From Azolla caroliniana (Eukaryota; Plantae; Polypodiophyta): a stretch of 64,000 bases of DNA. The position numbers were made by a program, and so were the translations under genes. Below the pieces are notes generated by a model. It saw nothing but the letters and a program-made list of their open reading frames with translations, did not search any database and was not told where the DNA came from. Location of the stretch: contig JBHGNT010000003.1 of assembly GCA_043228905.1 (NCBI GenBank), forward strand, positions 9,858,001-9,922,000, read 5' to 3'. Positions 1-64,000 of this stretch are shown piece by piece; positions within the stretch are counted from its first letter, which is position 1; every line of letters begins with the position of its first letter.

Positions 1-1870
1 CTCCACATTGCCAGGGTCATCTCAACATTATCAGGACTTCAAGTGGCAAGATAGCTTACTCTTCTACAAGAATCTCCTTTACGTCCCCGACGGATCACCC
101 CGACTTCAAGTGTTGGAACATTGTCATGATGCCCCCATGGCTGGACATTTTGGTATTTCCAAGACCATTGAGCTGGTGAAACGTTCGTTTTGGTGGCCTC
201 ACTTGCAAAAATTTGTCGAAGATTATGTTCGCACTTGTGACACCTGCTGTCGCGCCAAAATACCTCGGCATCACCCTTATGGCTTACTACAACCATTACC
301 CCCTCCCAACAAGCCATGGCAGTCTATTTCTATGGATTTCATTATGGATCTGCCACCTTCCAAAGGCTTTGATACTATTTTAACAGTAGTGGATCGGTTC
401 ACCAAGATGGCACATTTTGTACCATGTGTAAAGACCATCAATAGTGAAGAAACTGCAGATCTCATTATGCGTGAAGTGTTTCGCCATCATGGTCTCCCGA
501 ATTATATTATTAGCGATCGAGGTCCTCAATTTATTTCACACTTTTGGAAGCACCTATGGGCAGGCCTCAAAATCTCTTGCAAACTCTCTTCGGCTTATCA
601 TCCACAAACTGACGGACAAACAGAGTGCACAAATCAAACGCTGGAGCAATATCTTCGATGTTTCATTAGTTATCAACAAGATGATTGGAGTAATATTTTA
701 CATCTTGCCGAGTTTGCATACAACAACACGGTCCACTCTTCTACCAAAGTTACACCTTTCTTTGCCTACACCGGCAACCACCCTCGATGGTGTATATTGG
801 ATCTTCCCGAGGTGTCACGAAACCCTAGTGCGGCGCATCACCTCCACCGACTACAACAAATCCAGTTCGAGTTATCGTCACATCTTCAGAAAGCGCAAGC
901 ACACCATAAGACCAATGCCGATCGACATCGTCTTAAGTCTCCGTTTAAGGTTGGTGACCGTGTATGGTTGCTTCGTCGTCACATCAAGATTACCCAACCT
1001 TGTGCTAAGCTTGACTATCAACGCTTAGGTCCTTTTGTCATCACGGCGCAGATTAATGATGCAACATTTCATCTTAACCTTCCTACACATATGCGGCTTC
1101 ACCCTGTCTTTCATAGCTCTCTTTTGGAACCTTGCCGCACCTCTTTAATTCCTAATCGTGTCGTGCCACCACCGCCTTCTGTACAACTTGTGGACGACCC
1201 CGAATACGAGGTAGCTGTTATTCTTGATTCTAAGATTGTGCGCAATAAGCTTTATTATCTAGTTGATTGGCTTGGCTATCCTCCGAGTGATTGCACTTGG
1301 GAACCCATCGATAACGTTTGTAATGCTGAAGCTATGATCAACGACTTCCATCGTCACTATCCAAACAAGCCCGGCCCAACAATGTTAACGCCGACTTCCA
1401 CTCGACGTTCTCAAAGGAGGGATAGTGTCATGAACACATGACCATTATGGCGTCACCTGGACTTGAACCTCGAACCTTGTAATCCATACTTGAAAACCTC
1501 AACCAGTAAGATAGCTTGTTGTTATATGAAACAATAAAAGTTACTTCTTGTATTACATTGATTATTGTAAAAACTCTAGATTATTCTAGAATGTTCTAGA
1601 ATGTCCTAGAGCATTCTAGGTCTAGAACATTCTAGAAGATTCTAGAAATCTCTAAGCTATTCTATAGGAACCTATAAATAAGGGCATACATGTATTCTCA
1701 AATCAATTTGAATCAACACCAGTCTTTAGCTCTCATTACATATCTTGTATCCATTCTCTTTCTTTCTCTATCTTATACATCCATTCTTCTCTTAGTATTT
1801 GGTTCCTTTCTTCTCGTGTTCTCTAATATCCTTCTTCCCATCACTCTATCTTTTATCCTTGGTTCTGACA
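1..1870 (+). mobile_element. Ty3/gypsy chromovirus, 3' part (integrase + chromodomain, PPT, 3' LTR 1426-1870), nested in a copia element
   Basis: ORF 8-1441 has integrase HHCC (HCHDAPMAGHFG..CDTC), core (SMDFI, SDRGPQF, PQTDGQTE), GPY/F (RLGPF) and chromodomain (YEVAVILD..YLVDWLGY..TWEP). PPT aaaggagggatag precedes TG at 1426, and the LTR ends ..ctgaCA at 1870, where copia RT sequence resumes. Confidence 0.92.
8..1441 (+). CDS. Gypsy pol C-terminus: integrase-chromodomain (open reading frame enters from outside the window)
   Basis: Motifs as above, 477 aa uninterrupted. Confidence 0.9.
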   Translation: MPGSSQHYQDFKWQDSLLFYKNLLYVPDGSPRLQVLEHCHDAPMAGHFGISKTIELVKRSFWWPHLQKFVEDYVRTCDTCCRAKIPRHHPYGLLQPLPPPNKPWQSISMDFIMDLPPSKGFDTILTVVDRFTKMAHFVPCVKTINSEETADLIMREVFRHHGLPNYIISDRGPQFISHFWKHLWAGLKISCKLSSAYHPQTDGQTECTNQTLEQYLRCFISYQQDDWSNILHLAEFAYNNTVHSSTKVTPFFAYTGNHPRWCILDLPEVSRNPSAAHHLHRLQQIQFELSSHLQKAQAHHKTNADRHRLKSPFKVGDRVWLLRRHIKITQPCAKLDYQRLGPFVITAQINDATFHLNLPTHMRLHPVFHSSLLEPCRTSLIPNRVVPPPPSVQLVDDPEYEVAVILDSKIVRNKLYYLVDWLGYPPSDCTWEPIDNVCNAEAMINDFHRHYPNKPGPTMLTPTSTRRSQRRDSVMNT

Positions 1871-4800
1871 CCTAGGCTCTGATTCCTTTGTACATGAATT
1901 CCAAGAAAATGCTCCAATGGCCCAAGATGCTTGACCTGAAAATGATGTTGTAGCTCCTTGATCACCTCTAGTATCTCTTTTTCATAAGTTCCTGCTATGG
2001 GCAAGTCATTCACATAAACTCCTAATATGATGAATTTTGATTTTGTCTTCCGTACATATAGGTTTGGTTCAAAGTAAAGACGTGTGAAGTTGGAATTGAG
2101 CAAGAACTTATGTAGCTTGGCATACCATTGTCTTGGAGATTGTTTTAATCCATATAATGGCTTGTGTAGCTTGCATACATAGTCAAGATAGTTTTCATTT
2201 TTCATCATTTTGGGTTGTTCCATGTAGATAGTTTCTTCTAAATCTCCATGAAGAAATGTTGTTTCGATATCTACATGATACACTTCCAAATTGAGGTATG
2301 TTGATATTGCAAGCAAAAGACGAAGGGATGTGATTCACAATGTAGGTTAGAAAGTTTCATGATAGTCGATGCCGAGAATTTGTAAAAAACCTCGAGCTAC
2401 CAATCGAGCTTTGAATCGGATTGGAGTCCCATGAGCATCACACTTCTTGGTAAAAAGCCATTTGCAACTGACAATGTTGGAGTTAGGTGGTCGAGGGACA
2501 AGAGTCCATGTCTTGTTTTTAGTTAGAGCAGCAATCTCCGTCTACATAGCCTCTATCCAAGATTCCTTTTCTATGCTCTAAAGCACTTGCTTAAGATTAA
2601 TGATCGGTGCAAGATCCCCTCCTTCATCTTTCATGTTTGTTGTAAAAGTTGATATGTCGAATTCGACTTTAGCAATGAAGTGCTTTGAGAGGTCTTCTAT
2701 GGTGTTATAGATGTCGCTTAACAGTTTTACCTTTTTCTTGCCCCCTTTTTTATTGTTTTCTAAAACCTCATCTTTGTTACAACGTTTGTCATCTGAATCT
2801 TCGTCTTCTGAACTAATTATATCATGTTTGCCTCCTTTCTTTTTATCTTGTTTGGTTGATTGAACTCGTTCCCTGTTATTTGCAGGTTCTTTGCATCTCC
2901 TAAAAACCCCATCGGTCATGATGGTGTAGGGAACTTCATTGCAACTTGCATGTGGTGCTCGAGTTGTGCTATCCCCTTCCTTTCCTCATCATCCAAGCTC
3001 ATTGAGGTAGGGATCTCCTTCTCAGACTTGGTTGCAGCTTCAAGTAAAGGGTTTCCATTATGAATTTGTTTATCGTATGTCTTGGTTTGATTGTTGATGC
3101 CCATGCCCACATCACATTTTGCTTGGTTTTCTTGACGAGTTCTATTGTGTGTCTTGATGGTATATTGGGGTTCTTCATCAAATTTTCTACGAAATTTCTT
3201 TTCCTCCTCAAGGTCTCCCATTGAGTCAACTTCGTCGCCCATGCTTGCATCGGTGTGTGGTTGTTTTAAAGTTTTCCTTTGTAATTCGCATCCACTAGTG
3301 TCTATTTCTTTTTCCCTTGTGGCTGCCATGTGTTGAAAGATGTCACACGAGGTGCCCTCCGAGGATGAGGTCTCTGATCTTCCAATCTGACCACAAATCA
3401 CAAATTCTTCATCAAATTTGACAGATCGACTAAACACAATTTTACCTGACTGGGGGAGGTAAATCATGTAGGCTTTTACTTCGTAGGGGTCTCCATATCC
3501 AATAAACCTCCCTTTGGTGCAATGATTCTCTAGCTTTGACCTATTCTTTGATTGTATGTAGGTATATGCTATTGCGCCAAAGACTTTGAGATGTGAAACA
3601 TCAGGAGATTGGTCATACCATAGTGTGAATGGTATAGCTCCTTGTAGAGGGCGGTGAGGAGTCCTATTTTGCAGATAGCACGTTATTGCCACTGCATCTT
3701 CCCAAAATCGCTAGTGCATTTTGCTAGTTGCTAGCATGCGTCTAGCTGCATTAAGAAGTGTTCGGTTTTTCCTTTCAGCAACACCATTTTGTTGAGGGGT
3801 GCATGGTACTGATTTTTTATGAAGGATTCCATGTTGTTGGCAAAACTTTTCCCACTCTTCTGAAGTAAATTTCCCTCCATTGTCACTCCGGATGACTTTG
3901 ATTGTATGATTCGTTTGGTTTTCTGCAAGGCTTTTAATGCTGAAAATGCTTGTGCCTTATGCTTCAAGAAACTGACTACTGTGAATCTTGTAGTGTTGTC
4001 TATGAATGTAATGAAATATTTTGCACTAGACATAGATGGAATAGAAAATGGACCACATAGATCAGAATGTACTAATTATAGTGGCTTAGTAGTGTTTGTG
4101 CTACTTGGTGAGAATTATTTATGTGACATCTTTCCGTAGAGACAACCTTCACATACCTTGATGGTTTCGAAACTTACAGTTGGCAGGCCTCTTACAGATT
4201 TTTGTTTTTGACATTCTCGTAGTGCTTGAATATGTATGTGTCCAAACCTGCAATGCCACAGGTATGTGGAAGAAACATTATCTTGATTATGGTTTTGACA
4301 TCCTCTGTTGACAATGCCTCTATTTGTTTTGTTGCAACAGGATATAGATGGCCTTGTTTGGGACATACTATTACTTTGCCCTTGTCGAGACACTCTTTCT
4401 GTGTGTCCATCCTTTTTACAATACCTACATGTCACCTTGAAGTTGCCACTTTGTTGAGTTCCATATGGATAACTTCTTTGCCCATCATTCTTGTGACTTG
4501 ATTTATTTGACTCAAGGGCTTTCCCTTTCCAAGCTTTATGTCTTTGTCGATTTGCTAGTTTATATTGTTGATATCTATTGGCTGAAGTAGCCATGGCCAT
4601 TGGTTGATTTGCCACTTTCTTTTGTCGCCAAATGTCTTCATGACGAATCTTTGTAAGTAACTCTGGAAGTGATTTAATGTTGTTGTTCATGGTAGTGAAT
4701 GTTCCCCATGATTCATGAAGTTTGTTTAGTATTAAACCTATCTTTATATATTCTAGGATGAGGTTGCCAGTGGTAATAGCATCGTCCATGGCTTCCTCCC

Positions 4801-5584
4801 AGTTAGCTAGGAAGGTAGAAACATCTTCCTCTTCCTGCAACACACACATAATGAATAATGCACCTAATGTGTGTAGCTTAGTTGTACCATCACGTGGCTC
4901 GTACAGCTCTTTCAGTTTTGCCCACATTGCAGCAGTCGTGGTGAGTCTTCAGATAATGTCTGCTTGCTTGTCATCTACATGTAGTCGAATTTCCAAGCAT
5001 GCCATTTTATCTCGAGCCTTCCATGTTTTCCATTCTTCTGATGTTTTATCTATTGGTTCTTCCCAAGTGCCATCTACATCCTCAAGGAGCCCTTCAATAT
5101 CTAGTACCAATTCTATCTTCGACTTCCAATTTTTGAAGTTTTTCTCCGTTAGCTTATCTAAGACATATTTCCTACTTGATGTAGTGATACTAACAATGGA
5201 CAACTTTGAGTGTGCAAGGATTATGACTAGTGGTTTAGAGATATATGGCTCAAGAGGATAACGCTTACGTTTTTTATCAAAACTCTGTTCTGATACCATG
5301 TAAGGATTATAACTTCGAAGGACAGAGATAAGGACAGAGATGAAAAAGGTAAGAGATTACAAACTAGATATTGGAATTAACATATATTCTTTTATGAACT
5401 CACACTCAAATAAGTGGTATTGTTGTGATTTAAATACATCTAAAATGTGACTGTAGCAGTTGTACAATCACTCCTATTTTTAGATAATGCTACCTAACTA
5501 ATTAGTTTTTATTAAAATTAGAGTTATTTTCAACTGATACAACCAAATGATATGGGCTTATGAAAGCTTGATACCGTTGTAACA
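1871..5584 (-). mobile_element. Degenerate Ty1/copia retrotransposon (5' LTR 5584-5299, PBS, gag, integrase, RT); RT interrupted by the gypsy at 1-1870
   Basis: tRNA-iMet PBS tggtatcagaac on the - strand at 5298-5287, next to a TG..CA LTR. Fragments: gag (NFKNWKSKIELVL, CRYCKKDGH), GAG-pre-integrase (LWHCRFGH), integrase (YFITFIDN, HLKVFGAIAY), RT (VDIETTFLHGDL, LYGLKQSPRQW, YVND). Many frameshifts and stops. Confidence 0.9.
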
Positions 5585-5589
5585 TTTTC

Positions 5590-6850
5590 ATCTATCCAAC
5601 TTTACTTCAAAATATCTTTATGATCAACATCATTTGTTGATACCACGACAAGACTCTTATTCCTAACAAAAGTCCAATTGAACCTGTATTATCCATCAAA
5701 TAAAAATCGGAGGTGGCCCTACAACATTGATATTCCCAATAATGTCTCCCAAATATAGTTATAATTTCGTGGAACACCAAACCTTGACCTTAGTGTCTTG
5801 AATGTTATTAATTTATTTTGTGTATTCAACATGAAATCTCGTATTGTGATTAAACCCCTATTAAATTGTTTACATATTGTGATTGACCCTCTATTGTGCA
5901 AAGAAGATATTTCGGGTGGAGGGTTCCATGGTATAAATTTTAGCTTCTCCTCCGCATTATAAACAAGTGATTAACAACGAAAGACCTTCCAAATTTTCTT
6001 ATGCATTTCAGAATTGATTACATTTTTTTTTCCTAAAAATATCCTTTCATTAGTTATAAAGAGTTGTTACAAGAATATTGACCTACCGTCAAGCTTCCCT
6101 TGGTATGTTGCGCTCTTCCATGAGTCCCCATCCCTAAAGGATAGATAGTATCAACACTCCACCACTCAATAACCTAGTTACGTAATTGGTGGTGGGAACA
6201 ACCATACTGGTGGTACTAAGCACCACATGGGTTTTGCATAATGTAGTGGTGAGAAAAGGGCCCTTCTTCCAATAGGCGATAAATTCCACCAATTTGCTTT
6301 TACTTCTGTAATTCCAAACTTGATCCCTTCTCAATAAATAAATAAAAAGCCACCTATTTGATGCAAAATTGAATACCCTCAAACATAAATCATAGTAATG
6401 AAGACTTCGAGCCACCATATGCTTTTACAAATTCAAATAGTATTGCTCCTCCCAAGTCATTTAGCACTACAAATATGATCCCATACCAACCACGAAAATG
6501 CTAACTTTGCCTTTTTCTATTCCAAAAGATGACCATGCCTTTTGAGGAGTCTCTTTTGAAACAAGACAATAATAATGAGCATGATTGATTGCACTGTCGT
6601 CAGTCATACATGAAAAGGTTGTGATCGTGACTTCCAGTGCATAGCGGTAAACTTTGTCCTCAATGAAAGGTTTATCTCTCCCATTCATCACGGTAACAAC
6701 AATCTTTCAGCTTAGATGCATTTTTATCTCTAACATAAACTAATGCGCAAATGGGATGTTCCCCCATATACAATTGGATAATAACACGTGACCAATAGCA
6801 ACTCGGGGCTCATGGATGCATCCAACTTTAATCACAATATTTTTTGGTTG
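5590..6850 (-). pseudogene. Highly decayed LINE (non-LTR) RT fragment
   Basis: Broken ORF pieces resembling plant L1 ORF2 (..DDSAI, RGLITIRDF..FKTLRSRFG); no intact frame. Confidence 0.5.
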
Positions 6851-7249
6851 CAAAAACACACTTTGCCGTTAAAAAAAAAAAAACTTTTGTCATCAACCAA
6901 CAAGAGACCAATCCACATAGTATTATTGTGCTTTTTAATGATTTGACCAACAAACCAAGCACATGGTATGCTACTCTATAATCAAATAAGAAATAAAAAA
7001 CCAAACCAAATCAAGTTCCATGCTTAAGTTTTCTAAGGCTGAATGAATGGGTGGATAATATGTAACTGTGAGCAAGCAATTCCCCCCATGCCACACATTT
7101 CAGTCAATTTTGATTAGAGACCAGCATTTTACATTCACTGATTAGAGAGAGAGAGAGAGAGAGAGACCACACATTTCAGTCATGCATGGATCCATGACCA
7201 CATCAAAATCTCAGTCAATCCAAAGTCAAGTCAATCTTCTTGACTTGGT

Positions 7250-7351
7250 ATATACATACATACATACATACATACATACATACATACAGACATATACATA
7301 TACACATACATATACACATACATATACACATACATATACACATACACATAC

Positions 7352-7391
<40 letters not shown>

Positions 7392-7394
7392 TGT

Positions 7395-7432
<38 letters not shown>

Positions 7433-7438
7433 CATACA

Positions 7439-7470
<32 letters not shown>

Positions 7471-7530
7471 CATACATACATACATACATACATACATAGC
7501 ATACATAGCATACATAGCATACATACATAT
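7250..7530. repeat. Compound (TACA)n/(TACATA)n/(CATAG) microsatellite upstream of the UGT
   Basis: Directly visible; followed by (GA)n at about 7573-7605. Confidence 0.97.
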
Positions 7531-7568
7531 CCTCAGTCAAGTGAAGGAGCTGCACCTGCTTCTTCTGC

Positions 7569-7608
<40 letters not shown>

Positions 7609-7618
7609 CTTGTTGGCT

Positions 7619-8099
7619 ATGGCGTCTTCTCCTCCTCCTCATGTAGTCGTGCTTCCTTTCGCCCAGCAAGGCCACATCAATCCCCTCCTCCAGCTCGCCA
7701 AGAAGCTTGCCGCCCATGGCTTGAAAATAACCTTCGTCCTCTCCGAGAACACCATCCCTGAGAACCCTAACCCTAACCCTAACCCCAGCCCTAACCTCAC
7801 CTACGCCGGCGTTCCAGATCTCCTTCCTCCTGAGAGGTCCCGCGGATCTGTGTTCAGGGACTCTGTGGATTCCATGACGAACATGGAATCAGGGTTCCGA
7901 GATTTCATCCATGGTCTTCATCATCCCGATCATCCTGTCACTGCAATTATAACGGATGTGTTCATGCTATGGTGCCACGGAATAGCTTCCGAGCTCTCCA
8001 TACCTTGCTTGGCATTCTTTACGTCTAATGCTACAGCTGGCTCTGTTTTCTATTATGTTCCTTCTCTCATCGACATGGGTGTCTTGCCCTTCCCACGGG
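7619..8099 (+). CDS. UDP-glycosyltransferase (GT1 family), exon 1
   Basis: MASSPPPHVVVLPFAQQGHINPLLQLAKKL (catalytic His) and AIITDVF (Asp); phase-1 donor G|gtagga at 8100. Confidence 0.93.
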
Positions 8100-8661
8100 G
8101 TAGGAAAACACATCTTCATCCTCATCTTTTGCACTCTTTTTCAAATTCCTGTTCAAATCTATTCTTCTTTCTTGATGATGCGGTGGAACATATAACTTCT
8201 CTTCGTTCCATTCTTTTGATCACAATGTAACTGACTATCTTGATAAATTCTATGGCTTTCTTCATCTGATTCTTCCCTGCAAGATAAGCAAATAGTTCCT
8301 TGTTTTATTTTATGCCTTTCTTCTTCCACATGATCTTTTACAGTGACATCTGAAACTCTCTCCATTTGTTTCTCTGCAAAATCTTCCACTGCTTTCCTTT
8401 AACATGGTATTTCCATGGTTTCATGGCATTATTTTCTGCAAAGTATTTCTCATGATTCGTTTCACTCTGATGGTCTGGTAATGCTATTTGCTATTATTTG
8501 TAATGCACGAGTTCTCCATGCTTCCTTGATTCTATGAGTCTTCTGCAAGATTTCCTGTGGTTTCCTGATGTAACTCTCTGAAATCAAGAAGTCTTTTGCT
8601 TTCATGGAAATGGATTCTGCAAAGTTTCTCGATGCTTTTCAGTGTCATCATCAATTTTGTA

Positions 8662-9062
8662 TTTCAGATGGATCTTACTGGTAACAAAAATCTAACAAAT
8701 TCGAGGGGTATTTCAGGTGATTTCAGAGGGATCTTACTGGTAACAAAAATCTAACAATTTCGAGGGGTATTTCGGTTGATTTCAGAGGGATCTTACTAAT
8801 AACAAATCTAACCATTTCCAGGGGTATTTCGGGTGATTTCAGAGGGATCTTAATGGTAGCAAAAATCTAACAATTTCGAGGGGTATTCCGGGTGATTTGC
8901 AAAAGCCAATTCTGCTGACATTTATGTATACATACATATACAGAATTAGCAGGATTATTCATATGCAAATCATTATTTATGTTCAAAAGCCAATTTTGCT
9001 GCCATTTATGTATACATATACAGTATTAGCAGGATTATTCATTTGCAAATCATGATTTATGC
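8662..9062. repeat. Intronic tandem repeats: ~59-bp unit x4 (8662-8897) and ~83-bp unit x2 (8900-9062)
   Basis: Repeated tttcagagggatcttactggtaacaaaaatctaacaatttcgaggggtattt, and caaaagccaatt..ttagcaggattattcat..gcaaatcat. Confidence 0.88.
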
Positions 9063-9106
9063 TTTTTTGCTTTTTACCTTTCTAAATTTGTGTATGTACA
9101 ATGTAG

Positions 9107-10032
9107 ATGACAAGGGTAACCTGATATCCAGAGAGGAAGTGAGAGATATACCTGGTGTGTTAGATCTCCTCCCAGAGGATTTCCCACTATGTGTAACATT
9201 CGATGAAACACACTTTAGGTTCCGATTCATTACATCCATGTCATGCCTGATCCGGGATGCTCCCGCCATCATCATTAACACAGTCGAGGAGCTCGAGAAA
9301 GATGCAGTGGTAGCCCTGAACGACAGGAAGAAGGTCTTCACAGTCGGGCCCCTTTTGCTTATGTCCGAGCCGCCCATATTGCGACTAGATGTAAATTATT
9401 GGACCGAAGAAGACCATTGTCTACAATGGTTAGAAAATCATGGTTTGTCTAGAGTACTTTACATCTCATTTGGTAGTGTTGCATCGCTGTCATTGGAGCA
9501 TTTCCGAGAGTTTGCGATCGGACTCGAGGCGAGCAATCAGCCTTTTTTGTGGGTCGTGAGACGGGATTCGATCGATGCACCATTGGAAGAAGCTCTTCCC
9601 GATGGATTCTTGACCCGAACAAAAGATCGAGGCCTCATCATTTCATGGGGCCCTCAACTTATGATCCTCTCGCACCCTGCCATCGGTGCCTTTCTCACCC
9701 ATTGCGGTTGGAACTCGATCATAGAAAATGTGGCCACTGGGCTTGTTCCGATGATATGCTGGCCTCATGTGGCAGAGCAACGTCTCAACCGCCGTCTCAT
9801 CACCAATTCTTGGAAGATCGGCCTTGGCTTCAAACATAATGAGGATGGAAGCGTTAGTCGAGAGGAAATCACCCGAGTCGTGAAGGAGGTGATGGAAGGT
9901 GAACGTAGTCACGAGCTCCGATCCATGACTAAAACACTTCGAGACTCGGTTCGCAGGTCCGTAAGTAAGGGTGGCTCATCATATGCTAGTTTCGAGGACC
10001 TCTTGGATTACATTCTTCATCTCAATGAATAG
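9107..10032 (+). CDS. UDP-glycosyltransferase (GT1 family), exon 2; spliced product about 468 aa
   Basis: Acceptor tgtag|AT at 9106 is in frame with exon 1. Contains VLYISFGS and the PSPG box WGPQLMILSHPAIGAFLTHCGWNS..WPHVAEQ; stop TAG at 10030-10032. Confidence 0.94.
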
Positions 10033-11649
10033 GAAGGATTGACAAGTTTGCTCCCAGAGTTCCTTTCCATTGAAGTATATCAATATTTTACACTTGGGGA
10101 TATGCTAATGAACAATGTTTTATATATATTCAATTCATTTAACTACTGAATGTTATATTCAATTCATGTATATGTGTTTTTGGAAAACTTCCATGAAGAG
10201 AATTTGCAATATGTCTTGAGCAAAGCTTGAAATGTTTGATGCGGAGCTCCAGATTACTTGAGATCTGGTGGGTGCTATCTCCCCATATGGTCCCTTTCCA
10301 AAACCAATGATGCCTCAATCCTTGAACCCTAAATTGAAAGAGGAACATCAAACACTTAACATCAGAAAAGAACCATTAAGGACGTAGCATTCTTAGAAAC
10401 ATCAGAGTTTTATTAGTATATGTTCTCATAATAAAATATCCCTAACATGGATTCAATTATCACTGAATATTCTAGCAAGCAAAAGAACCTTATATAAGCG
10501 CACCAAAACCTCTTTGCAAAAGGTAAGTCTAGTTGTGTGGAAAAGAAACAAGATAAATTTTCAGTCAATTGGTATTGCTACATATACATGGATTGGTTGA
10601 TCCCATATATGTGAAATACAAATGTACATTCAAATTAGGAACCCATTTGTTTCAATTAAACAATATTGCCTATGAAGACTTGGGATAGATTGGTGTTTGA
10701 AGGGTACCACAAAATTGTTAATGGTAAGTCCTAACCTGTTGTATCATCATTCGGTGGCATCACTTTCATGTGTCTCATCTAAAGCACAAAATGAGTGAAA
10801 TTTAAGTGAGCTATATGCAAAGTTGTGGAAAATGGTGCAATGTAGTCTGGCATTCTCAATCACCATTTTGATCCAAGATCTTCAAATTGGAGAGTGAGAA
10901 TGGCTATGTGCATAACTATAATTGAACATAATATAGGTTATAGATTGACCCATGCGTGAAATTCGTAATATTCGTAAAATTCAAGAATACAAAATGACCC
11001 CAAGAATATTACAGAACCATTCGTTTATTTATTTATTATTTTTAAAAAATATATATATATTATATACAAAAATATTATTAGTCAAAGGTCTCCTTTTTAA
11101 TGTCAAGAGAGTAAAAAGTGGGGAATTAATGAACCTTTTATTTATGTTTTAAAAATAAAACAAATACTTTAAAGTTTCTCATCTGTTATAAGAATATTAT
11201 TACTGTGAGGTCCCCTTTTTAATGTGAGATAAAAATATAAAATTTTGTGAGAACCTTTTATTTATTCTATTTATTTTACATATATTTTATTTATTTTTTG
11301 TTTTATTAAAAATTAAAACATATACATCTAAGTTTGGTAAAATATTATTAGTGTGAGTTCCCTTTTTAATGTGAAATAAAAATATGAAATTTATGGAACC
11401 TTTTATTTAGTTAATTTATTTACATTTATTTATTTATTTTTCGTTTTATTAAAAAATAAAACAAATACATTTAAGTTTTATATATATTATAAAATATTAT
11501 TAGTACGAGGTTCCGTTTTAATAACAGATAAAAATATCAATTTTGGTGGGAGTGTAAAGTGGGAAATTAATGAACCTTTTATTTATTATTTATTATGTTT
11601 TTATATTTATTAAAAATCAAACAAATACTTTTAACTTTTAAGTTTTCCA

Positions 11650-14600
11650 AATGGGTGATAAATGTACAGCTGAATTTTTTCATGCAATGAGACCCAATCA
11701 TAATGCGGTTTCAATCAAACAACTACAAGATGAGAATGGGACCATCTCATCTGACCCTAAAGTGATGAGAGAAATAGCCACACGATACTATTCCAACCTA
11801 CTATCAGCTATTTCATTCTCCGATGAGGATTTAATAAGTCGGTCTTGTGTATGGAATAAAATGAGTTCAAGAATAACACAGGATATGAATGCCAGTCTTC
11901 AAGACGTTCTTACTCATGAGGAATTGAGTGAAGCACTCCAAGCTTTGCCTAAGAATAGTTGTCCAGGTATGGATGGATTAACCCCATCATTTTTCATTAA
12001 ATATTGGGACTTGTTTAAATCAGATTTATGTACAGCATTCCAACAAATTCTTCGAGAGGGCATTATGCCTTCACATTTTACAGAAGGAATAATTTACCTT
12101 ATCCCTAAATCAGAAGGTCCTTCATTGGACATCAAGAAATGGCGCCCAATTACATTACTGAATACGGTGTATAAAATCCTAGCTAAAGCGCTTAGTATAA
12201 GACTTGGTACTATAATGCCTATAGTTATACATCCGTCGCAAACAGGATTTATTCAGGAAAGGAGCATATTGGATAATGTGTATACATTTTGGGAATCTGC
12301 TGCCTTGGCAGCCAAATCTAATCAAGAGTTAGCCATTGTTATGCTTGATTTTGAGAAAGCGTATGACCGTGTTGACTGGGAATTTTTACAAGGTGTACTG
12401 GCTCGTTTTGGTTTCTCGAAAGAATGGATAAAAGGTATTTCTTCATTATATAATTCGGCACAAAGCAGAGTCTTACTGGTTGGGAATTATGGACCTTTGT
12501 TTACTATTTCTCGATCAGTTCGACAGGGTTGTCCTTTAGCTCCTTTCTTGTTTCTGTTTTTTGCTGAGGCAATGATTTCCTTTTTGAATGCTGGTGATAT
12601 TGGTATACGCGGAATACGCATCCCATTCTCACATATAGAAGTAAGGGACGCTGAATTTGCAGATGACACTGCCCTATATTTAAAAGGTGATTTGGAAAAT
12701 CTGCAGAAAACAGAATTGGCCATATCCACATTTTGTAAGGCTTCGGGGGCACTGGTTAATTGGAACAAGTCCTTTGCATTTTGGGTGGGGGATGTAGAGC
12801 CTCCTCTATGGAGTCCACACCCGCAATTTCGATGGATACCATCAGGTTGTCCAGTTCGATACTTAGGGTGTACGATAGGTATTGATCTTTCAATGGAAAA
12901 TCAAGTGGCACCCCTCCTATTGTCACTGCGGAAAAAGTTGTTGTTATGGAGTTCAGCCAAGCTATCTTTTGCTGGTCGGATTGTAGTGGCTAATCAGGTT
13001 TTATTGGCTTCAACATGGTATGTTTTGTCATGTTGGATATTCTCCAAGTCATGTATTCTGAAAATACGTAGATTGGTTCGTAACTTCTTGTGGTCCGGTA
13101 AAACAGAAGGCAATGCTCGGTCCAAAGTGAAATGGGATGTTATTACCTTACCTCGCTCTAAAGGAGGATTAGGTATTATTGATCCAGTGGACCAATCAAG
13201 AGCATTGTTAAGTAAGTTGCTCGTTAGAGGATTTATGCCGGGGCAAGAGATATGGAAAGTATTATTGCTTGACCGTTGCTCAGATTGCTTTCCTCGCTTA
13301 GGTGCTCCCTGGTCGAAGGATGTGAATTGGATATTTAGGGAAAATTTCCGAGTACCTTCAGCCACTAGATGGGAAGACAAATTTATTAGGACATTATTTG
13401 CAGCATGGAAACAAGTACTACCTGGTTTGCTTCGCAATAAACCGAACCCCAAACATTATCTTGAGTATCTCAGACAAAAGATAGTTTGGAACCCGTTGTT
13501 TACAACATCAAATGGTTTTGTGTTGGGTTCTAGACAATGGTTATCGTGGGGAAAAATGACAGAAGGTCCCGCGAAAACAGTTCAGACTTGGAAAGAATTT
13601 TTATCGCGATCGTTGGAAGAACAAAAAGAAATCTTACGTAATATGCATGGCGGACATATAATGTACCAACAAATTCAAGAAGCTATGAGTAGACAACCCA
13701 TACCACCCAATAACACTAACCATAGATGGATTGGGGTTTTTTCAAGATTGGAAGTACTCTTGGCTGTTAAGGGTTATTCAAATGATAAGACATACCGGTT
13801 GTTTGAGGTGGATGAAACAAATCAATTGTCTCAGTCCGGGGAAATGGTGATAGATTACCCCTATGCCATTGAGCACAAGATAAGGATAATTGGATATGCC
13901 GATCGTAAATGGTATATTGATCCAATGATAGAGGAAATAAGGACACATTGGAAGTTGTGGGTGTTAGCTAAAAGACCGGTATTCAGATTAGATTGGGACC
14001 CAATTGACTATCATTGGACAGATCCTTACACGGGTAACAAGTTCAATTTCTTCCAATATTCTGTACAGTTGGGAAGACATGTACTTTCAGATACACGTGA
14101 TGTGGTACCAGCTGCATCTCAATATTGGAATCAACAAGGTATTACTCCCCAATTCCTTGCAAAATTCTGGGCTATCTTATGGGCAAGAAAACAGCAACAC
14201 AAAATATTACATGTACAGTGGTTAGTTGTACACAAGGCGTTGCCGGTTGGCACATGGTTGCATAGGATGGGAGTGTCTTCATGTTGTACTCGATGTCATT
14301 TACAAACGGAAACTCAAAAACATTGTTTATGGGAATGCATTGATTCTCAACAGATATGGCAACGGCTCCTTAGAATTTTCGCTAATTATTTTCCCCCGTT
14401 GGTTCTCACTTGGGGCATGGTCGTTTGGACATCACTTGCCCGTGATGTGTTTCATTATGGCATCGAATCTATGGACCATGGGTTTTACACTAAAAATGGA
14501 AGTGTTCGTACATTATCAATGATGTCATTACAGTTTTCAGGAGTAAGGAAGGAAGTTCAGCCAATATGGGAGATATTGAGTAGTACCACTGTCTATCACA

Positions 14601-14924
14601 TTTGGAAAGCTCGGTGTTCTCTCGTTTTCCATAATCTGAAAACACCACCTGCTGAAGTGATTTCTAATATTTGGTTAGAGATAGTTCATGCTTTGAAGGG
14701 TCAATGGGATGGTATAGTGGGAGATTCTGATGCTAAAATTGCTCAACGGCATGAGTTTCTTATTATTTGGACAGCTACTCCATTTGTGACATCCAGGTAC
14801 ACTACTCCTTATTGGCATTTTCAGCCACCGAAATGGTTGTTTCCCCCGCCGATTACATAGAGGTTTAAAATCTTGTAATTTGTTTATACTAATGACAGGA
14901 TATCTTCTTTAAAAAATAAAAAAA
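11650..14924 (+). mobile_element. 5'-truncated L1-like LINE with A-rich tail and 17-bp TSD
   Basis: TSD aacttttaagttttcca at 11633-11649 and 14925-14941; A-rich tail at ~14911-14924. Confidence 0.93.
11651..14860 (+). CDS. LINE ORF2 (RT + C-terminal zinc knuckle), endonuclease lost by 5' truncation
   Basis: WRPITLLNTVYKILAK, LDFEKAYDRV, VRQGCPLAP, FADD, GGLG and CTRC..ETQKHCLWEC; 1069 aa open. Confidence 0.93.
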   Translation: MGDKCTAEFFHAMRPNHNAVSIKQLQDENGTISSDPKVMREIATRYYSNLLSAISFSDEDLISRSCVWNKMSSRITQDMNASLQDVLTHEELSEALQALPKNSCPGMDGLTPSFFIKYWDLFKSDLCTAFQQILREGIMPSHFTEGIIYLIPKSEGPSLDIKKWRPITLLNTVYKILAKALSIRLGTIMPIVIHPSQTGFIQERSILDNVYTFWESAALAAKSNQELAIVMLDFEKAYDRVDWEFLQGVLARFGFSKEWIKGISSLYNSAQSRVLLVGNYGPLFTISRSVRQGCPLAPFLFLFFAEAMISFLNAGDIGIRGIRIPFSHIEVRDAEFADDTALYLKGDLENLQKTELAISTFCKASGALVNWNKSFAFWVGDVEPPLWSPHPQFRWIPSGCPVRYLGCTIGIDLSMENQVAPLLLSLRKKLLLWSSAKLSFAGRIVVANQVLLASTWYVLSCWIFSKSCILKIRRLVRNFLWSGKTEGNARSKVKWDVITLPRSKGGLGIIDPVDQSRALLSKLLVRGFMPGQEIWKVLLLDRCSDCFPRLGAPWSKDVNWIFRENFRVPSATRWEDKFIRTLFAAWKQVLPGLLRNKPNPKHYLEYLRQKIVWNPLFTTSNGFVLGSRQWLSWGKMTEGPAKTVQTWKEFLSRSLEEQKEILRNMHGGHIMYQQIQEAMSRQPIPPNNTNHRWIGVFSRLEVLLAVKGYSNDKTYRLFEVDETNQLSQSGEMVIDYPYAIEHKIRIIGYADRKWYIDPMIEEIRTHWKLWVLAKRPVFRLDWDPIDYHWTDPYTGNKFNFFQYSVQLGRHVLSDTRDVVPAASQYWNQQGITPQFLAKFWAILWARKQQHKILHVQWLVVHKALPVGTWLHRMGVSSCCTRCHLQTETQKHCLWECIDSQQIWQRLLRIFANYFPPLVLTWGMVVWTSLARDVFHYGIESMDHGFYTKNGSVRTLSMMSLQFSGVRKEVQPIWEILSSTTVYHIWKARCSLVFHNLKTPPAEVISNIWLEIVHALKGQWDGIVGDSDAKIAQRHEFLIIWTATPFVTSRYTTPYWHFQPPKWLFPPPIT

Positions 14925-15279
14925 AACTTTTAAGTTTTCCATTTATTATGTAAAAATATTATTTAGTGTAAGTCTTCTTTTTAATGTCAAGTTAAATATC
15001 CCATATTTAATGTGAAAGTCTCTTTGTTATATGATATATATATTAGAAACTAAAAAGTAGGAACTCTTTTTTTTTCTTTTTTTTTAACGAATATTTTTCA
15101 TGTATTCTTATGCGTATTCGTATGGTAACCCCCACGAATGCGAATATGTCACTTTAAAAATGGGACCTCACACTAATAATATTCTTATAATAGATAAAAA
15201 ACTTTAAAATATTTGTTTTATTTTTAAAAAATAAATAAAAGGTTCATTAATTCCCCACCTTTTACTCTCTTGACATTAA

Positions 15280-15797
15280 CCTGGTACAAACTCTGGTTTT
15301 TTTTAGGAGATATGGATGTTGGTGGCATGCTTCTCGGTTTGGCACATTTGGACCAGACGATGTATGTTTGTTTTTCAGTAACGAAAACTCCCAAGCGGTG
15401 AAGTGTTGCTAAACATTTGGTTTGAGTTGGTATCTTGGCTATGTGGACAATACAACTCAATTGAAGGGAACTCGGATGAAGCAGAACAAGCTCGGCCAAA
15501 GTTTTTGTTGAAATGCGGTCGTTCTCCTATTATGGTAAATTCAGCGTCAGGGCCTAAATAGAACTACCAAGCACCGAGATGGTTGTTTCCGTCATTGGCT
15601 TCAATTAGTGGACAAAAGATGTAATTATGTGGTTACCATGTAAAAAGAGTTAGCAGGATACTTTTGTTGTAAATAGCAAGGTGGGGATTATGCTTAGTTT
15701 TGTGTGGAGTAGTGTGAGTTTTGTTGATTATGGCTGAACTTTGATGTACTTCGTTTGCTAACTAATGGGAAGTAGTGTTTTTTTTGGACAAAAAAAA
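15280..15797 (+). mobile_element. Short 3' fragment of a related LINE inserted in the right TIR of the foldback element
   Basis: Translates with stops as WHIWTRRCMFVF*..EVLLNIWFELV..NYQAPRWLFP, homologous to the ORF2 C-terminus YHIWKARCSLVF..HFQPPKWLFP. Ends in an A-run and splits the TIR at gacattaa|aaagggg. Confidence 0.85.
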
Positions 15798-16749
15798 AGG
15801 GGACCTTAGATTAATAATATTTTTATATATAATATATAAAATTATTTTTTAAATAATAAATAAATAAACAAATGGTTCTGTAATATTCTTGGGGTCATTT
15901 TGTATTCTCGAATTTTTCGAATATTACAAATTTCACGCATGGGTCAATCTATAAGTGTGAGATAACAATTAAGTGTGTCATCACTTGACCAATTCACATA
16001 AAGTGGTCAAGTGTGAATAAGCCTAGGGTTTCTGCATATATAAGAAGGTTTAGGTACCTTCTTATGAGAAGGGATAACTTATTTTGAGGCTATGTCAATA
16101 TGGCTATGGTTCTTGCTAGCTAAGCACGTGTTGTCCCCACGAAACCGAAGGTACCACTCGCATCAACCCTTGATAGTATGGGACATCAAGGCGGTTCAGG
16201 TTCGTCTCACATCATTGCTAGGGGGTGATTGGGTGGTTTTGCACCCCTCTTTCCTTGCTTTGGTCTATTATTCCGTATGTTTTGCTTAATTAATTTGTTA
16301 GACACTTATCAATTAAAAGATTGCACTCTTGCAATGATTGCAATGATTGCAACTAGAAGATAGGTCAATTAGGCAAATGAAATAATACGTTTTAAGGACT
16401 ATGAAAGGTTCACACATTTGTGGATTTAATTTAGCTCAATTACCCATAGAGAAAGTCTTAAAGTTTAGAAATACACATAGAAATATCATCTGTCTAGGGT
16501 TAAATATATGAGGTTTCCAATGCTTGTTAGCATAAAATCATACTCTATATTGAGCAATAGTAACTTGAAACATATGTTTGCATATCCCTTAGACAGTTCA
16601 TACAATGTATAACTCATAATGATGAATGTTAACATCAATCCAGGTTTGTGGCAAAAATAATACATTAATATCAAAGGACTACATCCAATCAATGTAGTTT
16701 GGAGAAAACTCGATAATAGGAAGTTATTATTCATATAAACTAGAAACAT

Positions 16750-18330
16750 ATTCTCATTTATTTGGACTCAGTTTGATTGGTCCAAATAAAAGTTGGTGTA
16801 TGGAGCCCATGCTCAAGGTAGTTTCTAGTTCCATAACGGAAAATTTGACGAAAAAATCACTAGTAATTGAAAATCTGTCATTCATTATATCTATTGGTAA
16901 CTTGACAACAGTCACATAATCATTAATATCAATACACCTCTTAGGCAAAGCAAAGAGACTAGAGATGATAACAAGTCCATGATGCCTTGGTGAGGGTTCA
17001 AAAAATATAATTCTTGTTTTGACCTAAGACAAATTCGGAATACAAACCTTTCCAATGTGGTTGAGTAGATCGTTAGCAATGTGGAAGGTTCCCTTCGAGG
17101 ATGATAGCAAGTGTATAAGGTATTGGTAACTTGACAATATTCACATAATCTTTAATATCAATACACCTCTTATGCAAAACAAAGAGAGTAGAAATGATAA
17201 TAAGTGTACAAAGTATTCCACGATGCCTTCGGAGGGTGCAAAAATATAATTCTTGGTTTGACCTAAGACAAATTCGGAACCCAAACCTGTCCAATACAGT
17301 TGAGTAGGTCATTAGTAATGTGGACGGTTCCCTTTGAGGATGCAGTGTTTAATAGCATCTATAATAGATTCGGCTCTTGTGCAAGATTTTTAAAAGAAAC
17401 TATCAACAAGGTACTTTCCTCAAAGGTGATCACAACTATCAAATTGTTAACGAAATTAATAATGTTCATATCATAAATATGACTCAAGATATTAGCACCT
17501 ATATTAACACATCATTTAAATCTATTTAATGGAAGTCCCTAATGAGCTTCACCCATTGTGCCATACAAATCATGAGGTTCCGTCGGTCACAAAATATTTC
17601 AAGGGTTATCAGTCTGTGGATACTCGAAAATGATTTCCATAAAGCTAGGATCTCCCTATTTCATTGTGCATTGTAAATATCAAATAATTTTGTTCGTGAA
17701 CTATGTGTTAAGATTGAGTAGAAGAAAGTTTCCAACTTTTAAATGAATCATTGGATGAAGGGAATTGTGGCACGCGTTCTTGAGGTATGTTTAAGCATGT
17801 TGACTTGCAGGTTTGACCTTGTAGGAGGTTACCAAACAACATCGTCGATTGTGAGTTATTGCAAATAGATTTCTGTAATCATTTGACATAACCAACGAAT
17901 AAACAAAGTTTTGGACATGATAAGAGTTAAATCCCAAAGTAAGTAACCAATGTTGAAACATAATTGCCATAAAATTTGGACTACAACATGACGTTAAATT
18001 CAAACTACAATAGTTTATACATAGTCGCCAATGTCTATAATATTTCACATGTAATAGAATTGATGTACCCTAGAGTGCCACCCTCTAACAAATGTGTCAC
18101 ATTCTTAAGGAATCAAGTTCAGGATCGATTTCATCTTCTTTGGATTGACTTGGTCAATACGAAGGAACAGAGGTAGGTGCAACACCATGTACGAGATTAA
18201 GACTTTGGTCAACAATATGTGTAAGTGTTGGCCTAGGTGATAATTGTCTAGAAAAATATCTTGAAACTCTAATAAGAGTACCAAACAATCTTTCGTTTGA
18301 GAGACCTGGAATGTTTGAGAAAAGAAGTAC
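16750..18330 (-). pseudogene. Old decayed Ty3/gypsy pol remnants (RT/RNaseH/integrase) with a local ~240-bp duplication
   Basis: 17260-17345 resembles 57330-57410 (..ggaac.caaacc...cattagtaatgtgga..ttcc.t.gaggatg). ORF piece ETTLSMGS matches gypsy integrase. ~16895-17100 is repeated at ~17125-17340. Confidence 0.6.
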
Positions 18331-18821
18331 AAAAAGAGTTGAAATAAATTACTTATAACAAATTAAATAAAGTGCTACCAGAGTCAAACACAAATTATAC
18401 TAAGATTCGTTCATAAGTTCATTTAAAAGAAACAAATGATTTAGTCTTAGGTGAGGTTGGCAAGATTGGGAAGTTATTTAGATGTTCCGTATTAATCTCA
18501 ATAATTCAAAATTGCACTAGAGACATGGCTTTTTGCTCTTAATGCTTTTTTACTAGAGCTTGTGTCATTGGTCTAAAATGTGACCATTATTTTATAGATG
18601 CACATGAAAGACTAAGTCACATAGAATCATTAAAAATAATTCATTGTGTGTCTTGTGTTTCCTAACACGTTGTACTTGATTAGCCACATAAAGCAAGGGT
18701 TGTTATGGTTCCCCCTCAAACTATTTTTATAATGAAGTGTTTTTCAATATCCTTACCATGAACATGGAAATTATAGTCCAAGATTGAATGCAATATAGTA
18801 AACAAGCAATTTTGGAACTAT

Positions 18822-18947
18822 CGAAATCACAATGGGGCCCAAAGTGAGATTCCCATATAACGAAGCCATGTGCAACAAATGCTTCGAAATCACAATGGGG
18901 CCCAAAATGAGATTCCCATATAATGAAGCCATGTGCAACAAATGCTT
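18822..18947. repeat. Tandem duplication of a ~63-bp unit
   Basis: cgaaatcacaatggggcccaaa.tgagattcccatataa.gaagccatgtgcaacaaatgcttc occurs twice. Confidence 0.9.
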
Positions 18948-20163
18948 CTTTGGTTATTTCCTTCTTTTATCTCAAATAAAGCTTCATGGCTTTGGATATG
19001 TCACCATGCAACATCTACTAAGTGGCTGCCATTAGATGTTTTAAGTGTAGAAAATATAAACAGGGTGAAATTGATGTCATAGCTAAATATATGTGCAAAT
19101 GTAGCAACAAGAATAATAATAGAGGTGCTTGCATGTGCCACCTCCAATTAGGAGGATCTCATGAATAAATCATTGATGTGAGCTATTGTGAAGTGTTTAC
19201 ACCTGAATTGGCAAAATTTAGACAATCATTCGAATAGAAAAAGATAATGTTTGAACTACATTCTACAAACAGTATTTGAGAAATTATCTAACGTCAATAA
19301 CCCTCTAGATGTGTGAGATAAGTTTTGAGAATGGGGGTATTGTGTTATTACCCAACGTGTTTTAAAAACCACAGGGTGACATACAATATCTTTACCTTAT
19401 CTCTATTTCAAATATTCATGGCAACTCTCAAGGCTCAACCATGTTGTCTACCTAGAGGCATTGTTCACATATGTAATTTCATTTCATTAATGAAATGCAA
19501 TCATTGTGCCCATGAAAGTGGATTCGGCCCTTTTAAAATTCCCCCATCAGGACCCCGAATTGCACGTTGGTATAGTGCGAAGATACATGCATATATTTGC
19601 TAAAAAATGCTCGTCGAAAATTTTAGAGTATATTGTTATTAGTTGTCTCTCACATACTAACTACAGATCATCATGATCTGTAGTTAGTATTCAATTACCA
19701 TAATCATCATGATCTGGTATATGCAATTGGATCAAGCATTCAAACAAGCTTATATGAAAGAACATCAAAACTTCTTGTTAGGGATGTCCTGTTTATGCTT
19801 GAAGGAAACAGGATAAATTTCAGTCAATTAGCATTGCTAGCTAAACGTACACTGATTGATTCCTTTAATACCAAAAACAAATATATTTTTGCTAACATGA
19901 TGGTCAGTTAGGAACTCTTTTGTTCCAATCAAACAACAATGTAAATTACATTATCATATATGGCACAAGGGCTAAAAATAACTCTTTTAAAAACTGCTCA
20001 CATAAAAGTATGAGAAATCCATTTCATAGGCCACAGCATTGATTTGGAGGCATACAAAGAGATTTCTTCATTAATGGTAGAAATGGTCACCTACCAACCT
20101 TCCCCAAGTTGTGTGCCAAAAATGTACACAACAAATTGTGATGATGCTTACAAATCTGCTGCT

Positions 20164-24157
<3,994 letters not shown>

Positions 24158-24329
24158 TGAAAGAAATGGAAAGAAACAGAAGAAACAGAAGAAGAAGAAG
24201 AAGAAGAAAGAAGAAAGAAGAGGAAGAAGAAGAAGGTTTGGGCTATGGCGGCGACCTTCCCCTGCCTTGGGACAGCAATCAGTGACTGGTAGACTGTATG
24301 TAGTAGTGTCTGTTCAGTTATTCTCTCTT

Positions 24330-24332
24330 TAC

Positions 24333-24363
<31 letters not shown>

Positions 24364-24440
24364 TACACTGTACACATACACTGTACACATACACATACAC
24401 ATACACTGTACACATACACATACATACATAACATACACTG
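24330..24440. repeat. (CATACA)n-type microsatellite, left flank of the Mutator-like element
   Basis: Directly visible. Confidence 0.95.
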
Positions 24441-24447
24441 TAGTCAG

Positions 24448-24630
24448 AAGGAGCCCGACTCTGCGAAAAGGAGCCCGACTCTGCCACAGGGAGCCCGACT
24501 CTGTCAAAAAGGAGCCCCGCTGTCAGACAGCCTATGCAAGAGGGAGCCCGACTCTGTCAGAAGGAGCCCCGCTGTCAGATCACATCAGTAAGAAGGAGCC
24601 CGACTCTGTCAAAAGGAGCCCGACTCTGTA
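24448..24630. repeat. Left array of GGAGCCCGACTCTG motifs
   Basis: About 8 copies/variants of aaggagcccgactctg. Confidence 0.93.
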
Positions 24631-24811
24631 GCAACAAACATCAAAAACTCCACAAAATTGTAAGTGTACAACAAATATTTGCCATGAAACTGATCATAAA
24701 ATTTCTCAACAAAACCTAAAGATTCAAATAACAAGTCTTACATAAAATATTAAAATGTCAAATGTTGACAACCCTAAAATGAAATATGAATATACACGTT
24801 ACATATTAAGA

Positions 24812-27734
24812 TTATGGCTCATGTCGGGATGATTGCAAGATGCAACCACAATTTTTACAGCATGTAACATTTGAGTCCCTTGAAGTCAAGGTCAAGCCAT
24901 CACAACGCAAACACCGAACCTTCTCATGGTCAACCAATGGCAATCTCCTCCTAGCCCGACTAGCACCTCTTTGTAGTTTTCCGGAGTGGGATTTGGAAGT
25001 GTTTGGGGAGCTGCCAATAAGTTCTTGCGAGATGTCTATTGTTGCACTTCTTTTGGCACCGATTTGTTGGTTGCGACTTATTGATCTACCATCTTCTTTA
25101 TTGGTTGATTTTGGTGCACCAACGCGATACACCTTCTCAGCCACATCTTCCAATGTTTGTATACCTTCGACAATAGTTGCACGGTCGAAGGTTCCTAACC
25201 CTTGCTCGAGACATTGAAGTGCTTTCATGACCGTTTGTATTTTGGACTTGAATGATTCAATCTCGGATATTGTGGGGTTTGTCTCCTCTACTTGCTCTAC
25301 CTCTGCCTCCACTTCTATTTCTGTATTATGGTCCATTCGCATTTGGGTCGCGTGATCTATAAAAGGCAATGAGCCACATAAATGTGGCATATGCCTCTCA
25401 ATAATCATTCGGATACCTAGTAAATGCTTACATTTACTCACAATGTCTTGGCAATCACAATATGAGCATTGGAGTGAGACATTATACCATAGAGTGGGAG
25501 TCGTCATGCTCAAGATTCTAAACCAATATCGGGCCTCGTCGACAATTTCAATTGTGGAAGTATTGTCGACATACCTTTCCAATATTCTCTCCGCTTCTTT
25601 AAGTCGGGACCTTTGATCCCTACAATTCGCACGGGGTGCAAACCGACCACTCTCACATATTTCTTGTCGTTGCTTGTACCACTCTATTACCGTTCCTCCT
25701 ATGCAAGTGCCAGTTTCACTATCCCCGATTAAGACATGCAGAAGGTCGGTAATTGATCGGTTTATTCTTCCCCTCAAGGTAGTATACTTGATAAACTGCC
25801 AATGTCTTTCCACAATATTGGTAGTGTCAACGTGTCCATAGTTGAACATTCTACCAAACTTGGGCCAGAGTTTCCTCCACACACATGTCAAGCCACACCA
25901 TCCTCCTTCTATATATTGCCAAACACCGGGCTTGTCCACATATTCTAACTTTAACTCCTCACACATTGCATTGAATGATGATTCAGTAATGCATTGCATC
26001 AGTTGGCACATTCGTTGATAAAGATGGATTCTCTCATTTGCACTTACTTTTGGCAACAAGTTGTCCACCCATGACTTTTTGGCGTGAAACTGACACAACA
26101 AAAGTCGACAATGTGTTTGGGACCGTTGCCCATTTACAACAATCCAAGATTGACGGTCTGTTGCAACCACATTAGTTATGGCATTATATGATGTCCAACA
26201 TTTATCGATCACTATCGCATTTGGCCTCACCATGGGCATCCTTGCGAATATGACTCTCAAACAAGTTTCTAATTCCACTTGCTCATGGTTTGATCCCTTA
26301 TCAGAACTACAAAGCATGTACCATAATGGGATCCCAATTCCCATGGCGTTGGGGGCAACTGCTGCATATAATGGTAGCCCGAATTGGTTTGTTTTAAATG
26401 TCGAGTCGATTGCCCAAGAGTTGTTTAGGGTCAACCGCTCACACATTTCCAACATCCATTGATCTTGAAGTATCAAGATAAATGGTTGTATGGGGGGAGA
26501 TCCTGGTTCACCAGTCAAGTAGGGTTGAACATGAGCCCATCAAAGCCCAATCAACCTTAGTCATGACACTCCCGATTTTTAACCTATTTGCCATGTTATG
26601 GACCTCCTTTGGTATCATAAAGAACCGATAGGTAACAAGCTCTAATGGACTAGCCTTGGACTTATGATATGCTTCCTTACGCATGCTCATTCGTGCCACA
26701 TGCCTTGCACACCCAACATCAAATAGGTCATCTTTGCAACAACTTATGACATTGGGGTGTACTGGCAAATGGTACACATCCGACCTACTACATGGTACAT
26801 GACCACTGTGAGGTCCATATATTGAAATGGTAAGTGTCTCAATGTCAACATCATTATTGATTCTAACATCCACATGGAATGTGCACCCACATCGGGGTGT
26901 GCACCTGTGTCGTCGAGTGGAATTAGACGCAAGTCGAGATGTCCCAGCACGATGGCAACTATACCTAGTCACACGCATACCCTTCTTGACTCCTTTCCTT
27001 AAACGTGTGTGGTACTTGGTTTGCAAATCCGTGAGCGCATCGTCTAATTGGTGGGTTTCTACCTTGATCACTTCTATGGGTAGGGTCTTGTTATATTTGG
27101 CCATGCTTGATCCCAAACCTTCTATCGAGTCGACCTTCGATACCGTTTGGCAACCACAACTTGTAATGAGTGCTTTCACGTACTCCGGTGGGATGCCATA
27201 ATCACGTACATCAGTCGCATAAACTAGCTTTAACTCTTTAAGAGTCTTTGAAAACGTGTGATGGGATGTGTCACCATGTGACGCTAATACTACTTCCCTC
27301 CATTTCTCGACGTATAAGACTTGAAGATTAGGTGATGCTTTAAGGTAAATTGCACTCTCAAACCTGAGAATGAGACGACTCTTCATGCGCCTCCATGCAT
27401 GAAGTGAAAGAGGTGCTCCCCTTGCGACATCACGTAATGCTTCCAATGTTACCTTAACTTGTCCCAATAAATCTTTAATCATCAAATTATACGTACCTCT
27501 TGAAAATGCAAAATACCTGGGGGAACAATACATGAAGGGATCGACCGCCTCATCCTCACGATCGGAATCTGATGACTCAAAAGGATCCTCCAATTCGTCC
27601 TCGGATGCATTGGATGACCATGACGTATCCTCCAATTCATCTTCTGACATGGCGAAGACACCATGATGCATTGTGCTCTCCATAGCAAATACAATATGAT
27701 CAAGAATGCCAATGATTGAGGTGAATGAAATCAA
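24812..27734 (-). pseudogene. MULE-family transposase split by a frameshift near 26540 (ORFs 27734-26508 and 26518-24812)
   Basis: C-terminal ORF: WAIDSTFKTN (D1), GIGIP, IVIDKC (D2), LLCQFH (CxxH), DTTNIVERHW (E), SWIM YNVS..CDC..CKH. N-terminal ORF: YSCHRAG..RCGCTFHV..HSGH (FAR1/WRKY-GCM1-like). The frames overlap at DWALM / HVQPYLTGEP. Confidence 0.85.
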
Positions 27735-27970
27735 ATGAATTCAAGTGAATGAATTCAAATAATTCACATGAATGGAGTAGATTAATGATCGAGAATGAGA
27801 GTGAATGAAATCAAATGGCCTACAATATGATCAAATGAAATCAAATACAATATGATCAAGAATGCCAATGATTGAGGTGAATGAAGTGAATGAAATCAAA
27901 TGAATTCAAGTGAATGAATTCAAATAATTCACATGAATGGAGTAGATTAACGATCGAGAATGAGAGTGAA
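27690..27970. repeat. ~160-bp duplication rich in gaatgaa, at the transposase 5' end
   Basis: aatacaatatgatcaagaatgccaatgattgaggtgaatg..gaatggagtagattaa occurs twice. Confidence 0.85.
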
Positions 27971-28143
27971 TGATATGAGTGCGAGTGATTAATAGACTAT
28001 TAAGGAAGGGAATGGGTTAATTGGGAATGATGGGAAGACTCTTAGTGCATGCTACTGAATTTGGTGAATTAATTTACTGTAGTCGTTAATATGACTGTTG
28101 AGACGCCATCATTACACGTAGTTGGGCACTTCCCTATTACTGT

Positions 28144-28533
28144 GTCGGGCTCCCTTTTTTAATGAGTCGGGCTCCACATTATCAGTCGGGCTCCCTTTTT
28201 ACCAGAGTCGGGCTCCCTTTTTAATGAATGGGGCTCCCTTTTTTAATGAACATGAATGAGTCGGGCTCCCTTTTTACCAAAGTCGGGCTCCCTTTTTAAT
28301 GAGTGGGGCTCCCTTTTTTAATGAACAAGAATGAGTCTGGCTCCACATTAATCAGTCGGGCTCCCTTTTACCAGAGTCGGGCTCCCTTTTTAATGAGTGG
28401 GGCTCCCTTTTTTAATGAACAAGAATGAGTCGGGCTCCACATTGATCAGTCGGGCTCCCTTTTTACTAGAGTCGGGCTCCCTTTTTAATGAGTGGGGCTC
28501 CCTTTTTTAATGAACATGAATGAGTCGAGCTCC
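28144..28533. repeat. Internal higher-order array of GAGTCGGGCTCC motifs upstream of the transposase
   Basis: Many copies of (a/g)gtcgggctccc(t)n and gtggggctccc, spaced by ttttaatga(acaag). Confidence 0.95.
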
Positions 28534-28819
28534 ACACTAATCACATTGAGTCTTGTTATGTCTTTGAAGAAGATTGACATCGAGTCTTGTTATGTCTTTG
28601 AATAAGATTGACATTGAGTCTTGTTATGTCTTTCGTATTGTTTACAACAAGGACCGAAGCACTCTTTCTATATACTTACTCTTTCTACAACAACATTCTT
28701 TGATTACAACACTCTTTCTATATACTTACTCTTTCTTGGCCTTTCTCAAAAACCATTGCCGTGACTACTTGTCAATAAGCTATTAGTTTTATTCTTTTGA
28801 CACCCAAAACAATTCCAAT

Positions 28820-29240
28820 ATACAACCAAAATGATTTTCATATACAACCAAAATGAGATTCATACACAACCAAAATGAGATTCATATACAACCAAAATGC
28901 CATTCAAAAATTGATTCATATTCAACCAAGATGAGATTCATATACAACCAAAATGAGATTCAAAAATTGATTCATATTCAACCAATATGAGATTCATATA
29001 CAACCAAAATGATTTACATTGAGTCATATACAACCAAAATGATTTACATTGAGTCATCTACAACCAAAATGATTTACATTGAGTCATCTACAACCAAAAT
29101 GAGATTCATATACAACCAAAATGATTTACATTGAGTCATCTACAACCATTGCAATTTACATTGAGTCATCTACAACCAAAATGAGATTCATATACAACCA
29201 AAATGATTTACATTGAGTCATATACAACCATTGCAAAATG
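28820..29240. repeat. Minisatellite of 24-30-bp tacaaccaaaatga.. units downstream of the accessory gene
   Basis: Repeated tacaaccaaaatgagattcata and tacaaccaaaatgatttacattgagtcatc. Confidence 0.92.
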
Positions 29241-29251
29241 ACTCCACGTAG

Positions 29252-30770
29252 TCATATGCCCAAAGTCCTTCGTGCCCATTTTGCCATGATTTTCCGAAGG
29301 AGCTCCACGTCTTCGAATCCAAACCATTGCTCCTTACCCTACAATTGAAGATGCCATCAACAAAAACAAAAACAAATGCTCAAATTCAAATCTCATAAAT
29401 ACTTACAAATTGATCGGACTCAAATCCTTGAATCAACTCCTCGACCAACATGCGAATAGTTTGCATCACGTAATACCCACAATCGGTCCCATTAGGCTAG
29501 ATTAGTAACTACTAAACAAACATGATGTTAACTATTGATATCATGCCCCCAGCATAACAACATGCCTGGTGAACTTATTTCGTGCAGAGTTATCCCATGT
29601 TTTCGAGATTGTCCCTGGACCAACAAAGACAATCCCAATGTCTGCATCCTCATCTGTGTCAGATGATGTAATGAACTCCGAATTACATGGGTCCACTTCT
29701 TTCCTGCGGATTTGGATTTTCGGCCTCCTTGCTTGTTGCATTGTCGACTCTGACAGTTGGTCTTGACCACCATCGATCTCGACATGTGCCTCATCCTTTG
29801 GTATGGGAATTCCATGACTCTTACACTACAATTCATACATAAGATTCACACATAATCATAAGTTTTAAACTCACATAAGATGCACACAAAATCATAAACC
29901 ATACTTACATAATCTTTAGACGCATCCGCAATCTTCAACCTCACTTTTGCCATCCTATGCTCCTTTCCCTCGTCATACCTGGCCATTTGTTGGCTAACGA
30001 ATTGAGCAATGAAATCAGCCTCCTTGCATGTTCGAAGTGAGTCCGGAGTGGCTTTGAAGATTTTTATTGCTCTTGTCCTCAACTTCCTCATGTGTGATTG
30101 GCGTGATCTATTATACTTGAGCTCCGGATCCAAAAAACGATTTATTGATCGTTGTCTTTCGTATTCGCTGAAGAATGATGTGGCTGTACTCCTCATGGAG
30201 GTCGATTGCTCTTCTTCGTCTATCTTTAGCCCCCGAGGCAGTATTACATGGATGCCATGTGCCTTCTGTAAATGGGCCTCCATGTCCGCTTTTTTTCGAA
30301 ACCATCTCCCCTCTTTTCTACACGAATCTCCCACAATACAGGTGCGACATTTGATACCTGTTGAGTCTCTTCCACACTTGAAGAGGGACATAGGGTCCAC
30401 TACAACAATGGTGTCACATTTGCATTAGAAAAACCCAAAATATGCTTACATCAATAATGATTATAAGAATGGACATAAACTCACCATTTACTTTGATATC
30501 TTCAACACCTGGACCCACGTCATGCATGGGGTTCGTATCCATGCTCGAGTCTTGAGTAATGATGTTTTCAGCCTCCGTATCATTGGATTTGGGGCACCTA
30601 ACACCCTTTCTTACATAAACCCTAAACCAACATTCAAGTTAGCACACAAACATTATTATTTATACACAATATAAAGTAGAGAAATGATTCATGCCATACC
30701 TCCCTTCATAGGGTATTGTTTCACCCCAATCTGCATCAAAGTCTATGAAGATCTTGGACCGACTAGCCAT
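29252..30770 (-). pseudogene. Spliced transposon accessory gene: C2H2-like zinc finger plus truncated Ulp1/C48 peptidase C-terminus
   Basis: In-phase GT-AG exons 30770-30700 (MASRSKIFIDFD..), 30597-30485, 30399-29909 (C..C..WFRKKADMEAHLQKAH) and 29825-~29570. Downstream exons give PNGTDCGYYVMQTIRML (~29496-29409) and GKEQWFGFEDVELLRKIMAKW..* (~29338-29252). No His/Asp catalytic exons are seen. Confidence 0.72.
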
Positions 30771-30964
30771 CTGTACAAAACATTTTTAGAAAGGCATTCA
30801 TTACATTACTATTATTTAGGGAGAAAAAACGCAAAGAATGTATACAAAATTTTAGATTTGACATTCAAATGTGGGCATAAAAAAGAGCCCAATACTGCAT
30901 GAATCACATGGGCAAATTCAAGCATTCAAATGTTGGCATTTAAATGACATTCAAATGTTGGCAA

Positions 30965-31510
30965 AATCAAAATCATACATGTATTCAATCATACACAGCC
31001 CATGGAAGATCTTAAATGCACACATACATGTATTAAATCACAGCCTATAGAAGATCTTAAATACACACAAACATGTATTCAATCATACACATGCACACAC
31101 ATTCGCAGCCCATGGAAGATCTAAAATACACAAATACATGTATTCAATCATACACATGTATACACACACATTCCCAAATAAATGTATTCATCATACAACA
31201 AACACACACATTCACAGCCCAAAGAAGATCTTAAATACACACATACATGTATTCAACCATCACACACACAAATGTATTCAATCATACACATGTATACACA
31301 CACATTCCCAAATAAATGTATTCAATCATACAACAAACACACACATTCACAGCCCAAAGAAGATCTTAAATACACACATACATGTATTCAACCATCACAC
31401 ACAGAAATGTATTCAATCATACACACACATACATGTATTTAATCATACACATACACACACAAATGTATTGAATCATACACACATACATGTATTTAATCAT
31501 ACACACATTT
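30965..31510. repeat. Degenerate catgtattcaatcatacac tandem array in the presumed first intron of the accessory gene
   Basis: Includes a ~135-bp near-perfect duplication (31140-31275 vs 31275-31410); upstream donor-like ag|gtaggc near 31601 (- strand). Confidence 0.85.
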
Positions 31511-31729
31511 ATGGTACCTATTAGAAGCAACCCTAAACCTAATAGAAAGAATATGATACCTAATAAAAACCAAAACCTAATAGAAGGAATATGATGCCTA
31601 CCTCTGGACTGCAGGTGCTCGCAGTGCCTCACCGGAGATGTTTGCAACGAGTGCTCGCAGACAGGTGGTGTGCCTCGCTCAAAAACCCTAAACCCTCAAA
31701 CCCACGAATGACAGAAAATGACAGAAAAT

Positions 31730-31992
31730 GGGTTTTTATACTTCCTTGAACATGAATGAGAAGGGCTCCCTTTTGACAAAATGGAGCCATTCTTTAATGA
31801 GTCGGGCTCCAAGGGAGCCCTTCTTTAATGAGTCGGGCTCCAAGGGAGCCCTTCTTTAATGAGTCGGGCTCCATTTTGCTTGAATGGGTTTTTATACTTC
31901 CCTGAACATGAATGAGAAGGGCTCCCTTTCTGCGAAAAGGAGCCCTTCTTTAATGAGTCGGGCTCCATTTTGTATGAGCCGGGCTCCCTTTT
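31730..31992. repeat. Right array of GAGTCGGGCTCC / GGGAGCCC motifs
   Basis: Repeated ttctttaatgagtcgggctcc(aagggagccc). Confidence 0.92.
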
Positions 31993-32137
31993 TACGTGGC
32001 GCGCTTTTTCGCGCCTATTCCACATCCATCTTGGACGGTGGAGATCGAACGCGCCATCAGCGGTGCGACCTGCACCGTCCCTCTCCGCGATTCCCTCACT
32101 TGGCCTCTTTAATATTTGGTAGTAGTTAGACACCACG

Positions 32138-32325
32138 ACATACATAGCATAAATACATAACATAACATAACATAACATAACATAACATACATACATAACA
32201 TAACATACATACACATAACATGCATAACATAACATCCATACATAACATAGCATAACATACACTTCTTTGACTCACCCCCTTTCTTCTTCTTCTTCTTCTT
32301 CTTCTTCTTCTTCTTCTTCTTCTTT
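32138..32325. repeat. (CATAA)n/(CATA)n microsatellite followed by (CTT)n
   Basis: Directly visible. Confidence 0.95.
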
Positions 32326-33689
32326 TGTGTCTCTCTCCGTTTATTTTTATTTTTTACACCCACACAAATCAACATCAACAATAAATGTGTTTGAAACACG
32401 CACACAAACAAACAAATTTTACAAATCACAATTTATTTATTGTGGTATACTATCTACCACAGTAGGAAAGAGATGTACATATGTAGAGGGTTTAGGGTTT
32501 ATATGTATAGGATGAATTTGGGGGGAGGGGGGGGGGGGGGTGTATTTAGGCTTGTTATAGGATTTACAGTAACAACGAGCCTCTGGTGATTCGGGTAATA
32601 TGCTCGAGTTTTTTATGGTGATTCGTGGCATTCTTTCACAGGTTTGAATGTTTGTAACAAGATTGGAAATATATTTCTAGGATTTCGGAATTGCGGGGGC
32701 TTGGGGTCACAATTTACTTCGTTTCGTTCGTCGATGGCAGGTTGCGTATCAAGAAGATCCTCGGGAAAGCGATTGAGTTGTGGTTAGAGATGGGGGGGAA
32801 TGTTTTCTTACGTTGAGCTTGGAAGAAATAACAAACTTTACGACTGCAAACTACAGTATATATACCCGGGCTTCATTTTTTAACCGCTGATGAGGCCACA
32901 TTATTTGTACATCCTCGACTGGAAAATCGATTCATTTATGAATGTGCGATAAAAACTCTCGACAATCTCTTCGAGGGAACTTTTCTTCTTGTGTGAAAGG
33001 CTTGAGATATTTAGTCAAAGCTCCAGCAGTCGAACAAAATCTTGACCTCGATGAAACGTTGGGATTGGTTTCAAAATCCTTTGAAAATATCTCATTTCAG
33101 TATAAAGATGATCACCACTCCACACACTTGTGTTGTTTGTTCGTGGTTTGGGACACCATATATGATTGGGAACCATGGGCTAGCCTAGCGGTGATCATGG
33201 ATGAATATGCATTGCCTTAATTGTTGGGAGGTGAGGTTGATGTTTGTCATAATGTCATTGGTGCACGTCAGTTTCGCATTACATCATGGGTGCAGGTTCT
33301 AGATCCTTCCAAGGTTAATAATCCCTACTACGTATCACTCCATGAACAAACTTCATAAAAGCGAACTACTATATGATAGAATGGATATAGAATTGTCTCC
33401 ATTAATGCTTGTGACGCTTTGTTTCTGACACACGATTCCAAGGAGCCAACAATAACAAAACATTGTCTTGACTCACATTATCCATTTGGTGGGGCCAGAT
33501 AAATCGACATCCCTTTTCTTTCCACGGTTTTTCTTATTGAATTATCATACCAAACCATTAAAAAATAAAATTGACCTAAACCAAACCCATATGCAACGAA
33601 CATCTCACAAGGCACACACTCGAACATCTATTCATCTCTCCTCCAAACATGGACCCACATATTTTTTTCTGAAAATTTGATTTGTCTAT

Positions 33690-34930
33690 CTAACCTCTCT
33701 TTCCAATTGAATCCAAGTCTCAACTTAATGGAATTTGAGACTCTAGAAATTAATTACGAGATTCACAATAAGGAGCATTTGGTTATTAGAGATTCTTTTG
33801 AGCATTGGGGGCATTTCTTAGAAGGCTTTCCCCATCGGAGCATTTTCTATAATGATTCCAATAACGTAGCATATATTCCAAAATGCTCGAGTCTTACGTA
33901 GTTTGCAAGCTCGTTGGGCATGCTTTCTTATGCGTTTTGATTTTTTGATCATGTGTCGCCTATGAATGAAATAATGAAAGACAATTGCTTTATCTTGACA
34001 TTCTTATGTAGCACCTTGTCAAGGAGATCCCTCCTTCGACCATCAAAAGAACTTGTCCTCTTGGGTCTTGATCGTTTAGGATCAATGGCAACCAGTGTCT
34101 TAAAAGCCCCCACAAATTCAACTATTGTTTATTCCATTTGTATTGATCTTGTTGCAAATGAATTTGCCTAAGATGACTTGGATCATATTATTCCAAAGTT
34201 CAAACCATGCTTCTTGTTTGAGTTCTAAAGGTTTCCATCAATATTATATAACCAGTTCAATTGGTTTGACAAATTGTTTTTTCAAAATAATCTACTCTAT
34301 GTCCTTAATTGTCATTCTTGACTTTGAATATTATAACACTAACATGACATGCTAATGTTCATACATTGGAATTAATTTCTCAAAGCTATTGGTGGCCACA
34401 ACTTCATAAATTCATAGAGGACTACATTTGAAATTGTGATGCATGTTGTTCATCAACGTGTCTTTGACATCACCCATATGGTTACTGACTCTAACTCTTA
34501 CAAGTTCTGGATGGTTCATAGACATCTATCTCTTTGGATTTTGTTATCGGTCTTCCATCTTCCAAAGGTTTTGATATCATTCTTATTGTCGTGGATCAGT
34601 TCACTAAGATAACACATTTCCTTTCATGCACAAAGAGTATCATTAGTCAAGAGATAGTAGTTCTAGTTACATGTTAAGTTTTTTGGCATCATGGTCTTTT
34701 TATGACATCATTAGTGATCAAGGTCCAAAATTCATCTCTATATTTTTGGAGCATTTTCTTGGGCTCCTCCAAATTAATTGTAAACTCTATTTGGGTGGTT
34801 CTCATCTAGAGGTTGATGGGTAAACAACACATATTAATCAAACATTGGAATAATATCTTTTTTGTCTCATCAACTACCAATAGGATGATTATATTGACTA
34901 TTTTCATTTTTGTTGAGTTTCCTTACCATT
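33690..34930 (+). pseudogene. Decayed chromovirus pol remnant (RNaseH-integrase), same broad family as 1-1870
   Basis: EINYEIHNKEHLVI..FEHWGHFLEG; nucleotide similarity to the integrase at 250-700 (gacatcacccatatggttact, ccaaaggttttgatatcattctt). Confidence 0.75.
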
Positions 34931-35462
34931 TCTAGCAACAATGTGAATACGTCTATTAGAGACCCGTATTCGACAAACTTCTAGTCATTGTGGGGTTCCA
35001 CCTTAACAACATCAAGGTTTGTCTTCTAGTTGTTACTAACTTGCACCACCACTCAGATTGGGTGCCAAGTGCACTTGCTCTAATATTATCACTCAATATT
35101 AATTAACTTGAATTGAAAGTACTCAACTATATTAATAATCCAAGGTTTTGGTCTCAACGCTCGACATGCATATTTGTGACTTAACAATAAACATTCTCTC
35201 TCACTCACTCACACACACACACACACTCTCTCTCTCTCTTGGTGAAAACACACAATTATATTAATAAATGTGTGTAAAAAACACTACTTACAATGGGTGT
35301 GACAATGGAGTACGGTCACCCACTAACTACACTACATGGGTAGTGGAACATGTTGAATTGCCAATAGGCAAGACGAACACTGCACCGAGGAAAGAATTTC
35401 CACTTGCTCCAATAAAGAAAATTACCACATTAGTGCTCCCATCAACTTTCATAGATATGCTT

Positions 35463-36370
35463 TCACTCCATGTCTACCATCGAATACAAAAGCGTTGCGC
35501 ATATTCCAATTAGGGGTAAGTTCAATATTCCAGTTCCCCCCAAGCGCTTAGGGGTTGCTAGATGATTCCATGAAACCCAAGTGATTCCCATCTTATCCCT
35601 CTTCTTCCATAACAAATATCGAAGAGGTTGCAAAATAGAATGCAAATCCTTCTTTGTCCATGGCCACAATGGCAAGTAATATAATATCATGGGTTCCATA
35701 ATACATTGTACAACCCTCAAGCGTACATGAAATGAACAAGATTGTGATGTCCAATACATGAACTTATCCCTCAACTTACTAGACATCCATTGAATCAATT
35801 GACCATTTGTAACATTAATTCCCAATGGATAGCCCAAGTGTCGAAAAATAGAGCCTTTCTTTACCACGGATCCTTGCCATCCTAAACATTCTAAATCCCT
35901 TTCAGTACATGATATGAGACTAGACTTCCTCCAGTTAATATGTAATCCAGAAGCCAATGCAAATTGGTTCATACAAGCATCCCTTTCTCAAGATTCTCTC
36001 GTGAGGCTTGTAGAAACATGAAAGAATCATCAGCCAAATCTTGTGCTACCAGTTGCCATCTAGACGAAAGTTGTAGACCCACAATGTCACCATTTGTTGC
36101 AAGCCTTAATAACATCACTAACAAGGGATGAGTAACAATAGCAAACGACAATGGGCTAAGAGGGCATCCTTGAGGAACGAATCTTGTGAGGGCAATATCT
36201 GATCTAACTCCCCCATTAAGCATTACTCGAGACACTGCATCTTGTCCTAATAAAAATATGAGGCGAGACAGATGAGGTCCAAAGCCGATTACATGCATTA
36301 ACCCAGAAACAAAGCACCAATTAACATGATCATAAGCTTTCTCCAAATCTAATTGCACCATAATCAATTC
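35463..36370 (-). pseudogene. Decayed LINE RT fragment
   Basis: LDLEKAYDHVNW, QGCPLSP, LADD, SGLHINWRKS, HLGYPLG, PKRLGGTG; frameshifted. Confidence 0.88.
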
Positions 36371-36378
36371 TTGATGAG

Positions 36379-36422
<44 letters not shown>

Positions 36423-39400
36423 TAGTTAAACCACATATTTAAACTAATTGTATATAAAAACCACCATGACAATATTGTTGCCCATCGTCCCTTTATAGGG
36501 AGAGGGACATTCCCTAGTGCCCTCAAAAAGTTAAATACCGACATGATGAAACAACCCCTACATGTTCAAGCATCCACAATTGCCACATAAGATTCCTTTT
36601 AACTTTCTAATATATGCATTTACTCCACGTCAACAAATCAAACATTAAAGCATTTGCACGTATTCCAATTATACTATTGGAACATAATTCCCATCTCATC
36701 CTTTAGTCAATTTTGAAGATATTGGTTAAGGATCCATTGTCTAGGCATCATGTACCAAGAAGACAAAACTTGCCATATTCTAATAAATATTTCCAAATAG
36801 CATATGTAATAGGCATTGAATATTGTCTTCTAACGGAGCAATGCAAAAGAAACATTTGTCCTATGTTGACACTTTCCTCTTGAGGGCCAAGCCTAAAGAA
36901 AGGGCCCTTATTATCACTCTCCAAATGAATCCTTGGATTGAAATGGCAATTAAGAATACCAACTACACTATAACATTTTCCTTCACGCTATAATAGACTT
37001 CCATATATTCTACTCCCTTGTGCTTTAAATAGGAGCCATGAAAGTGATGCAATTAAATTATGATTTAACGTGTTAGCACTTAGCACTTAGCACTTACAAT
37101 ATGATACTACCCTTCAAACTATCCACCCAAGGTTGATGATTTGCCTTCAGAGGCAAACATCATTGTACTTTCTTTCTATCTCCCTCTCTTTGCACAAGTT
37201 TTGAAAAAGAAAGAGATAGATAAGGTTAAAACAATCAATATTAACTTGACTTGGTATCTACCCTTGAACCCAAAACCTTAGTTATGGTAGGGAATTAATG
37301 ATAATATACTATACATATTTACATAGTTGACTAACAATTAATTAAACATGGAGAAAAGGGGAGGAGGCAAGAGAGGGATGTTGTATGTTTGTTTTATTAG
37401 TTATATATAAATATAATATAGCTCTCCCATCTCCCCTTCCTCCACATTTATGTAATTATTGATAGACTTTGTACATAGTTATATACATAGAGTCGATTAT
37501 AATTTGTTGCATCCACGAAACTTCCAAGAATTTAACATTTGTTATAGCAAATGGATAAGAGAAATATTAATTAGCACCTCACCCTACTTACTAGTATTAT
37601 TATATTTTAAAATACATATAGCAAATATAACCTTTAAAAGAAATGTTTTCATATATACTCTACTTTAAAAATGACATGACATCTTTATTTACTTTTTAAC
37701 CTTGCTAACTATAGTTTGTGGGCAAAAAATGGGAAATCAATAGTCAATGTACAACATTGATTGGCATATGCAAGATGACTTTGTCTTGGATGCTGAAATA
37801 AAGTTTCGAGATTCATTCAATGATTTAAAGACATATTGTTATGGCATTTCTCCTTGTTAGAGAAATCTAAGAGGTTGACACAAGAGTTACGGATCTCAAG
37901 ACATATCCCATCTTATGGTATTGGTCCATAATAAATCCAAAGATGAGGGATATAGTGGGGTCATTGATGGGTTTTGGGGTGATCGATATGATTTTGCATC
38001 CATTTTCATTGTACTTCTATATTTCCTAATCAACACATTACTATTTACAGGGATAGGGAGAGATTGACTGATTTTGTCCCAGCTAACTACTACGGACAAA
38101 TTAGTAAATGATAGAGAGCATTGAAGGGAAAAAGTTACATAGAGTTAATAAGAGGGTGGTCACAAAGGACAGAAACAAATCAATAAATGATAGGAGTCAT
38201 TACTAATAAGGCAGAACAAACATATCAATTAATGATAAGGGTCATATATGGAACAATAAAAAAGGAACAATCACTAAATGATTGAAGTAATTGCATGGCT
38301 TTCCAGAAAACATACAACTATTTTTCATAAGAAAATTACATAAATGGCATTGGGTGCTCTAGTATAACAAATTGAATTTTAGATATTGTAAACTCAATCT
38401 ATATAATATTTATGAACTTTTATGCATTGCGACGACCATAGTATGAACCATATGTATAATTCGTGCATTCACAGACTACAGTCAAGAATGTTTCAATCAT
38501 TCGAGTATGGTAAACACCCTCAAAGTATGGTAAATACCATACTTTTGTATTCATTATTTAATATAAGGTAAATTTTTTAAGGTAAAAAATGTAAAAGCAA
38601 ACATAAGAATGTTTTGATAATATACGCATTCGTATGAAAACGAATGTTTGCCAATGCATTCAAGTATGTTACGTACTATGACGACGACTATAAAATGAAG
38701 GGTTTAATGTTATTGTAGTGATGATAAAGTTGATAAGTTGTAACTTATTAAATTGTCAAATTTATTGAATTGGGTGTATTTATATGTACATACGCGTGCG
38801 TGCGTGCTTGCACACAATTAGATGAAATTTGAAAAAAGCTAGCTTACTTGGGTCAATATCCAACACACATCAACAAGTGACTCCATTGTTGAGACCTACT
38901 TACACACCATCATGCCTTCACCTCCATAAATACTCCAAACCTCGTTGTCAATAGCTTTGCATAATACATATCCTCAATAATATTGCTTTTGAAGGTACAA
39001 TGAGCAATGTAAAGAAATGTCCTCAGAACTTCACCTAAAGGTAAGTTGTGGGGAATTACACAACAAGCATACCATAAGCATATGTGCTCCCACATCAACA
39101 AAACTAACAACGTTGGGTGTTCTTTAAAGGCATGCATAGAACGTAATAAACGTGTTCGTGCAAGCATCCAAACGTTTGAAAATGAACACGTTTAAAAAGG
39201 GAAAAATGTGTGTTCCTTTCTTTTCCCTTTTTTGTATTTTTTTTCAAGAGTGTGCCATTCCACCGACTATGCACACTTCAAAGTTGCTCCAAGGAGGCCA
39301 TTCCAAAGCCTCCGCAACAATTCCTACTCTGCCATTCAGTTTTAATAGAAGAGCTGCAGAGCTTCAACAATGGCCTACATCAGATCAAATCATGACTTTA

Positions 39401-39989
39401 TGTGATGATGAAGGGAACATCATGATAAAAAAAACCATCAAAAACCTTAATAACGTTTATGATAGCAGCCTATTACATTTTGATTTAATTATTCGGAGCG
39501 CTAAGGCTAGATTAATCTCACAACAAGATTATACCTCTAATAATGATGCTTCTAATCACATGCATCACCAATCCATGAATCTATCGACGCCATTATGGTC
39601 ACAAAATGGCATTCAATCCAATGTTCTAGCGATTTGTATGTTATCAGCATTTAATATTCATGTTATCTCCCCCGATGTTATTAACTCGACGTCAAGAACA
39701 AGCGTTGTATCAGGTTTCTGGTTTGCTCTTCAGCCTATTTGATCCAAATCATTTGTTAGAAGAGGTCCCAAAACCATACTTGAGAATAAGGTATTCGCTA
39801 GATGTAGACATTCTAATTTATTTGTATATGTGAATTAATCTTTATGCATATGCAATAGAAATCACAATAAATTTTCTCAGTGATACACCCAATCTAATTT
39901 ATTTATATATGTGAGTTAATCTTTTTGGATGCATTTGCTTGAACCTAATAAAAAAATCTACCTACATAATAAGAAGGGAGTTCAGTCAA

Positions 39990-40660
39990 TATTCTAATGC
40001 TATCTGATGTAGCTAGTTAGCTATAGTGTGGTAGCTAATTAGTTATGATAATATTCTAATGTACCTAATTAGCCATGATCATATTCTGATGTAGCTAATT
40101 AGCTATGATCATATTCTGGTGTAGCTAATTAGCTTTGGCCAATAGCTAGTTAGTTATGATCATATTCTGATGTAGCTAATTAGTTATGATCATATTACGA
40201 TGTAGCTAATTAGCTATGATCATATTCTGATGTAGCTAATTAGCTTTGGCCACTAGCTAGTTAGTTATAATCACATTCTGATGTAGCTAATTCACTTTGG
40301 CCAGTAGCTAGTTAGCTATTACCAGTAGCTAGTTAGCTATGCTCACATTCTGACGTAGCTAATTAGCCATTATAATATTTTGATGTAACTAATTACCTAT
40401 GATCATATTCTAATGTAGCTAATTAGCTTTGGCTGGTAGCTAGTAGCTATTGCTAGTAGTTAGTTAGCCATTGCCATCTGGTTTAAGCTAATTAGCTATG
40501 ATCATATTCTGATGTAGTTAATTAGCTTAGGTCAGTAGCTAGTTAGCTAATTAGCTACTTCCAAACTAAATTAGCCTTGATTATGACTGAATGTAGCTAA
40601 TCATCTATGTCCTGATGTAGATAGAAGCTCAAGCCACTAGTTATTGCAGCTAATTACCTA
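39990..40660. repeat. Satellite-like array of ~30-bp units built on the palindrome TAGCTAATTAGCTA
   Basis: Repeated catattctgatgtagctaattagctatgat and tagctagttagct variants. Confidence 0.92.
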
Positions 40661-43600
40661 GTGATTGTAATATCAATAATGCATAGACTTATGACAATAA
40701 GCTTAATAATCAAAACATATGATGAAATAAATGTAAATACTTGAGGTACATCAAGAAGATGAATGGGATGCTCATTGTATTGATTCCTTCCAATACGTTT
40801 CCTGCACAAATCCTTCTTATTGGGTGAAACCCTACTCTCATTAGTGTTGTGACCCAAGCTTCGAAGAAGATGTCGATGTCCAAGAAAAGAAGATAATAAC
40901 AAACGAGAAGACAATAACAAGAAAAGATGTGACCAACAAGAATTTGTATTATCGTAAACCAAGATTACAAGGTGGCTGAAGATTGGTGTTGAATCGGAAT
41001 GGTTCAACAAGTCTAAGCAGATCTTCGACTTATATACTATATATCAGATTGTGCATGATCACCATTTGGCATACATGGTGTGTGCCACTTGGTGGTCATC
41101 TATTGTGTCTAGTGCTCCATAGTTCTTGAATAATAATAATATGAAAATAAATTTGTTAATTAAAATAAGTTGGTGTAATGGTTAGAGTGTAAGACCTTTG
41201 TTCAAAGATCACAAGTTCAATGAGTTCCATGAGTCGCAATGCATGAACTAGGTTTTGGTTTATGGGGATAACAAAGTTGAAACTCTTGTATAAGTTCAGA
41301 GGCATTAGTGACATTCGTTGCAGGTTCCTATGTTCGATTTGCAGGCGTGTATCCAAGCCAATCTACTAGATAATATAACTTATTGCGGACGATCTTGGAG
41401 TCCAAAATAACTTCTATTTCATATTCGGGTCCTTCAGCAAGTTGAATTGGAGGTGGTGGTGGAATAACTCGATTTGGGATAGAACTTGATGTCCATGATT
41501 CTAACAATGACACATGAAATACTGGATGAAGACGCATATGTGAAGGCAAGTCCAAACGAAATGCAACATTGTTGACTTGATGAGAGATTACAAATGGACC
41601 TAGACGTTGGAAATCCAAATTGGCACATGGTCGTGTAGTTTTCACATTACGACGCAATAACCATACACAATCACCAACTTTAAACTTAAGGTCCTCAAGT
41701 GTAGAATATAAGTGATGATTATCCGCCACCTTCTTGTAGTTAGCTTGAGCACGAAGAAAATTATGAGAAAGGTTGGCTTGACTTTCTTTGAGTTGTTCTA
41801 GACGATCCTTGACCGTGGGATTGTTTGAGACTTTTGAACATTCAAGCATCATCCACCAATGATGATATCCTATGTTTGCAAAGAATGGAGTGAATCCGTA
41901 GAAGAATGGATTGAATTATTGTAGGCAAATTCTGCCATATGTAAGAAATTCCGAAATGTCCAACCAATGGTGAATCATGGTAGTGATGCAAGACTTCAAG
42001 TCGAGAAGGTCCATTGGGAATATAAGTACGGTTGTTTCTAAAAATCAACCCATCATGCCAACTAAAGTTCCCATAATCCATGCGAGAAAACTTGGAGCAT
42101 GAACAAGAAGCATGATCTGGAACAATGTGGTCTAAAATATCTTGTGCAAAATCATTTGAACCACTGCTCGAGAGAATAGAATCAAGAAATTTGAATCCAA
42201 AGTTGTCCCAACAAAATTTGGCACCATTAATCGTAGACAACTGGGGCTCAAAAGGACTTGTTCTTGATGGTTATAAGTTGGGTCCCCTGGTTTTGGTGCA
42301 AAATAAGAGCGTCTTGATAAGGCATCAACTTTTCCTTGTTGTATTCCTGGTCGATATGTTATCACAAAGTTGAACCGTGTCATAAATTGTGCCCACCGAG
42401 CTTGTCATCGATTTGGGACTCGAGCATTTTGAAAGTATGTGAGGTTTTTATGATCATTGTAAACAACAATTTGGTGGGGAGAACCTTGAACTAAGAAGTG
42501 ACACCATTGTTCGAAAGAATGAACAATTGCCAACAATTCCTTGTCATGGATTTCATAATTGATTTCTGCAGCATCAAACTTTCTTGAATGAAATGTAACT
42601 GGATGCAATTTCTCATCATGCACTATTTGCGATAGAACACTTCCTAGTGCAAAATCAGATGCATTTGCTTCTATGATAAACGGCTTTTCAAGTTCAACGT
42701 GAACCAAAATGGGAGCAAATGTAAATGCTTGCTTCAAGCTGTCAAATGCATCGACTGCGCTTGACGTCCATACAAATGGTCGGCTCTTCTGTGTTTGTGT
42801 TAGTTTTGTGAGGGGCAAAACAATTTTTGAGTAACTCTTGATGAACATGTGGTAGAAATTTGAAAAACCCAAGAAACATTGCAGATCGCGAACTGAGCCT
42901 GGTGTCTTCCAATCTAGAACCATTTGTACTTTCTTTGGATCCATAGAAATACCTTCTGGAGAGACCATATACCATAGAAATTCCACTTGATTGCAGTCAA
43001 AGCAACACTTCTCTAGTTTGGCATAAAGACCAAATTCTCGTAATCGTTGTAGAACTTGTCAAACATGGTTATCATGCTCCTCTTGTGTCTTTTTCTAGAT
43101 TAGTATGTCCTCCAAGTAAATTATTGTGAAGATATCAAAGAAATCTCGAAAGATATCATTTGCCATATGTTGGAAAACTACTGGAGCATTTGTAAGATTG
43201 AATGGCATTACTATGTACTCAAAGTGACCATATCGCATATCAAAAACAGTTTTCCATTCATCACCAGGTCGAATATGAACAAGGTTGTAAGCTCCTCATA
43301 AGTCTAGCCTTGTGAAGTATTTGGCCCCACTGAGACGTTCCAAGAGATTTGGAATCAATGGTAGAGCATATCGATTTCGGATCATAACCTTGTTCAAGCC
43401 TTGATAATCTACGACCAAACTAAAGAGCCATCTTTCTTCTTAACAAAAAAAATAAGAGCGCCAGTAGGAGATCGAGAATGTCGAATAAAGCCATTTGCAA
43501 GATTCTCATCAATATATTCTCAAAGAACTTTCAATTCTGATGGTGAAAGGTTATAAATTGGTCTCCATGGTGGTTCTTTCTCAACATGCAAAACAATGGG

Positions 43601-43738
43601 ACAATCATATGGCCGATGATCAGGAAGTGTTGTGGCCTTTACCTTATCAAACACATCGGAAATTTTTTGATACTTTTTGTGGTAAATGGACCTCTGAATC
43701 TTGTGGGTTTGAAAACGGGGTTATGACCACTACAAACA

Positions 43739-44987
43739 TGTGAAAGAATACGTGTGCGGAAGCGTGTACGATAGACATTGAGTACACAATCGGTGTTCAG
43801 AAACTCAACAGTTAGGTAAACAGAGAGAATGGTGATGAGAGAGAAACAGAGAGAGTAGACAACAACTTTCTATTACGAATAATGAACACTCTATACATAC
43901 ACCGTCCTTCGTGAGCACTTTTTATACAAGCCTGGACAAGTGGGCTGGCACAAGTACCATAAGTACTTGAATGCTCATAAATGAGCCTGATACTAATTCT
44001 GCCTATAGTAATAGGAATATAGGCCCTCAACGGTGTCGTGGTGTGGCGTGTGCAGTGTGAGAAAAACCGAGGTTCCACGCACATCTCATGAAATAATGTA
44101 TAAATAAATAAATAATAATAATAATAATAATAAGTAGCTTGTAGTAGCTTAGTGGATAAGAATTATAAGTATATGTAGAGAGGTGTAGAGTTTGAGTCTC
44201 TCTTCTTACAAATCAAGGAATATTTTGCTCCCCTTCCATTTTTGTGATAAAGGAAATAAAGAAAAAAGCATGTAATGTTAAAATAAGCTCCTCTTTCCTC
44301 TATAAGAGAGGAGGGATAGGGTTTGAGAGCCTCCTTTTCTCCTTATCCCTTTCTCCTTCTTCTTTTCCTTCTAGGGTCTTCTTTTCTCCTCAACATACTA
44401 GAGTACTTAGGATTTTAGGGTTTGAGAGTTTTGCTTCTAGTATTCTACTTATTACTCGGGATATTTTAGGGTTTGGATTTCTTAAAGAATGGCTTCTTCG
44501 GCATCTCGGTGGTAGTCAACTCAGTGGCTGGGTGCGGAAGGGAGGTTATAGTGGCACAAGAGCTACTCCGAATCGAGGCAACATAGCCATCAGAAGTAGT
44601 TAGACTTGGAACCCACTAGACTCACCTTTGCCGGTTTATTTTAGCCCCTTTGGTTGGTTTATAACCGATTATTGTAATAACCTCCGAAATCGTGGTGTCA
44701 AGTCTAACAATTGTAAAAAAATTAAAAACAAAAACCCTAATCTATATCAAAACTTATGTATATTTCCCCATGTCTTTGTCTTAATCTCCCACTTCCTCAC
44801 TACTTTTGTCTCCCCGGTCCAAGGCCCCAACGGTCCCGTTCAAGCGACACACGCACGCGAAACTTTGCGACAACGGCCTTTTGGAATCCTTCCGACTCGG
44901 CAGACCCGAATCAAACTCTATTCGATTCGGCTCTCGGCTCTCGGCTTCTTCAGCCGATTCGACCCATGTTGAGCTTGTCTCTCAACA
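43739..44987 (-). mobile_element. Copia-family solo LTR with 5-bp TSD AAACA, itself interrupted by another solo LTR
   Basis: aaaca|TG..CA|aaaca. Its end atgttgagcttgtctctcaaca matches the copia LTR end atgttgagcttgattctcaaca at 59993-60014. Confidence 0.75.
44034..44872 (+). mobile_element. Solo LTR with 4-bp TSD ACGG
   Basis: acgg|TGTCGTGG..GCGACA|acgg. Its start resembles the reverse complement of the end of 61973-62639. Confidence 0.75.
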
Positions 44988-47462
44988 AAACACAAACATG
45001 TATTATATAGTAGCTTCTTTACGTAATCTTTCGAGAGAGATAGTTGATATATATCTTGGTTTTAGCTTTGAGGTTGATGTGGTGAGGAGCTTTGAATTTT
45101 TGTTGTCTCGTGAATCTATAATTTTACGCTTCTTCCAATCAATCTTTGGATTGTGAAGTTCGAACCAAGGCAACCCAAGAACAATTGGATGTTAAGGACT
45201 GCTTATGATATTGAAAGATATTACACAAGCTAAATTTCCACGAACTACATGAATAGGCTCTGATTGTTCGGTATGATGCAACAAAACGTCCATTGATTAC
45301 TGCTACAGAAGCTAGACGAGGAAGCTTATAGAGTATAATTTCTTGTGTTATGGAAAAATCCCGATCCATGAAACATGAGTTGACTCCTGAATCCAAGAGT
45401 GCAGATGCAAGAACTTGATGACATCTTGATGTGCTGAGTTGAACTTGTGCCGTTAAAACTTCACTGACTCGGTTCGATGAAATGGAACCCAAGCTATTAG
45501 AGATATGATCTAATGTAAGCGTATGATAAGGAGAAAAGAATGATAGATAGATAGATAGAAAGGAGAGAGAGAAAGAAGGGTGCCGATCCACCCGGCCACC
45601 CCCAAGCGAAGGGATTGAGACGGACTCGAGCCTCGATTGGCGTCCAATACCACTGTCGTGGCATCGAGTCGTACTTGGTGCTGGCGCGCTCGCTACAAGA
45701 GTTAAACCACCACGAAACAAAGTCTCGACGTAGTCAAAAGATGATGAAACGAGGGTAGCTAGGCCTCTTATTTATAGCGATACCCAAGGCCTCCAGGCAA
45801 GTTCACACTTGGCCTAATGGGTTGTCTCAATCCCAAAGATTAAAAGTAATCCTCCCCTTCTTTACACTCTCGTTTAACCCTCACACTTATCCACGTGTAT
45901 AGAATACTACGGTAAATTCTCACCACGGGATAATATATGGTCATGCCCGTAACATACTCCCTCTTTAAAACATTGCACTCTTGTAATGGGAAGTTAGTTC
46001 TGAGAGTATTTTCACGTTCCCATGTGGCATCTTTTATTGATTTATCCATCCATTTTATTTTAAATTCTCAGATTTCTTTAGTACGTAATTTTTTTGTTTT
46101 AACATCGAGAATTCTTTCTAGTACATGTGGTTTAGAAGATAATTATTCAGAAGTAACTAGAGTTTTAGTTGTAACTGTATTGTTGCCAAAACGTAGAAGT
46201 TCTTTTAGACGACTCACATGAAAAACTGGATGAATATCAACACCATCAGGAAGAGTGAGACAATAGGCTGATGACCCAATGCGTTTGAGGACTGTAAAAG
46301 GTCCACAAAACTGTGGGGCTAACTTAGCGCACTTACCCTTAGACAATGTCTTAGAATTGTGAGGTACACGTAAAAATACCTTCTGTCCAGGGTTGAATAC
46401 ACGAGGTTGCCTATGATGATCGACATAAAAACGTGCTCTATCTTGAGCTATTTTTATATTATCTCGTGCAATATGCAACATATCTTGCATATCCCAAAGA
46501 AAGTTTTACGTACTTCGCAACTCATCATGATGTATATTAACATCAATCGGGGCTCGTGGCTGAAAACCATACATCAACATAAAATGACTATATCTCGTCG
46601 ACATATGCTTGGAGCTGTTATAAGCAAACTCCAAAATTGGGAGATAATGTTCCCATTTTGTTGGTTTTGTACCAACGTATGCTCGAAGCATATCTTCAAT
46701 AATTTGATTTACTCGTTCTGTCTGTCCATTGGATTGAGGATGATCCGTGGAGCTCATGCTCAATGTAGTTTCTAAGTTCTTAAAGACTTGCGTTCAAAAG
46801 TGTTGGGTTTACGGTCCCTTTCGGATGGGATGGTCGGATGTCGGAGATGAATGACGACAAGCCCGATTGCGGTTTCGGAACCGGATGATGAAGACCCCGG
46901 CTTTGGAGCCGGATGACGAATGTACCCGGAGAGAGATCCGGATGCAGGGACATATCTGTGAATATGTTTGCCAAGGGCCCTTGAGGCTATAGTTGTAAAT
47001 AGCCCTAAAGTCATATGTGTATAAATATGACTTAGGGCAAACAGTTTTAATGTTGCTACTTATTTTTCTGTTTTTCCACTCAAGAGGAGTGAAGAGAGAG
47101 AGCAGCCGTGAGAGAGAGAGAGAGCAGCCGTGAGAGAGATAGAGCGCGAGAGAGGAAGAGGTCGACGCCTCTGTGTAATTCCGCCGCCTGTGGCGAGGAC
47201 AGCGAGCTCAAGGTCGTCGCCTTGCAGCTCGCCATTGTATATTTCTCTGTGCATAGTTTTGGTTTGGAGTCTTGTACTCCCGTGGTTTTTCCCGTACAGG
47301 GTTTTCCACGTTAAATCGTGTGCCCACTTATTTACTTTTGCATTTCCCATTTTCTACAACAACGATTCGTGTGTTTCCTTGGTTGTGGCCGAGAGGTGGA
47401 GTTTGGAAAGTGTCGATTGATTATTTCCATCAATTTGGTATCAGAGCAGGCTGCTGCAGAAA

Positions 47463-50400
47463 ATGGAAGGCGGCGGCAGCGGGCAGCCGGGGATGATGGT
47501 GTTGAATGCGCAGAATTACGCCGACTGGAAGATCAAGATGGAGGATCTTCTGATTGTTCGGGACCTGTACGAACCGATTGACAGGTCGGAAATACCGAAG
47601 GGAGTACTTGAGTCGGAATGGAGGCTTCTGAACCGGAAAGCCGTTGCAACCATTCGGCAATACGTAGACGTGAACGTTCTACAACATGTGGCGAACGACA
47701 TCAACGCATATGAGATGTGGCGGAAGCTGTCGGGCCTCTACGAGAGGAAGAATGCGTTGAACCGGACCTCCCTGATGAGGAAGATAGTGAACCTCAAGTA
47801 CCGGGACGGCGAGAGTATGGTGGAACACGTAAGCACGTTCATGGGATTCGTGAACCAGCTTGCGGCGATCAAGTTCCCGCTGGAGGATGCAATGCAAGCC
47901 ATCATTCTGATGTGTACATTGCCGGAAAGCTGGGAGAACTTGGTGGTGACTCTCAGCACCTCCTGCACGGAAGATAACTTGTCCCTACAAACGGTAAAGA
48001 CAAGTATTTTGAACGAAGAAGCGCGTCGGAGAGATAAAGAACCGGCCTCTGACTCGAAGGCGCTGCTTACCGAATCGGAACGGGGAAGACAATGGAACCG
48101 GAGTCCGCAAAGACGGGAGAAGTCGGGGACCCGGTCGCAGTCAAGAGGAAGACCCACATGCTTCCACTGTGGGAAGCCGGGGCACTTCCGGAAGAATTGT
48201 CGGCATTACCGAAAGGACAACGGAGCCGACGACACCGATTCGAAGAAGTCACCGGAGAGAAACGGTGCATACCGGGGAGCCACGGACCGGAGAGGTCCGG
48301 ATCGGCGAGGGCAGGACCGGAAAGGAACGACGGCACTCGCGGCAAGTGAGGAAGAAATCATGCTCATCACCAAAGAAGGTGAACTAAACATTACCGACGA
48401 TGAGACGACCTGGGTGGTCGATTCCGGAGCGTCGTTCCACCTAACCCCGGAGAGAAGATACTTCTCATCCTACACAGCCGGTGAGCATGGCTGTGTTCGG
48501 ATGGGAAATGAAGGTACGTGCCGGATTTCCGGCATAGGAGACGTGTGGTTGACAACCTCGACCGGATGCAAAATGCTGCTGAAGGATGTCCGACACGTTC
48601 CGGAGGTTCGATTGAACCTGATTTCGGCCGGGAGGCTGGACGATGAAGGCTACACAGGTAGCATCCGGAACGGCGTAATGAAGTTCAGCAAGGGGAGCCT
48701 GATAGTGGCTCGGGCCCGGAAAGTCAACACACTGTACCTTATGAATGCCTGGTTGTGTCCGGAAGAGTTGAACGTGGCAGCCGACACTGCCGGTGAGCTG
48801 TGGCACAAGAGACTGTGCCACATGAGTGAGAAGGGGATGAAGAGGCTTGCAGAAGACAACCTTATTCCAGTGAAGCATGTGCACCTGGAGAAGTGCACCG
48901 ATTGCCTGGCCGGTAAGCAGAACCGAACCTCCTTCCACTCAAGGCCACCGACGAGACGTAGCGCACCATTGGAGTTGGTGCACACTGATGTGTGTCAGGT
49001 AGAAACGAAGTCACATGGCGGAGCCCAGTACTTCGTAACATTCATAGATGATCATAGCCGAAAACTGTGGACGGCACCGCTGAAGACAAAGGACCAAGTG
49101 TTGTGCGTCTTCAAAGAACTCCACGCGAGAGTGGAAAGGGAATCCGGCAAGAAGCTGAAAGCGATACGAGCGGATAACGGAGGGGAATACCGGGGGCAGT
49201 TCGCGGAGTACTGTCGCTCGAAGGGAATCCGGCTCGAGTTTACTGTGCCGAAGACGCCGGAACTGAACGGGCTGGCTGAGAGGATGAACCGGACCATAAT
49301 GGAGAGGGTCCGGAGTATGCTGGCGCATGCGGAATTACCCAAGGGGTTTTGGGCTGAGGCGATGTCGACGGCGACATACGTGATAAACAGATCATCCTCA
49401 GTACCTTTGGACGGAGACACGCCGTAGAGAGTGTGGACCGGTAGGGAAGTATCCTACCGGCATCTGAAGGTGTTCGGGTGTCTCGCATACGTGCATGTGG
49501 CAAAGGACCGGAGAGGAAAGCTAGATCCAAAGACCCGGCCATGCATATTCCTCGGTTACGGCGATGACGAGTTCGGCTACCGAGTATGGGACCCGGTCGA
49601 CAAGAAGATATTCCGGAGTCGTGATATCATCTTCATGGAGAACAAGACACTCGCCGACTGGGAGTCGGAGAAGAAGATGAAGAGCTCCAAGTCGACCGGT
49701 GAGGATAAACTCTACGAGGAGCAGTCCCGACCGGCAAGGGACCGGTTAACACTCGAAGATCCGGCCGAAGACGGTGAAGAAACAGAACCGGCCGAGGAAG
49801 ATGAAAATGATACCGGAACCGGCCCCGATCCCGAAATGGATTCGGATGAAGAAGAAATGGAGGAGCCGGTTACCGAAGCTCCGGAACGGAGATATCCTCT
49901 AAGAGAGAGAAGGGCCCCCCGGAGATTTCCGGAACCAGAGCACGTGCTGCTAACCGACGAGGGGGAGCCGGAGAGCTTTGAAGAAGCAAAGCATGACACT
50001 CAGAGTCGCAGGTGGTTGAGTGCCATGCAGGACGAGATGGATTCCCTGCATGAGAACCACACATATGAACTTGTGGAGTTGCCGAAAGGAAAGCGGGCAC
50101 TTCGAAACAAGTGGGTGTTCAAGCTGAAACCGGGAGATGCCGGAAACCCCCCGAGATACAAAGCCAGGATCGTGGTGAAGGGGTTTCAGCAGAAGAAGGG
50201 CGTCGACTTCGACGAGATATTTGCCCCGGTAGTGAAGATGACCTCCATCCGGACGGTGCTGAGCATAGCGGCAAGCATGGACCTCGAGGTAGAACAGATG
50301 GACGTGAAGACGGCATTCCTTCACGGTGACCTCGAAGAAGAGATCTACATGCAGCAACCGGAAGGATTCGAGAAGAAAGGGAAGGAGCACCTGGTATGCC

Positions 50401-51536
50401 GGTTGAAGAAGAGCCTTTACGGTCTGAAGCAGGCTCCCCGGCAATGGTACCGGAAGTTCGACTCTTTCATGACCGACGAAGGGTACCTAAAAACGCAGTC
50501 CGACCACTGCGTGTTTGTGAAGAAGTTCGAAGGAGGAGACTTTCTAATACTCCTCCTGTACGTGGACGACATGTTGATCGTCGGACGGGACCAGGTCAAG
50601 ATACGGATGCTGAAGAAGGCTCTTCATCGAACCTTCTCAATGAAGGACTTGGGTCCGGCGAGACAAATACTAGGGATGCACATCATCCGGGACCGGAGCA
50701 AGAAGCAGTTGTGGCTGTCACAGGAGAAGTACGTGACAAAGGTGCTTAAACGGTTCAACATGTCGGAAGCAAGACCGGTCGGATCGACCCTCCCGGCAAA
50801 CTGCAAGCTGTCCAGCAAGCAAAGCCCCAAGACAAAGGCTGAGAAGGAGGACATGATGAAAGTGCCATATGCCTCTGCCGTCGGAAGCTTGATGTACACA
50901 ATGGTGTGTACAAGATCGGACATTGGATACGCAGTCGGAGTGGTGAGCCGGTACATGAGCAATCCCGGCAAAGAGCATTGGAACGCTGCCAAGTGGATAC
51001 TCCGATACCTGAAGGGCACGGCAAACGTGTGCCTCCGATTCGGTTCCGGTAAGCCCGAACTCGACGGCTTTACCGATTCGGATATGTCGGCTGATGCAGA
51101 TACCAGCCGGTTCACATCAGGGTATGTGATGACGTATGCAGGGGGAGCTGTTTCATGGTAGTCAAGGCTGCAGAAGACGGTTGCGTTGTCAACCACGGAG
51201 GCGGAGTACATGGCGGCTGTTGAAGCCGGCAAGGAAATAATATGGATGAAGGACTTCATTAGAGAGCTCGGTATCCGGCAGGAGGAGTACCGACTCTACT
51301 GCGACAGTCAGAGTGCAATCCACCTTGCGAAGAACGCGGCCTATCACTCCCGGACGAAGCACATCCAGCGAAGATATCACTGGATCCGGGAAAGGATAGA
51401 AGACAAGGAGTTCGTGCTGACGAAGATCCACACGGACGAGAACGGGTCGGATATGCTGACCAAGGTGCTCACACCCGACAAGCTGGAAGCATGCCGGAAG
51501 AGGATCGGATTGGAGAGACATCCCATGCCGAAGTGA
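47463..51536 (+). pseudogene. Copia gag-pol copy 1 with two in-frame TAG stops (49425-49427, 51159-51161)
   Basis: CFHCGKPGHFRKNC, WVVDSGASFH, LWHKRLCH, VHTDVC..IRADNGGEY, YKARIVVKGF, YVDD and RNaseH CDSQSAI, all in one frame. Confidence 0.95.
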
Positions 51537-52208
51537 AGGGGGAGTTTGTTGGGTTTACGGTCCCTTTCGGATGGGATGGTCGGATGTCGGAGATGAATGA
51601 CGACAAGCCCGGTTGCGGTTTCGGAACCGGATGATGAAGACCCCGGCTTCGGAGCCGGATGACGAATGTACCCGGAGAGAGATCCGGATGCGGGGACATA
51701 TCTGTGAATATGTTTGCCAAGGGCCCTTGAGGCTATAGTTGTAAATAGCCCTAAAGTCATATGTGTATAAATATGACTTAGGGCAAACAGTTTTAATGTT
51801 GCTACTTATTTTTCTGTTTTTCCACTCAAGAGGAGTGAAGAGAGAGAGCAGCCGTGAGAGAGAGAGAGAGCAGCCGTGAGAGAGATAGAGCGCGAGAGAG
51901 GAAGAGGTCGACGCCTCTGTGTAATTCCGCCGCCTGTGGCGAGGACAGCGAGCTCAAGGTCGTCGCCTTGCAGCTCGCCATTGTATATTTCTCTGTGCAT
52001 AGTTTTGGTTTGGAGTCTTGTACTCCCGTGGTTTTTCCCGTACAGGGTTTTCCACGTTAAATCGTGTGCCCACTTATTTACTTTTGCATTTCCCATTTTC
52101 TACAACAACGATTCGTGTGTTTCCTTGGTTGTGGCCGAGAGGTGGAGTTTGGAAAGTGTCGATTGATTATTTCCATCAATTTGGTATCAGAGCAGGCTGC
52201 TGCAGAAA

Positions 52209-55200
52209 ATGGAAGGCGGCGGCAGCGGGCAGCCGGGGATGATGGTGTTGAATGCGCAGAATTACGCCGACTGGAAGATCAAGATGGAGGATCTTCTGAT
52301 TGTTCGGGACCTGTACGAACCGATTGACAGGTCGGAAATACCGAAGGGAGTACTTGAGTCGGAATGGAGGCTTCTGAACCGGAAAGCCGTTGCAACCATT
52401 CGGCAATACGTAGACGTGAACGTTCTACAACATGTGGCGAACGACATCAACGCATATGAGATGTGGCGGAAGCTGTCGGGCCTCTACGAGAGGAAGAATG
52501 CGTTGAACCGGACCTCCCTGATGAGGAAGATAGTGAACCTCAAGTACCGGGACGGCGAGAGTATGGTGGAACACGTAAGCACGTTCATGGGATTCGTGAA
52601 CCAGCTTGCGGCGATCAAGTTCCCGCTGGAGGATGCAATGCAAGCCATCATTCTGATGTGTACATTGCCGGAAAGCTGGGAGAACTTGGTGGTGACTCTC
52701 AGCACCTCCTGCACGGAAGATAACTTGTCCCTACAAACGGTAAAGACAAGTATTTTGAACGAAGAAGCGCGTCGGAGAGATAAAGAACCGGCCTCCGACT
52801 CGAAGGCGCTGCTTACCGAATCGGAACGGGGAAGACAATGGAACCGGAGTCCGCAAAGACGGGAGAAGTCGGGGACCCGGTCGCAGTCAAGAGGAAGACC
52901 CACATGCTTCCACTGTGGGAAGCCGGGGCACTTCCGGAAGAATTGTCGGCATTACCGAAAGGACAACGGAGCCGACGACACCGATTCGAAGAAGTCACCG
53001 GAGAGAAACGGTGCATACCGGGGAGCCACGGACCGGAGAGGTCCGGATCGGCGAGGGCAGGACCGGAAAGGAACGACGGCACTCGCGGCAAGTGAGGAAG
53101 AAATCATGCTCATCACCAAAGAAGGTGAACTAAACATTACCGACGATGAGACGACCTGGGTGGTCGATTCCGGAGCGTCGTTCCACCTAACCCCGGAGAG
53201 AAGATACTTCTCATCCTACACAGCCGGTGAGCATGGCTGTGTTCGGATGGGAAATGAAGGTACGTGCCGGATTTCCGGCATAGGAGACGTGTGGTTGACA
53301 ACCTCGACCGGATGCAAAATGCTGCTGAAGGATGTCCGACACGTTCCGGAGGTTCGATTGAACCTGATTTCGGCCGGGAGGCTAGACGATGAAGGCTACA
53401 CAGGTAGCATCCGGAACGGCGTAATGAAGTTCAGCAAGGGGAGCCTGATAGTGGCTCGGGCCCGGAAAGTCAACACACTGTACCTTATGAATGCCTGGTT
53501 GTGTCCGGAAGAGTTGAACGTGGCAGCCGACACTGCCGGTGAGCTGTGGCACAAGAGACTGTGCCACATGAGTGAGAAGGGGATGAAGAGGCTTGCAGAA
53601 GACAACCTTATTCCAGTGAAGCATGTGCACCTGGAGAAGTGCACCGATTGCCTGGCCGGTAAGCAGAACCGAACCTCCTTCCACTCAAGGCCACCGACGA
53701 GACGTAGCGCACCATTGGAGTTGGTGCACACTGATGTGTGTCAGGTAGAAACGAAGTCACATGGCGGAGCCCAGTACTTCGTAACATTCATAGATGATCA
53801 TAGCCGAAAACTGTGGACGGCACCGCTGAAGACAAAGGACCAAGTGTTGTGCGTCTTCAAAGAACTCCACGCGAGAGTGGAAAGGGAATCCGGCAAGAAG
53901 CTGAAAGCGATACGAGCGGATAACGGAGGGGAATACCGGGGGCAGTTCGCGGAGTACTGTCGCTCGAAGGGAATCCGGCTCGAGTTTACTGTGCCGAAGA
54001 CGCCGGAACTGAACGGGCTGGCTGAGAGGATGAACCGGACCATAATGGAGAGGGTCCGGAGTATGCTGGCGCATGCGGAATTACCCAAGGGGTTTTGGGC
54101 TGAGGCGATGTCGACGGCGACATACGTGATAAACAGATCATCCTCAGTACCTTTGGACGGAGACACGCCGTAGAGAGTGTGGACCGGTAGGGAAGTATCC
54201 TACCGGCATCTGAAGGTGTTCGGGTGTCTCGCATACGTGCATGTGGCAAAGGACCGGAGAGGAAAGCTAGATCCAAAGACCCGGCCATGCATATTCCTCG
54301 GTTACGGCGATGACGAGTTCGGCTACCGAGTATGGGACCCGGTCGACAAGAAGATATTCCGGAGTCGTGATATCATCTTCATGGAGAACAAGACACTCGC
54401 CGACTGGGAGTCGGAGAAGAAGATGAAGAGCTCCAAGTCGACCGGTGAGGATAAACTCTACGAGGAGCAGTCCCGACCGGCAAGGGACCGGTTAACACTC
54501 GAAGATCCGGCCGAAGACGGTGAAGAAACAGAACCGGCCGAGGAAGATGAAAATGATACCGGAACCGGCCCCGATCCCGAAATGGATTCGGATGAAGAAG
54601 AAATGGAGGAGCCGGTTACCGAAGCTCCGGAACGGAGATATCCTCTAAGAGAGAGAAGGGCCCCCCGGAGATTTCCGGAACCAGAGCACGTGCTGCTAAC
54701 CGACGAGGGGGAGCCGGAGAGCTTTGAAGAAGCAAAGCATGACACTCAGAGTCGCAGGTGGTTGAGTGCAATGCAGGACGAGATGGATTCCCTGCATGAG
54801 AACCACACATATGAACTTGTGGAGTTGCCGAAAGGAAAGCGGGCACTTCGAAACAAGTGGGTGTTCAAGCTGAAACCGGGAGATGCCGGAAACCCCCCGA
54901 GATACAAAGCCAGGATCGTGGTGAAGGGGTTTCAGCAGAAGAAGGGCGTCGACTTCGACGAGATATTTGCCCCGGTAGTGAAGATGACCTCCATCCGGAC
55001 GGTGCTGAGCATAGCGGCAAGCATGGACCTCGAGGTAGAACAGATGGACGTGAAGACGACATTCCTTCACGGTGACCTCGAAGAAGAGATCTACATGCAG
55101 CAACCGGAAGGATTCGAGAAGAAAGGGAAGGAGCACCTGGTATGCCGGTTGAAGAAGAGCCTTTACGGTCTGAAGCAGGCTCCCCGGCAATGGTACCGGA

Positions 55201-56282
55201 AGTTCGACTCTTTCATGACCGACGAAGGGTACCTAAAAACGCAGTCCGACCACTGCGTGTTTGTGAAGAAGTTCGAAGGAGGAGACTTTCTAATACTCCT
55301 CCTGTACGTGGACGACATGTTGATCGTCGGACGGGACCAGGTCAAGATACGGATGCTGAAGAAGGCTCTTCATCGAACCTTCTCAATGAAGGACTTGGGT
55401 CCGGCGAGACAAATACTAGGGATGCACATCATCCGGGACCGGAGCAAGAAGCAGTTGTGGCTGTCACAGGAGAAGTACGTGACAAAGGTGCTTAAACGGT
55501 TCAACATGTCGGAAGCAAGACCGGTCGGATCGACCCTCCCGGCAAACTGCAAGCTGTCCAGCAAGCAAAGCCCCAAGACAAAGGCTGAGAAGGAGGACAT
55601 GATGAAAGTGCCATATGCCTCTGCCGTCGGAAGCTTGATGTACGCAATGGTGTGTACAAGACCGGACATTGGATACGCAGTCGGAGTGGTGAGCCGGTAC
55701 ATGAGCAATCCCGGCAAAGAGCATTGGAACGCTGCCAAGTGGATACTCCGATACCTGAAGGGCACGGCAAACGTGTGCCTCCGATTCGGTTCCGGTAAGC
55801 CCGAACTCGACGGCTTTACCGATTCGGATATGTCGGCTGATGCAGATACCAGCCGGTCCACATCAGGGTATGTGATGACGTATGCAGGGGGAGCTGTTTC
55901 ATGGTAGTCAAGGCTGCAGAAGACGGTTGCGTTGTCAACCACGGAGGCGGAGTACATGGCGGCTGTTGAAGCCGGCAAGGAAATAATATGGATGAAGGAC
56001 TTCATTAGAGAGCTCGGTATCCGGCAGGAGGAGTACCGACTCTACTGCGACAGTCAGAGTGCAATCCACCTTGCGAAGAACGCGGCCTATCACTCCCGGA
56101 CGAAGCACATCCAGCGAAGATATCACTGGATCCGGGAAAGGATAGAAGACAAGGAGTTTGTGCTGACGAAGATCCACACGGACGAGAACGGGTCGGATAT
56201 GCTGACCAAGGTGCTCACACCCGACAAGCTGGAAGCATGCCGGAAGAGGATCGGATTGGAGAGACATCCCATGCCGAAGTGA
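52209..56282 (+). pseudogene. Copia gag-pol copy 2 with the same two TAG stops (54171-54173, 55905-55907)
   Basis: Near-identical to copy 1; about 8 substitutions seen by eye. Confidence 0.95.
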
Positions 56283-58675
56283 AGGGGGAGTTTGTTGGGT
56301 TTACGGTCCCTTTCGGATGGGATGGTCGGATGTCGGAGATGAATGACGACAAGCCCGGTTGCGGTTTCGGAACCGGATGATGAAGACCCCGGCTTCGGAG
56401 CCGGATGACGAATGTACCCGGAGAGAGATCCGGATGCGGGGACATATCTGTGAATATGTTTGCCAAGGGCCCTTGAGGCTATAGTTGTAAATAGCCCTAA
56501 AGTCATATGTGTATAAATATGACTTAGGGCAAACAGTTTTAATGTTGCTACTTATTTTTCTGTTTTTCCACTCAAGAGGAGTGAAGAGAGAGAGCAGCCG
56601 TGAGAGAGATAGAGCGCGAGAGAGGAAGAGGTCGACGCCTCTGTGTAATTCCGCCGCCTGTGGCGAGGACAGCGAGCTCAAGGTCGTCGCCTTGCAGCTC
56701 GCCATTGTATATTTCTCTGTGCATAGTTTTGGTTTGGAGTCTTGTACTCCCGTGGTTTTTCCCGTACAGGGTTTTCCACGTTAAATCGTGTGCCCACTTA
56801 TTTACTTTTGCATTTCCCATTTTCTACAACAACGATTCGTGTGTTTCCTTGGTTGTGGCCGAGAGGTGGAGTTTGGAAAGTGTCGATTGATTATTTCCAT
56901 CAAAAAGTCACTAGTAAACTTTGGATCTCGATCACTAATGATATCCATCGGTAACCCATAAAAACGAAATAACTCGTCAACGAATTGGTAAGCCAATTTA
57001 GGAGCTGTTTTCATAGCAATAAATCTGGCCATTTTAGTTAGTCTATCAACCACAACCCAGATGGCATCATGACCTTTTTGGGTGCGAGGAAGGCTAACAA
57101 TAAAATCCATGGATATACTTTCCCACTTATTATTGGGCATGTCCAAGGGATGTAAAAGTTTTGCGGCTTTGTGAACTTGACATTGGTGACATTTAGTCAC
57201 ATAGCTATGTATGTCATGACGCATCTTAGGCCAATAAAATTGAGTGGAGATGAGAACGAGTGTACGATGTATTCTAGGGTGCCCTACTGAGGGTGCGTCA
57301 TGGCATTAAAAAAGAATCATCTTTTTGACCACAGGTAAATTTGGAACACAAACCTTCCCATTACGGTAGAGCAGACCATTAGTAATGTGGAAGTATTCCT
57401 TCGAGGATGTGGTGGTGTCTGTTCCAGACTCAACTCTTGCCCAGTATTTCACAAAATAACTGGCATCAAGATACTTTCCTTGAAGGTGATCATAAAGATA
57501 TGATGTTATTTCAGTGAAGCTAAGCATGTTAACTTCACGGATGCGATTTAGTGCATCAGCGACAATGTTCATGGAACCTTTACGATATCGTATGGAAGAA
57601 TCAAAGTCCTGGATGAGATCAGCCCATCGTGCCTTATGACCTTTCAGATCTTGTTGGTCACAAAAATATTTAAACGACTCATGGTCCGTAGTTACCACAA
57701 AGCGATTTCCATAAAGATAATGGCGCCATGTTTTGAGCGCATGTATAACTGCAAATAATTCCTTTTCTTGAATGGTATACCGACATTGAGCAGAATCAAG
57801 TTTCTTACTCTCGAATGCTATTGTTTTACCATCTTGATATAGGACAACACCTATAGCATAATCTCTTACATCGGTTTCAACCTTAAAAGGTTTTGAAGGA
57901 TCGGGTAAAAGAAGTGAAGGAGCCTTGCACACCAGGTCCTTGAGTTCCTTAAAGGCAAGGTCTAGTGTAGCATTCCAGACAATAGGTTTTGTAGACTTAC
58001 GCGTTTGACCTTTTAGAAGATTAGTAAACGATGTCGTCAATTGGGAGTAATTACAAAGGGATTTTCGCAAAAACCCGACAAAACCAAGGAATGATCAAAC
58101 TTCTCGAATATTCCGAAGAGTGGGCCAAAGCTTGATTTTCTCGATGCGAGAAGGATCAATTTCAACTCCTCGTTCGCTTATGAGATGTCCAAGATAAGTA
58201 ATTGATTTCTTGAAGAACTCGCCTTTTGAGATCTTTGCGTAGAATTGCTTGTCACGCAATGTTTATTAAACAAAGCGGACATGTTTTGCATGTTCTTCTA
58301 ATGTACGACTATACACTAGAATATCATCCAAGAAAATAGCGGAAAATTTTCCAAGTTGTTCTCGGAAAATGTTTTTCATTTCTTGTTGAAATGTAGCCGG
58401 AACATTGGTCAAACCAAAAGGCATAACCAAAAACTCATAATGGCCATAACGCGTAGGAAATGCCCTTTTAGGAACATCGTCCTCACTTATACGAATTTGA
58501 TGGTAGCTAGTACGGAGATAAAGTTTTGTAAAATACCGAGCTCCCTGGAGACGGTCAATTAGATCGTTAGCCCGGGGCAATGGATACGAATTCTTGATCG
58601 TCACTTTATTCAAGCATCGATAATTAATATGCCATGTGCCCTCTTTCTTTTTAACCAAGAGAACTGGTGCACCCA

Positions 58676-59982
58676 CGACCGAGTCTGTCGTCAGCCCTTC
58701 GTTCGTCTCCAATAGGAGACCCACTTTCTCCCGGTCCAACGTGTCCACCGCTTTGATGAACAACAAGACCCGGCTCGTGTCGAGCACAGTTCGGTCCAAC
58801 CCCGACAACCGAGCGAACCGTTTTTCAAATTCTTGGAGGAGCGCAAACGTGTTCCTCGCCTTTCCGGGGGTCTGCACCCACTCCATGAACTCTCGCTTTG
58901 ATAGCCGAAGTGAGTCATCAAGCCCGTATTTCTCGAGGATCCAACCTTCAAACTCTCCCCAGGTCCTTCGACCAGCTTGTACCTCGAGCACCTCTGTGTG
59001 AATGCATGGTGTCGCCAACCAAGGGAAACCGGCCAACCGCCTATCTTCCGGAATGTCCCTCATCACCATTTTGGCCCGGTAGGCCTCCAAATAACTCATG
59101 GCGTTCTTACCATTGAAACGGCCTATTGCGCCGACAATTGCTTCAATGGCCCTGTCGAGGGCGCATGTATCCACCGCTGCTGCCATGGCTTCGGCGAGCT
59201 CCAATCCCCTCATCTCCAACTCCTTTGCCGCCTTGTTTCACGTCGGGTTCACCAAATTTATGTCGTGTAGTTCTGCTCACACGGGAGAAACTAAGGCGGG
59301 ATCGCGGGGGTCTTGGAACGAGGGGTTTAAGAGATCAAAAGAGAGAGAGAGAGATTCACGAGCGTATCGTTGGCTAGTCTTGCTTGTTGCCGACAGTGTT
59401 ACTGGCCGAATAAGACCTGAATGTGTATAGTATGAACCTGATACATGCTCACCGGACAAGGTAGAGGGAACTCGCGAGAACACAAGAGAGAGAAAATTAC
59501 AAATTACAATGTATGCAAGATTACAACCGGCAACAGACCTAACACAGAGAACCCACGCACGCACACACACACGACACAGAGAACGCATGATGGAGCCTCT
59601 GTTGGAAGCACGCGGGCTTACATGCAGCAGAGGCAACCGACCCGAAAACAGAGTGGAGAGCAACGATATAGGAGAGAGCTCGATACCTAGTCCGACAGCA
59701 CCTCGTCCTCGCCAAAATGCGACCCCTTCTTCTTCTTCTCCCCTCCCTTTTATAGGTCGCTGAGGAGGCCGTTACATCAAAACACATCAACTTTATTCTC
59801 TGTCCCTACGAACAGAGATACACGTCGATTTCCTAGCTAATAAATATGTCATGCCCAGTATATTTACATCAATCGTCCTATTCCTAGTTATGTACAATGT
59901 ATCAATTCATGCACACTTGTGCAAGGGCGGGTTCACGCCTTTAATTCCTTGATTCCTCTTAGGGCCAGTTTTCTTCACGACA
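58676..59982 (-). mobile_element. 5' part of a different gypsy-like element (putative LTR 59982-59397 and gag N-terminus), fused in frame to the chromovirus RT
   Basis: TG..CA-bounded segment with no similarity to LTR 45514-45954. Gag-like [28 protein letters not shown] runs straight into [12 protein letters not shown]. Confidence 0.6.
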
Positions 59983-62900
59983 ACGTTGCTCTATGTTGAG
60001 CTTGATTCTCAACACGCCCCCTCAAGTTCAACTCGGGTCGGCTCCTTTCGGTTGATGTCCGCTTTGGTTGGTATCCAGTTCAGACGATCTCCGTTGTCCG
60101 TTTCGGCTCGTACTCGGTTCGGTCGGTATCCAATTCTCGCTTGTACTCCCCCTCAAGCTTGGCAAGTTAGGGATCATCAATCCAAGGTCTGACATGAATG
60201 GCCGAAGCTTGTCGGCTCCTAGGGCTTTCGTGAAGATGTCGACCGTTTGAAGATTTGTGTTGATGTGTAGAAGGTCGACATCTCCGACCTGAACACGCTC
60301 TCGAATGAAGTGATAGTGCACTTCGATATGCTTTGTGCGTGCGTGGAACACCAGGTTCCGAGCCAAATAAATACTGATCATGTTGTCGCAGTAAAGGGTA
60401 GTCAAATCCTTGATGGGAACGCCCAGATCCTTCAAAATCCTCTTAAGCCATACGACTTCACATGCAGCTACGACTGCGCCCCTGAATTCCGCCTCCATAC
60501 TCGAAAGAGTGATGGTAGGCTGCTTCTTGCTACTCCACAAAATCACTCCACTGCTAAGGGAGAAGACGAATCCAGAGGTCGATCGTCGATCGGCTTTGTA
60601 GCCAGCCCAATCCGCATTCGTGTATCCTTCGAGTCGTATTGGTGTGGCCGATTTGTAGAGAATGTCGTAATCCATTGTTCTGCTCACATATCGTAATACT
60701 CGCTTAGCGCAATCGAAATGGATATCTCGCGGAGTTTGCATGAATTGGCTAAAGAGTCCGACCGGATAGCTAAGGTCGGGTCGTGTGATCGTGAGATAGA
60801 TGAGACTCCTGATCAATTGTCGATATTGAGTCGGATCGCACTAGTTTGAGGTTTCTATCGAGAGGCGCAGCGATCGATTTGCACTCTGTCATCCCGAACT
60901 TGTATAACAAGTTGAGAATGTAGTGCCGTTGAGAGATCATAATGCCGACCGAATTCCGAATCACCTCGATGCCTAGGAAGTAGTGTAGCTCCTTCCTGTC
61001 CGTCATCTCGAATTTGTTGGAGAGGAGGAACTTCACCTTGTTGATGTCGACTAAATGCTCACCTCCAATAACGAGATCATCCACGTATAGAATGATGACA
61101 ATTGGGCTTTTAGACTCATTTCGTACATAGAGGGAGTTGTCGGATTTCGACATTCGAAAGCTGATTTGATGAAGATATTGCGTAATCTTCGAATGCCAAG
61201 CACGTGGTGCTTGCTTGAGGCCGTAGAGAGGCTTCTTGAGTCGACATACGGCTTTCGGATGGATGTTGGATTCAAAGTCGGGTGGTTGAACCATGTACAC
61301 CTCCTCTTCCAATTCACCTTGAAGAAAGGCGTTCTTTTCGTCCATTTGGTGGAGGTGCCATCCTTTCGCCGCTGCAAGTGTGATCACGGTCCGCACAGTC
61401 GTCATCTTTGCCATCGGGGCAAAGGTCTCTTCGTAGTCGACTCCATGTGTTTGCGCATATCCTTTCGCTACAACTCAAGCTTTGTGGCGATTGAAGGAGC
61501 CATCATCATTATACTTCACCTTGTAGATCCATCTACAGCCTATCGTCTTCTTGTGCGGTGAGTGGGGAACGATATCCCATGTGTCATTCTTGCGTAGTGC
61601 ATGCATCTCCTCGTTCATTGCTTCGATCCATCGCAGGTCCTTCACGGCTTTTGGAAAAGGTTTCCGACTCCCGTACTGTTGTGACCTTCATCATAAAGGC
61701 GTAATGGTATGCCATATACTCATCGTAACCGAAGCGGCTTACAGGGTTCTTTTCACGTGTGGATCGGCGTAGTTTCTCGTTTGCGGATTCTAAGGCTTTC
61801 TTCACTCCATTTTTCCGGATGTCAAGGCCTTTGAACTCACTATCGAGGGAGTGAGTCGATTCGTTGCCATCGAAATGAGTGTCTTCATACTCCGGCATTT
61901 TGGCCTTCCCTTTGTCCAACTTCGGACTTGGTCGAGATGTGCTTTGATCGCTCAAAGGCTCTTGTGGTCCGCTGTCACGAAGATGCGCGTGCGAGCGTGC
62001 TTTGCTTGAGCGGGACCACTGGGGTCTTGGACCAAGGAGGATGTCCGTCAAGGTATTGAGAAGAGGACAATGTGAATGTAAGATTGGAGGAAGACCTATT
62101 ACACTTGAGAAGATTGAAGATTGTACACTTGAGAAGTAGATAAATAATTACAAGATAGATGCGAAGAAGAAGAAGAAATAGAAGCGTATATTATTGATGG
62201 TGATGATGATGGTCATATCATATTGAGCCCCCCCTTTACACAAGCCGTACTAGGGGTTTTATAGGTTTGTCGATGCACAAAACCATGGGCTTGGAGCCAT
62301 GGTTTCTGTGCACACAGTTTTGCTTTGTGACATGTAGGAAACCATGGGCTTAAAACCGTGGTTTTGTGTACACGGTTTTGTTCGTTTGTTTCCTACGGAA
62401 TATTGAATATGAGAAAGAAATATAGAACATCTAAAGCACTTAGTAATAGCTTTAGCGGTAAGGTAATTGCCTCTTATCTTAGAGGTGCAAGGTTCAAATC
62501 CTACTTGCAACCCTCTACATGCACTCAATGCCATTGTGACCTAGGCTTATTTATTTTCATTTTTTACAAGTATTCGTGAAATGTGTGTGGATCCTCAATT
62601 TTTGACTTTTTCTCGCACTAGACATGCCACATTACGACACCACTCAGTCGGGTCGTGATCGGAATTTCTTCGAACATGCGTGTAAGGCGATCTTGATCCT
62701 CTATCTCTTGTTCGGCGGATTCATGGTCGAGCGGAATCAGAGTTGAAGTTGTCTCTAGTGCGTACCAGGATGCGGACTCGTCAAAAACGACGTCTCAACT
62801 TACTCGAGATTTTCGAGTTGAGGGGTTGTAGCACTTGTACCCCTTTTGCTCCAGTGAGTATCCTACGAGGATACATTTCTCCGACTTTGGATCAAGCTTT

Positions 62901-64000
62901 TGACGCTTCTCGTCGGGGATGTGCACGTACGCAATGGAGCAAAATATCCGAACATGCGATAGGTCCGGCTTCTTTCCAAAGAACTTCTCGTGCGGAGTAA
63001 GTTCGTGCACACCCGATGTCGTACACCGATTCATGAGATATACGGCCGTGTTAGCTGCTTCCGCCCAATACGATTTTGGCATGTGCTTTTCGTGAAGCAT
63101 AGCCCGTGCCACTTCGAGGATGTACCAATTCTTGTGTTCGGCCACTCCGTTTTGTTGTGGCGTATGTTGACACGAAAACTCTCGCCGTATTCCTTCTTTT
63201 TGTAGAAACGCCGAAAATTCGTTGGAGAAGTACTCCTTGCCTCCATCTGACTGAATACATCGTACATGTCGGCCCGTGGGTTTCTTGACTTCATTCTTAA
63301 ATTTTTGGAAGTGTTCGAACACTTTGCTCTTTTGTCGCATCGAGTAGATCCAAGTGTGCCTAGAGAAGTCGTCGATGAAGGTCACGTAGTATCGGCATCC
63401 GCCGAATGTTGTCGTTTGAGCTGGACCCCATACATCGGAATGAATTACGTCGAGTACGCCTTTGCTCATGTTCCGCTCCTTCGGAAATGGGTGCCAATGT
63501 TGTTTGCCGAATTGGCAAGCGGCACACACGCCTTCAATCTCTTTCTCCATGAATGTCGGGAGCTTGATGACGACTCCTTTCGATTGCATTGCCTTGAGTT
63601 TTTGGAGGTTGATATGACCAATCCGCTTGTGCCATAACTCTATGTCGGAATCGGCTTTCATGCCCTTTGCGAACATGGCCGATTTCATCTCGTGTGAGTC
63701 GAGAATGAACATTCGGCGCTCTCTTCCTCCACGTGCGATGAGTCAGCCCTCTTTTTCGATGAAGCAACCGCCTTGATTAAATCGTACTTGCATTCCTTGC
63801 TCTATAATTTGGCTGACGGAGACCAAATTCTTCGTGATAGTTGGTATATGCAAGACATTTTTAATATAAGTTTGCTTACCTTCTTCTCCGAACGGAACAT
63901 TTCCGATGTGCCGAATTGGGTGCGTAGTATCGTCTCCGGTTTCGACATAGCCAGGTCGGTCCGACTCTCGAAGTTCTCGGAACCATTCTTGATGCGACAT
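59983..64000 (-). mobile_element. Degenerate Ty1/copia (protease-integrase-RT-RNaseH, PPT, start of 3' LTR at 60014), continues beyond the window
   Basis: LWHKRIGH, IHSDVWGP, QSDGGKEY, LYGLKQAPRAW, YVDD, YCDN..HARTKHIEVHYHF. PPT ttgagggggcg precedes TGTTGAG; the LTR is cut at 59983. Confidence 0.92.
61973..62639 (-). mobile_element. Solo LTR inserted in the copia, imperfect 4-bp TSD (CCGC/CCAC)
   Basis: ccgc|TGTCAC..ACGACA|ccac. Removing it restores the copia ggtccactcagtc. Related to 44034-44872. Confidence 0.72.

What the first reader, a model, noticed from the sequence alone, without database searches (positions are those of the whole stretch)
24437..32137. Two-gene Mutator-like transposon: multi-zinc-finger transposase, C2H2/SUMO-protease accessory gene and motif arrays (candidate anti-silencing system)
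Seen: a MULE DDE-SWIM transposase and a separate spliced gene (C2H2-like finger plus Ulp1-type NGxDCG motif) are co-oriented in one unit. The unit has no long TIRs and has arrays of one CG-containing 12-mer (GAGTCGGGCTCC) at the left end and 5' of each gene. Known: Arabidopsis non-TIR MULEs carry Ulp1-like genes (KAONASHI), and VANDAL elements use VANC proteins that bind short tandem motifs to remove silencing. Inference: this may be an independent lineage in which the accessory protein binds the arrays and counteracts SUMO/methylation-based silencing. I do not recognise it as a described family, and this copy is defective.
Basis: partly seen in the sequence, partly recalled or inferred. Interest (0 to 1): 0.8.

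Follow-up and report, generated by a model that had tools for sequence, protein, structure and literature searches.

The report
Two-gene Mutator transposon with family-specific motifs
This is a broken copy of a multicopy plant jumping gene, likely from a fern, that carries a second gene (a zinc finger joined to a SUMO-protease-type domain) and arrays of a short DNA motif that differs between sister families, which likely lets each family switch on its own silenced copies.

Summary
The element, both genes and the three 12-mer arrays are real (30 of 31 matches lie in three clusters; 1.8 expected). 'No long TIRs' is wrong for the family: 95%-identical copies have ~110-150 bp TIRs, and this copy lost its left one. 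It is dead: 38-bp frameshift in the transposase, ~0.5 kb deletion in the protease domain. Relatives show the two genes are stably linked (7 loci, four families, transposases 41-95% alike), the Ulp1 His-Asp-Cys triad is intact and under purifying selection, and the gene is spliced in RNA of a relative. Families A and B keep the full three-array layout, and A-D each have their own CCC-core motif, while TIRs stay 75-81% alike; a clade without the gene has no arrays. The accessory domain shows no match to VANC-type or other Pfam families. Best reading (0.5): a VANC/KAONASHI-like, family-specific self-activation system reached independently. Rival (0.33): the transposase binds the arrays. Binding and demethylation are untested. 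The scan noted similar two-gene MULEs on other DNA.

The parts
24440..24626 (-). Left (3') motif array, 6 exact 12-mers facing inward; the ~135 bp TIR that precedes it in intact copies is deleted, so the array abuts an (ATAC)-type microsatellite
   Evidence: L001-L004
24812..27671 (-). MULE transposase pseudogene (959 aa in intact P0004): acidic N-terminus, H2C2-like finger, FAR1/WRKY-like finger, DDE core, SWIM-type motif, C-terminal C4 ribbon; 38-bp deletion at 26537/26538 shifts the frame; 98.3% identical to L001
28142..28533 (+). Internal motif array, 17 copies, upstream of the transposase gene; spacings 19-22 or 32 bp; no TIR remnant found here
28543..29250 (.). AT-rich tandem repeats (22/30/34 bp units) downstream of the accessory gene
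29252..29338 (-). Accessory gene, last coding exon
   Evidence: (splice joint 29337/29406 in 4+1 reads and one contig)
29407..29496 (-). Remnant of the Ulp1 exon (catalytic Cys); ~0.5 kb with acceptor, His and Asp deleted at 29496/29497 between two 6-bp microhomologies
   Evidence: L023
29566..29825 (-). Accessory gene exon 5 (acidic linker); donor is GC here, GT in other copies
   Evidence: (place 29564)
29909..30399 (-). Accessory gene exon 4: C2H2-like finger (C-x5-C-x15-H-x4-H) plus basic long helices; family of 55 representatives, no Pfam family
30485..30770 (-). Accessory gene coding exons 2 (30700-30770, ATG) and 3 (30485-30621)
   Evidence: splice sites read from sequence
30771..31601 (-). 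First intron of the accessory gene, behind a non-coding first exon
   Evidence: joint 30770/31602 in 1 read and 1 contig
31758..31987 (+). Right (5') motif array, 7 copies, upstream of the accessory gene
32005..32137 (-). Surviving TIR with internal hairpin; terminus at 32137; 73-81% alike to TIRs of sister families

Best explanation
This is a dead copy of a multicopy TIR-bearing Mutator transposon family whose second gene, a zinc-finger/helix domain fused to an Ulp1-type protease, likely binds the family's own motif arrays and would locally reverse silencing to switch on both genes. Shown: structure, TIRs, linkage, family-specific motifs, intact protease triad in relatives, splicing. Inferred: the transposase cuts at the conserved TIRs; the accessory protein docks on the arrays (one next to each TIR, one upstream of the transposase), using finger plus basic helix; the tethered protease removes SUMO (or a related modifier) from nearby chromatin or silencing proteins; protein and motif diverge together so that each family activates only itself.
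For: (1) Linkage: finger and Ulp1 exons lie beside a transposase in 7 of 63 loci (L010, L011, L012, L014, L023 upstream, same strand; L036, L037 downstream, convergent), pieces in 5 more; most other loci have short flanks or belong to clade E. (2) Motifs are family-specific: A GGAGCCCGAC, B GTC(G/A)CCCAAC, C CTAACCCGGG, D GTAGCCCGGC, 15-32 copies in the own reference locus and 0-1 between families; L011 repeats the three-array layout, L010 with a small middle array, C shows the internal and 3' arrays. TIRs stay 73-81% and DDE cores 86-91% alike, so the arrays change faster than the cutting machinery. (3) The internal array is far from any end and was renewed in each family, which fits promoter control. 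(4) Clade E (45-50% transposase identity; L016+L018 cover nearly a whole element) has neither the gene nor dense arrays; clade F has both. (5) Ulp1: Pfam C48 E 2e-7 to 4e-11 in 5 of 5 exons scanned that hold the catalytic part, His/Asp/Gln/Cys invariant in 6 of 6, dN/dS about 0.13-0.33 between B subfamilies for finger, helix and protease. (6) Spacings in family A are multiples of 10.5 bp (mean cos 0.89, n=30; 8 distinct spacings p=1e-4), weaker in B: one helical face, as for protein docking. (7) A ~500-bp TIR element with 9-bp TSD (8/9) has none of the A-D motifs (L063), so such arrays do not seem required for jumping. (8) Precedent: VANC binds dense same-orientation motifs incl. upstream of the transposase gene (PMC5735166, passages); some VANC genes carry Ulp1 (PMC13317346, passages).
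Against: No binding, protease or methylation data. Family D has an array directly between TIR and transposase and no accessory gene in the sequence held (only 282-333 bp downstream). The transposase's WRKY-like domain diverges as fast as the finger (52-62% vs 51-60%), and the pair with the closest WRKY-like domains (C-D, 78%) has similar motifs (9 of 12 by my count). A MULE transposase alone can bind and activate its copies (bioRxiv 10.64898/2026.08.24.746577, section 7). The gene/array correlation rests on one loss (clade E). Phasing is not significant in C, D, F or G. This copy carries methylation-type scars (transitions at CG 10/214, CHG 5/130, CHH 9/1079, A/T 15/1869); 0 of 30 motif copies show CG>TG/CA, but only about 2 are expected, so this shows no protection. 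The finger's fold matches are weak (Z 2.4-4.1) and include RNA- and protein-binding fingers. Contigs of repeats can be chimeric.
Confidence: 0.5

Rival explanations
1. The transposase binds the arrays through its fast-evolving N-terminal fingers, for end pairing and for self-activation; the finger-Ulp1 protein is a helper that acts through protein contacts (for example deSUMOylating the transposase or host factors).
For: Two of three arrays abut the TIRs in inverted orientation like subterminal repeats; H2C2- and WRKY-like domains are 52-67% alike between most families against 86-91% for the DDE core; family D shows TIR-array-transposase; AtMu1 transposase binds and activates cognate copies.
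Against: Clade E transposases keep the same N-terminal fingers but no arrays were found; the array-free L063 has TIRs and a TSD; A and B are transposase sisters (quick tree) yet their motifs are less alike than A and D.
Confidence: 0.33
2. The arrays are sites for a host transcription factor or neutral products of slippage and concerted evolution; the accessory gene is a selected passenger with no link to them.
For: The element is full of other tandem repeats; array units arose by tandem duplication, so spacings are not independent; all A-D motifs share a CCC core.
Against: One motif fills separated arrays in each family while spacers differ; motifs differ between families in one genome type, which a single host factor would not favour; helical phasing in A and B.
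Confidence: 0.12
3. The accessory protein steers insertion to (ATAC)n microsatellites or restrains the element, and does not counter silencing.
For: 12 of 22 distinct TIR flanks are ATAC/TATG-rich against 1.0-1.5% background; an unassigned nucleic-acid-binding finger could read the target.
Against: Microsatellite-targeting MULEs are described without such a gene in their abstracts (PMC4486113, PMC5907723); target preference is shared by families whose fingers are only 51-60% alike.
Confidence: 0.05

Closest known systems
Arabidopsis VANDAL21/VANDAL6 with VANC21/VANC6 (PMC5735166, PMC10398659; passages)
   Same: MULE with accessory gene; family-specific short motifs in dense, same-orientation tandem arrays in non-coding DNA, including upstream of the transposase gene
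   Different: This family has 110-150 bp TIRs; accessory domain has a C2H2-like finger and no PMD/DUF-type Pfam hit; arrays also flank both TIRs; nearest named transposases are from Adiantum and Selaginella; no functional data
KAONASHI (KIU) Ulp1-carrying VANC genes / KI-MULE (via review PMC13317346 and PMC2528002, passages; primary papers not held)
   Same: Accessory gene joins a putative targeting domain to an Ulp1 domain inside a MULE
   Different: KI-MULEs are non-TIR and the gene is in reverse orientation; here TIRs, same orientation in A-C, convergent in F, and a different N-terminal domain
Spm TnpA and AtMu1 transposase (bioRxiv 10.64898/2026.08.24.746577, abstract, sections 4 and 7)
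   Same: Element-encoded protein binds clustered family-specific motifs at ends and activates cognate copies
   Different: TnpA derives from a transposase; here the accessory exon shows no profile match to the element's transposase and carries a protease; an internal array exists
Microsatellite-targeting MULEs MuTAnT and SaTar (PMC4486113, PMC5907723; abstracts)
   Same: Ends flanked by simple repeats; one case of two elements end to end
   Different: Target is ATAC/TATG-type; elements here are autonomous two-gene forms

Membership tests
Mutator/MULE superfamily | MULE-type DDE transposase | tested here: met
   PF10551 E 2e-9, 3e-10 in P0004; D, D, CxxH and E motifs in the alignment
Mutator/MULE superfamily | Long TIRs (or non-TIR subtype) | tested here: met
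   ~110-150 bp TIRs in L001-L004, L010, L011; left TIR lost in the window copy
Mutator/MULE superfamily | 8-11 bp TSD | tested here: inconclusive
   1 of 4 two-ended loci shows a 9-bp duplication (L063, 8/9); L010 and L011 do not (possibly chimeric contigs), L022 lies in microsatellite
Mutator/MULE superfamily | SWIM finger after the catalytic core | tested here: inconclusive
   CxC-x6-CxH motif conserved; Pfam SWIM not hit
VANDAL / KI-MULE | TIRs absent or degenerate | tested here: not met
   L011 TIR arms 155 nt, 94% complementary
VANDAL / KI-MULE | VANC-type accessory domain (PMD/DUF per PMC6446971 Table 1; DUF1985 recalled) | tested here: not met
   0 of 25 members of A1 hit such a family at E<=0.1; only exon 4 and relatives were scanned this way, other exons
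VANDAL / KI-MULE | Ulp1 domain in an accessory gene | tested here: met
VANDAL / KI-MULE | Family-specific motif arrays in non-coding regions | tested here: met
VANDAL / KI-MULE | Transposase falls in the VANDAL clade | not tested
   No VANDAL sequence came from any call; the 33 hits at E<=1e-5 include no named angiosperm protein
VANDAL / KI-MULE | Accessory protein binds motif and causes sequence-specific hypomethylation | not testable with these tools
   needs binding and methylome experiments
Ulp1/SENP (C48) protease | His-Asp-Cys triad with oxyanion Gln | tested here: met
   invariant in 6 of 6 relatives; yeast Ulp1 best PDB hit E 2e-4; His and Asp deleted in the window copy
Ulp1/SENP (C48) protease | Cleaves SUMO | not testable with these tools
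   substrate could be SUMO, NEDD8/RUB or ubiquitin
C2H2 zinc finger | Two Cys and two His in a beta-hairpin/helix fold | tested here: inconclusive
   C-x5-C-x15-H-x4-H; model pLDDT 79; weak matches to Serrate, Kaiso, SWI5 fingers, Z 2.4-4.1
Microsatellite-targeting MULEs (MuTAnT, SaTar) | Ends enriched in simple repeats | tested here: met
   12 of 22 distinct flanks vs 1.0-1.5%

The most novel reading that the evidence does not exclude
An independently evolved, family-specific anti-silencing system in seed-free plants: an unnamed zinc-finger/helix DNA-binding domain reads helically phased motif arrays and delivers a SUMO protease to its own transposon, a convergent copy of the VANC-Ulp1 design of eudicots, possibly old and widespread (distant relatives at 24-30% identity), and a natural programmable deSUMOylase.
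Probability: 0.35. Interest if true: 0.8.

Novelty: new variant of a known kind. Interest (0 to 1): 0.6.

Why it matters
Why so many plant transposons keep an Ulp1 protease is an open question (the review PMC13317346 calls its function unknown). Here several sister families offer matched sets of protein and motif, so swap experiments can ask directly whether a tethered SUMO protease lifts silencing. If so, sequence-specific anti-silencing arose more than once in land plants, also in TIR elements, and the finger-helix domain is a new DNA-targeting module. If the transposase is the binder, it is still a clear natural series of motif/DNA-binding-domain co-divergence.

Tried and rejected
No own genome is held, so no genome-wide consensus, copy number or TSD census. 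Helitron- or CACTA-like reading of the ends: rejected once TIRs and GCTC/CGAC termini appeared. Zisupton/KDZ reading (SWIM + Ulp1, recalled): rejected, the core is Pfam MULE. Chance nesting: rejected. Searches for full-length annotated accessory proteins found none (602-2000 aa only, so it missed the expected ~540 aa, 336-2000 aa): weak evidence. Viral contigs: 17 pattern hits, none related. Foldseek and VIA searches of the 163-aa exon: no match at E<=0.001, best Z 7.1 to generic helices; this does not show a new fold. Atlas: only sub-0.9 leads, some with zf-C2H2 on 14% of members (homologue P0046). No solved relative of the transposase. No accessory-transposase homology. CpG o/e per region was uninformative. 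No RNA holder was listed; RNA evidence comes from two added raw-read runs of a related organism. Contig depth was not used as copy number. The second ORF behind some clade E transposases (L019, L028, L040) has no Pfam hit. Paper searches listed no description of this family; Repbase, subscription journals and supplements were not seen, so a catalogued name cannot be excluded. Sasaki 2022 was not held.
Full report
Observation. The 12-mer occurs 31 times with up to two mismatches, 30 of them in three clusters (6 at 24450-24626 on the minus strand, 17 at 28142-28533, 7 at 31758-31987); shuffles give 1.76. Two long minus-strand frames hold a MULE transposase (PF10551 E 2e-9, weak FAR1). P0004 is an intact 959-aa relative, 98% identical. 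The window copy has a 38-bp deletion at 26537/26538 and is otherwise 98.3% identical to L001. Of the 33 hits, those with an organism name are from Adiantum (38-50%) and Selaginella (33%), so the host is likely a fern or other seed-free vascular plant (inference). No own genome is held.

Ends. A scan of metagenome contigs gave 63 related loci. L001-L004 (about 95% identical) run on past window 24480 into the reverse complement of window 32024-32133 (94-96% over ~110 bp). L010 and L011 hold both ends; in L011 the arms are 155 nt and 94% complementary. Termini read GCTC-GTG or CGAC-GTG; the window has CGTG-GTG ending at 32137, in line with loose ends near 32133 in reads and contigs. So the family has TIRs and this copy lost the left one. 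A 9-bp TSD (8/9) is seen in 1 of 4 two-ended loci (L063); L010 and L011 show none and may be chimeric. 12 of 22 distinct TIR flanks are ATAC/TATG-rich against 1.0-1.5% background; one match without a clear terminus and matches too near a contig end were left out.

Accessory gene. It has a non-coding first exon and six coding exons, about 540 aa when intact (my sum). Against L023 (98%) the window lacks 499 bp with the acceptor, His and Asp of the protease, and has a GC for GT donor. In poly(A) reads of a related organism 66 and 103 of about 12.6 million records were laid, mostly in the sense direction, with joints at 29337/29406 (4+1 reads, 1 contig) and 30770/31602 (1 read, 1 contig) and 5 reads running into the part missing here: low, spliced expression. 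Intact exons hit Peptidase_C48 at E 2e-7 to 4e-11; His, Asp, Gln and Cys are invariant in 6 of 6. Exon 4 has 55 representatives down to 24% identity, no Pfam family above cut-off, and folds confidently (pLDDT 88) into a finger and long basic helices; the finger resembles C2H2 fingers only weakly (Z 2.4-4.1). Between B subfamilies dN/dS is 0.059/0.467 (finger), 0.064/0.354 (helix), 0.116/0.357 (protease).

Linkage. Finger and protease exons lie beside a transposase in 7 of 63 loci and pieces in 5 more: upstream and co-oriented in families A, B, C (transposases 73-75% to A, accessory exon 4 43-47%), downstream and convergent in F (41-49%). A quick transposase tree gives ((A,B),(C,D)), E, (F,G); the careful search did not finish and several rows are partial. 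A FastTree of exon 4 also joins A with B, then C, with F outside, and shows a spare lineage (P0046) that might belong to D (weak support). Synonymous sites of the accessory gene are near saturation between A, B and C (pS 0.71-0.87) while the DDE core is not (0.38-0.51); this suggests the gene-and-array module is older than, or exchanges less than, the catalytic core.

Motifs. Each family has its own motif with a shared CCC core: A GGAGCCCGAC, B GTC(G/A)CCCAAC, C CTAACCCGGG, D GTAGCCCGGC; counts between families are 0-1. L011 has 13, 14 and 5 copies inside the 5' TIR, upstream of the transposase and inside the 3' TIR, oriented as in the window. F and G share a CAAGTA(A/G)ACC-type repeat. Clade E, where L016 with L018 covers almost a whole element, has neither dense arrays nor the gene. 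Family A spacings are 19-22, 31-32, 41 or 53 bp (mean cosine 0.89 at 10.5 bp; distinct values p=1e-4); B is weaker (p=8e-4); C, D, F and G are not significant.

Mechanism. Shown: a TIR MULE with a conserved, spliced finger-Ulp1 gene and family-specific arrays at both ends and before the transposase. Inferred: the transposase acts at the conserved TIRs; a self-encoded protein docks on the arrays; most likely (0.5) this is the accessory protein, which would bring a protease to silenced chromatin and activate its own family. Against this: family D shows TIR-array-transposase with no accessory gene in the short sequence held; the transposase WRKY-like domain diverges as fast as the finger and is closest in C-D, whose motifs are similar; a MULE transposase can activate its own copies; the copy shows CG and CHG transition excess (4.7% and 3.8% against 0.8%), and the lack of CG decay in the arrays is not significant.

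Comparison. It works like VANDAL/VANC and the Ulp1-bearing KIU genes (PMC5735166 and PMC10398659, passages; PMC13317346, passages; PMC2528002, passages) but is not a member: it has TIRs and no VANC-type domain was detected. The MULE survey PMC6446971 (passages and section 6) lists no fern group or finger-Ulp1 accessory gene. I also saw abstracts of PMC9168764, PMC5907723 and PMC4486113 and passages of PMC13547354. Nine paper searches listed no description of this family; Repbase and the primary KAONASHI and Sasaki 2022 papers were not seen. Two unchecked notes of this scan describe similar two-gene MULEs with motif arrays in other genomes; they are leads, not support.

Verdict. Real, recently active family; new variant of a known kind; interest 0.6. 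The window copy is a poor representative; L023, L011 and L014 give the testable genes.

Noticed in passing
window 20663-24154 (-): The element sits about 280 bp upstream of the likely first exon of a host TLC-domain (ceramide synthase/LAG1-like) gene; exons at 20663-21995 hit TRAM_LAG1_CLN8. The lost TIR is on the side facing this promoter.
   Followed up: partly
L003:3875-4234 and L011:1-265: A family A end and a family B start lie 2 bp apart, like the end-to-end SaTar arrays; may be one locus seen twice.
   Followed up: partly
L063:116-621: A ~500-bp non-autonomous element with both TIRs, 9-bp TSD and none of the A-D motifs, inserted in a transposase fragment.
   Followed up: yes
L019:2678-3436, L028:5255-6124, L040:1889-2632: An unrelated ~250-aa open frame follows the transposase in one clade E subfamily; no Pfam hit.
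   Followed up: partly
L010 arrays: Subfamily B2 motif is mostly GTCACCCAAC (13 of 23) where B1 has GTCGCCCAAC (21 of 32): a CG-removing shift across arrays.
   Followed up: no
window 47421-55904: Two near-identical tandem copies of a copia-type element 4746 bp apart with high GC and no CpG depletion.
   Followed up: no
window 8950-10029 (+): UDP-glycosyltransferase ORF (Pfam UDPGT E 4e-21).
   Followed up: no
window 11642-14857 (+): 1072-aa open frame that looks like a LINE ORF2 (by eye).
   Followed up: no
P0083, P0086, P0087, P0090: Distant (24-31%) relatives of the finger-helix domain on short contigs; context unknown.
   Followed up: partly
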